Origin: an uncultured Clostridia bacterium | Lineage (GTDB): Bacteria > Bacillota > Clostridia > TANB77 > CAG-508 | Reading direction: 5' to 3' | Assembly: GCA_934184665.1 (NCBI GenBank) | Contig: CAKPSX010000005.1 | Location: 1-60,132 of the forward strand | DNA length: 60,132 bases | Shown here: in pieces, positions 1 to 60,132 of the stretch | Layout of the letters: the number at the start of each line of letters is the position of its first letter | Numbering within the stretch: the stretch's first letter is position 1 | Program-made: the position numbers and the translations under genes | The notes under the pieces: model-generated | Told to the model about the DNA's origin: nothing | What the model saw: only the letters and a program-made list of their open reading frames with translations | Database searches by the model: none

Positions 1-2
1 GA

Positions 3-98
3 GGAAGCATAGGTCTACCAGGATTAGAAACTGTTGGAGGTTTATGCGAATTTAAGTATGGTTGTTTTACGTTACGGTATGTTGGATTAAAATTATAA
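3..98 (+). CDS. 3' end of an unidentified upstream CDS (partial, runs off the window start)
   Basis: Frame 3 is open from the window edge. It reads GSIGLPGLETVGGLCEFKYGCFTLRYVGLKL, then TAA at 96-98. Composition is coding-like compared with the extremely AT-rich spacer that follows. No family recognised. Confidence 0.3.
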   Translation, partial: GSIGLPGLETVGGLCEFKYGCFTLRYVGLKL

Positions 99-490
99 TT
101 TTTATATCTATACATTTAACACTCCTAATTCCATAAATGAACATATTTTTTAATATTTTCATTTATTTTTTATATTTTAAAATTAATAATATAATTAATA
201 GACATTCTAAAAAATATAGTTTTAATTATATTTTTAAAGTTTAATATTTATATTAATTAAATTAATAATATTTTTAACATAATAATTTTCCTATATTATA
301 ATATTCGACAAAATAAATAAAGGTTCAAATGATAAAAAATTAATTTTAAATAATAATTAATTATATGAGTAAAATTTAAAATAAAAATCAAATAAAAATT
401 ATTAATAAACAATTAAACTTTAATTATAAAAAAAAACAAAAAAACAAATAATAAAATAAAAATAATAAATAATAAATAAAAAATAAAAAT

Positions 491-558
491 AAAAAATAAA
501 AATAATAAAATTAAAATAATAAATAAAAAATAAAAATAATAAAATTAAAATAATAAAT
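491..558. repeat. Tandem duplication of a 34-nt A-rich unit (2 identical copies) inside a ~500-nt AT-rich spacer
   Basis: aaaaaataaaaataataaaattaaaataataaat occurs at 491-524 and again, identical, at 525-558. Confidence 0.8.
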
Positions 559-655
559 AATAAAATAAAAATATTAAAAATTAAATTATGTTTACACTTC
601 CTTAATAGTGTGGTAAAATAGATTGCAACTAATAAGAGAAAGGAAGAATTACAAA

Positions 656-1477
656 ATGAAAGGAAAATTATATATTGTAGCAACACCAATTGGAAATTTA
701 GAAGATATAACATTAAGAGCATTAAGAGTATTAAAAGAGGTAGATTTAATTGCAGCAGAAGATACAAGACAAACATTAAAATTATTAAACCATTTTGAAA
801 TAAATAAACCATTAATAAGTTATCATAGACATAATGAAGAGGTAAAATCAAATATATTAATTGAAAAATTAAATGATGGAGAAAATATTGCATTAGTATC
901 GGATGCAGGCACTCCAGGAATATGTGACCCAGGCGAAGAAGTTATAAAAAAAGCAATAGAAAATGAAATAGATGTTATACCAATACCTGGTGCATGTGCT
1001 ATGATTAATGCATTAATTGCATCAGGAATAGATACAAAGGAATTTATTTTTTTAGGATTTTTGCCATTAAATAAAAAATTAAGAAAAATAAAATTAGAAG
1101 AAATAAAAAATTCAAATAAAACAATTATTATTTATGAAGCACCACATAAAATAAAATCAACATTGGAAGATTTAAAACCAATTATTGAAAATAGAAAAAT
1201 TGTTTTAGCAAGAGAATTAACAAAAATTCATGAAGAATTTATAAGAAAAAATATCGAAGAAATTTTATCAAAGGTTGATAATTTAAAAGGTGAAATGATT
1301 TTAATTATTGAAGGAAAAAACAAAGAAGAAAATAATGAAAATGAATTAAATAAAATGAGTTTAGAAGAGCATTATAATTATTATTTAAATCAAGGTCTTG
1401 AAAAAAAAGAAATAATTAAAAAGATAGCAAAAGATAGAAATGTAAATAAAAATGAAATATATATGAAATTTTTATAA
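656..1477 (+). CDS. rsmI: 16S rRNA (cytidine1402-2'-O)-methyltransferase RsmI
   Basis: The translation MKGKLYIVATPIGNLEDITLRALRVLKEVDLIAAEDTRQT...SDAGTPGICDPG is the typical RsmI/tetrapyrrole-methylase-fold N-terminus. ATG at 656 follows the SD agaaaggaag. The track's TTG at 623 is probably too far upstream. Confidence 0.9.
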   Translation: MKGKLYIVATPIGNLEDITLRALRVLKEVDLIAAEDTRQTLKLLNHFEINKPLISYHRHNEEVKSNILIEKLNDGENIALVSDAGTPGICDPGEEVIKKAIENEIDVIPIPGACAMINALIASGIDTKEFIFLGFLPLNKKLRKIKLEEIKNSNKTIIIYEAPHKIKSTLEDLKPIIENRKIVLARELTKIHEEFIRKNIEEILSKVDNLKGEMILIIEGKNKEENNENELNKMSLEEHYNYYLNQGLEKKEIIKKIAKDRNVNKNEIYMKFL

Positions 1478-1503
1478 AATAAGGACAGAAGGAAATGATG
1501 TAA

Positions 1504-2350
1504 ATGAAAAATATAACATATAGAATTTATGCAGATGAATCTGTAAGCAATGGTAAATATTATAGTAACTTTTATGGACGGCGCTTTAATTAATTTATCA
1601 GATATTAATTTAATAGATAAAGTACTTAATAATAAAAAGGAAGAATTGAATTTGAACGGTGAGATAAAATGGACCAAAGTTACGGATAATTATTTAGATA
1701 AATACATAGAAATAATAAGTTTATTCTTTAAATTTATAAAAAGTGGAAAAATAAAGGTAAGAATTATGTTTGCGCAAAATGCCTTTGTTTCAGACGGATT
1801 AACCAAAGAACAAACTGACAACGAATATAGTATATTGTATTATTATTTCTTAAAAGATTCTTTTGGTTTAAAATATAGTAATAATACACCATTTAAAAAT
1901 AAAGTTAATTTTTCTTTATATTTGGATGATTTGCCTTGCTCAGAAGGACAAAAGAAAAGTCTAAAAAATAGTATATTTAAGTATAATTATGAATTAAAGC
2001 AGAGTAATATAGAGATAACGGAAATAGTGGAAATAGATTCTAAAAAACATGTTATTCAACAATGTATGGATATTATACTAGGTTCTATGAATTTTAAATT
2101 GAATGATTTTGATAAAATAAAAGATGAGGAAACAGGGAAAAGGTCAAAAAGAACAATAGCAAAAGAAAAATTGTATAAGGTTATAAATAGAAATATAAGA
2201 GATATAAGAAAAGGTTTTAACGTAGGAATTTCTACCAGTAAGGATGGAGATGTAACTAATACATGGAAACAGTCGTATAGGCATTGGAATTTTATTTCTA
2301 GATATTCTCATTTTGACGAAACACTTACTAAAAAGAGTAGCAGAAAATAA
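1504..2350 (+). pseudogene. DUF3800-like protein gene split by a 1-nt frameshift near 1579
   Basis: ATG 1504 opens MKNITYRIYADESVSNGKYYSNFYG and then hits TAA at 1591-1593. The 266-aa track ORF (1550-2350) continues in the next frame with GALINLSD... Removing c1579 in ggaCggc restores ...NFYGGALINLS..., a continuous DUF3800-like N-terminus (YxDESg...GG). Confidence 0.6.
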
Positions 2351-2356
2351 AATAAT

Positions 2357-2413
2357 GCTCTGTTAATCCTAGACCGCGAGTAAATCGTAGCCGTTAAAAC
2401 AGATTAACAGAGC
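2357..2413 (+). repeat. 12-bp perfect inverted repeat (gctctgttaatc / gattaacagagc) with a 33-nt relatively GC-rich loop; possible terminator
   Basis: Arms lie at 2357-2368 and 2402-2413, directly after the DUF3800 stop. Only a weak T tract (gttta) follows. Confidence 0.5.
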
Positions 2414-2699
2414 GTTTATATAAATATCAAATGATATTTATTAACTATTTTATGCCTTTAATTTAAATATTATACATCTTTTTTTCTTTATTGTCAATTT
2501 TATTGTATAATTAAATATTAAAAAAGTCAATAGTTTTTTGTTTTATTTTTAATGATTATAATATTATATGACCGAATAAATTAATAATAATAATTAATTC
2601 ATATATTTCAAATATTTTCCAACCATTATTTATTGACTTTATAATACAGTATGATATACTCTATTATAGAAATACAATAGATAAAAAGGGGTATATGTT

Positions 2700-5600
2700 A
2701 TGAAAAAGAAACGAATGATAATTGTAATAATGATAGTTGTTATATCATTATTAATTACAGGAATGACAATATTTGGTGTTAAGTTCAAAAATGAGGTTAG
2801 TTCTAATGCTACGGAGGTAAGCAATAATAATGCTAATAACAATATTGACTTACCACGAACAGAGGCCAATCTTAAATCATCAAGCTCGTATAATGATGAA
2901 TATGCTTCATTTAATACGAAAGAGCTTCAAAAAATTATGGATAAGCTATCAGATGAAGGTGGTGGAACAATCCATATTTCTTCAGGTACATATTATTTTA
3001 AGTCTGCAGGAATGAATACTGCTAAAACAGAAGATTATGCTATAAAATGTAGAGATAATATAACAATAATAGGAGATGGAACAAACGACAATTCAGGAAC
3101 AATATTAAAACCATATGGTGTAACAAGTATTGGTTTAGACATGTTTTATTTTAATGATTATTCAGATACAGGAAATGGAAATTATCTAGTAAATGCCGAT
3201 TTTAGGAACTTTATTATAGATGGGGCAGAGGCAAATACACAGCAATATACTACTGCGGGCAAAGGATTTATGATTAATATATTAAGAGATTGCGACTGGG
3301 AAAATGTTAAAGTAATGAATACTGATGCTACTGGCTTTGGAATGGATTGCCCTATTAATTGTACAATAACTAGATGTGTTGCAATTAATTGTGGAAAAGC
3401 AGCAACGACAAGTAGTGCAGGAGCTTCAGGATTTGGAATAGGAACAGGGTACAGTGATCAAGAATATATGCATATAAAAGATTGTATTTCAACAGAAAAC
3501 AAAAAATTTGGTTTCTTTTTTGAACATCAGGGAAGATTTAATGAGCAAAAATATACGGCATCAAGTAGTAAGGGCTTTGTAGTATCTAACTGTACGGCAA
3601 GTGGAAACTTATATGACATAGGTGGTAATAGGGCAAATGATGTTACATACGAGAATTGTTCTGCTGATACTTATTTTCAATTTGAGAATAATTCAAGAAG
3701 AATACATTTGATAAATTGTAAAGCAAATATAGAATATTCAGATGTTACAGATAGTTCAGAGTATTATTATGAACCAATTTATTGGGCTCTTAATAAAGGA
3801 ATTACCTTAGGGGTTTCGGAAACAGAGTTTGCTCCAAGGCAACAATGTACAAGAATACAAGCAATAACATTTTTATGGAGAATGGATGAATTACAAGGTG
3901 ATGTTGTGTATGGTAGAACTCCATATATAGAAACAGGATTTGAAGATGTTGATGGAAGCGATGAATATGCATGTGCAGTAAAATGGGCAGAAGATAAGGC
4001 AATCATTGATGGAGTATCTTCAAATGTATTAAAACCAGAAACAGAATGTACAAGAGCAGCAGCAATTACAATGCTATGGAGATATGCAGGAAGACCATAT
4101 GCAAGAGGAACTAATAGTTTTATAGATGTTGAAGAAGATTCTTGGTATAAGGATGCAGTTAATTGGGGTGTTTCAGAAGGAATAATAGATGGGATGACAG
4201 AGGATACATTTGAACCTAATAGAATATGTAAAAGAGCTGATATAATTACAATGCTATATAGATATTCTATGGGAGAAAATGAGTTTAATATTACATATAA
4301 TCTTAATGGGGGAACTAGTAGAAGAGGCAATCCTGATACGTATGTAGCAGGGGAAGATAGTTTTGATATTAGTAATCCAATAAAAGATGGATATACATTT
4401 GAAGGATGGACAGGCAGTTGCTATTCATCTGAAGGTTATATGGGAGTAGATAATTATTCTCCAATGCAAAATGCTGGAGTTAAGTCAAGAGATAGAGGGC
4501 ATAAAGCTTATTCAGCTAATTGGAAGGCAAATAGTTATACAATTTCATTTAATCCTAATGGTGGCTCAGGAAGTATGAATGATCAGAGTTTATCATATGA
4601 TTCTTCAAGACCACTGTTAGAAAATACATTTATGAAAGATGGATATGTATTTGAAAAATGGAATACTAGTCCAAATGGAACAGGAAAAGACTATGACGAT
4701 AAAGAAATAGTATGTAATTTAACTAATGTTGATGGCAAAAAGATAACATTATATGCGCAGTGGACTAAAATAAAGGAAGAAGATAAAATTGAATATACAG
4801 TTGAACATTATAAAGAAGAATTAGATGGAAAATATAGATTAGCTGAAACTCAAACATTAATAACACAAAAGGGTAGCAAAGTAACACCAGAGGTTAAAAA
4901 TTATACGGGATTTAGTGCTCCTAATAAGATAACTCAAGAAATAAATGATGAAGGAACTATAATAAAATATCAATATACAAGGAATTCATATAAAGTTACT
5001 ATTACAAAGGGTTCTAACATAGATACTGCATCAGGTGATGGAACATACAAGTTTGAGCAAAACGTAAAATTATATGCTAGTGCGAAAAAAGGTTATGGAA
5101 ATATCAAATGGAGTGGAGATAAAAATACTGATGAATTTACTATGCCAGCTAATGATGTAAATATTAATGTAGATGCTTCAAAAGTAATGTATAAAATAAC
5201 ATATGATTTAGATGGTGGATATGTATCTGGAAATTTAAATGAATATGATGAAAATACACCTTCATTTAAATTAAATAATCCGACAAAGAGAGGATATACA
5301 TTTATAGGTTGGACAGGAAGTAACGGAACTGTGCCTCAAAGTGATGTAACAATATTAATGGGTTCAAGTGGTAATCTACAGTATAAAGCAAATTGGAAAA
5401 AACTTGAAGAAGAGCCTAAAAAGGAATATTCTGTTACAATAACAAAAGGAGATAATATAGAAAGTGTATCAGGTGATGCAACTTATGAAAAGGGACAAAA
5501 AGTTACATTGACAGCAATCCCTAAAAAGGGTTATGGAAATATTGAATGGAGCGGTGATAAGATAGTAAATCAGTTTTACATGCCTGATAGAAACTTAAAT

Positions 5601-6575
5601 ATTACAGTAAATGCAACACCAATAAAATATAAGATTGAATATGTTTTAAATGGTGGTACAAATGGTAACAATCCAGAGGAATATACTATAGAAACACAAG
5701 AGTTTAAATTAGAAAATCCTAGTAGAGTAGGATATACATTTGTGGGTTGGACAGGAAGTAATGGTGAAGAGCCTCAAATAGATGTTACTGTTACAACAGA
5801 TAGATGTGAAAATTTAAAATATATTGCTAATTGGGAGGCTAATGAAGAGGAAGAAGACTCAGAAAATTTAAAAACACAATTAGAATATAGTAAGAAGAAA
5901 CCTACTAATAAAAATGTTACGGCTGTTATATCTAGCAATAATAAAATAACAAGTGTTCCGGAAGGTTGGACTATATCAGAAGATGGAAAAAGTTTATTTA
6001 GAGAATACGAAGAAAATATAAAAGAAGAGATTATATTGAAAGATGAATATGATAATCAAATTATAGAACAAGTTGAAATTAATAATATTGATAGAAATAA
6101 ACCAAAGGTACAGGCAGATTATAAAAAGTATAATAATAGTGTAATAGTAACATTAAGTGCTGATAAGGAAATACAGGAAGTTGAGGGTTGGAAAATTTCA
6201 AAAGATAGAAAAGCACTACAAAAAACATATGAAATTAATACTGAAGAAAATGTTATAATAAGAGATCTTGCAGATAATGAGCAAGAGCAGGCTGTTTTAA
6301 TAGAGGATATTACAATAGACAAAGACGATGACCAAAATAATGATAATAAAGATAATAACCAAGGTGGAGAAAGTAAAGACGATAATGATAATAAGGGAAA
6401 TGATAATAAAACAAATATGGATTCCAATACACCTGCGGGAAAAGATGATACAGTTTCTAAAGAAAGCCAATTGCCTAGTACAGGTAAAAAATTGTTTATT
6501 ATAACGGGTGTTTCCTTAATGGGGATAATAGCCATAGTCTATATAAGATATAGAAAGTTAAAAGATATAAAATAG
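2700..6575 (+). CDS. Large cell-surface protein: signal/TM anchor, right-handed beta-helix region, 3 SLH-like domains, Listeria-Bacteroides (Flg_new) repeats, LPXTG sortase signal
   Basis: - The N-terminus has a hydrophobic segment (IIVIMIVVISLLITGMTIF).
- Three SLH-like modules lie at about 3760-4270 (F.DV....Y...V.WA...II.G......P....TRA..ITMLWRY).
- There are repeated (N/Y)LNGGT...NP..Y...F.L.NP.K.GYTF.GWTG modules.
- The C-terminus has LPSTG, a hydrophobic helix and RYRKLK. Confidence 0.85.
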   Translation: MKKKRMIIVIMIVVISLLITGMTIFGVKFKNEVSSNATEVSNNNANNNIDLPRTEANLKSSSSYNDEYASFNTKELQKIMDKLSDEGGGTIHISSGTYYFKSAGMNTAKTEDYAIKCRDNITIIGDGTNDNSGTILKPYGVTSIGLDMFYFNDYSDTGNGNYLVNADFRNFIIDGAEANTQQYTTAGKGFMINILRDCDWENVKVMNTDATGFGMDCPINCTITRCVAINCGKAATTSSAGASGFGIGTGYSDQEYMHIKDCISTENKKFGFFFEHQGRFNEQKYTASSSKGFVVSNCTASGNLYDIGGNRANDVTYENCSADTYFQFENNSRRIHLINCKANIEYSDVTDSSEYYYEPIYWALNKGITLGVSETEFAPRQQCTRIQAITFLWRMDELQGDVVYGRTPYIETGFEDVDGSDEYACAVKWAEDKAIIDGVSSNVLKPETECTRAAAITMLWRYAGRPYARGTNSFIDVEEDSWYKDAVNWGVSEGIIDGMTEDTFEPNRICKRADIITMLYRYSMGENEFNITYNLNGGTSRRGNPDTYVAGEDSFDISNPIKDGYTFEGWTGSCYSSEGYMGVDNYSPMQNAGVKSRDRGHKAYSANWKANSYTISFNPNGGSGSMNDQSLSYDSSRPLLENTFMKDGYVFEKWNTSPNGTGKDYDDKEIVCNLTNVDGKKITLYAQWTKIKEEDKIEYTVEHYKEELDGKYRLAETQTLITQKGSKVTPEVKNYTGFSAPNKITQEINDEGTIIKYQYTRNSYKVTITKGSNIDTASGDGTYKFEQNVKLYASAKKGYGNIKWSGDKNTDEFTMPANDVNINVDASKVMYKITYDLDGGYVSGNLNEYDENTPSFKLNNPTKRGYTFIGWTGSNGTVPQSDVTILMGSSGNLQYKANWKKLEEEPKKEYSVTITKGDNIESVSGDATYEKGQKVTLTAIPKKGYGNIEWSGDKIVNQFYMPDRNLNITVNATPIKYKIEYVLNGGTNGNNPEEYTIETQEFKLENPSRVGYTFVGWTGSNGEEPQIDVTVTTDRCENLKYIANWEANEEEEDSENLKTQLEYSKKKPTNKNVTAVISSNNKITSVPEGWTISEDGKSLFREYEENIKEEIILKDEYDNQIIEQVEINNIDRNKPKVQADYKKYNNSVIVTLSADKEIQEVEGWKISKDRKALQKTYEINTEENVIIRDLADNEQEQAVLIEDITIDKDDDQNNDNKDNNQGGESKDDNDNKGNDNKTNMDSNTPAGKDDTVSKESQLPSTGKKLFIITGVSLMGIIAIVYIRYRKLKDIK

Positions 6576-6581
6576 TATAAA

Positions 6582-6604
6582 AAGAGCAATTATTGCTCTT
6601 TTTA
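6582..6604 (+). terminator. Intrinsic terminator after the surface-protein gene
   Basis: Stem aagagca / tgctctt (7 bp) with loop attat, followed by a T tract. Confidence 0.6.
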
Positions 6605-6670
6605 TCTATAAATTAGAATTAATTGTATGTATAAATAAAAAACCATCATACTTGTGTATGGTGGTTTTGA

Positions 6671-6934
6671 TTATTCTTCGTCATCATCATTATTTAGTTC
6701 TCCAATGCGTTCAGCACATTTTGAACAGATTAATTTATCTTTATATGTTGTTAAATTTTTTGAGTTTCCACAAAAAATACAATTTGGTTCATACTTTTTT
6801 AATATAATTGATGATCCATCAACATAAATTTCGATTGGATCTTTTTCAGCTATGTCAAATTTATTTCTGATTTCTATTGGAATAACAACTCTTCCTAATT
6901 CATCAACTTTTCTAACAATTCCTGTAGATTTCAT
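6671..6934 (-). CDS. abrB: AbrB/SpoVT-family transition-state regulator with a Cys-rich C-terminal tail
   Basis: MKSTGIVRKVDELGRVVIPIEIRNKFDIAEKDPIEIYVDGSSIILKKY is the canonical AbrB swapped-hairpin N-domain. The C-terminus carries CxxC...CxxC. Confidence 0.85.
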   Translation of the reverse strand: MKSTGIVRKVDELGRVVIPIEIRNKFDIAEKDPIEIYVDGSSIILKKYEPNCIFCGNSKNLTTYKDKLICSKCAERIGELNNDDDEE

Positions 6935-7086
6935 AATTAGTCCTCCTTAAACATTATATTCAATTCATGTAATATGATAACATAAAGAAGTAAAATGGTC
7001 AACTAAATTCTGTAAAAATTTTCAAAAAATTAGTTAAATGTATATATAGATAATTTCGCTAATATAAATAAATAAGTGAGGGAAAT

Positions 7087-7665
7087 ATGTTAAATATATT
7101 ATGGCCAATATTTATTATAATATCTATAGTTTATGCAATTTTTTCAGGGAATGTAGAGAGCATTAATAAAGGTTTATTTGAATCTATTGAAAGTGTAGTA
7201 AATTTTTCATTAACATTAGTTGGAATAACATGCTTTTGGATGGGAATTATGGAAATTGCATCTAAAACAACGGCATTGGATTTTTTATCAAAATTATTGC
7301 AACCACTTATTAAATTATTATTTCCTAGTCTGAAAAAGGAAAGTCCAGCTAATAAAAGTATAGTAATGAATATAGTAGCTAATATTTTGGGATTAGGTAA
7401 TGCGGCTACACCTTTAGGGCTAAAGGCAATGGATGATTTACAAAAAGAGGAAAAATGCAGAGAGAAGTTAAGTGATAATATGATGATGCTAATTGTTTTA
7501 AATACAGCATCTTTACAAATAATACCTACAACAGTGCTAGCAATTAGGAGTTCATTAGGTTCAGCTAATCCTAATATAATTATATTTCCAGTTTGGTTTT
7601 CCACAATTTGTGTCGCAATTGTGGGAATTGTAGCAACAAAAATCTTGATAAAAGTAAATAAATAA
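7087..7665 (+). CDS. spmA: Spore maturation protein A (nucleoside-recognition/Gate domain membrane protein)
   Basis: MLNILWPIFIIISIVYAIFSGNVESINKGLFES... is a polytopic membrane protein followed directly by its spmB partner. Confidence 0.8.
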   Translation: MLNILWPIFIIISIVYAIFSGNVESINKGLFESIESVVNFSLTLVGITCFWMGIMEIASKTTALDFLSKLLQPLIKLLFPSLKKESPANKSIVMNIVANILGLGNAATPLGLKAMDDLQKEEKCREKLSDNMMMLIVLNTASLQIIPTTVLAIRSSLGSANPNIIIFPVWFSTICVAIVGIVATKILIKVNK

Positions 7666-7683
7666 AAAAGGATGAGATAAATT

Positions 7684-8217
7684 ATGGTAATTATTAATTA
7701 TATATCAATAATAGCAATGCCATTAGTTATATTGTTAATAATAGCAAATGCTTTAAGAGAAAAAATACAAGTTTTTGATGTTTTTTTGAAAGGTGCAGTA
7801 GATGGATTACAAATAACATTAAAAATTTTCCCAACATTAATAGGATTATTTGTTGCAATTGGAATGCTTAGGAGTTCAGGAGTTTTGGATTTCATAATTA
7901 AAATAATATCACCAGCAACAGATTTTTTTCATATTCCAGGAGAGATTTTGCCACTGGCAATGTTAAGACCGATTTCAGGTAGTGCTTCAATGGCTGTTGC
8001 TACTGATATAATAAAAACATATGGAGTGGATTCTTTTATTGGAATGTTAGCATCAGTAATCATGGGTTCTACAGAAACTACTTTATATACAATTGCTGTG
8101 TATACTGGCAGTGTTAAAATAAAAAATACAAGGGGAATATTAGGGGCAGCGCTAATAGGAGATGTTACTGGAATAATTATTTCTACAATAATATGTAGTT
8201 GTTTTTTCGGACAGTAA
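7684..8217 (+). CDS. spmB: Spore maturation protein B
   Basis: Membrane protein containing LRPISGSASMAVATDIIKTYG, adjacent to spmA in the same orientation. Confidence 0.8.
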   Translation: MVIINYISIIAMPLVILLIIANALREKIQVFDVFLKGAVDGLQITLKIFPTLIGLFVAIGMLRSSGVLDFIIKIISPATDFFHIPGEILPLAMLRPISGSASMAVATDIIKTYGVDSFIGMLASVIMGSTETTLYTIAVYTGSVKIKNTRGILGAALIGDVTGIIISTIICSCFFGQ

Positions 8218-8662
8218 AAAATAGACAAAAAATAAAAATGCTTTGAAATTTAAACATTTTTAAATCTTTGAAATACTGATATGTACTAGGATTAGAGCGA
8301 ATATGTCGAATTATGTCGATGAAAAGTTCTTGACAAATAAAATGGACTGGTGTAAGATAATACATGAAAAATGAAACATTTAAAATTCAGTTTTATTTTT
8401 AATCAAAAAGTTTTTAATCTTGTAAAGGGAATAATTCCCCCACACTGAACAAAATATATTTTAAGTTGATTAGGTTAAAAGTATATGTAATTAATTATTT
8501 TTGACCTAGATAACCCTTGAGAAGGGTATCAGATAATAATAATTAAATAATCATAAATTGAATAGGCCCCCTAAATCCTAATTTCAAATTCAAAATTACT
8601 ATATTTATTACTCCTTTTGTAATGTTTGTTCTTATATTATTCTCTTTACAAAACCAAATATA

Positions 8663-9454
8663 TTATAATTTAATAAATTTACTAGGGCAGTTTCTATCAG
8701 CAACTGATAGGTTAATACCTGCATCAATGGAATTACTAATAATTTCATCTATTACAGTTTGATAAGCTAATTCAGGGAAATTACTTTCCTTGCTTAAATG
8801 ACCTAACATTGCTGTATGTAAATTACTATTTTTTGATAAGTATGAAATAGTTTTTCCTGCCATTGTATTTGACAAATGACCTATATCACTTGCTATACGT
8901 GATTTTAATTTAAAAGGATATGAGCAACACTTTAGAACTTCTGTATCATAATTAGATTCTAAGAGTATAAATTCACTACCTTCTAAATGATTTAAAATTG
9001 ATTTGGTCATATGACCAATATCTGTTGCTATACTTATTTGATGACAATCATTTTTACTTATATTAAACCCGCAAGGATTTGCTGCATCATGTGGAATTTT
9101 AAATGGTAAAATATCTAAATCATCTATAGAAAATTTTTCTGATGGTTTAAAAAAATGTATATTTTGTTCTTTTAATTTTTCTGTATGTGCAGTCATTGCA
9201 TCAAATGTTTCTTTTGTTGCATATACTGGTATATTATATTTTTTTGATATTATAGACATTCCTTTAATATGATCAGTGTGCTCATGTGTAATGAGTAGTG
9301 CTTTAATTGAAAAAGGATCTACTTCTATTGAATTTAGAGCCTCTTCAATTTTTTTGCAACTCATACCAGCATCAACTAATATCTTAGTGTTTTCAGATTC
9401 TACTAATAAACTATTACCACTACTGCCACTATATAAACTGCAAAAATTTAACAT
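8663..9454 (-). CDS. MBL-fold metallo-hydrolase (YycJ/WalJ-like)
   Basis: Contains SLYSGSSGNSLLVESENTKILVDAGMS and the HEHTDH metal-binding motif. Confidence 0.8.
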   Translation of the reverse strand: MLNFCSLYSGSSGNSLLVESENTKILVDAGMSCKKIEEALNSIEVDPFSIKALLITHEHTDHIKGMSIISKKYNIPVYATKETFDAMTAHTEKLKEQNIHFFKPSEKFSIDDLDILPFKIPHDAANPCGFNISKNDCHQISIATDIGHMTKSILNHLEGSEFILLESNYDTEVLKCCSYPFKLKSRIASDIGHLSNTMAGKTISYLSKNSNLHTAMLGHLSKESNFPELAYQTVIDEIISNSIDAGINLSVADRNCPSKFIKL

Positions 9455-9475
9455 ATATATTCTTCCTTCTAATGT

Positions 9476-10735
9476 TTATTCATTTACTCTTTCGATTATT
9501 GCACCTAAATTTCTGAATTTTTCTTCGATATTTTCATAGCCTCTATCTATATGTTCTAGATTGTATATTTCGGTTGTGCCATTTGCTATAATTCCTGCTA
9601 TAATTAAAGCGGCACCAGCACGTAAATCTGTTGAATATACAGGAGAACCATATAATTTTTCAACACCTTCAAAAAACGCAGATTTACCTTGAGCCGTAAT
9701 GTTTGCTCCCATTTTATTTAATTCATCTGTATATTGAAATCTTGATTCCCATATACCTTCAATTATTTTGCTTGTACCATTTGCAATAGATAAAACAACA
9801 CCCATTTGTGGTTGTAAATCAGTTGGAAATCCTGGATAAGGAAGTGTTTTGATTGTAGCCTTTGCAGGTCTTTTATTACAAGAAACTCTAATGCTATCTC
9901 CTAAATCTTCAACTTGTCCACCAATTTCTATAACTTTTGCTGTAACTGATTCTAAGTGTTTAGTAATACAATTTTTTATTAAAACATCACCCTTTGAAGC
10001 TACAGCTGCAAGCATAAATGTACCTGCTTCTATTTGGTCTGGAACTACAGAATATGTACTGTTTCCACTTAGTTTTTGTACACCATTTATTTTTATAACA
10101 TCAGTACCAGCACCACGAATATCTGCACCCATTGTATTTAAAAAGTTTGCAACATCAACTATATGTGGTTCTTTGGCAGCATTATCAATAATTGTAGTAC
10201 CTTCTGCTAAAACAGAAGCAAGCATAACATTAATTGTAGCACCAACTGAAACTACATCCATATAAATAGAAGTGCCTACCAATTTATCTGCAGATGCGGT
10301 TATTTTTCCTTGACCAACTTCGACTGTAGCACCAAGTGCTTCGAATCCTTTTATATGTTGATCTATAGGTCGTGCTCCCAATTTACATCCACCAGGCATT
10401 CCTACGGTAATTTGCTTTTTACGCCCAAGCATACTACCAATTATATAATATGAAGCTCTGAATTTTCTTGTTTGATCCTCAGAAGCTATTGTTTTATCTA
10501 TATTTCTTGTATCTACTGTAATAGTATTAGGTCCAATCCATTTAATTTTTGCACCAAGTCCTTCTAAAATATCACAAGATGTTTTTACATCACTGATATT
10601 AGGTAAATTTTCAATAGTACAAACTCCATCTATTAAGAGTGTAGCAGGTAAAATTGCAACAGCTGCATTTTTTGCTCCACTAATTGTTACTTCTCCTTTT
10701 AAAGGTGTTCCTCCAGTGATTACTAGTTTTTCCAA
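9476..10735 (-). CDS. murA: UDP-N-acetylglucosamine 1-carboxyvinyltransferase
   Basis: Contains MEKLVITGGTPLKGEVTISGAKNAAVAILPA...GCKLGARPIDQHIKGFEALGA. It is full length at 419 aa. Confidence 0.95.
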   Translation of the reverse strand: MEKLVITGGTPLKGEVTISGAKNAAVAILPATLLIDGVCTIENLPNISDVKTSCDILEGLGAKIKWIGPNTITVDTRNIDKTIASEDQTRKFRASYYIIGSMLGRKKQITVGMPGGCKLGARPIDQHIKGFEALGATVEVGQGKITASADKLVGTSIYMDVVSVGATINVMLASVLAEGTTIIDNAAKEPHIVDVANFLNTMGADIRGAGTDVIKINGVQKLSGNSTYSVVPDQIEAGTFMLAAVASKGDVLIKNCITKHLESVTAKVIEIGGQVEDLGDSIRVSCNKRPAKATIKTLPYPGFPTDLQPQMGVVLSIANGTSKIIEGIWESRFQYTDELNKMGANITAQGKSAFFEGVEKLYGSPVYSTDLRAGAALIIAGIIANGTTEIYNLEHIDRGYENIEEKFRNLGAIIERVNE

Positions 10736-10813
10736 AAGTATTCCTCCTTAAAATAATCTTCTTTAGAAATATACCATAAAATGAGAAAGATTACAATATA
10801 TTTTGAGGATATT

Positions 10814-11458
10814 CTAATTTTTTGCTGTAAAAAAATCTTTTTGAGCAAAAAGTTCTATTATCTTAAATTTAATATCAAAATCTAATTCATCATTTTCTGA
10901 AACTACATTATATGATTCTTGCTCTAAATTGTTTTCAAGACTTTTTTTACCTTCATCATCAACTATTCCTGAGCTAACATCAATAAAACATAGAGATGGA
11001 AACATTACACACCACCAATTTTTTCCTTTTGCTTCTCCAATTTCTACACGTAATGCATCGTAAAAGCCTGCGGGTAGAGAGATATCACCATATGTTTTGG
11101 TTGGAAAGTAAAAATTACCTATATTAATTTTAGTAGAATAATTATATCCATTTTCAATAATTATTTGTTCAGCAATTTTTTGAAAATCTGTGGAATGTTC
11201 TTTGGCAATAGAGATTGCTTCTTCTTTTGTTGTGCAGTTTGTGCTTAATGTATTCATATAATTAAGTAGTCCGTCACGAACTTTTAACTTTAATGCTTGA
11301 TCTTCATCAGAATCACTATTGGCTAATACATGAAGTCTAAAAACAGAATTCGATATATCAGAACCTATGGCCGTTACATATGATTGAGCACAAATAAATG
11401 TATATAATAATAATAGAAAAAATAATAAAAATATTTTCTTTATGTTGATTTTTTTCAT
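10814..11458 (-). CDS. spoIIR: Stage II sporulation protein R
   Basis: Signal peptide followed by FRLHVLANSDSDEDQALKLKVRD, the SpoIIR signature. Confidence 0.85.
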   Translation of the reverse strand: MKKINIKKIFLLFFLLLLYTFICAQSYVTAIGSDISNSVFRLHVLANSDSDEDQALKLKVRDGLLNYMNTLSTNCTTKEEAISIAKEHSTDFQKIAEQIIIENGYNYSTKINIGNFYFPTKTYGDISLPAGFYDALRVEIGEAKGKNWWCVMFPSLCFIDVSSGIVDDEGKKSLENNLEQESYNVVSENDELDFDIKFKIIELFAQKDFFTAKN

Positions 11459-11598
11459 AATAATCCTCCTTTTATAAAATAAAACGTTTTTGTTAAAAAA
11501 TATCTTTAAAATAATTATTAACCAAAAAAAATAAAATATTCATTGTCGAAAAAATATAACAAAAAATGAAATAAAAGACTTGACATTAAAAACAAAGA

Positions 11599-12078
11599 AT
11601 GGTAAAATTTACCAAAGAACAATCGAAAGGGATGAACGATATGATCGTTGAAAATAAGAAGATTGACAAAGCATGTAGCTTTTATGTTAGTGATTTTCAT
11701 TTAGAAATGATACTAATGCCATATATAAATGAGAAAATTGACAAAAGAGAAAATATAGTAATTACAACAGAAAAAGATTTAAGAGATACAGTAGAAATAT
11801 TAATATCAAAAGTTAATATTAATAAAGAAAATAAAAAGAAAATATTAGATTTAGGGTGGGGTAAAAGTGGATATACACCTGTTAATGACGAGTCTAATGT
11901 TATAGTGATCGGAACAGAGAAATATATAAATGATATAAATAATAAAATTGAAGATTCAAATATAAATAAAGTAACAATAATAAATTGTTATGATTTTGAG
12001 GAGGTTAAAGATAATATAGTAAATATTGTGGAGGCGCATGATGAAAGCCTTAATACAATAGGTTTTGATAAAATATAA
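11599..12078 (+). CDS. Hypothetical protein
   Basis: ORF only. The likely real start is ATG 11641 (MIVENKK), after gaaaggg. No family recognised. Confidence 0.45.
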   Translation: MVKFTKEQSKGMNDMIVENKKIDKACSFYVSDFHLEMILMPYINEKIDKRENIVITTEKDLRDTVEILISKVNINKENKKKILDLGWGKSGYTPVNDESNVIVIGTEKYINDINNKIEDSNINKVTIINCYDFEEVKDNIVNIVEAHDESLNTIGFDKI

Positions 12079-12217
12079 AATTTAAAATGTTAATTCTGCG
12101 AATAAGTTAATAAAAGCTAACTTTTTGTCATTGAAAAAATTTTTTCTTATTTGTGCTAAACTATTGAAAAAAGTTTGAAAATGGTATATAAATATTGTTA
12201 CTAGACAAGAAAGGAAG

Positions 12218-13465
12218 ATGCATATGGAAGAAAACATGCAATTGATTAGAAAAACTCTAAAAAAATATTCTCAAGAGCATTTACTAAATGGATATGAAAA
12301 TTTACCAGAAGTAAAACAAAAACAATTGTTAAATCAAATTGAAAATACTGACTTTGAACTAATAAACAGTTTATATAGCAAGACAAAAGAAACAGTAGAA
12401 ATTTCAGAATCACAATTGTCACCAATCGAATATTGGGATCGAAAAAGGCTAAATGGAGAATATAAGGAGTTTCAAGAAATAGGGGAAAAAGCGATAAAAA
12501 GTGGAAAACTTGCTGCAGTTACAATGGCTGGAGGACAAGGAACAAGGCTTGGACATAAAGGACCAAAAGGTACTTTTGATATTGGTTTAGATTCCCATAA
12601 ATCTTTGTTTGAACTTCTTTGTGATTCATTAAAGACAGAAGGGAAAAAATATGGTGTAACAATACCATGGTTTATAATGACAAGCAAAGAAAACAATCAG
12701 GAAACAATTGACTTCTTTGCAAAGCATAAGTACTTTGGATACGAAAAAAATAAAAATATATTTTTCTTTGAACAAGGCGAATTACCAATGGTTGATACTG
12801 AAGGTAAAATATTAATAGGTGAAGATGGACTTATTAAAGAAGCGGCAGATGGTCATGGTGGTATATATGAAGCACTTGTTAAAAATGGAATGACAAAGAA
12901 AATGCGTGAATTAGGTGTTGAATGGATTTTTATAGGTGGTGTTGATAACTGTCTAGCAAAAATGGTAGATCCTGTTCTTATGGGACTTGCTATAGAAAAA
13001 CATGTAACAGCAGCAGGAAAATCTGTTGTTAAGGCAAATCCACAAGAAAAAGTTGGAGTGTTCTGCAAGAAAAATGGAAAACCATCTGTAGTAGAATATA
13101 CAGAGATTCCAAAAGAAATGTCTGAGGCTACTGACAAAAATGGTGAACTTATATATGGAGAATCACATATCTTATGTAATTTATTTAATATAGATGCAGT
13201 TGAAAGAATGGGAAAAAAACCACTTCCATACCATACAGCATATAAAAAAGCAACATATATAAATGACAAAGGCGAAAAAGTAGTTCCAGATGGACCTAAT
13301 GCATATAAGTTTGAAGCATTTTTATTTGATGCATTTGGAGAATTAGATGATATGGTTATTTTACGTGTAAAAAGAGAAGAAGAGTTCGCACCAGTTAAAA
13401 ATGCTACTGGAACAGATAGCCCAGAGACAGCAAGAGAATTATATAAAAAGTTTTATAAAATATAA
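12218..13465 (+). CDS. UDPGP-family UDP-sugar / UDP-N-acetylhexosamine pyrophosphorylase (UAP1-like)
   Basis: Contains the MAGGQGTRLGHKGPKGTF nucleotide-binding loop plus GHGGIY and VEYTE. The start may be ATG 12224. Confidence 0.75.
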   Translation: MHMEENMQLIRKTLKKYSQEHLLNGYENLPEVKQKQLLNQIENTDFELINSLYSKTKETVEISESQLSPIEYWDRKRLNGEYKEFQEIGEKAIKSGKLAAVTMAGGQGTRLGHKGPKGTFDIGLDSHKSLFELLCDSLKTEGKKYGVTIPWFIMTSKENNQETIDFFAKHKYFGYEKNKNIFFFEQGELPMVDTEGKILIGEDGLIKEAADGHGGIYEALVKNGMTKKMRELGVEWIFIGGVDNCLAKMVDPVLMGLAIEKHVTAAGKSVVKANPQEKVGVFCKKNGKPSVVEYTEIPKEMSEATDKNGELIYGESHILCNLFNIDAVERMGKKPLPYHTAYKKATYINDKGEKVVPDGPNAYKFEAFLFDAFGELDDMVILRVKREEEFAPVKNATGTDSPETARELYKKFYKI

Positions 13466-13543
13466 TAATGTTTTAATAAAGAAGCAAAAGATAATACCAT
13501 TTAGGATATGCCTAATGGTATTTGTTATAAGAAAGGGAAACAT

Positions 13544-15274
13544 ATGAATTATTTAGAGGAATATAAAAGATGGTGTGAAGATCCATCATTTGATGAAGAA
13601 ACAAAAAAAGAGTTATTAGAGATAAAAAATAATGAAGAAGAAATTAAAGATAGATTCTACAAAGAATTAGAGTTTGGAACAGCTGGTTTACGTGGAATAA
13701 TTGGTATGGGAACAAATAGAATGAATAAATATACTGTTGGAAAGGCAACACAAGGTTTAGCTAATTATATAATTGAACAAGGAACACAAGATATGGGTGT
13801 TGCGATAAGTTATGATTCAAGAAAAATGTCAGATGAATTTAGTATGCAAACAGCATTAATATTAAATGCAAATGGAATTAAAACATATTTATTTGAAAGT
13901 TTAAGACCAGTTCCAGAGCTATCATTTGCAATAAGACAATTAAAGTGCACAGCTGGAATTATGATTACAGCAAGTCATAATCCTCCAAAATATAACGGAT
14001 ATAAAGTTTATTGGGATGATGGTTCACAAATAATTTCACCAAGAGATAAGGATATAATTGCAAAAGTTAGGGGAATAACAGATTTCAAAGAAATAAAAAC
14101 AATGAACAGAGAAGAGGCAATCGAAAAAGGATTATTTAATGTGATTGGAAAAGAAATGGATGATAAATTCATAAATAAATTAAAATCACTTGTATTAAAT
14201 CCTGAGATTGTAAAAGAACAAGGCAAAAAATTAAAAATAGTTTATACACCATTACATGGAACAGGAAATACAATTGCTGAAAGACTTTTAAATGAGCTTG
14301 GATTTGAAAATGTATATGTTGTTCCTGAACAGGCAAAACCAGATGGTAATTTTCCAACTGTAGATTATCCAAACCCAGAGGACAAAAAAGCATTTAAATT
14401 AGCTTTGGAACTAGCAGAAAAAGTTGATGCAGATGTTGTTTTAGCTACAGATCCTGATGCGGATAGACTAGGAATATATGCAAAAGATGCAAAAACAGGT
14501 GAATATATGACATATACAGGAAATATGTCTGCATTATTGATTGCAGAATATAGAATATCACAAATGAAAGAAAAGGGAATATTACCTGCTGATGGAATGT
14601 TTATTACAACAATAGTATCATCAGATTTAGCAAAAGCAATTGCAAAATATTATAACTTAGAATGTATAGAAGTTCTAACAGGTTTTAAAAATATAGGAGC
14701 TGTTATAAAAAAAGCAGAAGAGAAAAAAGACAAAACGTATGTGTTTGGATTCGAGGAAAGCTACGGATGTCTTATTGGAGATTATGCTAGAGATAAAGAT
14801 GGTATTTCAGCAGTTATGTCATTATGTGAAGCAGCAGCTTATTATAAGTCAAAAGGCTTAACATTATGGGATCAAATGATGAACATATATGAGAAATATG
14901 GATATTATAAAGAAGCTCAGATATCAATTGTATTAGAAGGTGCTGAAGGTGCAGAAAAGATAAAGGCTATGATGTCAAACATGAGAAATAAAGATATAGA
15001 ACAAATTGGTGATTATAAAGTAATTAAATTCAAAGATGTGGATAGAGATTATGTAAAAGATATGATCACTGGAGAAGAATCAAATACAGGATTACCAAAA
15101 TCAAATGTCTTATATTATGAATTAGAAAATAATTCATGGTGTTGTGTACGCCCATCAGGAACGGAACCAAAAATCAAACTTTATATTGGAATAAAGGGAG
15201 AAAATATGGAAAATGCAAATGAAAAACTTGAGAAACTTTCAAAAGCTATGGAAGACTTAGTTAGAAACTCATAA
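13544..15274 (+). CDS. Phosphoglucomutase/phosphomannomutase family protein (PgcA-like)
   Basis: Contains GTAGLRG and the active-site loop TASHNPPKYNGYKVY, plus DPDADR. ATG 13544 follows aagaaaggga. Confidence 0.9.
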   Translation: MNYLEEYKRWCEDPSFDEETKKELLEIKNNEEEIKDRFYKELEFGTAGLRGIIGMGTNRMNKYTVGKATQGLANYIIEQGTQDMGVAISYDSRKMSDEFSMQTALILNANGIKTYLFESLRPVPELSFAIRQLKCTAGIMITASHNPPKYNGYKVYWDDGSQIISPRDKDIIAKVRGITDFKEIKTMNREEAIEKGLFNVIGKEMDDKFINKLKSLVLNPEIVKEQGKKLKIVYTPLHGTGNTIAERLLNELGFENVYVVPEQAKPDGNFPTVDYPNPEDKKAFKLALELAEKVDADVVLATDPDADRLGIYAKDAKTGEYMTYTGNMSALLIAEYRISQMKEKGILPADGMFITTIVSSDLAKAIAKYYNLECIEVLTGFKNIGAVIKKAEEKKDKTYVFGFEESYGCLIGDYARDKDGISAVMSLCEAAAYYKSKGLTLWDQMMNIYEKYGYYKEAQISIVLEGAEGAEKIKAMMSNMRNKDIEQIGDYKVIKFKDVDRDYVKDMITGEESNTGLPKSNVLYYELENNSWCCVRPSGTEPKIKLYIGIKGENMENANEKLEKLSKAMEDLVRNS

Positions 15275-15283
15275 AAGTATAAG

Positions 15284-15307
15284 GAAGCAGATGCATCTGC
15301 TTCTTTT
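15284..15307 (+). terminator. Intrinsic terminator after the phosphoglucomutase gene
   Basis: gaagcaga tgca tctgcttc (8-bp perfect stem, 4-nt loop) followed by tttt. Confidence 0.75.
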
Positions 15308-15368
15308 GCTTTTGACAAAATGCTTGACAGATATGTTATAATATTTGAGGAAGGGAATGGAGTTTAAG

Positions 15369-16076
15369 ATGCAACAAATATTAAGTAAAATGAGAAAAGC
15401 AATTGAAGAATATAATATGATTGAAGAGGGAGATAAAATTGCAGTATGTCTTTCAGGAGGAAAGGATTCAATAACACTTTTAAATGGGTTAAAGGCATTA
15501 CAAAGATTTTATCCAAAACATTTTGAACTTATAGCAATTACAGTAAATCCTGGATTTGATAATTTTGATAATGAATTATTACAGAAGAATTGTGATGAAG
15601 TTCAAGTGCCTTTATTTATAGAGAAGAGCAATATTAAAGAAATCGTTTTTGATGTGAGAAAAGAAAAAAATCCATGTTCATTATGTGCCAACTTGCGTAG
15701 AGGTATTATTAATAGTGTAGCTATTAGGGAAGGATGCAACAAGATTGCATTGGGACATAATTTAGATGATGTTTTAGAAACATTTTTATTAAATTTATTA
15801 TATACAGGAAGTTTATCGACATTTGCACCTAAAAGCTATATGGATAGAAGCAAAATAACATTAATAAGGCCACTAATATTGCTTAGTGAGAAGGATACAA
15901 GAAGATATGTGAAAAAGAATAATAAATCGGTTATGCCTAAAGTTTGTCCTATGGATGAAAACACTAAGAGAGAAACAATGAAAGAACAGATATTTTTATG
16001 GCAAAAAGATATTCCTATGGTAAGAGCTAATCTTTTTGGAGCAATTTCACGTAATTTAGAGGGCTGGAAAAAGTAA
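15369..16076 (+). CDS. ttcA: PP-loop ATPase, tRNA 2-thiocytidine(32) synthetase TtcA-like
   Basis: Contains the SGGKDS PP-loop, CSLCANLRRG, and HNLDD. Confidence 0.8.
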   Translation: MQQILSKMRKAIEEYNMIEEGDKIAVCLSGGKDSITLLNGLKALQRFYPKHFELIAITVNPGFDNFDNELLQKNCDEVQVPLFIEKSNIKEIVFDVRKEKNPCSLCANLRRGIINSVAIREGCNKIALGHNLDDVLETFLLNLLYTGSLSTFAPKSYMDRSKITLIRPLILLSEKDTRRYVKKNNKSVMPKVCPMDENTKRETMKEQIFLWQKDIPMVRANLFGAISRNLEGWKK

Positions 16077-16112
16077 GGGAGAATTTACAATAAAATTTGA
16101 TTTTATGCAATG

Positions 16113-16141
16113 TTGAAAACAAAAATAAGTTGTGATATAAT
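16113..16141 (+). promoter_or_regulatory. Sigma-A-type promoter for the tRNA gene
   Basis: TTGAAA (16113-16118), a 17-nt spacer, then TATAAT (16136-16141). The tRNA 5' end lies 10 nt downstream. Confidence 0.7.
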
Positions 16142-16151
16142 AATGGCAGAT

Positions 16152-16227
<76 letters not shown>

Positions 16228-16298
16228 AAAATTAAATGTATAAGTAAGAGTTTGCTGTAATTTAAGAGTAATAACAATTGAAAATAAGGAATATAAAT

Positions 16299-16781
16299 AT
16301 GGAAAATTATTACATGAAACAAGCTTTAAAAGAAGCGGAAAAAGCATATAATAAATTAGAAGTTCCAGTAGGAGCAATAATAGTAAAAGATGGGGAAATA
16401 ATAGCTAGAGCTCACAATCAAAAAGAAGAGAAAACAGATACAACAAAACATGCGGAAATATTGGCAATACAAAAAGCAAGTAAAAAGCTAAAATCGTGGA
16501 GACTAATAGATTGTGAAATGTATGTTACATTAGAACCATGTACGATGTGTGCAGGGGCTATAATTAATTCTAGAATAAAAAAAGTCTATATAGGTACTAT
16601 GGATGAAAAGACTGGTGCCGTAGGGTCTGTATTAAATCTATTTGAAGATTATAAGTTTAATCATAAAGTAGAAAGTAAAAGTGGAATTATGGAACAAGAA
16701 TGTGAAGAGATATTAAAGAGGTTTTTCAGGGAATTACGAAAATTAAAAAATAATCGGAGGAAAAAATGTATAGAAATATAA
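16299..16781 (+). CDS. tadA: tRNA adenosine(34) deaminase
   Basis: Contains YMKQALKEAEKAYNKLEVPVGAIIV...HAEILAI...LEPCTMCAGAI (HAE / PCxxC zinc motifs). Confidence 0.9.
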   Translation: MENYYMKQALKEAEKAYNKLEVPVGAIIVKDGEIIARAHNQKEEKTDTTKHAEILAIQKASKKLKSWRLIDCEMYVTLEPCTMCAGAIINSRIKKVYIGTMDEKTGAVGSVLNLFEDYKFNHKVESKSGIMEQECEEILKRFFRELRKLKNNRRKKCIEI

Positions 16782-17509
16782 ACAAGAAAATACTTCATGT
16801 TATAGCTACAATAATAATGGTTGCGATAGTGGCTTTCATAATTGGAATGTTGTTTCTTAGATATCAAGTTGAAGGTGAAACAAATATGCCATTTAAGATT
16901 TCTAAAATTTCAATAATTGAAAGTGTAGAAGGAATTGAGAATAAAGATGCGCAAGAAAAATGGAGTTTTAATGTAAATGAAAATAATGATATATACATTT
17001 ATATAGAAAAAAATGATAATTATGGTAAAACAGAAATAATTGACAAAATACAAATAAGTAATATAACAATAAGCAGACAAAGTGAACTTGGAGAAACTAA
17101 ATTTTATAAACCAACAGAAGAAGAAAAAAGAATGTTTAATAACTTAGAAGAAAATGAGGTTACAGAATTAACATATAATGGTGATTTAACATCAAATATT
17201 AAAGAACAAAAAATATCTAATCAAGGAGGAATTGTTGCATTTAGATATGCAATTAATGATATTGCACAATACTCTTCGGAAGAAGATAAAGAAATAGATC
17301 ATAGTCAATTATTAAAATTAACAAATATAAAAAATGAAGATATAGCAACGACTTTAAAATTCGATATAGAAATATATTTAAAAAGTGGTAAAAAATATCA
17401 ATCAACTATAGAACAAGAAATATTGCCAGAAGATGTAATTGAAAATGGGACATCAGCATCAGAAAATACGAAATTAGATGACATAATTTTTAAAAGAGTT
17501 GAAAATTAA
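16766..17509 (+). CDS. Hypothetical membrane-anchored protein
   Basis: ORF with one N-terminal TM segment (VIATIIMVAIVAFIIGMLFL). It overlaps the tadA stop by 16 nt. No family recognised. Confidence 0.5.
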   Translation: MYRNINKKILHVIATIIMVAIVAFIIGMLFLRYQVEGETNMPFKISKISIIESVEGIENKDAQEKWSFNVNENNDIYIYIEKNDNYGKTEIIDKIQISNITISRQSELGETKFYKPTEEEKRMFNNLEENEVTELTYNGDLTSNIKEQKISNQGGIVAFRYAINDIAQYSSEEDKEIDHSQLLKLTNIKNEDIATTLKFDIEIYLKSGKKYQSTIEQEILPEDVIENGTSASENTKLDDIIFKRVEN

Positions 17510-17517
17510 AAAAACTC

Positions 17518-17546
17518 TTGCAAAAATTTGTATTACAGTATATAAT
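17518..17546 (+). promoter_or_regulatory. Sigma-A-type promoter for the SRP RNA
   Basis: TTGCAA (17518-17523), a 17-nt spacer, then TATAAT (17541-17546). Confidence 0.7.
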
Positions 17547-17555
17547 AATACCAGT

Positions 17556-17684
17556 GTGAGATTAATCTCTGTATGGAGAGCAAGCTCAATAAAAGCCTAT
17601 GAACCTTGTCAGATCCGGAAGGAAGCAGCAATAAGTAGATACTTTTATGTGGGTACTTGTTTTCCATAGAGAGATTAATTTCAT
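17556..17684 (+). ncRNA. ffs: Signal recognition particle RNA (short, 4.5S-like single hairpin)
   Basis: - Contains gtcagatccGGAAggaagcagc, matching the conserved SRP domain IV (GUCAGGUCCGGAAGGAAGCAGC).
- The flanks pair: gagattaatctctgtatgga with tccatagagagattaat, ataaaag with cttttat, and caag with cttg.
- It occupies the classic Firmicute position just upstream of dnaX-ybaB-recR.
- The ends are approximate. Confidence 0.8.
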
Positions 17685-17711
17685 AATTGCTGTTATAAAG
17701 GATGTGATAAT

Positions 17712-19340
17712 GTGGGGTACACAGCTCTTTATAGAAAATTCAGACCACAAAATTTTAGAGATATGGCTGGTCAAGAACATATAACAAAAACACTAAAAAA
17801 TCAGATAATGTCAAATAGAGTAGGGCATGCATATTTATTTAATGGGGGTAGAGGTACAGGTAAAACGACATCTGCAAAAATATTAGCTAGAGCCGTAAAT
17901 TGCTTAAACCCTAAGGATGGAGAGCCATGCAATGAATGCGAAATTTGCAAAGAGGCAATTTCGGGAGCTTTAACAGACATAGTAGAAATGGATGCTGCAT
18001 CAAATAATAGTGTTGAAGATATAAGGTCAATAAGAGAAGAAGTAAATTTTTTACCAACAAAAGCAAAATATAGAGTATATATAATTGATGAGGTTCATAT
18101 GTTATCACAGGGTGCATTTAATGCTTTATTAAAAACATTAGAGGAACCACCTGAACATGTAAAATTTATATTAGCAACAACAGAACCACAAAAATTACCT
18201 GCGACTATACTTTCGAGATGTCAGAGATTTGATTTTAGAAGAATATCTGATGAAGATATAATAAAAAGATTGAAAATAGTTTGTAAAGAAAGTGGAATTG
18301 AGGCATCTGAACAAGCATTAAACATAATAGCTTCATTATCAGAAGGTGCAATGAGAGATGCTTTATCTATATTAGAAAGATGCATTCAAGATGGAGAAAC
18401 AAATATAAATGAAGATAAAATTAAAGAATTGGTAGGAATACCTGCAATAAAATATATACATGATATAACAGAAGCAATTATAGAATATGATATTGATAAA
18501 GCAATGCAAGCAATTACTGAAGTGCTAGATGAAGGAAAAGACTTAGAAAATTTATTGTGGGAAATAATAAAATATATAAAAGATATTTTAATGCAAAAAA
18601 CAGGTCAAACATTATCAATTTATAATGAAGAAGATTTAGCAAACTTAAAGATATTAGCAGAAAAAATTACTAAACAAAGAGCAATAAAATTAATATATGA
18701 ATTATCAAAATTAGAAAATGATATGAAAACATCTACACAAAGATTAATAGTTTTTCAAGCAGGCATTATAAGTTTGTGCAATAAAGAAACAGAACAAAAT
18801 GATATATCAAATAATTCTGTGAAAAATAATATTAGCACAGAAATTAATGCAGATGTAAATAATCGTTTAAATAAAATAGAAAATTATTTAAGAAATTTAG
18901 ATATACAAAAAATTTCTAGTACACAAACAAGAAGAGCAACACCAAATGCTCAAAAAAAAACTAATATAAACACTGAGGCAATTGCTGGAATAGGGAAAAA
19001 TAGTAAACCAGCAGAATATTGGAGTCAGATAGTAGATAATCTTAAAAAAAATGGAAAAATAATGTTATATACTAATTTATTAAATACAAATGCAGTAGAG
19101 ATTAATGATATGACAGTTGGTATAGAATTTCCTGAAGGAATAACGCCAATAGGAAAAACTGTACTAGATAATGCAGAGAGTATATCAGAGATTTCAAAAC
19201 AGGTATCAGTTGCTTGTGGAAAACCAATGCAAATAAAATATATAGATACTAAACCACAAGGAACAGATAATATTACAGAAGAAACTGAACTTTCAAATCT
19301 TGCAAATGGTTTTGATATACCATTTGATGTAATAGAATAA
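17712..19340 (+). CDS. dnaX: DNA polymerase III subunit gamma/tau
   Basis: GTG start. Contains YRKFRPQNFRDMAGQEHI, Walker A GGRGTGKTT, the Zn module CNECEICK, DEVHMLS, and SRCQRF. Confidence 0.95.
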   Translation: MGYTALYRKFRPQNFRDMAGQEHITKTLKNQIMSNRVGHAYLFNGGRGTGKTTSAKILARAVNCLNPKDGEPCNECEICKEAISGALTDIVEMDAASNNSVEDIRSIREEVNFLPTKAKYRVYIIDEVHMLSQGAFNALLKTLEEPPEHVKFILATTEPQKLPATILSRCQRFDFRRISDEDIIKRLKIVCKESGIEASEQALNIIASLSEGAMRDALSILERCIQDGETNINEDKIKELVGIPAIKYIHDITEAIIEYDIDKAMQAITEVLDEGKDLENLLWEIIKYIKDILMQKTGQTLSIYNEEDLANLKILAEKITKQRAIKLIYELSKLENDMKTSTQRLIVFQAGIISLCNKETEQNDISNNSVKNNISTEINADVNNRLNKIENYLRNLDIQKISSTQTRRATPNAQKKTNINTEAIAGIGKNSKPAEYWSQIVDNLKKNGKIMLYTNLLNTNAVEINDMTVGIEFPEGITPIGKTVLDNAESISEISKQVSVACGKPMQIKYIDTKPQGTDNITEETELSNLANGFDIPFDVIE

Positions 19341-19358
19341 ATAAAGGAGGATTTTAAA

Positions 19359-19700
19359 ATGGCAAAAAGAGGTGGATTCCCAGGAATGGGCGGATTCGGA
19401 GGAATGAATATAAATAATTTAATGAAAGAGGCAAAAAAGATGCAAGCTGATTTAGAAAAAACACAAACAGAACTTGCACAAAAAGAGTTTGAGGCATCTG
19501 CTGGGGGAGGAGCTGTTACAGTAAAAGTAACTGGACAAAAAGATATAAAAGAATTAAGAATACAAAAAGATGTAGTAGATCCAGATGATGTAGAAATGTT
19601 AGAAGATTTAATATTAACATGTATAAACCAAGCTTTTAAACAAGTAGATGATGCACAAGCAACATCAATGGGTAAATATAATATACCAGGTTTAATGTAA
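19359..19700 (+). CDS. ybaB: YbaB/EbfC-family nucleoid-associated protein
   Basis: Contains NINNLMKEAKKMQADLEKTQTELAQKEFEASAGGGAVTVKVTG. It sits in the conserved dnaX-ybaB-recR order. Confidence 0.9.
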   Translation: MAKRGGFPGMGGFGGMNINNLMKEAKKMQADLEKTQTELAQKEFEASAGGGAVTVKVTGQKDIKELRIQKDVVDPDDVEMLEDLILTCINQAFKQVDDAQATSMGKYNIPGLM

Positions 19701-19721
19701 TTTACTAAGGGGAGAAAAATA

Positions 19722-20321
19722 ATGTCATATTATTCGCCATCAATAGAGAAACTTATAGAAGCATTTGAAAAATTGCCAAGTATCGGAAATAAAACTGCTG
19801 CAAGATTAGCTTTTTATATGCTAAATTCTTCAAAAGAAGAAACAGATGAGTTTGTGTCAGCAATTATAAATGCCAAAAAGAATTTAAAATATTGTAGTAA
19901 ATGTTATAATATATCTGATACAGATCCTTGCACAATATGTGGAAATCCAAAAAGGGATCAAACAGTTATATGCGTAGTAGAAGATGTAAGAGACATTATT
20001 GCAATGGAAAGAACACACGAGTTTAAAGGAGTTTATCATGTTTTACATGGTTCTATATCTCCAATGAATGGAATAGGTCCAGAAGATATTAAAATAAAAG
20101 AATTACTTGCAAGATTAATGGATGGGCAAGTAAAAGAGATAATATTAGCCACAAACCCTAGGGTTGAGGGAGAGGCAACTGCTATGTATTTATCAAAATT
20201 AATCAAACCATTGGGAATAAAGGTGACAAGAATTGCACATGGAATTCCTGTTGGTGGAGATTTGGAATACACAGATGAAATTACTCTAACAAAAGCGCTA
20301 GAAGGTAGAAGAGAACTTTAA
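19722..20321 (+). CDS. recR: Recombination protein RecR
   Basis: Contains [21 protein letters not shown], the zinc finger [16 protein letters not shown], and a Toprim region. Confidence 0.95.
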
Positions 20322-20477
20322 TTATCTGGTTGATGCTAAAAGTGCAAGATTATCACCTAGTGATGTAACAAAGGCGGCAAGAATAATTAAATCTTCTGTT
20401 TCGAATTGTTCACTAATAAGTATTGCTAAAGAAGCAGAAAGCCCGACTAAATTATAACCAGAACAATTATTATCCAT
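20322..20477 (-). CDS. Small hypothetical protein (51 aa), below the track's length cutoff
   Basis: The reverse-strand ORF reads MDNNCSGYNLVGLSASLAILISEQFETEDLIILAAFVTSLGDNLALLASTR. ATG (complement of 20475-20477) is preceded by gaggtgg. It resembles small Clostridial proteins with an ..LGD.LA.. tail, but I cannot name a family. Confidence 0.4.
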   Translation of the reverse strand: MDNNCSGYNLVGLSASLAILISEQFETEDLIILAAFVTSLGDNLALLASTR

Positions 20478-20484
20478 AAAAAAC

Positions 20485-20515
20485 CACCTCACATTAGTAT
20501 ATGAGGTGATTTTTT
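20485..20515. terminator. Bidirectional hairpin terminator (recR side and glycosyltransferase side)
   Basis: Stem cacctca (20485-20491) / tgaggtg (20502-20508) with a 10-nt loop. A6 lies on the left and T6 on the right, so both strands read stem plus U tract. Confidence 0.65.
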
Positions 20516-20686
20516 ATGTGTTACAGGGTTGAAAAAGAATTACAATTTTGAACCGTGTCAACTTTCATTTAAAACGCGGTTACATATAGATACATATGCG
20601 CCATTGCCTTTTAAATAAAAGTTTCCTTGCCAAAATTTAATTCTTTTCTAACCAAGATTTGCATCTTTAGGTAGGAATGAGACTAA

Positions 20687-21817
20687 TTATGAATTTTCAA
20701 GTATGATTTTGCAAATATCTTTTGTAGAATTTTTCTTTGAAAGAATTCTAGCTCTGATTTTCATTTCACGCATTTTTATAGGGTCAGAAAATAAGTCATT
20801 AAGTATTTGCTCAACATCATCATTTTCTTTTATCCAAATGGCAACTTTACTCTTTTCAAGATATGTAGCATTTTCTTCTTCTTGACCAGGGATTGGGTTT
20901 ATAACAACAATTGGCAAACCAGAAGCTAAGCTTTCAGTAGTAGTAAGTCCACCAGGTTTGGTAACTACTAAATCAGAAATACTCATAAGTTCAGGAATTT
21001 TATCGGTATATGATAAAACCTTAACATGGTCTTGTTTCCCTAGCTCATCAACAATATGTTCAAAATTTTCTTTCATTTTTGGATTTTTACCTGATATAGC
21101 TACAATCTGGATATTATTATTATTTTCTATAAAAGTTTTGAAAATCTTAAAGATTTTAGACTTACCTAATCCAAACTCTCCACCTCCGAAGAAAAGGATT
21201 GTTTTTCTATCAGGTGATAAACCAAAACTCTTTAAAATTTCTTCTTTATTATATCTTAATAAAAATTTATTAGAAAGAGGAATACCAGTTGCATAAATTT
21301 TATTTAATGGGATTCCCTTTTCATGTAATTGCATTTTCATTTCTTCGTGTGAAACAAAGTAGTAATCAACATATTCATTAAGTTCAAGCCATTGGTCATG
21401 TGGAGCGTAATCAGTCATAACTGTTGCAATTTTACAATCAAGTTTTCCTAATTTTTTTAAGTATGCACACATTTGAGTACCGAATGGGTGTGTTGAAATA
21501 ACTATATCTGGTTTAAAATCTTGTAACAATTTATTTAATTTAATTGCTAACATTTTATTTGATGTTAGACTTATTTGTGCGAGAGGTCCTGTTTGAGATT
21601 TCCAATAAACTTTCCCCCATGCACGTGGTACTTTTTTTGCCATTTCAGAATATGCAACAGTAGTTACTTTATTAACTATTTTATTAACATATTCCATACA
21701 ATCTATTAACCTAATATCAATATCTTCATAATTTGCTTCAATATATTCTTTTATTGAACGTGCGGCAGATAAATGACCTCCGCCATAAGAAGCATAAAAA
21801 ACAATTATTTTTTTCAT
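20687..21817 (-). CDS. MGDG-synthase-family (GT28) diacylglycerol glycosyltransferase, UgtP-like
   Basis: MKKIIVFYASYGGGHLSAARSIKEY is the typical N-terminus of this family. The C-terminal GT-B half contains TKPGGLTTTESLASGLP. The likely start is ATG at 21817, not the track's 21901. Confidence 0.8.
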   Translation of the reverse strand: MKKIIVFYASYGGGHLSAARSIKEYIEANYEDIDIRLIDCMEYVNKIVNKVTTVAYSEMAKKVPRAWGKVYWKSQTGPLAQISLTSNKMLAIKLNKLLQDFKPDIVISTHPFGTQMCAYLKKLGKLDCKIATVMTDYAPHDQWLELNEYVDYYFVSHEEMKMQLHEKGIPLNKIYATGIPLSNKFLLRYNKEEILKSFGLSPDRKTILFFGGGEFGLGKSKIFKIFKTFIENNNNIQIVAISGKNPKMKENFEHIVDELGKQDHVKVLSYTDKIPELMSISDLVVTKPGGLTTTESLASGLPIVVINPIPGQEEENATYLEKSKVAIWIKENDDVEQILNDLFSDPIKMREMKIRARILSKKNSTKDICKIILENS

Positions 21818-21969
21818 ATAAATTCCCCTTGTTTTAGTACGATAGTTACATTTTAACATAAAAATACAAAGTATTGTATATTTTTTGAAAAAAAAAACCA
21901 AAATAATAACAAAGTGATGTTACAAAAGTATTAATATATGTGAGTTTTGTAACAAAAATAGGAGGTATT

Positions 21970-23301
21970 ATGAAAAATAATAAGGTTTGGATTATTATAA
22001 CAATTATATTGATAATTGTAGTTGGGGTGCTTGTATATTGTTTAAATAAGGAGAAACAACAATGTACAAATATGAAAGAAAACAAATATAATATGGCACT
22101 TTATGAAGTTGTAGATTATGTTCAAGATGTAAAAATGTATTTAGCGAAAGCGATGATTTCTAAAACAGCTGAACATGAAGCTGATATGTTAACACATGTA
22201 TGGAAAGAATCTAATTTAGCACAATCTTATTTAGGAATGTTGCCAGTGGAAAGCCAAGAACTTGAAAACACTGAAAAATTTTTGAATCAAGTAAGTGAAT
22301 ATAGCTATTATTTGTCAAGAAAAAATATAGAAGGTAATGCTTTTTCAGAGGACGAAACAAATAAAGTAAAAGAGCTTTATGATTATAGTAAAGATTTATC
22401 GAATACATTAAATGAAATGTTAAATGAAGTAAATGCTGGAACAATAAAATGGAGTGATTTAACAAATAATAAAGAAGGCTCAGATATAGCGGAAATAGGC
22501 TCTTTCAAAGTTGTAGAAAATAATTTCCATGAATATTCAGGACTAATATATGATGGTGCTTTTTCAGAGCATATAACAAGTGCAGAGAAAATGGGTCTAA
22601 CAGGAGACGATATTGATGAAGAACAAGCAAAACAAAAAGCAGAAGAGTTTGTTGGAAAAGACAAAATAAAAAATACACAAAACAATGGTTATGTTGAAAA
22701 TGGAAATATACCAGTTTACAGATTTGAAATAACAACAAATGAAGATAAGAAAGTAGGAATATCAATTAGTAAAAAAGGTGGACATATTGTAAGTTTAAAT
22801 TATGACAGGGAAGTAAATGATGAAAAAATAAGTGAGCAAGATGCGGTAGAAAAAGGAAAGGAATATTTATCAGAAAAAGGTTATAACAATATGAAAGAAA
22901 CGTATTATCTAAAAGAAAATGGTTTTATAACAGTAAATTATGCATATAATCAAGATAATGTTGTAATGTATGCTGATTTAATAAAAGTAAAAATAGCATT
23001 AGATAATGGGGAAGTAATTGGATTAGATGCAACAGGATATTTAAACTGTCATCATGAAAGACAATTACCAAAACCTGCCATATCTGTAGAAGAAGCAAAA
23101 AAGAATTTAAGTAATAAAATTGAAATAAAAAGTGAAGGATTATCAATGATTCCAACAGAATGGCGTTCAGAAAAATTTTGTTATGAATTTAAAGGAAAAA
23201 TTGATGATATAGATTTTATAGCATATATAAATGCTGAAACAGGAAAAGAAGAAGATATTTTAATTATTATAAATACACCTAATGGAACATTAACGGAATA
23301 A
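21970..23301 (+). CDS. ypeB: Germination protein YpeB (PepSY domains)
   Basis: - An N-terminal TM segment is present.
- The pattern ...YNMALYEVVDYVQDV...VWKESNLAQSYLGMLP...EKFLNQVSEYSYYLS resembles Bacillus YpeB.
- PepSY-like repeats occur in the C-terminal half.
- ATG 21970 follows ataggaggt. Confidence 0.75.
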   Translation: MKNNKVWIIITIILIIVVGVLVYCLNKEKQQCTNMKENKYNMALYEVVDYVQDVKMYLAKAMISKTAEHEADMLTHVWKESNLAQSYLGMLPVESQELENTEKFLNQVSEYSYYLSRKNIEGNAFSEDETNKVKELYDYSKDLSNTLNEMLNEVNAGTIKWSDLTNNKEGSDIAEIGSFKVVENNFHEYSGLIYDGAFSEHITSAEKMGLTGDDIDEEQAKQKAEEFVGKDKIKNTQNNGYVENGNIPVYRFEITTNEDKKVGISISKKGGHIVSLNYDREVNDEKISEQDAVEKGKEYLSEKGYNNMKETYYLKENGFITVNYAYNQDNVVMYADLIKVKIALDNGEVIGLDATGYLNCHHERQLPKPAISVEEAKKNLSNKIEIKSEGLSMIPTEWRSEKFCYEFKGKIDDIDFIAYINAETGKEEDILIIINTPNGTLTE

Positions 23302-23434
23302 TTAGAAAAAATTGAAAAAATAAATTTTATATAATTGTCAATAATATAATCGAAGAAGTTAAATAACTTCTTTAAATAGACAAGTTTGTTTAGCGGTCCG
23401 TATAACAGATAAATTGGAAAGGAACGAGTCACGT

Positions 23435-23614
23435 ATGTCTAGAAACAACAAACTAATATCTGAAAATTTACGTACAGAAATAGCAAAAGAATTAGGTGTA
23501 TATGAACAAGTAAAAAATGATGGTGGAAGTTGGGAAAACGTATCATCAAAGACTTGTGGAAGCATTGTTTCAAAAGCTATAGAGATTGCAAATAGAGCAG
23601 TTGAAGGTAAATAG
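23435..23614 (+). CDS. Small acid-soluble spore protein, alpha/beta type
   Basis: Contains MSRNNKLISENLRTEIAKELGVYEQV...GSWENVSSKTCGSIVSKAIEIA, including the conserved germination-protease-site region and DNA-binding motifs. Confidence 0.9.
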   Translation: MSRNNKLISENLRTEIAKELGVYEQVKNDGGSWENVSSKTCGSIVSKAIEIANRAVEGK

Positions 23615-23629
23615 ATTTTAGATGATGAT

Positions 23630-23673
23630 GAGTCAATAAAGTAAACTATAATTTGGGTTTATTTTATTGACTC
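23630..23673 (+). terminator. Hairpin after the SASP gene
   Basis: gagtcaataaa (23630-23640) pairs with tttattgactc (23663-23673). The loop is 22 nt and T-rich sequence follows. Confidence 0.45.
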
Positions 23674-23754
23674 TATTTATTGCAATAATTAGAAAATTGG
23701 AATATAATAGAACAAAATATAAGGTAAACACCTTAGGGAAGGAATGAAACAATT

Positions 23755-25134
23755 ATGAGAGAGATTAATGTTAGAGATATAATAAAAGTAACAAATGGAA
23801 AATTAGTGCTAGGAGAAGAAAACGCTGAATGCATAAATTTTTCAAAAGATACGAGAACAATACAAAATGGAGATATATACATTGGTATTAAAGGGGAAAA
23901 ATTTGATGGAAATATGTTTTGGAAAGAAGCATTAGAAAATGGAGCAAAAGGTGTAATAATTCAGAATGCGGAGATTTCTCAAGAAGAAAAAAATACATAT
24001 CATGACAAAATAATAATAGTTGTAAAAGATACTATAGAATCATTAAAGGAAATTGCAAAATTTAAGAGGAGTTTATACAATATACCTGTTGTAGCAGTTA
24101 CTGGAAGTGTAGGAAAAACAAGTACAAAAGATATAATTGCAAGTGTTGTGAGTCAAAAATATAAAACACTAAAAACAGAAGGAAATAATAATAATAACAT
24201 AGGGTTACCATTAACAATTTTAAAATTAAGAAATCATGAAGCAGCTGTTATAGAAATGGGAATGAACCATTTAAGAGAAATTGCTTATTTAACAGATATT
24301 GCAAAACCAACATTGTCAGTTATAACAAATGTAGGAACTTCACATATAGGGTATTTAGGCTCAAGAGAAAATATTTTAAAGGCAAAACTTGAAATTTTAG
24401 AAGGTATGGAAACGCCAGAGATAATAATAAATAATGATAATGATTTATTACATAAATGGTATGAGGAGAACAAAGACAAAATTAAAATACATACATATGG
24501 AATAGAAAATGAGAGTGAATTAAATGCTAAAAACATAAAAATGAATGAAGATAGTAGTGAATTTAGTGTTAAATTTAATGGGGAAAATGTCAATATAGAA
24601 GTTCCCGTTGGTGGTGAACATTTTATTTATAATGCTTTATGTGCCACAGAAGTTGGTAAAACCTTAGGGCTATCAAAAGAACAGATAGTAAAAGGAATAA
24701 AAGAAGTCGAATTAACCAAAAAGAGAATGGATATAAGAACATTAGAAAATGGTGCAATATTAATAAATGATAGTTATAATGCAAGTTATGAATCAATGTC
24801 AGCAAGCATAAAATATCTGGCTAATCATAATGGAAAAAGAAAAATCGCTGTTTTAGGTGATATGTTTGAACTTGGAGAATATTCAAAAGAAATACATACA
24901 AATGTAGGAAAACTAGTAGCACAATACAATATAGATGTTTTGATTTGCGAGGGTGAAGCATCAAAAGATATAATAAAAGGTGCAACAGAAAATAATTCTA
25001 AAATTGAAACATATTTGTTAAATAGCAATGATGAAATATTGTCAAAATTAAAAAAAGACTTAAGAGATGGAGATATTGTTTTGGTAAAAGCATCAAATGG
25101 AATGAAATTTTACGAAATTTGCCAAAAACTATAG
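23755..25134 (+). CDS. murF: UDP-N-acetylmuramoyl-tripeptide--D-alanyl-D-alanine ligase
   Basis: Contains the TGSVGKTSTKD P-loop, Mur-ligase middle and C-terminal domain patterns, and DSYNAS. Confidence 0.9.
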   Translation: MREINVRDIIKVTNGKLVLGEENAECINFSKDTRTIQNGDIYIGIKGEKFDGNMFWKEALENGAKGVIIQNAEISQEEKNTYHDKIIIVVKDTIESLKEIAKFKRSLYNIPVVAVTGSVGKTSTKDIIASVVSQKYKTLKTEGNNNNNIGLPLTILKLRNHEAAVIEMGMNHLREIAYLTDIAKPTLSVITNVGTSHIGYLGSRENILKAKLEILEGMETPEIIINNDNDLLHKWYEENKDKIKIHTYGIENESELNAKNIKMNEDSSEFSVKFNGENVNIEVPVGGEHFIYNALCATEVGKTLGLSKEQIVKGIKEVELTKKRMDIRTLENGAILINDSYNASYESMSASIKYLANHNGKRKIAVLGDMFELGEYSKEIHTNVGKLVAQYNIDVLICEGEASKDIIKGATENNSKIETYLLNSNDEILSKLKKDLRDGDIVLVKASNGMKFYEICQKL

Positions 25135-25188
25135 ATTTTTGAAAAATAAATTGATATAATACATGTACCAATTTTTGGAGGATGTCAA

Positions 25189-26070
25189 ATGAAATTTAAG
25201 GATTATTACAAAATATTAGAATTAGATACAAATAGAGTAACTATTGAAGAAATAAAGGCAGCTTATAGAAAACAAGCCAAAAGGTATCATCCAGATGTTA
25301 ATGTTGGTAGTAAACTTGCAGAAGAGAAAATAAAAGATATAAACGAAGCATATAAAGTACTATCAGACGTAACGTCTAAGAGAAAATATGATAGAACATG
25401 GAATTGTAATGTAAAAAACATGAAAAGAAAACAGAAAACATCAGGAGAGATGGCAGGTAGTTTTTTAAATATGTTCTTTGGAGATAACCAAATAAAAGAA
25501 GAAATTGCTCAAAGTAAACTTGAGCCTCAAAGAGGAGAAGATATACAAACATCAATAAATATAACAATTGAAGAAGGCTTTTTTGGTACTGATAAAAAAA
25601 TAATTTTGAAAAATGTGGAAGGTAAAGACAAAAAAATAGACTTACAAGTACCAGAAGGAATAAAAGATGGAGAGCAAATACGAATAATTGGTCAAGGAAA
25701 AGAAGGAAAAAATGGCGGAAAAAATGGAGATTTATACATAAAAATAAATATAGAAAATGGACAGAAGTATATATTAAAGGGAAATGACTTATATACAGTA
25801 ATTCCAATAACGCCATGGGAAGCGGCATTAGGAGCAAAAGCAAAAGTAGCATCAATAGATGATACCAAAACACAAATTTTTATCCCTAGTGGGATACAGT
25901 CAGGAGAAACAATAGAAATACCACAAAAAGGTTATAAAACTAAATATGGAGAAAGAGGTAATTTAATAGCACAAATAAGAATTGTGGTACCAGATAAACT
26001 GACTAAAGAAGAAGTTGAAGAATTTAAAAAATTAAAACAAATATCAAAATTTAATCCTAGAAGAGTTTAA
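25189..26070 (+). CDS. J-domain co-chaperone lacking the zinc-finger region (CbpA-like)
   Basis: Contains KDYYKILELDTNRVTIEEIKAAYRKQAKRYHPDVN (HPD motif) and a DnaJ C-terminal-type beta domain. No CxxCxGxG repeats are present. Confidence 0.8.
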   Translation: MKFKDYYKILELDTNRVTIEEIKAAYRKQAKRYHPDVNVGSKLAEEKIKDINEAYKVLSDVTSKRKYDRTWNCNVKNMKRKQKTSGEMAGSFLNMFFGDNQIKEEIAQSKLEPQRGEDIQTSINITIEEGFFGTDKKIILKNVEGKDKKIDLQVPEGIKDGEQIRIIGQGKEGKNGGKNGDLYIKINIENGQKYILKGNDLYTVIPITPWEAALGAKAKVASIDDTKTQIFIPSGIQSGETIEIPQKGYKTKYGERGNLIAQIRIVVPDKLTKEEVEEFKKLKQISKFNPRRV

Positions 26071-26096
26071 GTATTAGGTGCAAATAGACTACAAGC

Positions 26097-26125
26097 TTGA
26101 CAATTTAGTTGTATTTTGCTATAAT
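26097..26125 (+). promoter_or_regulatory. Consensus sigma-A-type promoter upstream of the three-gene coupling-protein cluster
   Basis: TTGACA (26097-26102), a 17-nt spacer, then TATAAT (26120-26125). This leaves a ~95-nt leader before ATG 26226. Confidence 0.7.
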
Positions 26126-26225
26126 TAAGTATGTGAGTTCATGCAACGGGAAAGTAATACTCTCCTATTGCCCTAAACATAAGACAAGCTATGGATTAAA
26201 TCATAGGGAATGAGGTGTAAATTTT

Positions 26226-26753
26226 ATGGAGATGTTACAAGGTAAACATTTCAGTATAACAGATCCAAAAGGAGTAAATACAGTAATTTATCAAGTTAAT
26301 AAAACAAAAAAGGAATTTTTAAAAGATTATCCTAAATATACAGTTGAGAGGTTAGATTTTACAGAAGAACTTAGAGGAGAAAATTCTAGAAAAACCTTTT
26401 ATGTTGATGAGCCACAAACAAATGGGAATCGATTAGTTATATTATCATTTGGAAAAGAGAGTGTAGTAATAAACTCTGGAATACTAATTGATGATGAAGT
26501 TAGAATATCAAAGACACCAACACCATTTAAATTTAATACATTATATTCAGAAGAAGAACAGGAATTTAAAGAATTTAACTATACCCCAAATATGAAAAGA
26601 GATATTTGTGTTATAGACCCTGAAACTACAGAAGAATTAAGACCTAGACTTTATTTTGATGAGAAAGAAAATAAAGTAAAGGGAAGATGCAAATTAAAAC
26701 CATATAAATCTTATTTCGCATTTGAAATAAGAGAGGATGATGGAAAAGTTTAA
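26226..26753 (+). CDS. Hypothetical protein (175 aa), first gene of the coupling-protein cluster
   Basis: ORF with SD gaggtg upstream. No family recognised. Confidence 0.5.
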   Translation: MEMLQGKHFSITDPKGVNTVIYQVNKTKKEFLKDYPKYTVERLDFTEELRGENSRKTFYVDEPQTNGNRLVILSFGKESVVINSGILIDDEVRISKTPTPFKFNTLYSEEEQEFKEFNYTPNMKRDICVIDPETTEELRPRLYFDEKENKVKGRCKLKPYKSYFAFEIREDDGKV

Positions 26754-26768
26754 GGAGGTCAATTTACT

Positions 26769-27065
26769 ATGGCAGAAAGCACAGTAAATGAAAGAAGGTT
26801 CCCAAAAGAAATAACAGACACAGATGGGATTAAAGATGGAGAAGCAAAATTTTATTATATTAAGTTGGAACCAAATGAAAAGTGTAAAATAAGGGCAAAG
26901 AAAAATGAGAAAAAGCCTAGTATACCTTTCATTGAAACTTCAAGAAGAGATGGACAAATTAGTAATGAAACAAAGGAATATGTAGCTGTTAAAGTATATC
27001 CTGCAGGAAAGCCTAAAAAAGAGAAAGAAATAAAAAAGATAGAGATTGATGAAAAGTCATACTAA
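26769..27065 (+). CDS. Hypothetical lysine-rich protein (98 aa)
   Basis: ORF with SD aaggagg upstream, tightly spaced between its neighbours. No family recognised. Confidence 0.5.
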   Translation: MAESTVNERRFPKEITDTDGIKDGEAKFYYIKLEPNEKCKIRAKKNEKKPSIPFIETSRRDGQISNETKEYVAVKVYPAGKPKKEKEIKKIEIDEKSY

Positions 27066-27098
27066 AATAATTTTAACCAAAGAGAAGGTGATTTTACT

Positions 27099-29150
27099 AT
27101 GAACTATAAAGTAGAAGGTGCGATAAGAAGAAATAAAAAATATTTTATAATTTTTGCCATACTATGGCTATTTGCAGCCATAGTATTAATCATGCCTGCG
27201 GTACTTGGATTTAATGCTGGTATGAATGGACAAGATCCAATAGAAGTATTTGTAGGAGCAATGACAAATCCGATAAAAAGTCTAGGGCAGCTTGCAACAC
27301 AGCACTTATTTGCTCAGTATTTTAAAGCATTAGGTGGATTTACAATAATATTTGCATTATTTTTTGTAATAGGAATTGCAAGATCAGCACCTAAAAGCGA
27401 ATATACAGACTTTGAACATGGATCAAGTGATTGGAGCAAAAATGGAGAACAATATCAAGTATTAAGCAATAAAAAAGGAATAATATTAGCAGAAGACAAT
27501 TATTTACCTGTTGATAAAAGGGGTAATGTTAATGTATTAGTAGTCGGTGGTTCAGGTTCTGGTAAATCTGCATCATATTCAATACCAAATGCATACCAAA
27601 TGCTAGGGTCATACGTGTTTACAGACCCTAAAGGTGAACTTTATGACAAAACAGCAGGATTTTTAAAAGAAAATGGATATGACATAAAAGTATTAAATCT
27701 TGTAAAACCACAAAATAGTGATGGATATAATCCATTAATGCATATATCATCAGAAATAGATGTTGATGTTATTGCAAACACAATAGTAAAAGGTCAAAAA
27801 ACAGGAGATGGTGGGTCAGACCCATTCTGGGATGATTCAGCAGAAATGTTATTAAAAGCATTAATATATTATTTACTTGCAACAAGACCTGAAGAAGAAC
27901 AAAATTTAGCAAGTTGTGCTGAATTGGTTAGAGCAGCAAATTCGAATGGTGGAAGTAACTTACTTACTGAATTAATTAGTAAACTTCCTTATGACCACCC
28001 AGCAAGAATGAACTATAAATCAATTGAAATAGCACCAGAAAAAACATATAGTTCAATATTAAGTACATTACAATCAAAATTAGGAAAGTTCGACTCAAAG
28101 GAAATTGCAGAAGTAACATCAACAGATACAATAAATTTCGAAGATATTGGAAACAAGAAAACAGCGGTTTATGTTATATCTTCAGATACACATACAGCAT
28201 ATGATTTCTTATTAACAATATTTTTCTCACAAATGATACAACAATTATATAATTATGCAGATGATAATGGCGGAAAATTAAAAGTTCCAACATATTTTAT
28301 ATTAGACGAGTTCGCAAATATAGGTAAAGTGCCAGACTTTGATAAAAAAATATCAACATCAAGAAGTAGAAAAATATCATTTAGTGTAATATTACAAAAC
28401 TTAGACCAATTAGAGGCAGTATATGAAAAATCATATGAAACTATAATTGGTAACTGTGATACACACGTATTCTTGGGCAGTAACTCTTATAAAACTGTTG
28501 AATATTTCTCAAAAGCTCTTGGTGAAAAAACAATTGAAAGAGATAGTATATCAGTAAACAAAGATAGACAATATTTTAGAACTGGTATAAGTAAATCAGA
28601 CCAAGTTATGGCAAGAGCATTGATGACACCTGATGAATTAAGAAGAATGGATAATGATTTATGTATTATATTTGAAAAAGGTATAAGGCCTGTAAAAGCA
28701 AATAAATTCTATTATTTTAAACATAAAAAAATAGTAAATGCACTTGCTAAAACAGAAATGAGTCATAATGCTACAAGAGATTTAAAAAGAGGAGAATGGA
28801 GAAAATTCAATCCATATAATCCTTGGACAGAAGATAAATCAGAAAAAGAGGCACAAGACTTAAAGGTTGAATCTTTAGATGATTTATTTGAAGAAAAGCA
28901 AGATGAAAACACTGTAAAAGAAGTTAAAAAGGAAACAAAAAGGAAAACACCAGTAAAAAAAGAAGAACAAAAACAAGAAGAAATACAATCAATAGATAGT
29001 TTATTTGATGATGAATTAGAGTCAATTCCAACAGATTCAACAAATAATGTATCAAATGCAATTCAAGAGGAAGAAGAAGATTCTTATGATTTACAAAAAG
29101 AATTAGAGGCAAAGTTTGATGAATTATTTGGCCCAATTGATGATAATTAA
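27099..29150 (+). CDS. Type IV secretion coupling protein, VirD4/TraG family
   Basis: - Two N-terminal TM helices are present.
- Walker A is VVGGSGSGKSASYSIPN.
- The Walker B context is YFILDEFANIG.
- The C-terminal tail is acidic and Lys-rich. Confidence 0.8.
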   Translation: MNYKVEGAIRRNKKYFIIFAILWLFAAIVLIMPAVLGFNAGMNGQDPIEVFVGAMTNPIKSLGQLATQHLFAQYFKALGGFTIIFALFFVIGIARSAPKSEYTDFEHGSSDWSKNGEQYQVLSNKKGIILAEDNYLPVDKRGNVNVLVVGGSGSGKSASYSIPNAYQMLGSYVFTDPKGELYDKTAGFLKENGYDIKVLNLVKPQNSDGYNPLMHISSEIDVDVIANTIVKGQKTGDGGSDPFWDDSAEMLLKALIYYLLATRPEEEQNLASCAELVRAANSNGGSNLLTELISKLPYDHPARMNYKSIEIAPEKTYSSILSTLQSKLGKFDSKEIAEVTSTDTINFEDIGNKKTAVYVISSDTHTAYDFLLTIFFSQMIQQLYNYADDNGGKLKVPTYFILDEFANIGKVPDFDKKISTSRSRKISFSVILQNLDQLEAVYEKSYETIIGNCDTHVFLGSNSYKTVEYFSKALGEKTIERDSISVNKDRQYFRTGISKSDQVMARALMTPDELRRMDNDLCIIFEKGIRPVKANKFYYFKHKKIVNALAKTEMSHNATRDLKRGEWRKFNPYNPWTEDKSEKEAQDLKVESLDDLFEEKQDENTVKEVKKETKRKTPVKKEEQKQEEIQSIDSLFDDELESIPTDSTNNVSNAIQEEEEDSYDLQKELEAKFDELFGPIDDN

Positions 29151-29156
29151 AAATAA

Positions 29157-29193
29157 CCCTAGGTAATCAATATTAGATATGCCTAGGGCTTTT
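29157..29193. terminator. Hairpin between the convergent coupling-protein and TetR genes
   Basis: ccctagg (29157-29163) pairs with cctaggg (29182-29188). The loop is 18 nt and ctttta follows. Confidence 0.5.
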
Positions 29194-29230
29194 ATATGAT
29201 TAAAATCAACGGACTCATCAATATTTGCTT

Positions 29231-29833
29231 TTATTTTTCACAATTTAAAAGTTCTCTTATTAAATCATATAAATATGGTTTAAATTCCTCAATTGGAAGA
29301 GGTTCTTTATATAAAATAGAATTAAAACACGTTGAACTTACTAGTTCTACAATCATATAAAGTGTAACACTTGGATTTTTCAATTTTATATTATTTTCTT
29401 TTACTCCATTTAAAAATAATGAAATCATACTTGTATTAGAAGTTTTATCAGTATCATATAATTTCAATACTGTTTGACTGTAAACACCCCAAGATAAATT
29501 CTTTGATATAAATTTTAATAATAATGGAGATTTCGCAAGTTCATCAATTATATAATTTATTACAAAGATTATTTGGTCAGCAAAATTTTTAATATAGCTA
29601 TTGTGCAAAGCATTTATTGCATCATTAAATAATGCCATTGACTTTTTTGCAATTAAAATATCTCTTAATTCATATTTATCTTTAAAATATAAATAAAAAG
29701 TACCTTTGGCGACATTTGCTTCATCAACAATATCTTGAATTGAAGTATCTTTAATTCCTTTTTCAATAAAAAGTTTAAAACCTGTATTTAGTAATCTGCT
29801 TTCTTTATCATTTTTGGATTCGTCATTTTTCAT
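29231..29833 (-). CDS. TetR/AcrR-family transcriptional regulator
   Basis: The N-terminal HTH region reads LLNTGFKLFIEKGIKDTSIQDIVDEANVAKGTFYLYFKDKYEL. It is divergent from the MMPL gene. Confidence 0.85.
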   Translation of the reverse strand: MKNDESKNDKESRLLNTGFKLFIEKGIKDTSIQDIVDEANVAKGTFYLYFKDKYELRDILIAKKSMALFNDAINALHNSYIKNFADQIIFVINYIIDELAKSPLLLKFISKNLSWGVYSQTVLKLYDTDKTSNTSMISLFLNGVKENNIKLKNPSVTLYMIVELVSSTCFNSILYKEPLPIEEFKPYLYDLIRELLNCEK

Positions 29834-29926
29834 ATTTAATCACATTCCTTCCTTGTTAAAAGCATAATCTGGTTGGAAAAGAATAAAATCGTATTTTTTT
29901 CAACTAATTATATTATTACACAAATT

Positions 29927-29939
29927 AGACGATTGGTCA
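29927..29939. promoter_or_regulatory. Candidate TetR operator copy 1 (aGAC-N5-GTCa)
   Basis: agacgattggtca lies in the divergent tetR/MMPL intergenic region and is related to the two TGAC-N5-GTCA sites downstream. Confidence 0.45.
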
Positions 29940-30045
29940 ATATCTTATTTAATAGAAAAATTAAAGATTTTATTATGATAGAAATGTCACAACTATTGAA
30001 ATCATGGAATTTTTATAAAAATTATCAAAAAATTGGCAAAAAGTA

Positions 30046-30074
30046 TTGACTAATGGTCATAATGGTAATATAAT
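30046..30074 (+). promoter_or_regulatory. Sigma-A-type promoter of the MMPL operon
   Basis: TTGACT (30046-30051), a 17-nt spacer, then TATAAT (30069-30074). The track's TTG start at 30046 is this -35 box. Confidence 0.7.
30047..30059. promoter_or_regulatory. Candidate TetR operator copy 2 (TGACtaatgGTCA), overlapping the -35 box
   Basis: Palindromic half-sites TGAC/GTCA separated by 5 nt. Confidence 0.55.
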
Positions 30075-30082
30075 AATAAAAG

Positions 30083-30095
30083 TGACTGATGGTCA
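30083..30095. promoter_or_regulatory. Candidate TetR operator copy 3 (TGACtgatgGTCA), just downstream of the -10 box
   Basis: A near-identical repeat of the 30047 site, 36 nt away and followed by the same ggtcata context. Confidence 0.55.
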
Positions 30096-30111
30096 TAAGG
30101 AAGGAGAATGT

Positions 30112-32184
30112 ATGAAAAAGTTTGGAGAATTAATATGTAAACATAAAAAAATAATATTAATAATAGCCTTAATATTAATAATACCATCAATAATCGGAAT
30201 GAAAGCAACAAGGATTAATTACGACATTTTAGTTTATTTACCAGATGACATAGAAACACTAAAAGGTCAAGAGATTTTAGCAAACGATTTTGACATGGGT
30301 GCATTTTCAGTAGTAGTACTTGACGGAATGGATACACAGGAAATGATAAAACTTGAAGATGAATTTAGAAACACTGAGAATGTTGAAAAAGTTATAGGGT
30401 TATCAGATGTTACAGGAACATCAATACCACTTGAAATGTTAACAGATGAAGTCAAAGACAAAATTTATAAAGATGGTGCAACACCAATATTAGTAACATT
30501 TAAAGATGGTATATCTGATGATACAACATTGAAAACAATAGAACATTTAAGAGAAATTACAGATGACAAATGTAAAATAAGTGGAATGTCAGCTGTAGTT
30601 ATAGATACAAGAGATTTAGCCAATTCTGAGATAATAGTATATGTAGCAATTGCAGTTGCATTATGTTTCTTAATTTTACAATTAGCTCTTGATTCATATT
30701 TAGCACCTGTATTACTACTTGCAAACATAGGAATAGCAATATTATATAATATGGGAACAAATATAGCACTTGGGCAAATATCTTATATAACAAAAGCAAT
30801 AAGTGCAGTATTGCAATTAGGTGTAACAATGGATTTTGCAATATTCTTATATCATAGTTACAAAGCAGAAAAAGAAAAAGCATCAAATAATGATGAGGCG
30901 ATGGCACAAGCAATATCAAAAACATTGGTATCAATAGTAGGTAGCTCAGCAACTACAATAGCAGGATTCTTAGCATTATGTAGTATGAACCTTACACTTG
31001 GAAAAGATATTGGATTAGTAATGGCAAAAGGTGTATTATTTGGAGTAATCAGTGTTGTAACAATATTACCAGCAATGCTATTAATATTTGATAAAGCAAT
31101 TGAAAAAACAAGCCACAAAGAAATATTACCAAAATTCACAAAATTGAAAGACTTTAACATAAAGCATTATAAAGCAATAATAGTAGCATTTATAGCAATA
31201 TTACCATTTGCAATATATGGATATACACATACAGAAACATATTATAATTTAACAAAATCTTTACCAACTAATTTACAGAGTATAGTTGCAAATACCGAAT
31301 TAGAAGATAAATTCAATATGGTATCAACAGAAGTATTATTAGTAAATAAAGATATTCCAGATTATAAATTAAATGAAATGCTAGATAAAATAGAAAGTCT
31401 TGATGGAATAGAATGGACATTAAGTTATTCAAGAATATCACAAGCAACAAATATTCCAAAGGAAATGTTATCAGATGATATAAAATCAGTATTTGAGAAA
31501 AATGATTATCAAATGATAATTGTAAATTCAACATATGAAGTTGCTACAGATGAATTAAATAATCAAATAGCAGAAGTAAATAATATAATAAAACAATATG
31601 ATGATACTGCAATACTTGCGGGAGAAGGACCTTTGATGAAAGATTTGGTTGAGATAAGTAACCACGACTTTAATAGTGTAAACTCAGTATCAATTGGAAT
31701 AATATTCATAATAATGATATTTGTTTTAAAATCAGCAAGTTTACCAATTATATTAATTGCAGTTATAGAATTTGCAATATTTATAAATATGGGAATACCA
31801 GCATATACGGGAACAGTGCTTCCATTTATAGCTTCAATAGTTATAGGAACAATACAACTAGGGGCTACAATAGATTATGCAATATTGATTACAACAAGAT
31901 ATAAAACATCAAGAATGGAAGGTCAAGACAAACATATGGCAATTGACAATGCATTAGGTGCATCAATACAATCAATAATTGTTAGTGGATTATGTTTTTT
32001 CGGAGCAACATTCGGAGTTGGAGCATATTCACAAATAGAGATGATAGGTTCATTATGTACATTAATGTCAAGAGGTGCAATAATAAGTATGGTTACTGTA
32101 TTAACAGTATTACCAGCATTCTTATTGGTATTTGATAAAGTGATTTGCAAAACAACAAGTGGAATGAAAAATATAAAAGCATAA
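30112..32184 (+). CDS. MMPL-family (RND-superfamily) membrane transporter, YdfJ-like
   Basis: Two blocks of about 6 TM helices are separated by soluble loops. ATG 30112 follows aaggaaggag. Confidence 0.85.
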   Translation: MKKFGELICKHKKIILIIALILIIPSIIGMKATRINYDILVYLPDDIETLKGQEILANDFDMGAFSVVVLDGMDTQEMIKLEDEFRNTENVEKVIGLSDVTGTSIPLEMLTDEVKDKIYKDGATPILVTFKDGISDDTTLKTIEHLREITDDKCKISGMSAVVIDTRDLANSEIIVYVAIAVALCFLILQLALDSYLAPVLLLANIGIAILYNMGTNIALGQISYITKAISAVLQLGVTMDFAIFLYHSYKAEKEKASNNDEAMAQAISKTLVSIVGSSATTIAGFLALCSMNLTLGKDIGLVMAKGVLFGVISVVTILPAMLLIFDKAIEKTSHKEILPKFTKLKDFNIKHYKAIIVAFIAILPFAIYGYTHTETYYNLTKSLPTNLQSIVANTELEDKFNMVSTEVLLVNKDIPDYKLNEMLDKIESLDGIEWTLSYSRISQATNIPKEMLSDDIKSVFEKNDYQMIIVNSTYEVATDELNNQIAEVNNIIKQYDDTAILAGEGPLMKDLVEISNHDFNSVNSVSIGIIFIIMIFVLKSASLPIILIAVIEFAIFINMGIPAYTGTVLPFIASIVIGTIQLGATIDYAILITTRYKTSRMEGQDKHMAIDNALGASIQSIIVSGLCFFGATFGVGAYSQIEMIGSLCTLMSRGAIISMVTVLTVLPAFLLVFDKVICKTTSGMKNIKA

Positions 32185-32205
32185 AAGATTGGAAAGGAGA
32201 TAAAA

Positions 32206-34104
32206 ATGATTAAAGAAAATTTAGGTAAAAGAATAATAAGTAGTGTATTATTATGTTCAATGATTGGCTACACAATGCCAGTATTTGCTTTAACAAAAGA
32301 AGAAACAGTATATTCTAAGCTTAACAATGAAGGTTCTTCATATAATACAATTGTAAGTACACATATAAAAAATGAAGAATTATTACAGATAATAAATGAT
32401 ATGTCAGATTTATTAAATATAAAAAATGTTGGTGGAGATGAAAGTTTCAAAGTTGATAATAATTCAGTAGTATGGAATGCAGGTGAAAAAGATATTTATT
32501 ATCAAGGTGAAGCTTCAAAAGAATTACCAGTTCAAACATCTATAAAATATGAATTAAATGGAGAAGAAATATCAGCAAAAGATATTGCTGGAAAAGATGG
32601 AAAGGTTAAAATTACTATAGAATATGAAAACAAAGACGCACACACAGTAAGTGTAAGAGGAAAAGACGAAACACTTTATACACCATTTATAGTAATTACA
32701 GGAACAGCTATTGATAATGAAAAAAATAAAAATATTGAAATTTCTAATGGTAAAGTGATTGAAAAAGATGGGGAAACTGTGGTTCTAGGAATTGCATTCC
32801 CTGGATTACAAGAAAGTTTAAATCTTGAAAAAGATACAGTAGATATTCCAAATTCAGTTGAAATTACAATGGATTCAACAGATTTTGAATTAGAAAATAT
32901 GCTTACTTATATAACACCAAGAGCCCTAGAAGATGATACAGATGATATTACTGATAAAATAAATGATTTATATAAATCAGTAGATGACATGAAAACAGCT
33001 AGTGAAAAAATCCAAGATGGTGCTAATACATTAAAAGATGGAACAGCAGAATATTCAGAAAAATCAGCAGAATTTAACGGATATATGGGTGAACTAGCAA
33101 AAGGAACACAAGAAGCAGAATCAGGTGCAAATGCTTTATCAAGTGGAATAAATCAATTATCATCAAAAACAGGTGCATTAGTACCAGGCGTAAATAAATT
33201 GGTAGAAGGTTCAGAATTATTAGATACAAAACTTAATGATGCTGTTACAGCAACAGGAAAAATATCAGCAGGAGCTCAAGATGTAAATAAAGGAATTCAA
33301 AATGTTTCAGCAGCAATTGATGGAATAAATACAAATTTACAAGCAACAGATACATCAAATTTAGAGGCTAAGGTAGCAAGTTTAACAAAAGCAAAAACAA
33401 ACTTAAGTAATTTAAACACTGCATTAGAAGCACAAATAGCAGCAAATAGTGAAAATCAAGAATTAGTTGCATTATTAAAACAACAAGTTGAGATGAATAA
33501 TGCATCAATACAAGCGTATGATAGTAATATTACTTCATTAAAATCTACAGCAACTCTTAAAGCAACAATAGCAGCAGTAAAAACTGGACTTGATGGAGAT
33601 GGAACAGAAAAAAATCCAGGTTTAAAAGCTGGAGCTAAAGGTCTTGCAAGTGGTACGGCAGAACTTGATACAGGATTACAATTAATGAGTACAAAAACAG
33701 GAGATTTAGTATCAGGTGTAAAAGAATTATCAACAAAATCAAAAACATTAATTGCAGGTGTTAATCAAATAAAAGCAGGTGCGAATTCATTAAATACAGG
33801 TGTTTCTCAAATAAATACAAGTACAAATACTTTAAGCTCTGCAAGTACACAATTGTCAGATAGTTCAAAAGCAATTGCAAATGGTATGGAAACATTATCA
33901 AGTGGAATAAATGAATTCAACAGCCAAGCAATTGATAAAGTATATAACTTTGTTGAAAATGATGTTAAAGATTTAACAGAAAGATTAGAACAGTTAAATG
34001 ATTTATCTAAAGAATATATTAATTTTGCTATGAAAGATGAGGCAATGAATGGGAATGTTAAATTTATAACAATTACTGATTCAATAAAAAAAGAGAATAA
34101 GTAA
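32206..34104 (+). CDS. Secreted YhgE/Pip-N-terminal-like protein with LxxG heptad (coiled) repeats
   Basis: A signal peptide is present. A long Ala/Thr/Asn-rich region carries recurring ...L..G heptads (GANALSSGINQLSSKTGALVPGVNKLVEGSELL...). It is a common partner of MMPL transporters in Firmicutes. No C-terminal TM segment is seen. Confidence 0.6.
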   Translation: MIKENLGKRIISSVLLCSMIGYTMPVFALTKEETVYSKLNNEGSSYNTIVSTHIKNEELLQIINDMSDLLNIKNVGGDESFKVDNNSVVWNAGEKDIYYQGEASKELPVQTSIKYELNGEEISAKDIAGKDGKVKITIEYENKDAHTVSVRGKDETLYTPFIVITGTAIDNEKNKNIEISNGKVIEKDGETVVLGIAFPGLQESLNLEKDTVDIPNSVEITMDSTDFELENMLTYITPRALEDDTDDITDKINDLYKSVDDMKTASEKIQDGANTLKDGTAEYSEKSAEFNGYMGELAKGTQEAESGANALSSGINQLSSKTGALVPGVNKLVEGSELLDTKLNDAVTATGKISAGAQDVNKGIQNVSAAIDGINTNLQATDTSNLEAKVASLTKAKTNLSNLNTALEAQIAANSENQELVALLKQQVEMNNASIQAYDSNITSLKSTATLKATIAAVKTGLDGDGTEKNPGLKAGAKGLASGTAELDTGLQLMSTKTGDLVSGVKELSTKSKTLIAGVNQIKAGANSLNTGVSQINTSTNTLSSASTQLSDSSKAIANGMETLSSGINEFNSQAIDKVYNFVENDVKDLTERLEQLNDLSKEYINFAMKDEAMNGNVKFITITDSIKKENK

Positions 34105-34110
34105 AATAGA

Positions 34111-34138
34111 AGGACAATACAAGCGAGTATTGTCCTTT
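34111..34138 (+). terminator. Intrinsic terminator of the MMPL/YhgE-like operon
   Basis: aggacaatac (34111-34120) pairs with gtattgtcct (34127-34136). The loop is 6 nt and a short T tract follows. Confidence 0.65.
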
Positions 34139-34200
34139 AGTAATATATTAAATAAATCAGTAAATAGAAAAACTAACTATCACTGTAGTTTTACATAAAA

Positions 34201-34229
34201 TTGACATCGAAATAAAATCATGGTATAAT
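34201..34229 (+). promoter_or_regulatory. Near-consensus sigma-A-type promoter with extended -10, dedicated to the foreign CDS
   Basis: TTGACA (34201-34206), a 17-nt spacer, then TGgTATAAT (34221-34229). GGAGG at 34251-34255 lies 10 nt before ATG 34266. Confidence 0.7.
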
Positions 34230-34265
34230 TAAGGTACATCTTTATTATTTGGAGGGTTATATACC

Positions 34266-35237
34266 ATGACTACTAACAACAAGCTGAACAACGTCACCGT
34301 TATCACCTCTGGTTCTCTGGCTAAGTCCGGAGGCATCCAGACCGTGACCCGGACGCTCTTTGAGAGCGTGATGCCCATCCTCTACCTCGACAAGGAGGGC
34401 GAGGATAACGTTAAGATCAAGCTCAAGGATAGCAACAGCATCCTGTTCTCTGGGTTCGACGATCAGTTCGTCAATCTGGCCAATTGGGCCAAAGAAGAAG
34501 GCAAGAAGGTCGCAGTGTTCTGGCACTTTGCTTGTGCTAGTGAGGTCGATCCTGACCTGGGAGCTGCTTGGCGGTCGCTGTTACCTCTGCTCTGTGGAGG
34601 TAAAATCGATCTATTTGTAACTTGCAAGTACGGACAGCCGGAAATCGTTGAGAAACTGTTCGGAGTCAAGACTTTCTTGATTTTGAACAATTCCTTGGAG
34701 AATTCCTATAAGGATGAACCCAAGAACGGAATCGGAATCTTTTCTGGTTCTAGTGATTACTGGGTCAAGAATTTACGACCCAACCTGTATGCTTCTCTAA
34801 TGACAGAGAAGCAAGTGGATATTGTTCCTTATGAGGACAGTATCCGTAACATGGTTAAGACCATGGGCGTGGAAGACAGGGTAACTGGTGAATCTCGACT
34901 GGAACATTCGCTGTTCTTGAAGAGAATGGCCAGCTGTGAACTGGTTACTTACGTAACCTTCGCAGAAGGGGCACCAATTCTCCCCTTGGAGGCACTTAAC
35001 AATGGTGTTATCTGCCTGACTGGAGACAACCACAACTACTTCACAGATGATCAGCGTCTGCGGGACTTTCTGGTCTGCACCAGACCTGACGACCCCTATG
35101 CAATCTACAGGGCTATTGAGATAGCTCTGGAGAACAAGGACGAGATTCTGCATCGTTACTACCGCTGGAAGATGCGGTATGATGAGGAGCAGAAGCAGAA
35201 CTTCAACCTCTTTATTGAGGCGTTGAAGAATATGTAA
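34266..35237 (+). CDS. Compositionally foreign CDS (323 aa): compact GT-B fold, GT4-like glycosyltransferase candidate
   Basis: - It is a clean ORF with its own SD.
- The C-terminal half aligns by eye to the GT4 pattern: IGIFSGSSDYWVKN (G..S....KN/G), then ...VTYVTFAEGAPILPLEALNNGVICLTGDN with E234-x7-E242 (EX7E, nt 34965-34991).
- The N-terminal TVITSGSL..SGGIQT resembles the GT4 glycine-rich loop.
- Its G+C and codon choice are unlike every other gene in the window. Confidence 0.7.
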   Translation: MTTNNKLNNVTVITSGSLAKSGGIQTVTRTLFESVMPILYLDKEGEDNVKIKLKDSNSILFSGFDDQFVNLANWAKEEGKKVAVFWHFACASEVDPDLGAAWRSLLPLLCGGKIDLFVTCKYGQPEIVEKLFGVKTFLILNNSLENSYKDEPKNGIGIFSGSSDYWVKNLRPNLYASLMTEKQVDIVPYEDSIRNMVKTMGVEDRVTGESRLEHSLFLKRMASCELVTYVTFAEGAPILPLEALNNGVICLTGDNHNYFTDDQRLRDFLVCTRPDDPYAIYRAIEIALENKDEILHRYYRWKMRYDEEQKQNFNLFIEALKNM

Positions 35238-35242
35238 CCCTA

Positions 35243-35273
35243 AGAGAGAGGCTATTGCCTCTCTCTTTTTTTT
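35243..35273 (+). terminator. Textbook intrinsic terminator of the foreign CDS
   Basis: agagagaggc (35243-35252), loop tatt, gcctctctct (35257-35266), giving a perfect 10-bp stem. The T run extends to 35273 and begins 5 nt after the stop codon. Confidence 0.85.
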
Positions 35274-35405
35274 GAAGCAAAAACCGAAAAAGTTTTCGCA
35301 AAACTCTTGAAAAAAATAAAAAAATAGTATAGAATGTAAAAATATTAATTATAAACAAGTAGAAAAGATTTTTATTTTTTTATTTGTTTTTGGAAAGGAG
35401 AAAAT

Positions 35406-36470
35406 ATGAGGTTTGTACATATAGCAGATATGCACTTTGATTCACCATTTACAACATTATCAGATAAAGGAAATTTAGGCGAGATAAGAAGAATGGAACA
35501 AAGAAAAATATTTAAAAAAGTAATTGATTATATAAAAGAAAATAAAATAGAATTATTATTTATTTCAGGAGACTTATATGAACATCAATATATAAGAAAA
35601 TCTACAATAGAATATATAAATAATTTATTTAAAGAAATAAATAAAACAAAAATATTTATATCTCCAGGAAATCATGATCCATATTTAAAAAAATCATATT
35701 ATAATGATTTTTCATGGAATGAAAATGTACACATTTTTAATTCTCAAATTGAAAAAATTGAATTAAACAATTTAGATATATATGGATATGGCTTTGATGA
35801 TTTTTATTGCTCAGAATCGAATTTAGAGAGCCTTAAAATTGCTAATCCTGAAAAAACAAATATATTAATAATACATGGTACACTTGATGGTTCAACAGCA
35901 GAGGAAAGACAGTATAATCCTATGAGCAAAAGAATGCTGATAGAAAAAGGCTTTGACTATGTAGCTTTAGGGCATATACATAAAACTAATTTTACTCCAG
36001 AGGAAAGAATTATTTATCCAGGCTCAACAATTTCATTAGGTTTTGATGAGCTCGGAAAACATGGAATGGTAGTAGGAGATATTGAAAAAAATAAAATAGA
36101 ATTTATTGAATTAGATGAAACAGAGTTTGTAGAAAAAGAAATAAAATGTACAGAAATATTTTCAATTGAACAATTAATTGAAAAAATAAATGAAATAAAT
36201 ATAGAAAAAAATAAATTATATAAAATAATATTAACAGAAAAAAGAAATTTTGAAATAAATATATATGATATTTATAAATATGAATTAAATGAGAGAATAA
36301 TTAAAATAAAAAATAAAACAAAACCCAATTATGATATAGAAAAAATTTCAAAAGAAAAAACATTAAAAGGTTTATTTGTTAAAGAAATGATGGAAGAAAT
36401 AAAAAAGGAAATTTATGATGATGAAATTTTAGAAAATGCATTAGAAATTGGAATAGAAATATTAGAATAA
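35406..36470 (+). CDS. Metallophosphoesterase DNA-repair exonuclease (SbcD/YhaO-like)
   Basis: Contains MRFVHIADMHFDSPF, GDLYEH, GNHD, and GHIH calcineurin-like motifs. Confidence 0.8.
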   Translation: MRFVHIADMHFDSPFTTLSDKGNLGEIRRMEQRKIFKKVIDYIKENKIELLFISGDLYEHQYIRKSTIEYINNLFKEINKTKIFISPGNHDPYLKKSYYNDFSWNENVHIFNSQIEKIELNNLDIYGYGFDDFYCSESNLESLKIANPEKTNILIIHGTLDGSTAEERQYNPMSKRMLIEKGFDYVALGHIHKTNFTPEERIIYPGSTISLGFDELGKHGMVVGDIEKNKIEFIELDETEFVEKEIKCTEIFSIEQLIEKINEINIEKNKLYKIILTEKRNFEINIYDIYKYELNERIIKIKNKTKPNYDIEKISKEKTLKGLFVKEMMEEIKKEIYDDEILENALEIGIEILE

Positions 36471-38551
36471 TGGAGGGATTTATTTTGAAAATAAATGAAA
36501 TAAAAATAAATTCATATGGAAAATTAAAAAATAAAAAAATAAATTTAAATAAAAATATTAATATAATATATGGAGAAAATGAAAGTGGAAAATCAACATT
36601 ATTAAAATTTATTTTAAATATTTTTTATGGAACATCAAAAAATAAAAAAGGAAAAGAAATATCTGATTTTGAAAAATATAAGCCATGGAATTCAGAAGAA
36701 TTTTCTGGAAAATTATCATACGAATTAGATAATAAAAATAAATATGAAATATTTAGAGAATTTAATAAAAAAAATCCAATAATATTTAATGAAAAAGGAG
36801 AAGAAATTACAAAAGAATTTAATATAGATAAAAATAAAGGTAGTGAATTTTTTTACGAACAAACACAAATAAATGAGGAAATGTTTCTTGCAACATCAGT
36901 TTCATTACAACAAGAAGTAAAAATTAGCAAAAATGAGCAAAGTATGTTAGTACAAAAAATATCTAACTTGCTAGGGACAGGGGAAGATAAAATTTCATAT
37001 AAAAAAGCAATTGAAAAAATAAATAAAAAACAATTGGAAGAAGTTGGAACTGAAAGAAGTAGAGAAAAACCTATAAATATTCTTGAAAAAAATATAAAAG
37101 AAAATGAGGAAAAAATAAACCAATTAAAAAAATACCAAAATATTCAATATGAAATTGAAGAAGAAAAAAAAGAAATAAAAAATAAAATTAAAATAGAAAA
37201 AATAAAAAATAATTTATTAAAAGAAATAAAAAAAATAAAAGAAAAAAATAATTTGGAAAATGAAAAAATAAAAATAAAAGAAAATATAATAAAAGAAAAT
37301 AAAAATAAAATTCAAGAAATAAAAAATAAAATAGAAAAAAATGAAATAAAAATCGAACAAGAAAATAATAATAAAAAATATGAAGAAGAAAAAAATAAAA
37401 TAAAAAATAAAAACAAAAAAAATAAAATAATTTTTATTTTTTTAATAATTATTTCTTTGCTTTGGATAATATTTTCTCAAAAAATAATTAAAAATATATT
37501 TGCTAATTATTTAATATTAATTATTTTACCGATTTGTTTTATTGCTTGGAAAATAAGCAAAAATAAAAATAATAAAAAAATAAATAAAATAGAAAAAAAT
37601 AAAAATAATATTATAAAAGAATTAAATGAAGAAAAAAATACATTAATAAATGAAATAAAAATAATAGAAAAAAATTCCAATGATTTATTAAATGAAATAA
37701 ATAAAATAAAAAAAGAAAACGAAAATATAAAAATATTAGAAAAACAAAAAATAATAAATAATTATTTTTATGACATGAAAAAAATAGAATTAAATTCTAA
37801 TCAAAAAAACAATAATAATTATTTATTTAACTCTGAAAATAATAATTTAATATTTAATTTCGAAAATTCAGAAAATAATTTAAAAAATATAGAAAATAAA
37901 ATTAATTTATTATTAAATTCGGAAAAAATAGAAAACGAATTAAATTCTTCAGAAAATATAATAAATAATTTAAAAATGGAAATAAATAAAATAGAATTAA
38001 AAAAAGAAAATATTGAACCATTACTTGATGAATTATCAAATATTGAAGAAAAATTATATTCACAAAAAGAAGAATATAAAAATTTACAAAAAATTAATAC
38101 TAGTATAGAATTAGCAAAAAAAATATTAGAAAGAGCATATGAAAAAATGAAAGATAGTGTTAGTCCGATATTCACAAATAAATTATCAGAAAATATATCT
38201 GAAATAACAAATAAAAAATATACTAATATTTATTTTGGAGATGAACAGGGATTAACAGTTGAACTTGAAAATGGAAATTATGTTCCAGTAGAAAGATTAA
38301 GCATTGGAACAATTGACCAATTATATTTATCACTTAGGCTAGCAATGTTAGATGAGATTTCAAAGGAAAAAGTACCTATTATTTTAGATGAGGCATTTGC
38401 TTATTATGACAATGAAAGATTAGAAAATATATTAAAATATTTATATACGAAATTTAGTGATAGACAACTTATAATATTAAGTTGTACAAAAAGAGAAAAA
38501 GAAATCCTAGAAAAACAAAATATAGAATTTAATTTTGTAGAGTTAAATTAA
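36470..38551 (+). CDS. AAA/SMC-like ATPase partner of the exonuclease (SbcC/YhaN-like) with central TM hairpin
   Basis: - Walker A is YGENESGKSTLLKFI.
- A very long K/N/I/E coiled-coil region is interrupted by two hydrophobic helices (IIFIFLIIISLLWIIF, ILIILPICFIAW).
- The C-terminus has LSIGTIDQLYLSLRLA and IILDEAF (signature and Walker B).
- The real start is probably TTG 36485 (MKINEIKINSYGKL), 8 nt after GGAGG at 36472-36476. Confidence 0.75.
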   Translation: MEGFILKINEIKINSYGKLKNKKINLNKNINIIYGENESGKSTLLKFILNIFYGTSKNKKGKEISDFEKYKPWNSEEFSGKLSYELDNKNKYEIFREFNKKNPIIFNEKGEEITKEFNIDKNKGSEFFYEQTQINEEMFLATSVSLQQEVKISKNEQSMLVQKISNLLGTGEDKISYKKAIEKINKKQLEEVGTERSREKPINILEKNIKENEEKINQLKKYQNIQYEIEEEKKEIKNKIKIEKIKNNLLKEIKKIKEKNNLENEKIKIKENIIKENKNKIQEIKNKIEKNEIKIEQENNNKKYEEEKNKIKNKNKKNKIIFIFLIIISLLWIIFSQKIIKNIFANYLILIILPICFIAWKISKNKNNKKINKIEKNKNNIIKELNEEKNTLINEIKIIEKNSNDLLNEINKIKKENENIKILEKQKIINNYFYDMKKIELNSNQKNNNNYLFNSENNNLIFNFENSENNLKNIENKINLLLNSEKIENELNSSENIINNLKMEINKIELKKENIEPLLDELSNIEEKLYSQKEEYKNLQKINTSIELAKKILERAYEKMKDSVSPIFTNKLSENISEITNKKYTNIYFGDEQGLTVELENGNYVPVERLSIGTIDQLYLSLRLAMLDEISKEKVPIILDEAFAYYDNERLENILKYLYTKFSDRQLIILSCTKREKEILEKQNIEFNFVELN

Positions 38552-38560
38552 AAATAAAAA

Positions 38561-38602
38561 AGTAAATTTTAGATAAAAAAACAGTTTAAAATTTACTTTT
38601 TT
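38561..38602 (+). terminator. Intrinsic terminator after the yhaN-like gene
   Basis: agtaaatttta (38561-38571) pairs with taaaatttact (38587-38597), followed by a T run. Confidence 0.65.
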
Positions 38603-38696
38603 AATTATTTGAATCCAAAAAACTTAAAAAAAATATTTAAAAATATGGATATATATGTTATAATTGTATTTGATTAGTATTTGGAGGGAAATTATA

Positions 38697-39059
38697 ATGA
38701 ATAAGATGCCTAAAAAAACCAAGAATATCATTAAGGAGTTCGTAAAGCAAATAAATAATTTACTAGGGGATAGAATAAAAAAAGTTATTTTATATGGTTC
38801 TTATGCAAGAGGAGATTATAAGGATAATTCTGACATTGATATTATGATACTTACGGATTTAACAGATGAAGAAATAATTGAGTATAGAGAACAAGTGTCC
38901 AATATTGCATTTGATATAGAATTTGAAAATGATTTTGACATAACTATATCACCATTGATAAAAAATATAAATAAATTTGAATTTTGGAAAAATGTGTTAC
39001 CATTTTATATGAATATTCAAAAAGAGGGAGTGATTTTAAGTGAATCAAAAACTATCTAA
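38697..39059 (+). CDS. Minimal nucleotidyltransferase (MNT) antitoxin of a HEPN/MNT module
   Basis: Contains the LYGSYARGDYKDNSDIDIMILTD (GS..RG......SDxD) Pol-beta-type NTase motif. ATG 38697 follows ttggaggg. Confidence 0.85.
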   Translation: MNKMPKKTKNIIKEFVKQINNLLGDRIKKVILYGSYARGDYKDNSDIDIMILTDLTDEEIIEYREQVSNIAFDIEFENDFDITISPLIKNINKFEFWKNVLPFYMNIQKEGVILSESKTI

Positions 39060-39435
39060 AGATTTAGCAATACATAGACTTGAACAAGCAAGAGAAGATT
39101 TAGAAGCAGGTAAATTATTGTATGATAAAAATTTTTATAAATCTGCAAACAATAGAGCATATTATTCAATATTTCACAGTATAAAATCTATCCTTGCATT
39201 AGAGAGAATTGATTTTAAAAAGCATAAAGATGTGCTAGCATATTTTAATAAAAACTATATTAATAATGAAATTTTTCCTAAAACAATGGGTAGGAAAATC
39301 CATAGTGCGAGTTCTATGAGAGAAGATAGTGATTATGATGATGAGTTTATAGTGGATGCTAGTAAAACTAAGGAACAATTAAATACAGCAGAAGAGCTTA
39401 TTGATTTAGTTGAAAAATATATAGAAAATAATTAA
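39040..39435 (+). CDS. HEPN-domain protein (putative toxin of the HEPN/MNT module)
   Basis: It is helical and contains RAYYSIFH (R-x6-H). The GTG start overlaps the MNT gene by 20 nt, the typical bicistronic arrangement. Confidence 0.75.
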
Positions 39436-39461
39436 TGAATAAAAAGGGAGAGGAGAAAAGT

Positions 39462-40523
39462 ATGTTTGACAAACTTGAAGTAGTTGAGGCTAGATATGAG
39501 GAATTAACAAAAGCTATAAGTGATCCTGAGGTAATAGCTAAACAAGCTGAATGGCAAAAATTAATAAAAGAACACAGTTCTATAGAGGAAGTTGTACTAA
39601 AATATAGAGAATATAAAAAAGAAAAACAAAGAATGGCAGATGCCAAAGATATGATGGAAGATAAGGAGTTAAAAGAACTTGCGGAAGCTGATTATTATGA
39701 GGCAAAAGAAAAACTTCCACATATTGAAGAAGAACTAAAAACATTATTAATACCAAAAGATCCAAATGATGATAAAAACATTATTTGTGAGATTCGTGGC
39801 GGTGCTGGTGGAGAAGAGGCAGCATTATTTGCGGCTACTTTATTTAGAATGTATTCAATGTATGCAGAAAAAAAACATTGGAAAATAGATATTTTAAATG
39901 AAAATGAAACTGAATTAGGTGGTTATAAAGAAATATCATTTATGATCACTGGAAAAGGTGCTTATAGTAGATTAAAATTTGAAAGTGGTGTACACAGGGT
40001 TCAAAGAGTGCCAGATACAGAAAGTAGTGGTAGAATACACACATCAACTGCTACGGTTGCAGTACTTCCAGTAGTTGAAGATGTGGAGATAGAAATAAAT
40101 CCAGCAGATATAAAAATGGAAGTTTTCAGAGCATCTGGAGCTGGAGGACAACATATAAATAAGACATCATCAGCAGTAAGACTTATACATGAACCAACAG
40201 GTATTGTTGTTGAATGCCAAACAGAGCGTTCACAACTACAAAATAGAGAATATGCAATGAAAATGCTACGTTCAAGGTTATATAATATTGAAAAAGAAAA
40301 ACAGGAATCAGAAATATCAAATGCAAGAAAGATACAAGTTGGCAGTGGTGATAGAAGTGAAAAAATAAGGACATATAATTATCCACAAGGACGTATCACA
40401 GACCATAGAATTGGCATGAGTATATATCAGATGGAAAATTTCTTAAATGGAGATTTAGATGAAATGATAGATAATTTAAGTGCAGCAGATAGAGCAGAAA
40501 GACTAAAAGGCGAAGAAGAATAA
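39462..40523 (+). CDS. prfA: Peptide chain release factor 1
   Basis: Contains [15 protein letters not shown] and [11 protein letters not shown] (GGQ), with RF1-type domain order. ATG 39462 follows gggagaggag. Confidence 0.95.
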
Positions 40524-40955
40524 TAAAAGAACTAAGCATAAAGAACAAAAGATAATTTATCTAATGTAAATAAGAATAAATTTCAGGTAAAAAACCTGGA
40601 ATTTATTTTTTACTATTGACAAAAAACAAATGTTTGATATAAAATTAAGAAACTTGCAAAGGAGGGAGAATTTTAATATTATAGGAGGGTGCTTATATTG
40701 ACAAAGAATGAAATAATTAAAAATGTTGTGTTGATAATAACCACAAAGTGATGGGTGGATTACTATGTATACGAATTTTCAAAAGAATATGGTCAACTAA
40801 TACATTAAAAGAATATATAAAAATATGTATAAGCTATTGATGAGCAGGTGTGTACATATAAAAAAATCCCCCAATAAATTTTTTTATAAAGAAGAATTTT
40901 TATAAGAAAAGTGTGTATATATAGTAGGAGAGAAGTGAATGTTAAAGGAGTTTTT

Positions 40956-41699
40956 ATGCAGGAAGTAGTAAATACAACAGTTTTGGGGCTGTTTTTTGGA
41001 ACAATAGGCACAACTGTAGGCGGAATTATAGGTTGTACGATAAAAAGCCAATCAAATAAGTTTTTAAGTTTTATGTTGTCATTTGCAGCAGGATTAATGA
41101 TGGCTGTTATTTGTTTTGACTTAATACCAGAATCCCTAGGAATAAGTAAAATATCACAAACTATAATAGGAATATTTATTGGAATTATAATAATGATAAT
41201 TTGTGATATTATAGTAGACAAAAAATTTAATAAAAACAATCAGACACAAAGTGTAAAGAGTAATTTGTTAAAAACTGGTATAATAGTAAGTATAGGCTTA
41301 GCAATACATAATGTGCCAGAGGGACTTGCGATAGGCTCAGGTTTTGATGCATCAGTCAATCTGGGATATGCATTAGCAATTGCAATATGTTTTCATGATG
41401 TACCAGAAGGTATATCAATGGCGTTACCTATGAAAAATGGTGGAATGAAAATTTATAAGATTATGATTTATGTAATATTATCTGGAGTTGCAACAGGTGC
41501 TGGGGCATTAATAGGAGCCATCATAGGCAAAGTATCTGAGCAAATAATATCGATATGTCTAAGCTTTGCAGCAGGAGCTATGCTTTATATAGTATCAGGA
41601 GAGCTAATACCAGAATCAAATAAATTATATAGTGGAAAGTTATCTACAATTGGTAATATAATAGGTTTTGTAATAGGAATGGGTGTTACAAGATTGTAA
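40956..41699 (+). CDS. ZIP-family divalent metal (zinc) transporter
   Basis: It is polytopic, with HNVPEGLAIG and FHDVPEGISMA motifs. ATG 40956 follows aaaggag. Confidence 0.85.
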   Translation: MQEVVNTTVLGLFFGTIGTTVGGIIGCTIKSQSNKFLSFMLSFAAGLMMAVICFDLIPESLGISKISQTIIGIFIGIIIMIICDIIVDKKFNKNNQTQSVKSNLLKTGIIVSIGLAIHNVPEGLAIGSGFDASVNLGYALAIAICFHDVPEGISMALPMKNGGMKIYKIMIYVILSGVATGAGALIGAIIGKVSEQIISICLSFAAGAMLYIVSGELIPESNKLYSGKLSTIGNIIGFVIGMGVTRL

Positions 41700-41826
41700 A
41701 TATTTTTATATAGTTGTAATATATACATAAAATATTAGTATTTATTAGGTGTATTACACTTAATATTCCATACCTAATGGTGTGTTTTGAATATAAAAAT
41801 TTTTAGTTCAAAAGGAGTTTTGAAAA

Positions 41827-42291
41827 ATGAAGAAGAAGAAATTCATGATGATGGTGATGGCAGCGATTATGCTGCTGAGTGTTGCTTGTACAGCAAGTGC
41901 AAGCTGCCAGGTACAGAAGCCAATTAAGGTATACTATAATGGCATAGCAATTAACTTCCCAGATCAACAACCTATGATTGTCAGTGGTAGGACTATGGTT
42001 CCTGTTCGTGCAATCGCTGAAGCTCTTGATTATGATGTTCTATGGATTGCAAAGGACAACGAAGTGCAGCTTTATCAGCACTTAGGAGAAGGGTTTGTTT
42101 TTTGGAAGATAGGTGAAAACACTTATCGGACTAATCACGATAGTATAGTTGATGCAGGATGTGCACCAATTGTCCTGAATGGGCGTACCATGGTGCCCAT
42201 CAGATTCGTGGCGGAACAGCTCTCCAGCTTAAATGTAGAGTTTGTACAACAAAAATATCAAGATTTCGTCTTCTTAAACGAGAAGGATTAA
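41827..42291 (+). CDS. Secreted protein with two copper-amine-oxidase N-terminal-like (stalk) repeats
   Basis: A signal peptide is present (MKKKKFMMMVMAAIMLLSVACTASA). There are two copies of the ...P.IV.GRTMVP.R..AE.L... motif. G+C is elevated (25/60 in each of the first two 60-nt blocks by hand count). Confidence 0.75.
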   Translation: MKKKKFMMMVMAAIMLLSVACTASASCQVQKPIKVYYNGIAINFPDQQPMIVSGRTMVPVRAIAEALDYDVLWIAKDNEVQLYQHLGEGFVFWKIGENTYRTNHDSIVDAGCAPIVLNGRTMVPIRFVAEQLSSLNVEFVQQKYQDFVFLNEKD

Positions 42292-42296
42292 TCTTA

Positions 42297-42323
42297 AGGC
42301 AGGATACTTTAAGTATCCTGCCT
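42297..42323 (+). terminator. Perfect 11-bp hairpin after the amine-oxidase-N-domain gene, with no U tract
   Basis: aggcaggatac (42297-42307), loop tttaa, gtatcctgcct (42313-42323). It is followed by actcctta rather than a T run. Confidence 0.5.
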
Positions 42324-42413
42324 ACTCCTTATATAATTAATAAAAAACTATTGCAAATAAATAAAAAGTGTAGTAAAATACAAACATATATTTGAAGGAA
42401 AGGACTAATAATA

Positions 42414-44729
42414 ATGGAAGATATATTAAAAGGACTAAATGACAAACAATATGAAGCCGTAACAAATACAGAAGGGCCATGCTTAGTAATAGCAGGGGCA
42501 GGAAGTGGAAAAACAAAAGTATTAACACATAAAATAGCATATTTGGTAGGAGAAAAAAATGTGCTACCTTGGAATATTTTAGCAATAACATTTACAAATA
42601 AAGCAGCAAATGAAATGAAAGAAAGAATTAGTGGACTTGTTGGAGATTCTGCAAAAGATATGTGGGTTGGAACATTCCATTCAATATGTGTAAGAATATT
42701 AAGAAGATTTATAGATAGAATCGGATTTGATTCATCATTTATAATATTTGATACAGCAGATCAAAAGACACTTGTAAAACAATGTTTAAAGGATTTACAA
42801 ATAGATGATAAAATATTTAGTGATAGAGCAGTAATATCAGAAATAAGTAATGCAAAAAATGATATGCTTGAACCAGAAACCTACGCAGTAAAGGCACACG
42901 GAGATTTTAGAAAAGAAAAAATTGCAACTGTATATCAATTATATCAAAAAAGATTAAAAGAAAATAATGCAATTGATTTTGACGATATAATAAATTATAC
43001 AATAAAAATACTAAAAGAAAATGTAGATGTACTTGAATATTATTCAAATAAATTTAAATATATATTAGTTGATGAGTATCAAGATACAAATAAATCACAA
43101 TTCACATTAGTAACAATGTTAGCATCAAAACATGGAAATATTACGGCAGTTGGAGATAATGACCAAGGTATATATAGTTTTAGAGGAGCTGACATTTCAA
43201 ACATATTAAATTTTGAAAGAGATTTTCTAGGAACTAAGATAATAAAGCTAGAGCAAAATTATAGATGTACAGGAAATATATTAAAAGTTGCAAATGCGGT
43301 AATAAAAAATAATGAAGTAAAATATGATAAAAAATTATGGACTGAGAATGAAGTCGGAAGCTTGCCAAAGGTGTTTTCAGCAGATAATGAATATGATGAA
43401 GGAAGATATATTGTTGAGCAAATAAATCATCTTAGAAGAGAAGAATATTATAAATATTCAGATTTTGCAGTATTATACAGAATGAACACACAATCAAGAG
43501 CAATAGAAGAAATATTAAGAAGAGAAGGAATACCTTATAAGGTTGTCGGTGGATTAAAATTCTATGAAAGAAAAGAAATAAAAGATATAATTTCATATTT
43601 GAGATTAATACAAAATCCAGCAGATAATTTAAGTTTAAATAGAATTATAAATGAGCCTAAAAGAGGAATTGGAAAAACAAGTTTGGATAATGTAACAAAG
43701 GTTGCAGAAGAGAATAATACATCAATGTATGAAGTTATAAGAAATGCAGAACAATATGGATTAAATAGAGTTTATTTGAATTCCAGAGAGTTTGTAAATT
43801 GTATGGAAGAATTTATTGAGCAAAAAGATAAATTAAAAATATCAGAATTAATTAAAAAGGTATTAAAACAATCAGGATATACAAAAGCATTAGAAAATGA
43901 AAACACTGTAGAAGCTGAAAATAGAATTGCAAACTTAGATGAATTTTTAAATGTTGCAATAGAGTTTGAAGAAGAGTCAGCAGATAATCAATTAAGTGAT
44001 TTCCTTGAAGGAATAACATTATCGAGTGATTTAGACAATGTAGAAGAAACAGATGAAACTGTTACATTAATGACATTACATAGTGCAAAAGGTCTTGAAT
44101 TCCCTGTAGTATTTTTAGTTGGAATGGAAGAAGGAATTTTTCCAGGATATAAATCAATCGGAGAACAAAAAGAACTTGAGGAAGAAAGACGACTATGCTA
44201 TGTAGGAGTTACAAGAGCAAAAGAGAATTTATTTTTAACAAATAGTAGGCAACGTACAACATTTGGTTCAACAACATATAATCCACCATCAAGGTTTTTA
44301 CAAGAAATTCCTAAGGAATTACTAGATGGATATAATGATTCTATTGTCGGAAGAGCTAAAAAAGGAAATGATGTATTTAGTGATAGCCCATATTCTTGGA
44401 GTTATGGCAGCAAAAATAATGGAAATATTAAAACATATAAAGCAACTGAACCACAATATGCAAATTCTGCTTCAACTACAGGAAATACAGGTTATGCATA
44501 TAGAACGGCAGAAAGTTTCTTAAATAATATAAATAAAAGTCCAGAAACAGATGAAATTGATTTTTCAGAATATCAATCAGGTAAAAAAGTATACCATAAA
44601 AAGTTTGGCGAGGGAATTATTAATTATGTTGAAGAAGAAGGAAACGATTTAAAAGTTGACATTAATTTTGATAAATTCGGACATAAAAGATTGATGGCAA
44701 GGTTTGCCAATTTAGAAATAGTAGACTAA
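42414..44729 (+). CDS. pcrA: ATP-dependent DNA helicase PcrA (UvrD family)
   Basis: Contains LNDKQYEAVTNTEGPCLVIAGAGSGKTKVLTHKIAYL, DEYQDTN, TLHSAKGLEF, and VGVTRAK. Confidence 0.95.
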   Translation: MEDILKGLNDKQYEAVTNTEGPCLVIAGAGSGKTKVLTHKIAYLVGEKNVLPWNILAITFTNKAANEMKERISGLVGDSAKDMWVGTFHSICVRILRRFIDRIGFDSSFIIFDTADQKTLVKQCLKDLQIDDKIFSDRAVISEISNAKNDMLEPETYAVKAHGDFRKEKIATVYQLYQKRLKENNAIDFDDIINYTIKILKENVDVLEYYSNKFKYILVDEYQDTNKSQFTLVTMLASKHGNITAVGDNDQGIYSFRGADISNILNFERDFLGTKIIKLEQNYRCTGNILKVANAVIKNNEVKYDKKLWTENEVGSLPKVFSADNEYDEGRYIVEQINHLRREEYYKYSDFAVLYRMNTQSRAIEEILRREGIPYKVVGGLKFYERKEIKDIISYLRLIQNPADNLSLNRIINEPKRGIGKTSLDNVTKVAEENNTSMYEVIRNAEQYGLNRVYLNSREFVNCMEEFIEQKDKLKISELIKKVLKQSGYTKALENENTVEAENRIANLDEFLNVAIEFEEESADNQLSDFLEGITLSSDLDNVEETDETVTLMTLHSAKGLEFPVVFLVGMEEGIFPGYKSIGEQKELEEERRLCYVGVTRAKENLFLTNSRQRTTFGSTTYNPPSRFLQEIPKELLDGYNDSIVGRAKKGNDVFSDSPYSWSYGSKNNGNIKTYKATEPQYANSASTTGNTGYAYRTAESFLNNINKSPETDEIDFSEYQSGKKVYHKKFGEGIINYVEEEGNDLKVDINFDKFGHKRLMARFANLEIVD

Positions 44730-44842
44730 AGCTTTAAGAAAGAAGATATTAGTAATGCAAATATTACTAGTATCTTTTTTGTATAAGTTGGAAAAAATCT
44801 GTACATAATAAAAATATAAATTTATAAGAAAGGGTGATTTAA

Positions 44843-45031
44843 ATGGCAGATTTAACACAAGCAGAATTACAACATTTAAGACATTTAATAGGAGCACATG
44901 AAACAGCATATCAAAAATTATCAGTGTATTCTGGACAAGTGCAAGATGCTCAAATTAAGCAAATGTTTACAAAATCAGCACAAGATGCATTAAACACAAA
45001 ACAAAAATTAATGAGTTTTTTAAATGGTTAG
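44843..45031 (+). CDS. Small helical protein preceding the CotF-like gene (spore-coat associated, putative)
   Basis: ORF with an SD. It occurs as a partner of the Coat-F-like gene 13 nt downstream. No firm family assignment. Confidence 0.5.
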   Translation: MADLTQAELQHLRHLIGAHETAYQKLSVYSGQVQDAQIKQMFTKSAQDALNTKQKLMSFLNG

Positions 45032-45044
45032 GAGGAAAAAATAA

Positions 45045-45290
45045 ATGGATGAAAAAACAATGGTAAATGACATTTTAGGTAGCGTAAAAGCAGATTTAAC
45101 AGCATATCAAGCTGCAATATCAGAATCAGAAAATATGCAGTTAAGACAAACATTTCAACAAATAAGAAATGGTGATGAAAGTTTCCAATATGAATTATTT
45201 AAAGTTGCAAATGCAAAAGGATATTATAAACCAGCTCAAAAAGCAACTACAACAGAAATACAAACAGTAAAAACAGAATTACAACAATAA
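45045..45290 (+). CDS. Spore coat protein, CotF-like
   Basis: Contains DEKTMVNDILGSVKADLTAYQAAISESENMQLRQTFQQIRNGDESFQYELF, the Coat_F-type helical pattern. Confidence 0.7.
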   Translation: MDEKTMVNDILGSVKADLTAYQAAISESENMQLRQTFQQIRNGDESFQYELFKVANAKGYYKPAQKATTTEIQTVKTELQQ

Positions 45291-45304
45291 AATAGAAATT
45301 CTGA

Positions 45305-45328
45305 AAGGGCAATAGTGGTTGCCCTTTT
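45305..45328 (+). terminator. Intrinsic terminator after the cotF-like gene
   Basis: aagggcaa (45305-45312), loop tagtgg, ttgccctt (45319-45326), followed by T residues. Confidence 0.7.
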
Positions 45329-45533
45329 ATTATGTATTTGCTAAGTGGCTATTCCCTAAATATAAAAATAATATATATTTTTCTAAAATGCAAAACAGAG
45401 AAAATGGAAGAATAATAAAGGAAAAAAAAGAAGAAAACAGAAAACAGAATAAAAACCAAAGATAAGAAAAATTGCTAAAATGTATGTGTTTAATATACAA
45501 TACAAGAAAAATATGTATTGAAAGGGAAATATA

Positions 45534-46541
45534 ATGATAAAACATATATTAGTAATTGCAAGAAAGTCAATGAAGCTTACAATACTTATAGCTACCTCTG
45601 TATTTCTAATAATATGTGCGGTGGCATTATTTTTCAAGCCAATTTACAGTGTAACCTTAAATGGTGAGTTTGTTGGATACAGTAAAGATAAAAGTAAGTT
45701 ACAAGCGAAAATTAATAAATACATAGAAAATGGTGATGAAAACAATGAAAGTGTTGCATTTGTACAAGTAGATAATTTACCTGAATATAAAATGTGTTTA
45801 TTAAAAAGAAATATTGTTACAAATGATGATGAAATATTTGATAAAATAAAAGAATCTGGAATAACATATTATAAATATTATGCAATATTAGAAGGACAAG
45901 AAGAAAAAACATATGTAGCAGATTTTGCTACGGCAGAACAGATAGTACAACAACTAAAAGAAAAGGACAGTAACAATATTGATTCAATATCGATATTAGA
46001 ATTATATGAAACAGAGATGATTGATTTTTCATCAAGCGAAGATGCAGTTGCAAGTTTATATGAAGAAAAAGTTGTTACACCAGAGCCAAAGAAACAAACC
46101 AAAATTGCAACTACTGGTAAAGTAACATCTGCAGGTGTTTCATATCAAAAAGTAGGATTAAGTGGAGTGAATTTAATAAGACCTATTTCAGGTAAATTGA
46201 CATCAAGGTTTGGAGCTAAAAGTAGTATTAGATCAGGAGCACATACAGGTTTAGATATAGCTGCTCCGAAGGGAACACCTATAAAAGCAGCGGCTAGTGG
46301 AACTGTAACATTTTCTGGACGTAAAGGTTCATATGGATATATGACAGTTGTATCACACGGGAATGGTGTAGAAACTTGGTATGCACATTGTAGTAAATTA
46401 TATCTTAGTGCAGGTGCAAAAGTTGAACAAGGACAAACTATAGCAGAAGTTGGCTCAACAGGGAATTCGACAGGATATCATTTGCATTTAGAAGTAAGAA
46501 TTAATGGAGTGGCATATAATCCACAAAACTATGTATATTAA
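45534..46541 (+). CDS. Membrane-anchored M23-family metallopeptidase
   Basis: An N-terminal TM segment is present. The C-terminal domain reads GAHTGLDIAAPKGTPIKAAASGTV...GYHLHLEVRINGVAYNP. Confidence 0.85.
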   Translation: MIKHILVIARKSMKLTILIATSVFLIICAVALFFKPIYSVTLNGEFVGYSKDKSKLQAKINKYIENGDENNESVAFVQVDNLPEYKMCLLKRNIVTNDDEIFDKIKESGITYYKYYAILEGQEEKTYVADFATAEQIVQQLKEKDSNNIDSISILELYETEMIDFSSSEDAVASLYEEKVVTPEPKKQTKIATTGKVTSAGVSYQKVGLSGVNLIRPISGKLTSRFGAKSSIRSGAHTGLDIAAPKGTPIKAAASGTVTFSGRKGSYGYMTVVSHGNGVETWYAHCSKLYLSAGAKVEQGQTIAEVGSTGNSTGYHLHLEVRINGVAYNPQNYVY

Positions 46542-46544
46542 AAT

Positions 46545-46568
46545 AAGGACGACTTAGTCGTCCTTTAA
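46545..46568. terminator. Bidirectional hairpin between the M23 peptidase and mecA genes
   Basis: aaggacgac (46545-46553), loop tta, gtcgtcctt (46557-46565). Confidence 0.65.
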
Positions 46569-46583
46569 AATGTGTAATAAAAT

Positions 46584-47153
46584 TTAAACTGAATTAAAAG
46601 AAGCAGGAGAAAATTTTCCGATAGATTTACCATATTCATTAAGTGAGCCAATAAATTGAACAGAATATGGGATCAATTCTCCAAATTCCATAAATGTATA
46701 AATTAAGGATTTTTGGAAAAATCCTTCTTGATTTTCTATGTATAAATAGTAATTTTTATCATACAAATAAAGAGAAAAAGTGCAAGAATTTACATCAAAG
46801 GACAAGTTATTCATATTATTGATATATGTAAATAAATTTAGGAAATCATCTAAAGCATCTAATTTCAATATTACTGGAGATGATATAATATTAAAAATAT
46901 CAATGTCAGAAAAAATCTTAGTAATGGTAAAAATAAATCCACCATCATTGGCCATAAGTGCCTCAAATACTAATTTACAGTCATCTGCTTTAAAATTAAC
47001 CTGCCTTTCTGCCTCTTGAAGAAGATTATGAAATATATCTTGGAACTCAGAACAATCTGATAAAAATGTTTCTTTAGAAACATTATGTGAGTCCATATCT
47101 TCTTTTGTAAAAACTACTTTTAATTTATTATCTGTTATTTTCTCAAATTTCAT
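46584..47153 (-). CDS. mecA: Adaptor protein MecA-like
   Basis: Begins MKFEKITDNKLKVVFTKEDMD and carries C-terminal ...YDKNYYLYIEN...EYGK, paralleling Bacillus MecA (MEIERINEHTVKF..., ...RYYLYVDF...EYGK). Confidence 0.7.
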   Translation of the reverse strand: MKFEKITDNKLKVVFTKEDMDSHNVSKETFLSDCSEFQDIFHNLLQEAERQVNFKADDCKLVFEALMANDGGFIFTITKIFSDIDIFNIISSPVILKLDALDDFLNLFTYINNMNNLSFDVNSCTFSLYLYDKNYYLYIENQEGFFQKSLIYTFMEFGELIPYSVQFIGSLNEYGKSIGKFSPASFNSV

Positions 47154-47370
47154 AATTAAACCAATCCTTCCTCAAGGAATTAACCCTACTTATATTATAC
47201 TACGAATAAGACGATATTTAAAGTTGAAAAATATGGCAAAAAAATAATGTGAAAATTGTGTAAAAAATTCACATAATACTTGAAAAAAATGCAAAATCAA
47301 TATATAATATTAACACGTGAAAAGTTATTTTCCGTAAGGGGGGCAAATATCAAAGAAATGGAGAGAAAAA

Positions 47371-48072
47371 TTGTCTATAAAAATTAAAGAATTGCCTAAA
47401 ACAGAAAGACCATATGAAAAATTAGAAAAATATGGTGCAAAAAAATTAACAAATGCAGAATTACTTGCGATAATAATAAAATCAGGAACAAAAGAAGAAA
47501 CGTCAATAGGGCTTGCACAAAAAATACTAAAACTAAACGAATATGAAGAAAGAGAAGACTTAAATTTTTTAAGAGAAATAACAATAGAAGAATTTATGAA
47601 AATAAAAGGAATAGGAAAAGTAAAAGCAATACAATTAAAAGCAGTGTGCGAATTAGCAACAAGAATGAATGAAAATACAAAATATAATCCTACGAAAATA
47701 AAAGAATCAAGAGATGTTGCTAATTTATTGATGGATGAGATGAGATTTGAAAAACAAGAAATATTAAAATTACTCATGCTAGATAGCAAAAATATGTTAT
47801 TAAAAATAAAAGATGTTGCTATTGGCAGTGGTAATTTTGCGTCAGCTACTATTAAGTCTATATTAAATGAAGCAGTTAAAATTGAAGCTCCAAAAATAAT
47901 TTTAGTACATAATCATCCAAGTGGAAATCCCACACCAAGCATTAAAGATATTGAATTTACACAACAAATAAAACAAGGTGCCAAAATATTAGGAATAGAA
48001 TTGGTAGACCATGTTATAATTGGCAGATTAAATTATAAAAGTATATTTTCATATGAATTAAAAAATAATTAG
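47371..48072 (+). CDS. radC: RadC-family JAB-domain protein
   Basis: Contains ELPKTERPYEKLEKYGAKKLTNAELLAIIIKSG, an HhH region, and the HNHPSGNPTPS JAMM motif. The start is TTG. Confidence 0.9.
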   Translation: MSIKIKELPKTERPYEKLEKYGAKKLTNAELLAIIIKSGTKEETSIGLAQKILKLNEYEEREDLNFLREITIEEFMKIKGIGKVKAIQLKAVCELATRMNENTKYNPTKIKESRDVANLLMDEMRFEKQEILKLLMLDSKNMLLKIKDVAIGSGNFASATIKSILNEAVKIEAPKIILVHNHPSGNPTPSIKDIEFTQQIKQGAKILGIELVDHVIIGRLNYKSIFSYELKNN

Positions 48073-48108
48073 AAAATAAATTATGCCTTTTAAAAAAGAT
48101 AGAAAGGA

Positions 48109-49152
48109 ATGTTAGTGAAGATGGATTTTTTATCATTTAAATCAAGAGATATAGGTATAGACTTGGGAACAGCAAATATATTAGTAACATTAAAAAATAA
48201 AGGAATAGTTATAAGAGAGCCAGCAGTCATTGCCATAGATAATAAAAGTGGGGAAGTGTTAGCAACAGGTTTTGAAGCAAAAGCAATGCTTGGAAGAACA
48301 CCAAAAGATATAAGTGCAATAAGGCCATTAAAAGATGGAGTTATAGCAGATTTTACCGCAACAAAATTATTATTAAAAAATATACTTGAAAGAGTGTGTA
48401 GAAAATATAATGCAATAAGACCAAGAGTAATTGTAGGCGTGCCTTCAGGGATAACAGAAGTTGAAGAAAGAGCTGTTGAAGAATCAATAATACATGCAGG
48501 TGCAAGAGAAGTTTATTTGATTGAAGAACCAATGGCAGCAGCAATAGGTGCAGATATAGAAATAGAAGAACCAAGTGGAAATATAATTGTTGATATTGGT
48601 GGAGGAACAACAGAAGTAGCAGTTATTTCCCTTGGAGGAATAGTAATAAGTAATTCATTACGAATTGCTGGAGACGAATTAGATGAAGATATAATTAATT
48701 ATGCTAAAAGAGAACTAAATTTAGCTATAGGAGAAGCAACAGCTGAACTTGTAAAAAAAGAATTGGGTTGTGCAATGCCTTTAATGACACAAATGTCAAT
48801 GGGAATAAAAGGTAGAGATTTAAATGATGGATTACCTAAAACTGTAACAATAACATCAGATCAAGTAGAAGAAGCTATGAAAGAATCTATAGAAAAGATA
48901 GTTGAAATTGTAAAAATAACACTTGAAAAAACACCACCAGAACTTGCATCAGATATAATGGAAAAAGGAATTATATTAGCAGGAGGAGGAGCATTAATCC
49001 AAAACTTGGATAAACTAATAAGTCGAGAAACAGGTATGCCGGTTTATGTTGCGGAAGAACCATTAGACAGTGTTGTAAAAGGAACTGAGAAAACACTATT
49101 AGAAATAGACAAGCTAAAAACAGTTCTAAAAAATTCCAGAAAAAGAAGATAA
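48109..49152 (+). CDS. mreB: Rod-shape-determining protein MreB
   Basis: Contains DIGIDLGTANILV, DIGGGTTEVAVISLGG, and GGGALIQNLDKLIS. The start could be ATG 48121 instead. Confidence 0.95.
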   Translation: MLVKMDFLSFKSRDIGIDLGTANILVTLKNKGIVIREPAVIAIDNKSGEVLATGFEAKAMLGRTPKDISAIRPLKDGVIADFTATKLLLKNILERVCRKYNAIRPRVIVGVPSGITEVEERAVEESIIHAGAREVYLIEEPMAAAIGADIEIEEPSGNIIVDIGGGTTEVAVISLGGIVISNSLRIAGDELDEDIINYAKRELNLAIGEATAELVKKELGCAMPLMTQMSMGIKGRDLNDGLPKTVTITSDQVEEAMKESIEKIVEIVKITLEKTPPELASDIMEKGIILAGGGALIQNLDKLISRETGMPVYVAEEPLDSVVKGTEKTLLEIDKLKTVLKNSRKRR

Positions 49153-49167
49153 AAAGGATGAGAGTAA

Positions 49168-49986
49168 ATGGAGAGAGAAAGACAAAGTGGGATTATAGGG
49201 GTTATAATAACTATAATCATATTAATATTATTGATTGTATTTACAAATACCAAGAAAACAGACATAACAATAGTTGAGGATATTGCAAATACAGTTGTAG
49301 TGCCTATAGAGAACGGTTTAACATATTTAAAAAATAAAGTAAATAATAATGATAAATTTTTTACGAATGTAAACGAACTAAAAACAGAAAATGAACAATT
49401 AAAACAAAAAAATAGTGAACTTGAGCAAAGCATGAGAGAATATGAAATAATAAAAAATGAAAATGAACAATTAAAACAAGAACTAAATTTATCAGAAAAA
49501 TATGGACAATATACAACAGTTCCAGGAACGATAATATCAAGAGATATTAGTAATTACACAAAAACGATAGTAATTAATGTTGGAAAAGATGATGGAATTG
49601 AAGAAAAAATGACAGTAATAGCAAATGAAGGATTAGTTGGATATGTAGTATCAGTTACATCACATACAGCTAAAATACAAACAATAGCTGATAGTGCAAG
49701 TGCTACAAGCTGTTTAACAAGTACTACGAGAGAAACTATGATAAGCAAAGGTACGGTTGAAAAAAATTCATTATTAAAAGCAACATATATTGAAACAGGT
49801 GCTAACATTATTGAAGGAGATAGTGTAGAAACATCTGGACTTGGAGGAATATATATAAAAGGAATACATGTTGGTAAAGTGAAAAAGGTTGTTGATGGAA
49901 CAAATAAAATTGATTCATATGCAGTTATAGAATCAGCAGTTGATTTTGAAAAATTAGAAACTGTACTTGTTATAACGAATCAATAA
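49168..49986 (+). CDS. mreC: Rod-shape-determining protein MreC
   Basis: It has a TM segment, a coiled coil (ENEQLKQKNSELE), and a beta domain containing GLVGYV and SGLGGIYIKGIHVG. It sits in the mreBCD order. Confidence 0.85.
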   Translation: MERERQSGIIGVIITIIILILLIVFTNTKKTDITIVEDIANTVVVPIENGLTYLKNKVNNNDKFFTNVNELKTENEQLKQKNSELEQSMREYEIIKNENEQLKQELNLSEKYGQYTTVPGTIISRDISNYTKTIVINVGKDDGIEEKMTVIANEGLVGYVVSVTSHTAKIQTIADSASATSCLTSTTRETMISKGTVEKNSLLKATYIETGANIIEGDSVETSGLGGIYIKGIHVGKVKKVVDGTNKIDSYAVIESAVDFEKLETVLVITNQ

Positions 49987-50018
49987 AATAGCAGATTTAG
50001 GAAGGAATGTGATTAAAA

Positions 50019-50552
50019 ATGAAAAAATTTATTATATATATTTCCTTAATCATTGCTTTTATAATAATTTATTTATTACAAAGTATAGTATTTACGAACC
50101 TTACTATAGCAGGAATAATGCCAAATTTATTCGTAATTTTTATACTGTTTATTGGTCTATATATGGGCAGAAGTAGAGGCGTAATATTTGGAATTATTTT
50201 TGGTGTTTTCATAGATATTTGGATAGGAAGAAATCTCGGAATAACATCAATAGCCCTAGCAATAGTTGGATTTTTAGGTGGAATATTTGATAAAAACTTT
50301 TCAAAAGAGAGTAGAATAACAGTTATTATAATGTGTGCAATATGCACAATATTATATGAAACTCTTATATGTATATTAAGATATATAACTGTGGGCATAA
50401 ACATAGAAACACTACAATTTATTAAGATATTAAGTATTGAAGTTTTATACAATATTTTATTAGCAATAATATTATATCCATTAATAAAAAAAGTCGGTTA
50501 TGAAATAGAAAGTGAAATAAAAGGAAATAAAATTTTTACAAGATATTTCTAG
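50019..50552 (+). CDS. mreD: Rod-shape-determining protein MreD
   Basis: A small polytopic membrane protein immediately after mreC. Confidence 0.7.
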   Translation: MKKFIIYISLIIAFIIIYLLQSIVFTNLTIAGIMPNLFVIFILFIGLYMGRSRGVIFGIIFGVFIDIWIGRNLGITSIALAIVGFLGGIFDKNFSKESRITVIIMCAICTILYETLICILRYITVGINIETLQFIKILSIEVLYNILLAIILYPLIKKVGYEIESEIKGNKIFTRYF

Positions 50553-50604
50553 TGAAGAATAAAAAGTATGAAATCTTCTTGTATGCAGGAATTAAATATA
50601 ATTT

Positions 50605-52779
50605 ATGAAAGAAGGTGAAGAATTGAACAATAGAATAAGACTTGACAGAGAAACATCATGGGAAAAAGATAATAACAATGATCAAATTAATTTTAGATTT
50701 AATTTAATAACTGTAGTAGTATATATAATTGGAATAATATTAATTGTTCAATTATTCAACCTACAAGTAGTAAATGGTGAATCATATAGGGATCAGTCAA
50801 ATACAAGACTTTCAAGAGTAAGCACAATAAAGTCAGCAAGAGGATCAATTGTTGATAGAACTGGAACAGAGCTGGCAGGGGTAAAAACTAAATATAGTAT
50901 TGAAATGTATAAAACTAATATAGCAAATGACCAATTAAATGACTCGATATTAAAATTGGTTAATTTATTAAATGAATATCAAATTTCATATACTGATACA
51001 TTTCCTGTTAATGTTAATCCATGTGAATACACTATTAGTGGAGATGAACTCGCAACATGGAAAACAAAATACAAAATAAAAGAGGATGCAACTCCAGAAG
51101 AGGCAATAGAAAAATTTAAGAACAAATATGAAATTCAAAATGACAACATTGAAGATGCTAGAAAGATTATATCAATAAGATATAAAATAACTACAACAGG
51201 ATATAGTACAACAAAATCTATACAAATAGCAGAAGATGTTAGTCAAGATGTTATATCGCAATTAAGTGAGAAAAATAGTGAATTTCCTGGAATAAGCATA
51301 GAGCAAAAAGCAATAAGAACATATCTAACTGGTAGCTTAGCATCACATGTAATAGGATATACTGGTAGAATAAGTCAAGAGGAATATGAAAGTAAAAAAG
51401 AAGAATATGATAGTGATGATATTATTGGAAAAACAGGAATAGAATCTTTATTTGAAAAATATTTAAAAGGTCAGGATGGAGAAAAACAAGTTGATATGTC
51501 TGTTAATGGAACAATTAACGGAGAATATGTAACAAAAGAAGCAAAAGTAGGCGATGATATCGTTTTAACAATAGATTCAAACCTACAAACTGTTACGGAA
51601 CAAGCATTAGAGAACTGTATTAATAAAATAAGAAGCGGTGGATTTTCACAAACATATGATGCAAAAGGCGGAGCGGCTGTTGTAATGAATGTAAATACAG
51701 GTGAAGTTTTAGCAACAGCAAGTAATCCAACATATGAACCAGAATGGTTTAGCGGCGGAATTGACCTAGATAGATGGAAAGAACTTAGAGATAATCCATC
51801 ACACCCTATGCTAAATAAAACTATACAATCTGCATATGCACCAGGTTCAATATTTAAGATGGTTACAGCAATAGCCGGATTGGAAACAGGTGCTATAACA
51901 ACAAAAGAAAAAATAAATGATACCGGTGTATACAGAAAATATAATGCAGAATGGAAATGTTGGTATTATACAAGTTACCATAGGGGACATGGATATCAGA
52001 ATGTAACTCAAGCACTACAACATTCATGTAACTATTTCTTCTATGAAGTTGGAGACAGAATGGGAATAAACACACTATCTAAATATGCATTACATTTTGG
52101 ACTAGGAAAGAAAACAGGAATTGAGTTGCCAAGTGAATCAGCTGGTTCAGTTGCATCACCAGATACTAAAGCAAAATTAAAGAGTGGAGAATCTTGGTAC
52201 CCAGGAGAAACACTTTCTGCTTCAATAGGACAAAGTTATAATAACTTTACACCAATGCAAATTGCAAAATATATTTCAACAATAGCTAACGGAGGAACAA
52301 CAGTAAAACCTACAATAATAAAAACAATACTGGATTCAACAGGTAATGAAGTTTCAAGAGATGAAATAGAAAATTATACTAATCAAAAACTTGGAATAGA
52401 CACATCTGATGATGGAATAAATATTAATCCAGAAAATATAAGTATTGCTAAAGAAGGTATGAGAATGGCTACAAGTGAGGCAGGTGGAACAGCATACAAT
52501 ATATTTAAAAGTTTTAATGTAGAAGTTGCGGGAAAGACTGGTTCTGCAGAAGCAGGAACAGATAGTAATGGAAATGATAAAGTAAATGCATGGTTTGTTT
52601 GTTTTGCACCATTTGAAAATCCTGAAGTTGCAGTTGTTGTAATGATAGAAAATGGTGGACATGGAAACTATGCTGCAGAAGTTGCTAGAGATATTTTAGT
52701 ACAATATTTTGGAAAAAATGAAGTTGCGGAAGTTAATGAGAGTGTTACAGCGGTTCCTTATACAGAACAAACCAGATAA
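50605..52779 (+). CDS. mrdA: Penicillin-binding protein 2 (elongation transpeptidase)
   Basis: It has an N-terminal TM segment, a PBP dimerisation domain, and a transpeptidase domain with APGSIFK (SxxK), a SxN-like region, and KTGSAE (KTG). Confidence 0.9.
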   Translation: MKEGEELNNRIRLDRETSWEKDNNNDQINFRFNLITVVVYIIGIILIVQLFNLQVVNGESYRDQSNTRLSRVSTIKSARGSIVDRTGTELAGVKTKYSIEMYKTNIANDQLNDSILKLVNLLNEYQISYTDTFPVNVNPCEYTISGDELATWKTKYKIKEDATPEEAIEKFKNKYEIQNDNIEDARKIISIRYKITTTGYSTTKSIQIAEDVSQDVISQLSEKNSEFPGISIEQKAIRTYLTGSLASHVIGYTGRISQEEYESKKEEYDSDDIIGKTGIESLFEKYLKGQDGEKQVDMSVNGTINGEYVTKEAKVGDDIVLTIDSNLQTVTEQALENCINKIRSGGFSQTYDAKGGAAVVMNVNTGEVLATASNPTYEPEWFSGGIDLDRWKELRDNPSHPMLNKTIQSAYAPGSIFKMVTAIAGLETGAITTKEKINDTGVYRKYNAEWKCWYYTSYHRGHGYQNVTQALQHSCNYFFYEVGDRMGINTLSKYALHFGLGKKTGIELPSESAGSVASPDTKAKLKSGESWYPGETLSASIGQSYNNFTPMQIAKYISTIANGGTTVKPTIIKTILDSTGNEVSRDEIENYTNQKLGIDTSDDGININPENISIAKEGMRMATSEAGGTAYNIFKSFNVEVAGKTGSAEAGTDSNGNDKVNAWFVCFAPFENPEVAVVVMIENGGHGNYAAEVARDILVQYFGKNEVAEVNESVTAVPYTEQTR

Positions 52780-52860
52780 CATGGTGAAAATTTAATTCTT
52801 TTCCAATCAAGGTTTGTACCTTTATAAAAGAATGTGACTAAAAATGAAAGGAAGTAAAAG

Positions 52861-53487
52861 ATGAGTTGTGTTAGTGTAAATTTGAAAAAAGATGAAATAT
52901 TAATAAAAATAGATGATAATAGTGAACATGAAGATGTTCTAACAGATTTAAAACTAAAGTTAATTGACTTAAAAAAACTATACCAAGATGCAAAAACACC
53001 AATTAGAGTTACAGGAAAAATACTAAAAAATATTGAAATGGATGAAATAAAAGAAATAATACAAAACGAAATAAATGTTGAAGTCAATTTTGATACACCG
53101 AAAACATTAGGGCTTCATAGTATTACAAAAAGTTATAAAAAAGATGTTGGAATTTCTGAAACTAAATTTCATAAAGGATCATTACGTTCAGGACAAAGAA
53201 TGGAAGTTGATGGAAGTATTGTAATAATAGGAGATGTAAATTCAGGTGCAGAAGTTATTGCAACAGATAATATTGTAGTAATAGGAACCCTAAGAGGGCT
53301 AGCGCATGCAGGAGCAAAAGGAAATAAAGAAGCAATAATAACAGCTAGTACATTAGATGTTGTTCAACTTAGAATTTCTAATATTGTTAAAGAAATTGAC
53401 AAAGATGAAGAAGAAATACAAGAATGTGCTTATATCTATGTTGAGGAAGATAAAATTGTAAGCAAATTCTTGCATTCAACTAATTAA
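52861..53487 (+). CDS. minC: Septum site-determining protein MinC
   Basis: The C-terminal beta-helix reads LRSGQRMEVDGSIVIIGDVNSGAEVIATDNIVVIGTLRGLAHAGAKGNKEAIITA. It sits after mreBCD-PBP2. Confidence 0.85.
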   Translation: MSCVSVNLKKDEILIKIDDNSEHEDVLTDLKLKLIDLKKLYQDAKTPIRVTGKILKNIEMDEIKEIIQNEINVEVNFDTPKTLGLHSITKSYKKDVGISETKFHKGSLRSGQRMEVDGSIVIIGDVNSGAEVIATDNIVVIGTLRGLAHAGAKGNKEAIITASTLDVVQLRISNIVKEIDKDEEEIQECAYIYVEEDKIVSKFLHSTN

Positions 53488-53817
53488 TAAAAGCAATAGT
53501 GAAATAAAAAGGCTTTCATCTTTTACTTCTTCTTTATATAAAAGATATAAAAGACTTAAAATTAGGACATCATCAAAATATAATTTAATTCCAAATAAGT
53601 CGAGCCAAACCGTACTATTGATATCAGAGCTGTTATGACTACGGCTATCTGGAGCTGAAGGGATCTCATCAGAGATGATGGGGTCTTTTTCCTTTTCTTG
53701 GATAGAAGGAGGGGATTGTGCTACACAATTATTGGGAACGTATCTATTATAAAAGTTGTTGCGATAATAATTATTATAATAAGGGAAAGGCCTATTGTAT
53801 CTAAAAAAATTATTCAT
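53476..53817 (-). CDS. Hypothetical protein with Tyr/Asn-rich N-terminus and hydrophobic C-terminus
   Basis: ORF 5 nt downstream of the 53823-54302 gene on the same strand. Its 3' end overlaps the minC 3' end by 12 nt. No family recognised. Confidence 0.45.
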   Translation of the reverse strand: MNNFFRYNRPFPYYNNYYRNNFYNRYVPNNCVAQSPPSIQEKEKDPIISDEIPSAPDSRSHNSSDINSTVWLDLFGIKLYFDDVLILSLLYLLYKEEVKDESLFISLLLLLIS

Positions 53818-53822
53818 TTAGT

Positions 53823-54302
53823 TCACACTTCCTTATCATCTTTATTTTTATTCATCATATCAGCAATTTTAGAAATGTTAAGCATATTAACATATTGGTC
53901 AAGTTTATTTTTTTTGCTATCTCGAAGATATGGCTTTAAGGAATACAATAGATTAGCACGTGGGTCATTTTTACTATTCATATTATCCATAACTGACTTC
54001 ATTTTCATGATTGTATTCATATCAATATTAAAATTATTAGAATTAGTTGCAGTGCTGTTCGGAGAAGATTGATTATTAGAATTCATCATATTACTAAAAT
54101 TATTAAGCATTTCAGGAGAAACTTGACTAAGAATATTGTTTATGTCCATATTGTTAGAGCCATTGTTTGACATAGGATTCTGTGAGCCAGAATTAGAAGA
54201 ACCTTGAAGGTTGTTCATCATTTGTTTAACATCGTCTGGAATGTTGCCACTATCAACCATTTTTTTAACACTTGCAAATAAATCGTCCATTTTATCAGAC
54301 AT
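53823..54302 (-). CDS. Hypothetical Asn/Ser/Met-rich protein
   Basis: ORF with SD (gaggtg) upstream. The conserved-looking tail is LLYSLKPYLRDSKKNKLDQYVNMLNISKI. No family named. Confidence 0.5.
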   Translation of the reverse strand: MSDKMDDLFASVKKMVDSGNIPDDVKQMMNNLQGSSNSGSQNPMSNNGSNNMDINNILSQVSPEMLNNFSNMMNSNNQSSPNSTATNSNNFNIDMNTIMKMKSVMDNMNSKNDPRANLLYSLKPYLRDSKKNKLDQYVNMLNISKIADMMNKNKDDKEV

Positions 54303-54568
54303 AATATCACCTCAAAATAATTTATGCATTATTATACATTATATGATTTTAAAAAAATTGTGTGAACCCAAATATGCGTAATAAAAAAGTATAAAATTTC
54401 GATAAATCCTTGTAATTTTCAACAATCTATAATAAAATATAGAGCGTAATACAGTAGAAAAAATAGTAAAAAAAATATAAATATCACAAAATGTAAAAAA
54501 CTTTTTTATAGTAAAGTACTAAAAAAGACAAAAAACACAAAAGAAAAAGATTAGAATTATACTATATT

Positions 54569-57016
54569 ATGAAAAAGTATGGGGTGGTAAGGATGTTAAG
54601 AAACAATATAAATAAAGATATACTTAAAAATTTAGTAAATATGAAGAATATAATAATATATATAATATCATTTATGGTGTCAACAATAGGAATGGGACAA
54701 GAAGTCTCACCTTTTAGTATAGCAATGGTTGGGGCAAGCTTAGCAGGAGGAGTACCTGCTATAGGTGTTGTTACAGCATGCTTAATAGGAAACATTATTG
54801 GAATTGGAACACTAGGAACACTAAATTACATATTAATAATATTAGTGTTAATTATAGCAATGTGTTTGAAACCACCAAGAGAAAGTGACGAATACAAAAA
54901 CGAACAAATACAATTAGGTGGTCACATATTTGCAAGCATTATTTTTGTTATGTTAGCAAAACTAATAGCAACACATTTCACAGTTGGAGACTTGTTGCTA
55001 AACATAACACTTGCAATACTTTCAGTAGTGTTTTATAAAATATTTGTGAACTCTTTAGTTGTTATACAAGAAATAACTGAAAAACGAGCATTTTCAATTG
55101 AAGAAGTAATAGGCGCAAACTTATTACTAGCAATAGCAATATCAGCAATTGGAGATATTGGAATATTTGGTTTATCAATAAGAAATATATTAAGTATTTT
55201 AATTGTATTAATACTTGGTTGGAAAAATGGTGTATTAATAGGTGCAACATCAGGAATAACAATAGGCGTAACACTAGGGATAATATCACAAGGAGAACCA
55301 ATAGTTATTGCAGTATATGCTTTATCAGGAATGATAGCAGGAATACTTAACAGGTTTGGAAGAATAGGTGTAATAGTAGGATTCTTAATAGGAAATGCTA
55401 TATTAATATATGCATCAAATGGAATGACAACAGATTTAGTATTGTTTAAAGAAGTACTAATAGCATCATTGGGCCTACTTGCTATGCCAAAATGGGTTGG
55501 AATAAATATTGAAAATTTTGAAAACACTGAAAAATTATTACCAGAGTACAATTCGAGAGGGCTAAGCCAAAGTAAAGAAACAATAAATAAATTAAACATG
55601 GTATCAGAGACAATTAGAGATATGGCAAATACATATAAAGAAGAAAAAACAGAAAAAGATAAAAGTAATAGAGATATATTTACAAAAAACAGAGATAAAT
55701 TTATTACAGAATTATTAAACAATTTAGATGGACTTGAAGATAATATGTTATATGAAGATATGACTAAAACTGATAGCCCTATTGTACATGAATTGTTTGA
55801 AAAATTATTAGAGAAACAAGAAATTGATAGTATTGATTTAGTAAAAGCATTTGAAAAGTTTAATAATTATATAGTACAATTCAATGATGAAAAAATAAGC
55901 AAAAAAGTAAAAAATGACATAGAAAAAGTTGTTAGAGCTGTAAATTATGCATATAAGACAAGTAAATCAGACTTTATATGGGAAGAAAAGATAAAGACAA
56001 ATAAAAAAAATGTACAAGCTCAATTAAATGGAGTATCTAAAGCTATATCTAGCATAGCCGTAGAGATGGAAGAAGAAATAAATACGAAACAGGATTATAT
56101 AGACGAAAAAAATAGAATCGCTACAGCACTTGAAATAAAAGATATTTTAGTAGAAGATATACAAATAAACATAAAAGAAAATAGACATTTTATAGACATA
56201 TATCTAAAAGATGAAAGCAAAACAAGTGAAACAAAAGATATCGAAAAAATAAAAAAAGTATTGGAAAAAGTTATAAATGAAAAATTCATGTTAAATGAAA
56301 CTAAAACAAAGAAATTAAGCAAACAGGGCAAGAGAGTATTTAGTTATTTATCTGCTGATAAATATATAATTCAAATAGGACAAGCAACAGAGACAAAAAA
56401 AGGACAAATGGTTTCAGGAGACAGCATTATCCAAACAAGATTAAATGATGGAAAATATTTAGTGGCAATAAGTGATGGAATGGGAGCAGGACCAGAAGCA
56501 AGAAAAAGTAGTCAGATTGCAATAAAAATGCTAGAAAGATTGTTAATGTCGGGGTTTGACAAAGATACATCAATTGACTTAATTAATACAACAATTATGA
56601 ATGCTAATGAAGAAATATTTGCTACACTTGACATTGCAATAGTAGACTTATATAATGGAAAAATAGAATTCATAAAAAATGGAGCATGTCCAACATATGT
56701 GAAAAATAAAAAGAAAGTTCAAATAGTAAAATCACTAAGTTTGCCTGCGGGAATACTAAAAGACATAAATTTAACAACATATGATAAAGACATAGAAAAT
56801 CAAGATATATTAGTAATGTGTAGTGATGGAATATTAGATTCAAATATAGAATTTAAAAATAAAGAATTATGGATAAAATATATGTTAGAGGATATGGAAA
56901 CAGACAATTGTCAGAAGATAGCAGATATTATATTAAATGAAGCTATTGATAATAATTATGGAATATCAAAAGATGATATGAGTATTATTGTTTGTAAATT
57001 AATCAATAATGTATAA
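54569..57016 (+). CDS. spoIIE: Stage II sporulation protein E (membrane PP2C phosphatase)
   Basis: An N-terminal block of about 10 TM segments is followed by a central regulatory region. The C-terminal PP2C domain contains GDSIIQ...AISDGMGAGPEA...VMCSDGILD. Confidence 0.9.
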   Translation: MKKYGVVRMLRNNINKDILKNLVNMKNIIIYIISFMVSTIGMGQEVSPFSIAMVGASLAGGVPAIGVVTACLIGNIIGIGTLGTLNYILIILVLIIAMCLKPPRESDEYKNEQIQLGGHIFASIIFVMLAKLIATHFTVGDLLLNITLAILSVVFYKIFVNSLVVIQEITEKRAFSIEEVIGANLLLAIAISAIGDIGIFGLSIRNILSILIVLILGWKNGVLIGATSGITIGVTLGIISQGEPIVIAVYALSGMIAGILNRFGRIGVIVGFLIGNAILIYASNGMTTDLVLFKEVLIASLGLLAMPKWVGINIENFENTEKLLPEYNSRGLSQSKETINKLNMVSETIRDMANTYKEEKTEKDKSNRDIFTKNRDKFITELLNNLDGLEDNMLYEDMTKTDSPIVHELFEKLLEKQEIDSIDLVKAFEKFNNYIVQFNDEKISKKVKNDIEKVVRAVNYAYKTSKSDFIWEEKIKTNKKNVQAQLNGVSKAISSIAVEMEEEINTKQDYIDEKNRIATALEIKDILVEDIQINIKENRHFIDIYLKDESKTSETKDIEKIKKVLEKVINEKFMLNETKTKKLSKQGKRVFSYLSADKYIIQIGQATETKKGQMVSGDSIIQTRLNDGKYLVAISDGMGAGPEARKSSQIAIKMLERLLMSGFDKDTSIDLINTTIMNANEEIFATLDIAIVDLYNGKIEFIKNGACPTYVKNKKKVQIVKSLSLPAGILKDINLTTYDKDIENQDILVMCSDGILDSNIEFKNKELWIKYMLEDMETDNCQKIADIILNEAIDNNYGISKDDMSIIVCKLINNV

Positions 57017-57035
57017 CAGAAAGGATACTATTAGG

Positions 57036-57227
57036 ATGAAAAAAAACATAAATAAAATGATGAAAAATGAAAAAGGAGCAATAACATTATTTGTATTGAT
57101 GGCATGTTTATTCTTTGTATTTATTTTATCAACAACATATATATCAAACATGAATAAATTACAAATACAAGAACAACAATTAAAGCAAATACAAGAAAAT
57201 TACGCAAAAGAAATAGAAGAAGAATAA
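57036..57227 (+). CDS. Small membrane protein (hypothetical)
   Basis: MKKNINKMMKNEKGAITLFVLMACLFFVFILS... has one TM segment followed by a Gln/Glu-rich helix. No family assigned. Confidence 0.4.
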   Translation: MKKNINKMMKNEKGAITLFVLMACLFFVFILSTTYISNMNKLQIQEQQLKQIQENYAKEIEEE

Positions 57228-57266
57228 AAACAATATTCATCTAAATAAAGAAAGGAATGTGATAAA

Positions 57267-58778
57267 ATGAGTAGAGGCAAAAGATATGAAACAACAGAAA
57301 AACAATTGAATTATCAAAAAGTCGTAGCAGTAGTAATAGCAATAGCAGTAGTCATAATGTTTATTTTCATAATAAGAAGTGCTTTTAAAGAAAGACAAAA
57401 CATCCATAAAGAATATGAGTATTTTACAGTATACTCAGAAAATAAATGGGGTGTAATAAATCAAGAAGGAGAAATTGTAATACAACCATCATATCAAGAA
57501 ATGATTATAATTCCTGATAAAACAAAAGACGTTTTTATTTGCATGTATAATGTGAATGAAGAAACAGGCGAATATAAGACAAAAGTTATAAATAGCCAAA
57601 ATGAAGAAATATTTACAAACTATGAAAAAGTTGAGGCAATAGAAAATATAGATAAAAATGAAAACGTATGGTATGAAGAAGGAATATTAAGAACAGAAAA
57701 TAATCAAAAATATGGATTAATAGACTTAGGTGGAAAAGAAATTCTACCATGTGAATATGATAGTATAAAAGCATTACAAGGAATTGAAAATAGTCTACTA
57801 ATACAAAAAGATGAAAAAGTAGGAATTGCAAATAGCAAAGGAAGTATAATTATAGAACCTAATTATAAGGAGATTAAAAACCTTGGGGATACTTATAAAG
57901 AAGGATATATTACCATAAATGATGAAAACAAATATGGTGTAGTTAGCACAACAAAAAAACAGGCATTAGACAACAAATATGATGATATTGAACAAGTTTA
58001 TTTAGATAACTATTATCTTGTAAAACAATCAGGTGTAAAAAGAGTAATAAATACATCTGGAGAAATAATTTTAGAAGGCAATTTCGATGATATAACATCA
58101 AATACATCAAAAGGCTTTATATTTAAAAAAGGTGATTTATATGGGGAAATAAGCACTGAGGGAGATACAGTTATAGAACCAAAATACCAATATTTGGAAG
58201 AAACAGAACCAAATATATTTATTGCAAAACAAGATGATAAATATGGAATAATAGATGAGCTTGAGGAAGTAAAAATACCATTTGAATATACAGGAATAAA
58301 ATACAACGAAAAGGCTAATTTATTTATAGCAGAAACTTCCGAATATAAAACAGCATTAATAGACAAAGATTTTAATATAAAAGTTATAGGAATATTATCA
58401 GAAATAAATACAGAAAAATCATATATAAGAATGAGAGTTGATGATGGATATAAATATTATGATTTTAATTGTGAAGAAAAACAAAGTAAAAATGTATTAC
58501 CTGATAACACATTATTTTTAAATAAAAAAGATGGTAAATATGGTTTTGTTGATGAAAAAGGAAATGTAGTTGTTGATTATATATATGATGACGCTACAGA
58601 ACAAAATCAATATGGATTTGCTGGGGTAAAGAAAAATGGACTATGGGGTTCAATAGATAAAGATGGTAAAATAGTAATAGAGCCAAAATATAATTTAGAA
58701 AATAATTTACAAATAAATTTCATAGGAAAATGGCATTTAGGACAAGACATAAATATGAATTATTATTGTGAAAAATAA
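57267..58778 (+). CDS. Membrane-anchored WG-repeat (KWG-like) protein
   Basis: An N-terminal TM segment is followed by many repeats of ..KYG(L/V/F)ID..G..(V/I)I.P.Y..I, e.g. KYGFVDEKGNVVVDYIYDDA and LWGSIDKDGKIVIEPKY. Confidence 0.75.
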   Translation: MSRGKRYETTEKQLNYQKVVAVVIAIAVVIMFIFIIRSAFKERQNIHKEYEYFTVYSENKWGVINQEGEIVIQPSYQEMIIIPDKTKDVFICMYNVNEETGEYKTKVINSQNEEIFTNYEKVEAIENIDKNENVWYEEGILRTENNQKYGLIDLGGKEILPCEYDSIKALQGIENSLLIQKDEKVGIANSKGSIIIEPNYKEIKNLGDTYKEGYITINDENKYGVVSTTKKQALDNKYDDIEQVYLDNYYLVKQSGVKRVINTSGEIILEGNFDDITSNTSKGFIFKKGDLYGEISTEGDTVIEPKYQYLEETEPNIFIAKQDDKYGIIDELEEVKIPFEYTGIKYNEKANLFIAETSEYKTALIDKDFNIKVIGILSEINTEKSYIRMRVDDGYKYYDFNCEEKQSKNVLPDNTLFLNKKDGKYGFVDEKGNVVVDYIYDDATEQNQYGFAGVKKNGLWGSIDKDGKIVIEPKYNLENNLQINFIGKWHLGQDINMNYYCEK

Positions 58779-58820
58779 TAAATTAATAATAAAACAATTA
58801 TGAAAGGAACGTTGTAGTAA

Positions 58821-60053
58821 ATGGAACTAAAGACGAAGTATCAATATACATATTTTATATATCCATATGTTATAAAGGAAAGTAAATATACAAAATATTT
58901 ATTAAAATTATTAAAAGATGAAAATTGTAAATTAAGAATATTTAAAAAGGATAAAGATTTAGATATATATTCGTATTTTTCACACAGAACTAAAAACTAT
59001 ATGTTTAATAGTTTTAATTTAACAAGGTCAAAAATAATGAAATTAGAAGAACTGCCTGTTGATACAAAAGCAGCAGTTCTTTCGAAGAATCCGTGCACAA
59101 TATTTGAATATACAATTAATAAAGATATTCAGGGAAAAACAGAAGAAAGAAGCGGAATATTTTTTAAAATATCTAAAATAGAAATAATCTGTTTTAATAC
59201 AGGAATCTGTTTTTTATGTATAAAAACAAATATTGAAGAAAGTGACAGTTTTTCAGATGTTTTAAATTTCAATTATAAATTTAGAGATATAAATCAAGAA
59301 TTTAATAATATGAATAATTATGATAATATAAGGGTTCAAACAAACTATTTTAGTGATGTTAAATATTTTAAGGAATTTATAACAAGTATTACAGGCACAA
59401 ATATAGAAGCAATGAAACTTGATGTAGATACAGAAAGATTTTTAACATATTCATATGTATGTGTAAATCAAGAACATTGGGATAATACACATGAGTTTCA
59501 TAAAATAAAAGATAATTATATAAAATTTCTTAATATATTACCAAGTGATAATAGTGTAAATTATTCAAAAGAAAATATGAAAGTGATTTCTAAATGGAGA
59601 TATGCAAAATTAGGATTAACTAAACAAGGTGCAACATTATTTTGCTCAGGTGCAGATATAAATAATTATACTACATTTCCTCAAAAGTTTGAAGAACAAT
59701 ATTTATATACATATATATTAGCACTATATACAAAAATATATTTGAAAAAAATAGACTTGGAATTTAGACAAGGAAATAAAGTGAAAAAAACTAGAAAAGA
59801 ATTTATTAAATTTACACAAACTTTGTGGATAAATGAAATAACATCAGATGATACAGGCTCATTATTTTTTCAATATTTAAAAGATGTATTAGAATTAGAT
59901 AAAATATATTTTAATACAAAAAATAAATATGATATATTATATAAAGAACTAAAAATAGAAAAAAATACAAAAATTAATATATTAATATCAATATTATTAA
60001 TATTAACAATAATATTTAATTTATTAAATATTTTTTATTTGTTTAACAAATAA
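58821..60053 (+). CDS. Hypothetical protein with a single C-terminal TM helix
   Basis: ORF only. The C-terminus is INILISILLILTIIFNLLNIFYLF. No family recognised. Confidence 0.5.
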   Translation: MELKTKYQYTYFIYPYVIKESKYTKYLLKLLKDENCKLRIFKKDKDLDIYSYFSHRTKNYMFNSFNLTRSKIMKLEELPVDTKAAVLSKNPCTIFEYTINKDIQGKTEERSGIFFKISKIEIICFNTGICFLCIKTNIEESDSFSDVLNFNYKFRDINQEFNNMNNYDNIRVQTNYFSDVKYFKEFITSITGTNIEAMKLDVDTERFLTYSYVCVNQEHWDNTHEFHKIKDNYIKFLNILPSDNSVNYSKENMKVISKWRYAKLGLTKQGATLFCSGADINNYTTFPQKFEEQYLYTYILALYTKIYLKKIDLEFRQGNKVKKTRKEFIKFTQTLWINEITSDDTGSLFFQYLKDVLELDKIYFNTKNKYDILYKELKIEKNTKINILISILLILTIIFNLLNIFYLFNK

Positions 60054-60132
60054 AAAAATAAAAAAATAAAAAAATAAAAAAATAAAAAAATAAAAAAATA
60101 AAAAAATAAAAAAATAAAAAAATAAAAAAATA
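60051..60132. repeat. (TAAAAAAA)n octanucleotide tandem repeat, at least 10 exact copies, running off the window end
   Basis: T residues fall at 60051, 60059, 60067 ... 60131 with an exact period of 8. The first unit contains the TAA stop of the preceding CDS. Confidence 0.9.

Follow-up and report, generated by a model that had tools for sequence, protein, structure and literature searches.

Between a YhgE-like gene and sbcD, in the 60,132-nucleotide stretch of DNA from an uncultured Clostridia bacterium that was analysed as a whole (the window), lies a coding sequence whose composition is foreign to its surroundings, which raises the question of whether its expression signals were picked up at this site, were designed, or came with the gene. 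The CDS (34266-35237, + strand; 323 aa), predicted to encode a GT-B/GT4-like glycosyltransferase, has a GC content of 0.48 and a GC3 of 0.61, compared with a GC3 of ~0.14 in host genes and of 0.08-0.10 in the neighbouring genes; the remaining 44 ORFs of the window range from 0.076 to 0.28, with one further outlier at 0.42. The codons are likewise not those of the host: CTG provides 49% of the leucine codons versus 0% in host genes, AAG usage is 87% versus 6%, CGN codons make up 71% of arginine codons versus 0%, and ATA usage is 5% versus 66%, all of which bears out the foreign look that the first-pass annotation had ascribed to this CDS. Composition flips sharply at the ATG and again after the terminator, and these flips, together with a perfect consensus promoter, had led to the proposal that a foreign ORF captured a resident host promoter or that the cassette is designed or chimeric.

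Analysis of the sequence upstream of the CDS located the promoter at the positions first reported, with the -35 element TTGACA (34201-34206, +) separated by a 17-nt spacer from the extended -10 element TGgTATAAT (34221-34229, +). This is the sole 12/12 promoter carrying the TG in the 29-41 kb region, and the exact arrangement TTGACA-N17-TATAAT occurs four times in the whole window versus 0.07 expected from shuffles. Four native promoters had been described as equally perfect; this holds only for the one at 26097, which scores 12/12, whereas those at 30046, 16113 and 17518 score 11/12. Exact sites are also found at 2469 (-) and 56628 (+). Judging from the promoter, transcription should start near 34236, and the predicted 5' UTR of ~30 nt (34236-34265, +) would be unstructured (fold z +0.96) and contains the GGAGG ribosome binding site (34251-34255, +) 10 nt ahead of the ATG at 34266, as was noted initially. 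Rfam gave no match in the region that would point to a riboswitch or known RNA in the leader. The motif TTTTACATAA, present upstream of the gene in several relatives, is not claimed as an operator, given its variable position in AT-rich DNA. The hairpin and T run following the stop codon are indeed present: the intrinsic terminator (35242-35273, +) consists of an 11-bp GC-rich stem closed by a 4-nt loop (35242-35267), after which a T run reaches 35273, and has a folding energy of -19.7 kcal/mol (z = -4.7).

An additional hairpin (34109-34138, +; -16.4 kcal/mol, z = -8.2) is positioned 3' of the stop codon of the YhgE-like gene (34102-34104) and probably terminates the MMPL/YhgE-like operon; given its weak U tract (UUUAGUAAU), some transcription may read through from that operon. 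This hairpin is confined to glycosyltransferase-bearing haplotypes; a homologous one is found in L029 and a different one in L026, a relative in which the site is empty. By these predicted signals the unit is self-contained and apparently monocistronic.

The order MurC-DnaJ-VirD4-like-TetR-MMPL-YhgE-glycosyltransferase-SbcD-SbcC-PrfA is found in several independent assemblies, and the locus recurs, its alleles diverging by 0.1-14%, in human-gut metagenomes of independent origin (Hadza, Nepal and other cohorts). Alignment of the intergenic region with relatives, which had been suggested as a check, showed the unit to be an insertion when set against related genomes: in L023-25 the YhgE-like and SbcD genes are separated by 108 nt, and in L026 by 209 nt. 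The occupied site of L029 has flanks nearly identical to those of L026, indicating that even very close relatives now differ in whether they carry the cassette; what distinguishes the two haplotypes is a replacement (1.19 kb in one, 118 nt in the other) and not a clean insertion. Comparison with relatives bounds the core of the cassette at ~34185-35275 (~1.09 kb). The AT-rich spacer at 34139-34184 (+) is variable, with L029 lacking it and L027 carrying unrelated sequence instead, and lies outside the conserved cassette, the left edge of which, together with the promoter (34185-34229, +), includes TGTAGTTTTACA (34184-34195), the -35 and the extended -10. On the right, the alignment places the limit of the insertion at the conserved start of the host sbcD promoter block (35285-35335, +), which lies outside the cassette and comprises the palindrome CGAAAAAGTTTTCG (35285-35298) followed by TTGAAA-17-TAGAAT (35307-35335). 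Neither a target-site duplication nor an att-like repeat was found at the junctions with the empty sites, and 34105-35405 carries no integrase, transposase, mobility gene or tRNA target, so that the unit lacks the hallmarks of a classical genomic island or integrative element. The VirD4-like gene at 27099 is kept in a relative without the cassette.

The same signals accompany the gene elsewhere. In 12/12 relatives an extended -10 of the form TGnTAyAAT lies 30-36 nt ahead of the ATG, and in all of these the gene has a GGAGG-type ribosome binding site and a hairpin after the stop codon; L030 carries a perfect TTGACA-17-TATAAT. These 12 members occupy at least six genomic contexts, and the terminator of the cassette is homologous to those of L027, L029 and L005. 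The core family comprises ~9 clusters at 50% identity, with ~630 more distant HMM matches, some of which are fused to DXD glycosyltransferase or methyltransferase domains. It was found solely in uncultured gut Clostridia, which are AT-rich save one lineage, and is present in non-industrial human gut samples, among others. No phage or viral relatives were found in IMG/VR, INPHARED or PHROGs and no plasmid copies in PLSDB.

Given that the signals are kept in 12/12 relatives across at least six contexts, they were not captured at this site. The first-pass annotation had reasoned that naturally transferred genes usually drag donor-like flanks with them; as promoter type, UTR length, ribosome binding site and terminator are conserved with the CDS elsewhere, the AT-rich signals are the gene's own donor-like flanks. 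The empty sites of L023 and L026 contain neither the cassette promoter nor the leader, which argues against a host-like leader that was waiting to be captured. Design fares no better: the recommended search for vector-type sequences (megablast and tblastn against INPHARED and PLSDB, and a scan of IMG/VR) gave no plasmid, vector or phage match, and the same locus occurs, with natural allelic variation, in independent gut metagenomes, indicating that it is not engineered. In spite of the sharp compositional borders and the consensus promoter, capture or design is thus highly improbable. We favor, with a probability of roughly 0.78, a natural, insulated, single-gene accessory cassette of ~1.09 kb, moron-like, residing in an ordinary chromosome. 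According to this reading, the near-ideal sigma-A promoter with its extended -10 would initiate transcription near 34236, the short unstructured leader with GGAGG would drive translation of the 323-aa protein, and the strong intrinsic terminator would end the transcript near 35273. Promoter, UTR, ribosome binding site and terminator would have been inherited with the gene across the family, none being acquired at the site; entry into the spacer between the YhgE-like and SbcD genes would postdate the split from the L023 lineage, and the cassette would have persisted as several old, mutually recombining allele classes. What seemed a designed or chimeric cassette would then be a natural, mobile, plug-and-play unit carrying its own signals, a caution for scans that flag promoters as too perfect.

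Horizontally acquired genes reportedly ameliorate toward host composition, as in the model of Lawrence and Ochman. Their single-gene islets share with the cassette atypical composition and codons, presence/absence and an empty site; unlike them, the cassette has not drawn nearer to the host in composition even though alleles at one site are synonymously saturated, and integrase, tRNA and repeats are absent. Phage morons are independent promoter-gene-terminator units lodged among the genes of a phage (Cumby et al. 2012, PMC3594210). Like a moron, the cassette has its own predicted promoter and terminator around one gene, a GC content unlike that of its neighbours and the status of a unit added relative to related genomes, and its expression is presumably independent of the surrounding operons. 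However, morons sit in phages or prophages, whereas the flanks of the cassette are chromosomal housekeeping and repair genes (MurC, DnaJ, TetR, MMPL, SbcCD, PrfA) and syntenic in a relative without the cassette; also unlike a moron, the cassette has a long inheritance at one chromosomal site, in several allele classes.

To characterize the encoded protein, we used structure prediction and fold searches. The AF2 model (pLDDT 92, pTM 0.86) and the fold search revealed the two Rossmann-like domains of a GT-B fold; 406 PDB chains matched at E<=1e-3, the best all being GT-B/GT4 enzymes, and Foldseek returned BshA, SenB, GtfA and MshA at E ~1e-9 and TM 0.6-0.73, BshA and SenB being the nearest folds. 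The fold search alone was informative, as a sequence profile search of the PDB with the protein gave no match. The C-terminal domain contains an EX7E motif (E234-GAPILPL-E242), both glutamates of which are invariant in 27 sequences. The protein scores 21.0 bits against PF00534 (Glycos_transf_1), under the Pfam gathering cut-off of 26.4 bits, while among its relatives P0045 reaches 29.1 bits and P0021, P0028 and P0029 have precomputed PF00534 assignments, indicating a divergent subfamily. NCBIfam, PADLOC and PHROGs gave no match to the protein, and its assignment to a defence or phage family was rejected. The GT4-type enzymes BshA (3mbo, 5d00), MshA (3c4q) and SenB (8jjt, 8rz3), whose acceptors are small or soluble, and also GtfA (4pqg) share with the protein the two-Rossmann fold, the C-terminal-domain EX7E motif and a Gly-rich loop near the N terminus, and SenB also its compact size of ~320 aa, but sequence identity to these enzymes is just 12-17%. 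We conclude that the product is, as modelled, a compact GT-B, GT4-like glycosyltransferase of an unannotated family, newly defined here. It is predicted to be cytoplasmic, having neither signal peptide nor transmembrane segment, and its mechanism is probably retaining. The enzyme would transfer a nucleotide-activated sugar to an acceptor, which by analogy with BshA, SenB, MshA and GtfA would most likely be a small, soluble molecule, or else a protein or envelope precursor. Genes of the bsh, msh or sen pathways are not found nearby.

The position of the cassette next to the TetR-MMPL-YhgE-like locus had suggested a functional tie; the glycosyltransferase might, for example, make a glycolipid for export by MMPL or glycosylate the LxxG-repeat protein. 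In the window the two lie side by side on one strand; in L005/L016 the glycosyltransferase adjoins TetR and a YhgE/Pip-type LxxG-repeat membrane protein, and ~100 nt located 3' of the L005 gene are also found in the YhgE-SbcD spacer of L026. Nevertheless, the L005 and window contexts may share a history and so may not be independent. Each partner moreover occurs without the other: L023-25 and L026 keep the MMPL-YhgE operon intact although they lack the glycosyltransferase there, and the glycosyltransferase has no such neighbour in at least five other contexts, including one next to rpmB/dinB, one between sigE and sigG, one near rplK and, in L030, one downstream of rml genes, so that co-occurrence is not conserved. 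With a hairpin and the gene's own promoter in between, the cassette is, as far as its sequence and arrangement indicate, functionally independent of the operon, and a working partnership is improbable. The position of L005 beside a TetR-YhgE/Pip operon is recorded as a weak lead.

To follow the history of the gene at this site, we compared its alleles. The alleles of the window and L027 differ by a dS of 0.83 as compared with a pS of 0.03 in the adjacent sbcD, and those of the window and L029 have reached synonymous saturation (dS ~3); alleles at the shared site nonetheless hold a GC3 of 0.43-0.61. The CDS is the most polymorphic stretch of the region. Its dN/dS of 0.07-0.24 shows that the glycosyltransferase is under purifying selection. 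Mosaic recombination tracts are evident, with 19/30 minor states of L011 matching L027, and within the species the locus is a recombination hotspot of old allele classes. At third positions, the ratio of S>W to W>S changes was 1.08 for the glycosyltransferase as compared with 4.9 for the flanks (p = 8e-6), a polarised test that loses force since the differences stem from imported tracts and not from independent mutations; majority-rule polarisation was therefore set aside and the unpolarised conclusion alone was kept.

Concerning the source of the high GC3, the gene exceeds its host in 11/11 contexts, host composition being available solely for family members on long enough contigs. The composition thus characterizes the family as a whole in its AT-rich hosts and is not simply decaying, and the GC-rich usage is upheld either by repeated import or by a GC-favouring force. 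Translational selection was ruled out, given that the host genes rpmB and ftsZ have a GC3 of 0.06 and 0.12, that G-ending and C-ending codons are enriched equally, and that an Akashi-type test showed no GC3 excess at conserved residues (0.54 vs 0.60, p = 0.48). Import would mean that the cassette circulates among Clostridia differing in GC and that alleles from a mid-GC pool replace residents by recombination through the promoter and terminator ends or the flanks, so that foreign usage keeps being refreshed. The many unrelated contexts, presence/absence among near relatives, mosaic tracts and an allele divergence far above that of the flanks are consistent with this, as is the deepest branch of the family (L018/L022), which resides in a host of ~0.45 GC and has a codon usage resembling that of the window allele. 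A second GC-rich monocistronic gene of the window (41827-42291) behaves alike, and a third hyperdiverse segment (26281-27174; 15-25% variable) is AT-rich, indicating that diversity alone does not make GC. However, no donor was seen: relatives with readable context (40-86% identity) reside in AT-rich hosts except L018/L022, which are 40% identical, and even in this 45% GC host the GC3 of the gene tops that of its neighbours (0.60 vs 0.48). Phage or plasmid copies were not found, and the alleles of the window, L027 and L029 share site, orientation, leader and upstream hairpin, which fits one ancestral insertion. We consider repeated import plausible, though not quite an even chance.

A GC-favouring fixation bias acting in place, giving the gene its own equilibrium GC3 of ~0.5 versus ~0.17 for the genome, is a reading we hold tentatively, at somewhat less than even odds; candidates are selection on the GC of mRNA or DNA, e.g. 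for transcript stability, or GC-biased gene conversion. The saturated alleles of one site that remain GC-rich point to it, as do flank rates of 0.127 (S>W) and 0.026 (W>S) per site, under which neutral decay between the window and L027 alleles would need an ancestral GC3 of ~1, and the excess in every context; by our estimate the force needed would be just ~1.6 in population-scaled units. In bacteria, recombination has been reported to be associated with GC3, as GC-biased gene conversion in genes that recombine (Lassalle et al. 2015, PMC4450053), and the cassette is likewise a recombining locus with raised GC3 in which W>S changes are over-represented vs neighbours. Yet the effect is very large (0.61 vs 0.14) and bounded by the CDS, whereas gene conversion is not expected to halt at start and stop codons; the more diverse segment nearby lacks GC richness, and the logit offset varies by lineage from 0.5 to 2.3. 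That hyperdiversity makes GC as a general rule is weakened by this segment and by the absence of a GC-diversity correlation once the two islands are left out (rho = -0.04). The wider proposal, that a GC-favouring force on the transcribed CDS maintains a long-lived, family-wide equilibrium GC3 of ~0.5 in several AT-rich (~0.15) lineages of Clostridia, is slightly more doubtful, its odds also lying below even. If true, mutation bias and fixation bias could be told apart here in an unusually clean natural case among bacteria, with the gene at 41827-42291 as a replicate. If the GC excess is kept in place, this ~1 kb locus, with many natural alleles and an AT-rich internal control adjacent, would offer a tractable test of what lifts bacterial GC above mutational equilibrium.

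Two observations concern the reading of individual sequences. L017, which seemed to place the gene in a 46% GC context, was rejected as a low-coverage chimeric contig that breaks mid-gene. The antisense ORFs within the CDS (34257-34526, 34463-34690 and 34797-35153, all on the - strand) are interrupted by stops in L029, one of them also in L027, and are by-products of GC richness.

Exploring the stretch 34141-35405, we found a single ORF, the predicted glycosyltransferase gene (GT; 34266-35237, plus strand, 323 aa), with expression signals of its own on the same strand. By sequence, a sigma-70-type promoter matches the consensus at 12 of 12 positions (-35 TTGACA, 34201-34206; 17-nt spacer; -10 TATAAT, 34224-34229) and carries TG at 34221-34222, the sole 12/12 site with TG across 29-41 kb. 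A GGAGG ribosome binding site lies 10 nt upstream of the ATG in a leader that folding predicts to be unstructured, and a terminator (35242-35273; 11-bp stem, 4-nt loop, T run; -19.7 kcal/mol, z = -4.7) starts 4 nt past the stop codon. Promoter, ribosome binding site, terminator and foreign composition were all found where the first-pass annotation had described them, and together they make an ordinary expression unit. The hairpin upstream of GT (34109-34138) is real; its U tract is weak, and therefore some read-through from the YhgE-like operon may occur. The window holds four exact TTGACA-N17-TATAAT sites, the GT promoter among them, against a chance expectation of 0.07. Of the native promoters previously called equally perfect, the one at 26097 is exact, whereas those at 30046, 16113 and 17518 reach only 11/12. 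Two of these near-consensus promoters, TTGAAA-17-TGATATAAT (16113-16141) and TTGCAA-17-TATAAT (17518-17546), lie directly 5' of tRNA-Arg(CCT) (16152-16227) and SRP RNA (17573-17670), respectively, indicating that strong consensus promoters are native to this genome.

Analysis of the protein revealed a sub-threshold match to Pfam Glycos_transf_1 (21 bits; cut-off 26.4) and no match in NCBIfam, PADLOC or PHROGs; the sources consulted give the family no name beyond 'hypothetical protein'. The AlphaFold model shows a confident GT-B fold (pLDDT 92) whose Foldseek neighbours, BshA, SenB, GtfA, MshA and WaaG, are alike in fold (TM 0.6-0.73) but far apart in sequence (12-17% identity). In an alignment of 27 relatives E234 and E242, which form the EX7E motif of GT4 enzymes, do not vary, and an SGGI loop and a GSxxYWxKN motif are conserved. 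GT is thus predicted to encode a new, divergent GT4-like glycosyltransferase, and it is under purifying selection (dN/dS 0.07-0.24). By an exhaustive HMM search the core of the family is small, with about 9 clusters at 50% identity (312-335 aa); there are also about 630 distant matches, many of them proteins of 600-770 aa with this domain as their C-terminal half; a Pfam scan of six such two-part proteins identified the N-terminus as a DXD-type glycosyltransferase or SAM-methyltransferase domain. The sole clue to function, a hint, is the position of a distant member (L030, Clostridia MAG GCA_022790575.1, 3434-7701), where rmlD/A/C/B-like dTDP-rhamnose genes precede the predicted glycosyltransferase. 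The 263-aa gene in between is also GC-elevated (GC3 0.35 vs 0.13-0.16 in the host).

The closest database protein differs by one residue, and the Logan contig encoding it is 98.4% identical to the window over 2257 nt. Members of the 90% cluster come from other human-gut metagenomes (contigs of 20-150 kb; sample names including Hadza and Nepal) and show identical gene order: MurC-DnaJ-x-x-VirD4-like-TetR-MMPL-YhgE-like-GT-SbcD-SbcC-(MNT/HEPN)-PrfA. Plasmid and phage collections, searched at the DNA and protein level, and IMG/VR gave no match to the cassette. The locus is natural and stable, and an engineered origin, raised at first as a designed or chimeric cassette, is excluded by its synteny in independent gut metagenomes together with these negative searches.

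Relatives with 40-86% identity to GT occupy differing contexts: between rpmB and dinB (L002, L006), between sigE and sigG on the opposite strand (L019, L007), beside a TetR-YhgE/Pip operon (L005), near rplK (L022), after the rml genes (L030) and in other places again (L003, L008, L009). In all 12 distinct members tabulated, TGnTAyAAT lies 30-36 nt 5' of the ATG, a GGAGG-type ribosome binding site 6-10 nt upstream and a hairpin past the stop codon, which is immediately followed by CC in 8 of the 12. The L030 promoter is a perfect TTGACA-17-TATAAT, and the terminators of the window, L005 and two loci occupied by other GT alleles (L027, L029) are recognisably homologous. Conservation of the signals across contexts indicates that the AT-rich 'host-style' frame was inherited with the CDS, and therefore the proposed promoter capture at the intergenic YhgE-SbcD site is unsupported. 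In L022 (about 2930-2990 and about 4105-4120) and likewise in L018, the promoter-proximal AAGCATTGACTTTTT before GT has a second copy just past the GT terminator, preceding the small gene that comes next, and looks like a duplicated promoter module. L017 was left out of the analysis as probably an assembly chimera: at about 640, in the middle of the gene, an AT-rich glycosyltransferase of the L016 type (99% identical) gives way abruptly to sequence of 46% GC with a coverage of about 2x.

Alignment to related genomes, as the first-pass annotation had proposed, placed the conserved cassette at about 34185-35275, with no target-site duplication at the junctions of occupied versus empty sites and no mobility gene. 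In L023-25 (YhgE identity 60%) synteny is fully kept and GT is absent, only 108 nt with a terminator and the sbcD promoter separating YhgE from SbcD; the closer relative L026 (86%) also lacks GT, its spacer being 209 nt long. In L029 a 70%-identical GT occupies the same site in flanks almost identical to those of L026, indicating presence/absence variation among close relatives, and L027 has an 86% allele beside an sbcD 99% identical to that of the window. Between occupied and empty haplotypes the difference is a replacement, 1.19 kb vs 118 nt, and the 118-nt L026 segment is homologous, in reverse, to sequence right after the GT terminator in L005 and L016, a hint that this spacer has been altered more than once. 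The stretch in common, about 100 nt long (core TTTTAGTCGAAnAnTCAAATTGGGTGA; L026 1965-2075, plus strand; L005 6985-7090 and L016 about 4070-4175, minus strand) begins a truncated M29 aminopeptidase fragment directly 3' of the GT terminator in L005 and L016, occupies the 'empty' spacer of L026 in opposite orientation, and may have been left by a further insertion or deletion there. We conclude that GT is a natural single-gene cassette, resembling a phage moron, that was added to the spacer between YhgE and SbcD in an uncultured, AT-rich lineage of gut Clostridia. At its right edge, the palindrome CGAAAAAGTTTTCG (35285-35298) starts the conserved sbcD promoter block about 9 nt 5' of the -35 hexamer; kept in the window, L027, L029 and L026 but missing from L023, it may serve as an operator and resembles the Gram-positive LexA box CGAAC-N4-GTTCG.

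A functional tie to the MMPL exporter had also been proposed; a dependable link is not supported, as MMPL/YhgE occurs without GT in L023-25 and L026 and GT occurs without MMPL/YhgE in the contexts of other relatives. The GT relative in L005 adjoins another TetR-regulated LxxG-repeat membrane protein, an adjacency that may share history with the window locus and hence may not be independent evidence.

GT has GC 0.48 and GC3 0.61, while the other ORFs of the window have GC3 0.076-0.28, bar a second outlier at 0.42; its codons differ from those of the host (CTG 49% vs 0% of Leu; AAG 87% vs 6%; CGN 71% vs 0% of Arg). GC3 of GT exceeded that of host ORFs in all 11 loci examined: 0.61 vs 0.135 (window), 0.43 vs 0.10 (L029), 0.21 vs 0.10 (L005), 0.51 vs 0.15 (L002), 0.39 vs 0.155 (L019), 0.53 vs 0.24 (L007), 0.28 vs 0.15 (L003), 0.375 vs 0.24 (L008), 0.42 vs 0.17 (L009), 0.60 vs 0.48 (L022) and 0.44 vs about 0.15 (L030). 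Within the species the CDS also diverges more than any other stretch of the region (5.7% vs 0.3-0.5%, window vs strain loci L011-13). Its alleles are built as mosaics of each other: of 30 L011-specific states, 19 match L027. Between window and L027, dS is 0.83 in GT and pS 0.03 in adjoining sbcD, and against L029 synonymous sites are saturated.

Third-position changes in flanking genes were strongly S>W (0.127 vs 0.026 W>S per site; ratio 4.9; implied equilibrium GC3 0.17), whereas in GT they were near balance (0.145 vs 0.134; ratio 1.08; p = 8e-6), which, as the GT differences are imported tracts, is read only as GC3 having stayed similar among the allele classes despite large synonymous divergence. 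By our calculation, neutral decay at flank rates over that divergence needs an ancestral GC3 near 1, and therefore simple amelioration after one old transfer does not fit. Translational selection is unlikely, given that GC3 is only 0.06 in host rpmB and 0.12 in host ftsZ, that G-ending and C-ending codons are equally enriched in GT and that conserved residues show no excess. A blanket appeal to GC-biased gene conversion is weakened by the segment 26281-27174, which varies even more and yet is AT-rich. The two explanations left, repeated replacement from an unsampled GC-richer pool and a GC-favouring force on the CDS, appear about equally likely. Worth following up are the GC excess, which persists across the family, and the recombination among old alleles.

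No part of the 21-kb alignment of three strains is more polymorphic than 26281-27174 (GC 0.26-0.30, normal for this genome), where 15-25% of columns vary and indels occur; the segment comprises small ORFs just 5' of a VirD4/TraG-type coupling protein gene (27099-29150, plus strand). This gene is isolated, no further conjugation genes lying close to it, and its chromosomal context (MurC-DnaJ-...-TetR) is conserved; in L023 it is syntenic and 76% identical. The second GC-rich outlier (41827-42291, plus strand; GC 0.42, GC3 0.42) encodes a 154-aa secreted Cu_amine_oxidN1-domain protein, is monocistronic with a hairpin past its stop, and shows the same excess-diversity pattern as GT (8.8% variable sites among three strains vs about 2% in neighbours), with balanced third-position S>W and W>S counts (10:11). 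A nucleotidyltransferase/HEPN pair between sbcC and prfA (38664-39435, plus strand), whose nucleotidyltransferase matches PADLOC candidate family PDC-S09 (E = 2e-25), occurs in the window, L011 and L012 but not in strain L010, and is thus an accessory toxin-antitoxin or defence-like module. The SbcC-like gene (36470-38551, plus strand) has GC 0.16 overall, falling to 0.09-0.11 over about 800 nt (especially 37100-37900), and varies in length, encoding 554 aa in L011 vs 688-693 aa elsewhere.

Follow-up and report, generated by a model that had tools for sequence, protein, structure and literature searches.

The window analyzed here is a 60,132-nucleotide stretch from an uncultured Clostridia bacterium of the gut, whose GC content is 27%. 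In this stretch, one gene of markedly different composition follows the terminator of a YhgE-like gene and precedes the promoter of an SbcD/YhaO-SbcC/YhaN-like operon; MMPL and MNT/HEPN genes are also among its neighbors. Positions 34184 to 35275 constitute a stand-alone single-gene expression cassette, which comprises an upstream motif, a promoter, a Shine-Dalgarno sequence, a coding sequence, and a terminator, all on the forward strand. The conserved motif TGTAGTTTTACA(TAA) (34184 to 34195) marks the 5' limit of homology between cassette alleles: the window and L018, a contig of the same species, are unrelated up to this motif, where homology between them sets in. Cores resembling TTTTACATAA also precede cassettes that lie in other contexts (L020, L005, L003, and L007). 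The sigma-A-type promoter (34201 to 34229) matches the consensus at 12/12 positions, with TTGACA separated by 17 nt from a TATAAT box preceded by TG (extended -10), and it is kept in strains L001 and L010 to L012. A Shine-Dalgarno sequence, GGAGGG (34251 to 34256), can be read off about 10 nt 5' of the ATG, and most orthologues have GGAGG ahead of their start codon. The coding sequence (34266 to 35237) specifies 323 amino acids and is followed by an intrinsic terminator found by the terminator scan (35242 to 35275; 11-bp stem with 6 G-C pairs and a T-run), which is the 3' limit of the hypervariable cassette. Its hairpin core, GAGGC-aatt-GCCTC, and a CCYYAA sequence after the stop codon are common to cassettes at other loci.

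The surroundings of the cassette are host-like. The AT-rich hairpin that ends the upstream YhgE-like gene (34110 to 34137, no strand assigned) lies outside it, and the downstream host context contains, on the forward strand, a LexA/Cheo-like palindrome detected by pattern match, CGAAAAAGTTTTCG (35285 to 35298), which is a candidate site for LexA binding, and the promoter of the SbcD/YhaO-like operon given by the promoter scan (35307 to 35335). Unlike the cassette, the segment from 35285 to 35335 is 96 to 100% identical between strains. As the first-pass annotation had noted, the coding sequence has neither flanking direct repeats nor mobility genes beside it. The nearest tRNA is at 16152, leaving no tRNA target at the site, and an Rfam scan of the window returned only one tRNA and the SRP RNA, both elsewhere, with no RNA element at the cassette. 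An integron gene cassette, which would be a promoterless open reading frame with an attC site behind it, was ruled out by the gene's own 12/12 promoter and its plain intrinsic terminator with a T-run, and no integron integrase gene was present among the annotated neighbors.

The encoded protein is predicted to be a cytoplasmic GT4-like glycosyltransferase of compact GT-B fold and a member of a small unnamed family. The AF2 model (pLDDT 91.9, pTM 0.87) has alternating β-α elements in residues 10 to 138 and 156 to 290 and a C-terminal helix in residues 291 to 322, and it displays the two Rossmann-like β/α/β domains and the interdomain cleft of the GT-B fold. Foldseek gave 381 matches in the PDB at an E value of ≤1e-3, the best 50 of these 381 being glycosyltransferases without exception; the matches include BshA, SenB, MshA, and WaaG (TM scores up to 0.73), with a probability of 1.0 and TM scores of 0.64 to 0.73 for the first three. 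An E-x7-E motif is located in the C-terminal (donor-binding) domain, within EGAPILPLEALNNG, and its residues E234 and E242 are invariant in 27/27 aligned members. The window protein matches PF00534 weakly (21.0 bits, E value of 2.6e-4, below the gathering score of 26.4), while its relative P0044 passes with 29.1 bits and precomputed matches exist for P0021, P0028, and P0029. Neither phmmer nor the family profile retrieved a PDB sequence at an E value of ≤0.01, NCBIfam and PHROGs yielded nothing significant, and none of the window protein, P0008, and P0027 matched an antiphage defense model of PADLOC-DB at an E value of ≤0.01. Glycosyl transfer is predicted from the fold and the motif, and by analogy the enzyme would be retaining and nucleotide-sugar dependent.

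BshA (PDB IDs 5D00 and 3MBO), MshA (3C4Q), and SenB (8JJT and 8RZ3) share with our protein the two-Rossmann GT-B fold, including a C-terminal helix that crosses back. They belong to the small-molecule GT4 class, of which the E-x7-E in the C-terminal domain is reminiscent, and SenB, at 321 residues, is of similarly compact size. However, they are only 12 to 16% identical to our protein in structural alignments, and no bsh, msh, or sen partner gene is located near its gene. Orthology to BshA, MshA, or SenB was therefore rejected, given the absence of both pathway partners nearby and any PDB sequence match at the threshold mentioned above. The family includes about 30 clusters at 90% identity, is confined to uncultured gut Clostridia, and has a patchy distribution: it was found in just 5 of the 185,579 species genomes, and it occurs at several different loci. 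This placement at different loci is explained neither by mobility genes nor by target duplications, as neither was found. The genomic contexts of the relatives vary: one adjoins gtrA and a GT2 gene and another rmlABCD. Distant relatives occur as C-terminal modules within methyltransferase-GT and GT32-GT glycan enzymes. The gene also recurs beside SOS or DNA repair genes (sbcDC, recJ, and, in three different arrangements, dinB), which may be a lead to its function.

The coding sequence stands apart from the rest of the window in composition. Its GC content is 0.480 and its GC3 is 0.608, versus 0.279 ± 0.041 and 0.154 ± 0.057 for the 47 other open reading frames (z = 4.9 and 8.0, respectively). 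Leave-one-out codon adaptation is 0.195, compared with 0.68 ± 0.085 elsewhere (z = -5.7), the tetranucleotide distance has a z of 5.6, and the AT skew is reversed (-0.04 versus +0.2 to +0.3). The change sets in at the ATG and ends with the stop codon and the terminator hairpin. The sharply foreign composition claimed from visual inspection thus holds on statistics suggested at the time (GC3, tetranucleotides, and codon adaptation), each of which puts the gene outside the host distribution. The underlying hand counts of G+C (27/60, 37/60, and 16/60) were reproduced exactly, lysine is encoded by AAG 20 times and by AAA 3 times (about 20 against 3 had been reported), and CTG, ATC, GAG, and AAC prevail where the host uses TTA, ATA, GAA, and AAT. 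The effect is not confined to synonymous choice, since the first two codon positions and the amino acids shift as well: GC1 is 0.50 versus 0.40 in the host, GC1+GC2 correlates with GC3 (rho = 0.83), and the K/(K+R) ratio of the protein is 0.62 versus 0.78. A weaker second composition outlier (GC3 of 0.42) occurs in the window at 41827 to 42291.

Three long antisense open reading frames had been listed as a signature of the insert. They do exist where they were reported, but they carry no separate signal: their length (145 codons) is that of synonymous-codon shuffles of the same gene (143 ± 36), which makes them a passive by-product of composition. As this length is also not conserved across orthologues, an antisense or overlapping gene was ruled out.

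Extreme compositional contrast with sharp boundaries had led the first-pass annotation to propose that the gene was acquired very recently from a distant donor or was recoded or introduced, and to ask that a chimeric assembly be excluded. The codon usage, in which CTG, AAG, GAG, and AAC abound and NCG is scarce, does superficially resemble that of an "optimized" gene. We now regard a very recent acquisition, a recoded or engineered insert, and a chimera all as very improbable. The gene occupies the same site in L001, L010, L011, and L012, which are about 98 to 99% identical to the window over 2.3 to 17 kb, in L018 and L019, whose adjacent sbcD product is 99 to 100% identical, and in the related L020, in which the last 24 residues of YhgE are identical. 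Six independent assemblies (L001, L010 to L012, L018, and L020) hence have the gene at this site with the same kind of composition, as expected of an old resident, and no empty site was found among the related contigs covering it, all of which carry the gene. Both junctions are reproduced in independent ENA and Logan assemblies from several samples, which speaks against a chimera. The 90%-identity cluster of the glycosyltransferase has 73 member sequences, and in three separate clades, orthologues that have diverged keep their synteny from species to species. Natural, diverged, and mosaic alleles in many independent public metagenomes contradict the idea of a recoded or introduced gene, and the divergence of the alleles at this one site (dS of 0.2 to 2.9) is at odds with a very recent arrival. 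What remains of the acquisition claim is a composition unlike that of the host, and the gene may plausibly have come from a foreign source richer in GC. A mobile-element vehicle was rejected, as relatives are absent from IMG/VR, the INPHARED phages, and the PLSDB plasmids and there are no flanking repeats.

The comparison of strains indicates where the variation resides. Between the window and L018, dS is 0.83 in the glycosyltransferase gene and 0.03 in the adjacent sbcD, and the divergence is limited to the cassette, identity rising from values of 0.7 to 0.9 to values of 0.96 to 1.00 from 35266 onward. The dN/dS ratio of the gene is about 0.1 (0.05 to 0.16), which is indicative of purifying selection, and L010 contains L018-like tracts (33 runs versus 54.3 ± 4.2 in the runs test, P < 1e-4). 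The alleles are therefore recombinant mosaics under purifying selection. We propose that deeply diverged alleles are swapped by homologous recombination with breakpoints at and within the cassette, and that purifying selection would preserve the enzyme while the cassette behaves as a hypervariable hot spot. What lies behind this hypervariability is probably variation in a glycan, either of the cell surface or of a small molecule. Hypervariable surface-glycan loci (O-antigen, capsule, and gtr type) are of atypical G+C content and exchange alleles through conserved flanks, and the cassette resembles them in encoding a glycosyltransferase, in its deep divergence between near-identical flanks, and in the mosaicism and purifying selection within each allele. 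It differs in being a single gene, with no flippase, polymerase, or sugar synthesis partner in the window. Such loci are usually AT-richer than their genomes, whereas the cassette is GC-richer.

The excess of GC is common to the family. In low-GC Clostridia other than this host, and at loci other than this one, relatives sharing 43 to 86% identity mostly exceed the GC of their flanks by 10 to 25 points; in at least 12 lineages, the gene is above its flanks by 0.08 to 0.25. Some alleles (L005, L003, and L025) are host-like. The alleles closest to that of the window are all in low-GC contexts. In mid-GC hosts, relatives are native in composition (L026, gene 0.50 and host 0.51; L027, gene 0.495 and host 0.45 to 0.49), and these two fall outside the low-GC-host clade in the neighbor-joining tree. 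Since relatives in hosts of 45 to 51% GC match their hosts, a mid-GC origin is suggested. No allele more than 51% identical to that of the window was found in a mid-GC genome (5.8 billion clusters, 1.84 billion representatives, and 185,579 species genomes). The observed/expected CpG ratio of GC-rich alleles (0.70 to 0.73) is between those of low-GC hosts (0.38 to 0.44) and mid-GC relatives (about 1.1 to 1.2), which suggests partial host adaptation and long residence; being intermediate, this dinucleotide signature has no power to separate the two main explanations considered below. With moderate confidence, we conclude that the gene is a real outlier, long resident, recombining, and highly variable, with a composition common to its family, and that it is not a recent or engineered insert. 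The mid-GC composition would be an old property of the pool of alleles in this family. The lineage most probably originated in GC-richer Clostridia, in which the relatives have the composition of their hosts, and the original transfer would have been from GC-richer to low-GC Clostridia; the gene has since persisted in several low-GC lineages while these speciated.

In the model of Lawrence and Ochman, compositionally atypical genes acquired horizontally reportedly undergo amelioration. Ameliorating islets resemble the cassette in their atypical GC, GC3, codon usage, and oligonucleotides, in their patchy taxa and differing insertion sites, and in an intermediate CpG ratio, which is suggestive of partial host adaptation. 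Nevertheless, the cassette has no integrase, tRNA site, or direct repeats, its gene is fixed in all sampled relatives, and its excess survives speciation and saturated synonymous divergence without GC1 lagging behind GC3. Of the features of a recent islet, we hence found atypical composition, but neither mobility hallmarks nor an empty site or near-identical donor. Simple amelioration does not fit easily. GC1 follows GC3 almost along the equilibrium slope, whereas neutral amelioration predicts a lag. GC-ending third positions are uncorrelated (phi of about 0) between subclades and in the syntenic pairs L008-L009 and L018-L020, so that pure decay requires an ancestral GC3 of about 0.94 to 1.0 or several independent imports. 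On 2 × 2 S/W tables, a pure-decay model always fits a single pair, having three parameters for three degrees of freedom, and its only informative output is the implied ancestral GC3 (0.56 to 1.0).

Persistence of the excess despite saturated synonymous divergence would thus reflect either an unsampled GC-richer allele pool or GC-biased gene conversion (gBGC) at a recombination hot spot. In the latter case, which is the most plausible form of active maintenance, heteroduplexes between diverged alleles would be repaired toward G/C at the hot spot, and this position-independent, GC-favoring force would keep the cassette above the host equilibrium; it would act on the polymorphic cassette only, since flanks that are identical between strains offer no mismatches. 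We consider this explanation possible but rather doubtful. Consistent with it, recombination and mosaicism are demonstrated by the runs test, the GC-rich segment coincides with the polymorphic one, GC1 and GC2 climb with GC3 as expected of a force acting on all codon positions, and a GC3 of 0.4 to 0.6 is kept despite saturated synonymous sites and reshuffled S positions. The partial, host-type CpG depletion points to long residence, and other fast-diverging genes of these genomes are likewise GC-richest. Recombining bacterial genes were reported to be higher in GC3, mostly via non-optimal GC-ending codons (Lassalle et al. 2015, PMC4450053), a resemblance tempered by the fact that those are average differences between recombining and nonrecombining core genes, while here one accessory gene lies 0.45 GC3 off its host, which we judge very large for such an effect. 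Moreover, the polymorphic promoter and UTR of the cassette remain AT-rich, the L005, L003, and L025 alleles are host-like, and codon dialects vary by lineage (NCG share of 0.25 in L007 versus 0.09 here), hinting at different lineage histories. A further point in its favor would be that allele differences are balanced, with 14 S>W versus 18 W>S against an expected share of about 90% S>W, but they are imported by recombination. Parsimony polarization would otherwise appear decisive (binomial P = 3e-10), but the flank control was itself strongly W>S with saturated AT-rich outgroups; as a consequence of this bias and of recombination, the counts are read only as symmetric allele differences. That gBGC tied to interallelic recombination holds the allele pool at a GC3 of about 0.4 to 0.6 in genomes otherwise at about 0.15 is therefore a tentative proposal.

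A different kind of selection might act on the codons themselves, with host-rare GC-ending codons tuning translation or mRNA stability, as a mirror image of the bldA/TTA control in Streptomyces. The shift is bounded exactly by the ATG and the stop codon, nearly every lineage avoids the codons ATA, TTA, CCA, and TCA, GC3-poor alleles included, and the very strong promoter hints that expression matters. However, codon-level regulation is unlikely, since GC1 and GC2 rise together with GC3 and the amino acid composition follows, and we give it little credence. Preferences are also lineage specific (AAG accounts for 20/23 lysine codons here, 9/25 in L002, and 4/15 in L009), and host-like alleles may avoid A-ending codons because they are oriented opposite to the neighboring genes.

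Returning to the reading that we favor, that of a long-resident, recombining gene whose composition is a family trait, our analysis defines an unnamed compact GT4-like family of use for annotation, and the hypervariability of its single-gene cassette makes the enzyme a candidate for determining, at the level of strains, a glycan of the surface or of a small molecule. A gene can thus look strikingly foreign in composition without having arrived recently: this one has remained 20 points richer in GC than its host across speciation and saturated synonymous turnover. Should gBGC be at work, the locus would bear, to our knowledge, the most extreme local footprint of this process in a bacterium, and it would offer a natural system to measure conversion bias against strong AT mutational pressure. 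If the excess persists through gBGC, rather than from an unsampled donor pool, the cassette would provide an unusually clean test of what opposes AT-biased mutation in bacteria.

Our compositional analysis sets the glycosyltransferase (GT) gene at 34266-35237 (+, 323 aa) sharply apart from the rest of the window, whose mean G+C is 27.7%. Its GC (0.480) and GC3 (0.608) deviate from those of the 47 further ORFs that reach 100 aa (0.279 ± 0.041 and 0.154 ± 0.057) by z values of 4.9 and 8.0; leave-one-out codon adaptation to these ORFs is 0.195 versus 0.68 ± 0.085 (z = -5.7), the z value for tetranucleotide distance is 5.6, and the AT skew reverses sign at the gene. G+C rises at the ATG and falls again past the terminator hairpin. 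The atypical composition reported in the first-pass annotation is thus confirmed, and its hand counts of G+C (27/60, 37/60, and 16/60) and of lysine codons (20 AAG to 3 AAA) were reproduced exactly. The three antisense ORFs that it described are all present, but they are not independent evidence, because synonymous-codon shuffles yield equal lengths (145 codons versus 143 ± 36); orthologues behave likewise. A second, weaker outlier at 41827-42291 (+; GC 0.415, GC3 0.42, codon adaptation 0.35) encodes a 154-aa product with a signal-peptide-like N terminus and a Cu_amine_oxidN1 domain (PF07833). Its product is 97.4% identical at the amino acid level in the related strain L010, where only one gene has diverged further from the window.

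The GT gene is a resident of this site. Public assemblies contain an exact match to its protein, and the cluster formed at 90% identity has 73 member sequences. The gene occupies the same position in four of four close relatives, namely, the ENA contigs L010 to L012, from three samples (98.8 to 99.0% identical to the window over 12 to 17 kb), and the Logan contig L001 (98.4% over 2.3 kb). In contigs L018 and L019, an allele with 86% identity precedes an sbcD whose product is 99 to 100% identical to the window's, and L020 has a 70%-identical allele behind the end of YhgE, the last 24 aa of which are identical. The very recent acquisition from a distant donor proposed earlier is refuted by these same-site relatives; the suggestion of a recoded or introduced gene fails against the public cluster and the diverged same-site alleles, and that of a chimeric assembly against the ENA and Logan contigs. 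What stands of that interpretation is the foreign-type composition, not a recent, engineered, or artifactual origin.

Hypervariability and recombination mark this locus. The window and L018 differ by a dS of 0.83 in the GT gene versus 0.03 in the adjacent sbcD, and their nucleotide identity is 0.68 to 0.96 within the cassette (34184-35275) and 0.96 to 1.00 from 35266 on, with upstream homology starting at the TGTAGTTTTACA motif. Synonymous identity to L010 is 0.89 in the GT gene, 0.97 in both immediate neighbors, and about 1.00 farther out. L010 itself is mosaic and resembles L018 in two tracts, at about 34611-34769 and at 34941-35081 (33 runs versus 54.3 ± 4.2 in a runs test; P < 1e-4). Since dN/dS is 0.05 to 0.16 in every comparison, the enzyme has been kept functional throughout.

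The gene forms a complete transcription unit, comprising a promoter at 34201-34229 (+; 12/12 consensus, TTGACA, 17 nt, TGgTATAAT with extended -10), a Shine-Dalgarno sequence (GGAGGG, 34251-34256, +), the CDS, and a terminator with an 11-bp stem and T-run (35242-35275, +). Just 5′ of the -35 box, the motif TGTAGTTTTACA(TAA) at 34184-34195 holds a TGTA...TACA inverted repeat and is kept in cassettes at different genomic loci (window, L018, L020, L005, L003, and L007); it could be an operator or UP-like element. Upstream lies a YhgE-like coiled-coil gene ended by a hairpin, and downstream lies the promoter (35307-35335) of an operon encoding Metallophos (SbcD/YhaO-like) and AAA_27 (SbcC/YhaN-like) proteins. 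Between the terminator and that promoter, a perfect palindrome, CGAAAAAGTTTTCG (35285-35298), resembles the Firmicutes LexA (Cheo) box and is a predicted site; CGAACTAATGTTTT is present in the dinB promoters 3′ of the GT gene in L002 and L014. As noted earlier, no integrase or flanking direct repeat was found, nor was a tRNA found near the gene.

Several neighboring features were also recorded. The SbcC/YhaN-like AAA_27/AAA_23 gene (36470-38551, +) has a GC content of 0.163, dropping to 11 to 12% at 37001-38000, and encodes a protein with a K/N/E/I low-complexity coiled coil. The protein's length varies by strain, from 554 aa (L010) through 688 aa (L011) to 693 aa in the window. Directly 3′ of it, at 38664-39435 (+), overlap MNT (NTP_transf_2) and HEPN genes, a pair typical of toxin-antitoxin or defense-type modules, with a PADLOC match to the candidate system PDC-S09. 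A VirD4/TraG-type coupling protein gene (27099-29150, +; T4SS-DNA_transf, TrwB_AAD_bind, TraG-D_C) is kept in L010 to L012, with no further conjugation genes among its annotated neighbors. No RNA genes other than those for tRNA-Arg(CCT) (16152-16227) and the bacterial small SRP RNA (17573-17670) were detected in the window.

Searches of NCBIfam, PHROGs, PADLOC, and PDB sequences with the GT protein gave no significant match, and the Pfam Glycos_transf_1 match was subthreshold (21 bits versus a cutoff of 26.4). An AlphaFold model built from an alignment of 27 family sequences is confident (pLDDT 91.9) and predicts a compact GT-B fold, for which Foldseek returned BshA, SenB, MshA, GtfA, and WaaG (probability 1.0, TM up to 0.73). 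E234-x7-E242 is invariant across the family, as are SGGIQTVT, FSGFD, FWHF, and GSSDYWVKN. In more distant relatives, the GT module is the C-terminal half of 600- to 760-aa methyltransferase-GT or GT32-GT proteins. We conclude that the protein is a GT4-like glycosyltransferase with a corresponding predicted activity. About 5 of the 12 distinct contexts place DNA repair or SOS-type genes beside the family gene, which by a rough mental estimate is above chance: sbcD/sbcC-like genes in the window, dinB downstream in L002/L014 (then ruvAB in L002) and in the P0047 contig, divergent dinB in L026, and recJ two genes off in L027. Neighboring rmlABCD in L021 and gtrA with a GT2 gene in L024 point to glycan metabolism, and L007 has the sporulation genes sigE and spoIIGA. 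None of these variable neighborhoods fixes the acceptor.

The family is small and rare. Of 5.8 billion clusters, 29 match at E ≤ 1e-3, and 1.84 billion representatives include 9 that are close and full length. Members occur in 5 of 185,579 species genomes, each of them from an uncultured bacterium of the gut Clostridia; no relatives were found in phage, plasmid, or viral collections. GC excess is a trait of this family. In low-GC hosts, GT versus flank GC is 0.47 versus 0.22 (L018), 0.40 versus 0.22 (L020), 0.45 versus 0.28 (L002, L006, and L013), 0.465 versus 0.30 (L014), 0.47 versus 0.33 (L007), 0.39 versus 0.28 (L008), 0.41 versus 0.31 (L009), and 0.42 versus 0.30 (L021), while copies in L005, L015, L003, and L025 are near host composition. 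Family genes in mid-GC hosts match the host (0.50 and host 0.51 in L026; 0.495 and host 0.45 to 0.49 in L027), and an NJ tree places both outside the clade from low-GC hosts. A partial low-GC (0.31) copy at the end of contig L016 (1-649; remainder 0.42 to 0.51 GC; coverage only 2.2×) is either an assembly chimera or an opposite-direction transfer.

Family genes occupy different loci. Synteny is kept in each of three clades, one comprising the window, L018, and L020, another L002 and L014, where dinB is adjacent, and a third L003, L008, and L009. Because the start of the 3′ UTR (CCYYAA), the core of the terminator (GAGGC-aatt-GCCTC), and the TTTTACATAA motif upstream are shared between different loci, promoter, CDS, and terminator seem to have moved as one unit. 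In the third clade, a small gene convergent to and right after the GT gene (L003, 11060-11488, -; L008, about 11075; L009, 11130-11657, -) encodes 142 to 175 aa with no Pfam match. It is GC rich (GC3 of 0.44 in L003 and 0.68 in L009), and its products share 29 to 52% identity between species versus 58 to 94% for flanking genes, making it, after the GT gene, the islet's second gene that is both hypervariable and GC rich.

At ≤60% amino acid identity, third positions at conserved residues agree at chance level only, and G/C-ending positions are uncorrelated between subclades; the same holds (phi about 0) within two pairs that are syntenic, L008-L009 and L018-L020. A simple decay of the excess from a single GC-rich ancestor is strained, since that ancestor would need a GC3 of 0.94 to 1.0, leaving independent imports of several GC-rich alleles from an unsampled pool or in situ maintenance of G+C. 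CpG observed/expected in GC-rich alleles is 0.70 to 0.73 (0.50 at codon positions 2-3), compared with 0.38 to 0.44 in low-GC hosts and 1.0 to 1.2 in mid-GC hosts and the GT genes they carry, and NCG codons are correspondingly rare. This partial depletion indicates that the alleles have long been shaped by a low-GC-type environment with their G+C still high. The conservative model, which we favor with some reserve, is an old foreign-type cassette undergoing allele exchange, with incomplete amelioration or imports.

Selection at the codon or mRNA level could raise GC3, but GC1 and GC2 rise with it across the family (rho 0.83), and the window's gene differs from its host in GC1 (0.50 versus 0.40) and K/(K+R) (0.62 versus 0.78). 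This joint shift argues against purely codon- or tRNA-level selection, and we consider codon- or mRNA-level selection very improbable. The shift would be expected from an evolutionary background richer in GC, or else from a force that acts at all codon positions, such as biased gene conversion. Neutral amelioration predicts that GC1 trails GC3, which is not seen. Recombining bacterial genes have higher GC3 through nonoptimal GC-ending codons (Lassalle et al. 2015, PMC4450053), and the GT excess matches in direction; its size is, in our judgment, far larger than biased conversion usually yields. Active maintenance of cassette G+C by a conversion-like process is a possibility that we regard as doubtful, behind the old exchanging cassette. 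Polarized substitutions (14 G/C-to-A/T versus 18 A/T-to-G/C) are unreliable evidence on the cause, owing to a parsimony bias seen in the flank control and to differences imported by recombination.

The gene belongs to two kinds already known, GT4-like enzymes and accessory genes of atypical composition. Its one unusual property is a GC excess that persists across the family and lies at a recombination hot spot, and this property merits population-genetic attention.

What the first reader, a model, noticed from the sequence alone, without database searches (positions are those of the whole stretch)
34266..35237. The foreign product looks like a compact orphan GT-B (GT4-like, EX7E) glycosyltransferase with no pathway partners
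By eye, the 323-aa protein follows the retaining GT4 architecture.
- **N-terminus:** a glycine-rich loop (VTVITSGSLAKSGGIQT).
- **Start of the C-domain:** IGIFSGSSDYWVKN, matching the G.......K(G/N) pattern.
- **Donor-binding block:** LVTYVTFAEGAPILPLEALNNGVICLTGDN, with E234-x7-E242 (nt 34965-34991), the EX7E signature.
- **Size:** at 323 aa it is short for the family, and the N-domain appears trimmed.

Nothing adjacent supplies an acceptor pathway: there is no flippase, polymerase, sugar-nucleotide synthesis or polyprenyl-P transferase gene. The substrate is therefore open. It could be an envelope lipid or polymer, a protein, or a nucleic acid, as with phage GT-B DNA glucosyltransferases. 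All of these are inference. A stand-alone, horizontally delivered GT under a strong promoter is the kind of single-gene module that can alter surface or phage-receptor chemistry, or act in phage-host conflict.
Basis: partly seen in the sequence, partly recalled or inferred. Interest (0 to 1): 0.8.

Follow-up and report, generated by a model that had tools for sequence, protein, structure and literature searches.

The report
Orphan compact glycosyltransferase gene cassette
A GC-rich gene sitting alone in a very AT-rich gut Clostridia chromosome encodes a small, previously unannotated sugar-transferring enzyme; it is a real enzyme of a familiar fold, its target is unknown, and it occurs as a self-contained promoter-gene-terminator unit at different chromosomal sites in different bacteria.

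Summary
ORF 34266-35237 (+) encodes a 323-aa protein with a 12/12 consensus extended -10 promoter and an 11-bp hairpin terminator. Its GC is 48% (GC3 0.61), against a host mean GC3 of 0.15.

- **Fold:** the AlphaFold model (pLDDT 92) is a two-Rossmann GT-B fold. The best PDB matches are GT4 enzymes (BshA, SenB, GtfA, MshA; TM 0.65-0.73).
- **Conserved residues:** E234 and E242 (EX7E), K168, H87 and G23 are invariant in 27 homologues. dN/dS is 0.05-0.15.
- **Sequence annotation:** it is dark. Pfam Glycos_transf_1 scores below threshold, NCBIfam has no hit and no source names any homologue.
- **Close homologues (40-100% identity):** all come from uncultured gut bacteria, mostly 26-33% GC Clostridia. 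Each is monocistronic with its own promoter and terminator, at six or more unrelated chromosomal sites, never in a glycan locus.
- **Distant homologues:** they sit in Wzm/Wzt polysaccharide loci, often fused to a methyltransferase plus coiled coil or to a GT32-like domain.
- **Best reading:** a cytoplasmic NDP-sugar transferase that decorates an envelope glycopolymer made elsewhere. The acceptor is inferred, not shown.
- **Not supported:** no phage, plasmid or defence link was found.
- **Unexplained:** the gene stays GC-rich in AT-rich hosts, and its alleles are exchanged independently of the chromosome around them.

The parts
34110..34137 (+). Hairpin terminator of the upstream gene (the protein with YhgE/Pip-type repeats). 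It marks the left limit of the intergenic space that holds the cassette.
   Evidence: (11-bp stem). L017 has an equivalent hairpin at the same place.
34184..34198 (+). Upstream motif TGTAGTTTTACATAA. Its TGTAGTTT core is shared by cassettes at three different chromosomal sites. W and L015 stop aligning just upstream of it.
   Evidence: The function was not tested. It may be only a second, weaker -35/-10 pair (TTTACA-17-TAAAAT).
34201..34229 (+). Sigma-70-type promoter TTGACA-17-TATAAT with a TG extension.
   Evidence: 12 of 12 matches. A TGnTATAAT box 30-36 nt before the ATG is present in all 13 loci compared.
34230..34265 (+). Short 5' leader with RBS GGAGGG (34251-34256). The start of the leader, TAAGGTACAT, resembles the leaders of L001, L019, L022 and L025.
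   Evidence: No Rfam family matches.
34266..35237 (+). CDS of a 323-aa soluble GT-B glycosyltransferase (pI 5.2, no transmembrane segment).
34323..34337 (+). K20-S-G-G23-I24, the glycine loop after beta-1 of the N-domain (K20 nearly invariant; G23 and I24 invariant).
34521..34550 (+). W86-H87-F88...E93-V94-D95, the family-specific N-domain block. H87 is conserved even in distant fused relatives.
34743..34772 (+). S160-G161-S162-S-D-Y165-W166-V-K168-N169, the first loop of the C-domain. K168 is the predicted phosphate-binding lysine. Ser162 stands where GT4 enzymes have Arg.
   Evidence: (invariant residues). The SenB K158 analogy is from PMC10891094.
34965..34991 (+). E234-x7-E242, the EX7E donor-binding block. 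P237 and P240 are also invariant.
35242..35273 (+). Intrinsic terminator (11-bp stem, loop TATT, T-run). This is the right end of the cassette. Homology between W and L007 ends here.
   Evidence: Homologous hairpins GAG(A/G)GGC-(T/A)ATT-GCC(T/C)CTC occur in the L001, L008, L015, L017 and L019 cassettes.

Best explanation
The gene is a functional, constitutively promoted, monocistronic cassette encoding a soluble cytoplasmic GT-B (GT4-like) glycosyltransferase.

**Proposed mechanism**
- The C-domain binds a nucleotide-sugar through K168, E234 and E242.
- The compact N-domain (KSGG loop and the WHF..EVD block) binds the acceptor in the cleft between the two domains.
- One sugar is transferred.

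**Most likely acceptor.** A cell-envelope glycopolymer or its lipid-linked precursor, made by genes elsewhere in the genome (secondary cell-wall polymer, teichoic-acid-like polymer or surface-layer glycan). That would make this a single-gene 'decorating' enzyme that changes surface chemistry.

**What is shown and what is inferred**
- Shown: the ORF and its signals, the fold, the invariant catalytic-type residues, purifying selection, the stand-alone cassette organisation, and the foreign composition.
- Inferred: the donor, the stereochemistry, and above all the acceptor class.

My confidence is about 0.85 that it is an active NDP-sugar transferase and about 0.4 that the acceptor is an envelope glycopolymer.
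For: **Enzyme class**
- The fold model is confident (pLDDT 91.9, pTM 0.87).
- Foldseek gives probability 1.0 to BshA, SenB, GtfA, MshA, GlgM and WaaG.
- Pfam Glycos_transf_1 matches residues 188-293, and 16 of 27 family members match it at E < 0.01.
- E234, E242, K168, H87, G23 and R220 are invariant.
- dN/dS is 0.04-0.16 in eleven of the twelve pairs with a finite estimate (0.32 for the near-identical L008/L020 pair).
- All 15 alleles in the >=93% identity cluster are intact, with catalytic residues unchanged.
- The protein is soluble, with pI 5.2 and no transmembrane segment.

**Expression**
- Consensus promoter and terminator.
- The same promoter architecture in all 13 loci compared.

**Acceptor class, from true sequence homologues (profile E 1e-30 to 1e-48)**
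- The Paenibacillus protein P0192 lies between wzm-wzt plus a GT2 and two large GT4 genes, with a Wzy_C ligase and rml genes nearby.
- P0189 is a methyltransferase plus coiled coil plus this module, directly after wzm and a wzt carrying the Wzt_C cap-binding domain.
- P0184 (Saccharibacteria) is a GT32-like domain plus this module, near LytR-CpsA-Psr, GT4, GT2 and wzm/wzt genes.

**Host.** It is a spore-former with SLH-anchored surface proteins, so a secondary cell-wall polymer is expected.
Against: - No acceptor pathway gene is linked to any of the compact homologues.
- The glycan-locus relatives are only 23-36% identical, and GT4-type enzymes change acceptors at that distance.
- The best structural matches are mostly small-molecule enzymes (BshA, SenB, GlgM, sucrose-P and trehalose-P synthases).
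- The protein is acidic, with no obvious membrane-binding surface, unlike many lipid-linked-glycan transferases.
- Promoter strength is judged from consensus only.
Confidence: 0.4

Rival explanations
1. It is a small-molecule glycosyltransferase. On this reading it makes a soluble glycoside, such as a thiol-cofactor precursor, a compatible solute or a sugar-phosphate, in the manner of BshA, MshA, SenB or GlgM.
For: - The top Foldseek hits are BshA (TM 0.73), SenB (TM 0.71/0.72, also about 320 aa), GlgM, sucrose-P synthase and trehalose-P synthase.
- The N-domain is compact.
- The protein is acidic and soluble.
- A stand-alone gene fits a one-step reaction on a common metabolite.
Against: - E-values differ by only one or two orders of magnitude across many GT-B enzymes of every acceptor type, so the ranking does not discriminate.
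- There is no sequence-level similarity to any of these enzymes.
- Partner genes (bshB/C, senA/C) are not nearby.
- The true sequence homologues lie in polymer loci.
Confidence: 0.2
2. It is a protein O-glycosyltransferase. Possible substrates are a surface, spore or S-layer/SLH protein, or a cytoplasmic protein, as with GtfA or SdgB.
For: - GtfA and SdgB are among the top structural matches (ranks 6, 18, 35 and 49).
- The host encodes large SLH/repeat surface proteins and sporulation genes.
- One synteny group places the gene between sigE and sigG, and others place it next to ribosomal protein genes.
Against: - It lacks the DUF1975-type insertion of GtfA/SdgB and has no GtfB-like partner.
- No substrate gene recurs next to it across the six site contexts.
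- The neighbourhoods look like random intergenic sites.
Confidence: 0.15
3. It acts in phage-host conflict or on nucleic acid. It would be a DNA or nucleotide glycosyltransferase, or part of a defence system, as the first reader suggested as one option.
For: - Composition is foreign, alleles are mosaic and are exchanged independently of the backbone.
- Two site contexts are next to DNA-repair genes: sbcCD in the window, and nth/dinB/ruvAB in L001.
- A predicted phage DNA alpha-glucosyltransferase appears at rank 19 in the viral fold search.
Against: - No PADLOC hit and no meaningful PHROG hit.
- No homologue in IMG/VR, INPHARED phages or PLSDB plasmids.
- No match to the Pfam GT4-conflict family.
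- No partner genes.
- The other four site contexts have no link to DNA metabolism.
Confidence: 0.05
4. It is an artefact: an assembly chimera, a contaminant, or a decaying remnant with no function.
For: The jump from 27% to 48% GC coincides exactly with the gene. One related contig (L021) does look chimeric.
Against: - Junctions are identical in five independent contigs of up to 64 kb from different samples.
- Syntenic orthologues exist at 86% and 70% identity.
- Purifying selection is strong.
- Alleles are intact.
- The promoter and terminator are host-like.
Confidence: 0.02

Closest known systems
BshA / MshA (CAZy GT4; bacillithiol and mycothiol first-step GlcNAc transferases)
   Same: - Best structural matches (5d00_B, TM 0.73).
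- Two-Rossmann GT-B fold with a C-terminal helix crossing back.
- EX7E-type glutamates and a phosphate-binding lysine in the C-domain.
- Soluble cytoplasmic enzymes.
   Different: - No detectable sequence similarity.
- About 40-60 residues shorter.
- Ser162 replaces the GR arginine.
- A family-specific WHF..EVD block.
- No bshB/bshC or mshB-D partner nearby.
SenB (Se-glycosyltransferase of selenoneine biosynthesis; PMC10891094)
   Same: - Same size (about 320 aa) and compact GT-B fold, TM 0.71/0.72 (8jjt_B).
- A lysine (K158) binding phosphate and a glutamate (E239) binding ribose, at positions comparable to K168 and E242.
- A His/Asp pair in the N-domain.
   Different: - 14% identity.
- SenB is always in a senABC cluster, whereas this gene has no partners.
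- The hosts here are anaerobic gut Clostridia.
TarM-type stand-alone wall-teichoic-acid glycosyltransferases (GT4, Staphylococcus aureus). This comparison is from my own knowledge.
   Same: It is the working model for the mechanism proposed here. A single GT4-like gene outside the polymer gene cluster adds one sugar to a finished polymer backbone in the cytoplasm and so changes phage receptors.
   Different: - TarM is about 490 aa with a trimerisation insertion, which is absent here.
- No sequence relationship was shown.
- The polymer substrate in this host is unknown.
Multidomain glycan-chain enzymes of ABC-transporter (Wzm/Wzt) pathways. These have methyltransferase + coiled coil + GT architectures comparable to WbdD/WsaE-type terminators (the architecture comparison is from my own knowledge).
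   Same: These are true sequence homologues of the whole module (profile E 1e-30 to 1e-48; 23-36% identity). H87, K168, E234, P237, P240 and E242 are conserved. They lie in wzm-wzt loci.
   Different: - The window protein is the bare module, without the methyltransferase, coiled coil or GT32-like domain.
- It is not in a glycan locus.
- There is a score gap between the compact clade (>275 bits) and the fused ones (<180 bits).
Phage T4 alpha- and beta-glucosyltransferases (GT72, GT63)
   Same: GT-B fold, stand-alone gene, similar length (BGT is 351 aa).
   Different: - No sequence similarity.
- Not among the best fold matches.
- No hydroxymethylcytosine pathway.
- No homologue in any phage collection.

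Membership tests
GT-B fold glycosyltransferase superfamily | Two Rossmann-like beta/alpha/beta domains facing a cleft, with a C-terminal helix returning to the N-domain | tested here: met
   AF2 model with pLDDT 91.9. Strands 10-138 form the N-domain and 156-253 the C-domain, with a helix at 291-322. There are 381 PDB matches at E <= 0.001, and the 50 best listed are all GT-B enzymes.
GT-B fold glycosyltransferase superfamily | Nucleotide-sugar binding residues in the C-domain (phosphate-binding Lys/Arg, ribose- or sugar-binding Glu) | tested here: met
   K168, R220, E234 and E242 are invariant in 27 sequences. K168, E234 and E242 are at least 90% conserved in distant relatives. Actual ligand binding was not tested.
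CAZy GT4 / Pfam Glycos_transf_1 (PF00534) | Significant match to the family profile (gathering score 26.4 bits) | tested here: not met
   The window protein scores 21 bits, E 2.6e-4. Of 27 homologues, 16 match at E < 0.01 and only a few carry a precomputed PF00534 hit. hhalign against a canonical GT4 protein aligns only the EX7E block, E 0.25.
CAZy GT4 / Pfam Glycos_transf_1 (PF00534) | EX7E motif in the C-domain | tested here: met
   E234-x7-E242 is invariant and lies inside the Pfam-aligned stretch 188-293.
CAZy GT4 / Pfam Glycos_transf_1 (PF00534) | N-terminal Glyco_transf_4-type domain (PF13439/PF13579) and the G-R-x4-K-G phosphate loop | tested here: not met
   No N-domain Pfam hit even at E <= 10. 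The loop reads S-G-S-S-D-Y-W-V-K-N, with invariant Ser162 where Arg is expected.
CAZy GT4 / Pfam Glycos_transf_1 (PF00534) | Retaining stereochemistry | not testable with these tools
   This needs product analysis. The invariant His87 with Asp95/Asp115 would also suit an inverting His-Asp mechanism.
BshA/MshA/SenB-type small-molecule GT-B enzymes | Clustered or co-occurring pathway partners (bshB/bshC, mshB-D, senA/senC) | tested here: not met
   None occurs within 8 kb in the window or at the five other site contexts. Genome-wide co-occurrence could not be tested.
Anti-phage defence glycosyltransferases (PADLOC models; Pfam GT4-conflict PF20706) | Match to a defence-system model, or linkage to defence partners | tested here: not met
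   PADLOC gives no families. PF20706 is not matched. The MNT/HEPN pair 3.4 kb downstream is separated from the gene by sbcCD and is absent from the other site contexts.
Phage DNA glucosyltransferases (GT63/GT72) | Sequence or best-fold similarity to T4 AGT/BGT, and a phage context | tested here: not met
Glycan-chain enzymes of Wzm/Wzt (ABC-transporter-dependent) pathways | Location in a locus with wzm, wzt and other chain-building transferases | tested here: not met
   This is met for distant homologues but for none of the compact close homologues. It is therefore a 'works like' lead, not membership.

The most novel reading that the evidence does not exclude
The unit is more than a displaced enzyme gene. 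It would be a self-contained promoter-leader-GT-terminator cassette with no recombinase of its own.

- It has entered at least six unrelated intergenic sites in AT-rich gut Clostridia and in a 42-45% GC lineage, once between rplK and rplA.
- Its alleles are swapped independently of the surrounding chromosome.
- Its GC-rich, non-host codon usage is actively maintained, by selection or by recombination-driven GC bias, rather than being a fading trace of transfer.

It would then be a new kind of single-gene mobile surface-remodelling module.
Probability: 0.15. Interest if true: 0.7.

Novelty: new variant of a known kind. Interest (0 to 1): 0.45.

Why it matters
- **A missed family.** If the enzyme decorates a wall polymer, a single horizontally exchanged gene could switch surface glycan chemistry in abundant but uncultured human-gut Clostridia. 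That would also change phage and immune recognition. Current annotation misses it completely: there is no Pfam, NCBIfam or source name. The family defines a minimal GT-B module (about 320 aa, Ser in place of the usual Arg, and a WHF..EVD block). The same module is the catalytic end of unannotated multidomain enzymes in Wzm/Wzt glycan loci of Paenibacillus and Saccharibacteria. Characterising one member would therefore annotate several hundred proteins.
- **A test case for genome evolution.** The gene keeps GC3 at 0.3-0.6 in genomes with GC3 of 0.11-0.27 (0.15 on average in this window). This gives a clean case for deciding between amelioration, selection and biased gene conversion.

Tried and rejected
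**Searches that found nothing**
- Sequence searches of the PDB with the protein and with the family profile gave only chance hits.
- NCBIfam, PADLOC and PHROGs gave nothing useful.
- Protein searches of IMG/VR, INPHARED phages and PLSDB plasmids found no homologue, so no vector was identified.
- Rfam matched nothing in the leader or gene.

**Ideas tested and dropped**
- I first suspected a laboratory construct: perfect promoter, clean terminator, GC confined to the CDS. I rejected this because polymorphic natural strains and diverged syntenic orthologues carry the gene.
- A sporulation-promoter reading of the upstream CATAnnnT motif was dropped as too low in information.
- A second cassette partner was looked for. 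The GC-rich 142-aa ORF next to the gene in L002/L011/L012 is confined to that synteny group, and the 130-aa ORF in L004 has host composition.
- A link to TetR plus a membrane protein with YhgE/Pip-type repeats (seen in both the window and L008) rests only on weak similarity in the repeat region.

**Tests that stayed inconclusive**
- Polarised substitution counts for amelioration came out balanced (GC>AT 56, AT>GC 56), but the outgroup is saturated.
- A two-state decay estimate of my own was built from the flank dS values. It predicts more amelioration than is observed, but the model is crude.

**Limits reached**
- Host taxonomy could not be fixed beyond 'uncultured Clostridia-type spore-former', because names are masked.
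Full report
**1. What is at the coordinates**

E234 and E242 correspond to nt 34965-34991.

The gene is a sharp compositional island:
- GC is 0.47-0.49 across the gene, against 0.21-0.31 on both sides.
- GC3 is 0.61, against a mean of 0.15 (sd 0.056) for 43 other ORFs in the window (z about 8).
- Codon choice is foreign: CTG is 49% of Leu versus 1% in the host, AAG 87% of Lys versus 13%, and CGG 29% of Arg versus 0%.

The gene has its own signals:
- A 12/12 consensus TTGACA-17-TATAAT promoter with a TG extension (34201-34229).
- A GGAGGG ribosome-binding site.
- An 11-bp hairpin terminator with a T-run (35242-35273).
- The upstream gene ends in its own hairpin at 34110-34137.

No Rfam family matches the leader or the gene.

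**2. It is real, not an artefact or a construct**

- The same arrangement, base for base, occurs in five metagenome contigs of up to 64 kb from different human-gut samples, including Hadza.
- A related strain (L007) differs at 33 positions in the 1.25 kb upstream but at only one position in the gene.
- Two further contigs carry orthologues at 86% (L015) and 70% (L017) protein identity. They lie at the same site, between the gene for the protein with YhgE/Pip-type repeats and sbcD.
- The host is a spore-forming, SLH-protein-bearing, roughly 27% GC Firmicute. The window also holds YpeB, SpoIIE, MreB, PBP2, MurA and DnaX.

**3. What the protein is**

Sequence annotation is almost blank:
- Pfam gives only a sub-threshold Glycos_transf_1 match over residues 188-293 (21 bits against a cut-off of 26.4).
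- NCBIfam gives nothing.
- The PDB gives nothing by sequence or by profile.

A search of 5.8 billion proteins found 28 relatives at 40-100% identity. All are 288-332 aa apart from one 217-aa fragment, all are metagenomic, and none is named by any source. NCBI calls more distant relatives 'hypothetical protein'.

The alignment shows these invariant residues: G23, I24, S62-G63, W86-H87, D95, G155, G157, G161-S162, Y165-W166, K168-N169, R220, E234, P237, P240 and E242.

The AlphaFold2 model is confident (pLDDT 91.9, pTM 0.87):
- It shows two Rossmann-like domains and a long C-terminal helix.
- Foldseek against the PDB returns 381 matches at E <= 0.001.
- The top matches are the GT4 enzymes BshA (TM 0.73), SenB (0.71/0.72, also about 320 aa), GtfA, GlgM and MshA, followed by WaaG, SdgB and trehalose-P synthases.
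- The viral library returns generic 'glycosyl transferase family 1' proteins.

Further properties:
- The protein is acidic (pI 5.2) and has no hydrophobic segment.
- dN/dS is 0.04-0.16 in eleven of the twelve pairs with a finite estimate; the near-identical L008/L020 pair gives 0.32.
- All 15 alleles read from the >=93% identity cluster are intact, with the catalytic-type residues unchanged.

So it is a functional GT-B sugar transferase of GT4-like type.

Formal GT4 membership is not established:
- The family profile is not reached.
- No Glyco_transf_4 N-domain is detected.
- The canonical Arg of the phosphate loop is Ser162.
- A profile comparison with a bona fide GT4 protein aligns only the EX7E block.
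- Retaining versus inverting chemistry is open. An invariant His with nearby Asp residues is the hallmark of inverting GT-B enzymes as described in the SenB paper (PMC10891094).

**4. Neighbourhoods of homologues**

Close homologues are always alone, never in a glycan locus. Their hosts are low-GC bacteria labelled 'uncultured Clostridia' or 'uncultured Clostridium sp.'. The sites are unrelated:

| Loci | Site |
|---|---|
| Window, L015, L017 | Between the YhgE/Pip-repeat protein gene and sbcD |
| L001, L009, L018, L019 | Between rpmB and dinB |
| L002, L003, L011, L012 | Between a beta-propeller gene and a CNNM gene |
| L004-6, L010 | Between sigG and sigE, on the opposite strand |
| L008, L020 | Beside TetR and a YhgE/Pip-family transporter |
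| L022, L025 (42-45% GC host) | Between rplK and rplA |

All 13 loci compared share the same architecture:
- A TGnTATAAT box 30-36 nt upstream of the ATG.
- A short leader, similar at its start in several groups.
- GGAGG as the ribosome-binding site.
- A hairpin terminator straight after the stop codon. Its stem and loop are recognisably homologous between three site groups.

The transferable unit is therefore promoter + leader + gene + terminator.

No homologue is found in IMG/VR, in GenBank phages or in PLSDB plasmids. PADLOC finds nothing.

**5. Distant homologues give the only functional lead**

An exhaustive profile search finds 631 cluster representatives. Nine are compact ones (>275 bits). 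After a gap come many proteins of 400-900 aa in which this module, from about residue 19 to the end, forms the C-terminus. Their N-termini are a SAM methyltransferase followed by a coiled coil, or a GT32-like DXD domain. H87, K168, E234, P237, P240 and E242 are conserved in an alignment that includes other distant relatives (23-38% identical to the window protein).

Three of these relatives were examined in context:

| Protein | Architecture | Neighbourhood |
|---|---|---|
| P0192 (Paenibacillus glucanolyticus) | This module with an N-terminal extension (414 aa) | wzm, wzt, a GT2, two large GT4 genes, a Wzy_C ligase, rml genes |
| P0189 | Methyltransferase + coiled coil + this module | Directly after wzm and a wzt carrying the Wzt_C cap-binding domain |
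| P0184 (Saccharibacteria) | GT32-like domain + this module | LytR-CpsA-Psr, GT4, GT2, DUF2142, wzm/wzt |

By homology the module works on undecaprenyl-linked or wall-linked glycan chains. From my own knowledge, these architectures recall the WbdD/WsaE-type chain-modifying enzymes.

I therefore rank the acceptor as follows:
- An envelope glycopolymer, the TarM-like model of a single decorating gene outside the polymer cluster: about 0.4.
- A small molecule: 0.2.
- A protein: 0.15.
- Nucleic acid or a conflict role: 0.05.

None of these is shown.

**6. Evolutionary behaviour: the unexplained part**

In low-GC hosts the gene is nearly always GC-richer than its surroundings. Gene GC is 0.30-0.48 against flank GC of 0.22-0.33, and GC3 is 0.21-0.61.

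Divergence of the gene is decoupled from the backbone:

| Pair | Flank | Gene |
|---|---|---|
| W vs L007 | 2.6% diverged | 0.1% diverged |
| W vs L015 | 550 nt downstream 98.7% identical | 83.5% identical (dS 0.84) |

- The break on the right falls at the terminator, and alignment on the left is lost just upstream of the TGTAGTTTT motif.
- Alleles within the >=93% cluster are mosaics. A few positions (51, 125, 296, 303) carry three to five different residues.

In three other synteny-group comparisons with long flanks:
- The gene's dS is 1.5-3 times that of its neighbours.
- Its dN is 1.1-9 times higher (typically 2-5 times).
- Host GC3 is 0.11-0.27, while gene GC3 is 0.29-0.53.

My own two-state calculation gives a mixed result:
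- A faster synonymous rate is what a GC-rich sequence decaying under AT-biased mutation should show.
- The same model predicts that the GC excess should have largely vanished over the flank divergence seen (pairwise dS about 0.6-1.0). It has not.
- Polarised substitutions in W and L015 are balanced (56 GC>AT, 56 AT>GC), although the outgroup is saturated.

Two explanations remain:
- Alleles are repeatedly replaced from an unseen GC-richer reservoir, by recombination within the conserved cassette.
- GC-rich codons are actively maintained.

I could not decide between them.

**7. Verdict**

- The speculative extensions (phage conflict, DNA modification) find no support.
- The enzyme class is ordinary. 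The subfamily is unannotated and somewhat atypical, and the cassette-like spread and persistent GC-richness are curious. I classify it as a new variant of a known kind, of moderate interest.

Noticed in passing
window 41827-42291 (+): A second compositional outlier. It is a 154-aa secreted protein with a Cu_amine_oxidN1 domain, GC 41.5% and GC3 0.42, against a host GC3 of 0.15. It has its own terminator hairpin. Its flanks are not similar to the GT cassette.
   Followed up: partly
window 27099-29150 (+): A lone TraG/VirD4-type type IV coupling protein (T4SS-DNA_transf, E 3e-86) lies 5 kb upstream of the GT. No other conjugation genes were seen nearby. It may be a remnant of an integrative element.
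   Followed up: no
window 36470-38551 (+): The SbcC-like ATPase gene downstream of sbcD contains a stretch of only 10-12% GC, encoding an Asn/Lys/Ile-rich coiled coil. In L013 the equivalent region is called as two ORFs (70 and 535 aa).
   Followed up: no
window 38664-39435 (+): An overlapping nucleotidyltransferase (MNT) / HEPN gene pair, a toxin-antitoxin-type module, sits between the sbcC-like gene and prfA.
   Followed up: no
L022 2567-2606 and 3707-3746; ORF 3799-4098: In the 42% GC host, a 40-nt copy of the cassette promoter (93% identical) is repeated directly after the GT. It drives a 99-aa membrane ORF that also reuses the RBS and the first codons (MND...). This looks like a duplication of the cassette's 5' end.
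   Followed up: partly
L025 7515-8513 (and L022): Here the GT cassette is inserted inside the otherwise universally conserved secE-nusG-rplK-rplA cluster, between rplK and rplA, with its own promoter and terminator.
   Followed up: partly
L007 2258-2302: In this strain the sequence straight after the GT terminator is unrelated to the window's sbcD promoter region. It contains another TGTAGTTTT and an inverted ATTGACAT, and the contig ends there. There may be a second insertion or a tandem cassette.
   Followed up: partly
L002 11060-11488 (-), L011, L012: In this synteny group a convergent 142-aa ORF of unknown function lies next to the GT. It is also GC-rich (GC3 0.44-0.45) and fast-evolving (52% identity where flanking genes are 82-94% identical). 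It is absent from the other site groups.
   Followed up: partly
window 29231-34104 and L008 6849-9651: Both the window and its closest outgroup allele (L008, 61% identity) have the GT next to a TetR regulator and a membrane protein with YhgE/Pip-type LxxG heptad repeats. In the window there is also an MMPL transporter, giving a FarR/FarE-like module. Similarity is confined to the repeat region (23% identity), so this may be coincidence.
   Followed up: partly
L021 1-5919: An AT-rich GT allele is truncated at its 3' end and joined to 45% GC rhamnose/fucose utilisation genes at 2.2x coverage. This is probably a chimeric contig and was left out of the conclusions.
   Followed up: yes
window 2700-6575 (+): A 1291-aa surface protein with SLH domains and Listeria-Bacteroides repeats. 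It implies an SLH-anchoring secondary cell-wall polymer in this host, which is one candidate acceptor for the GT.
   Followed up: no
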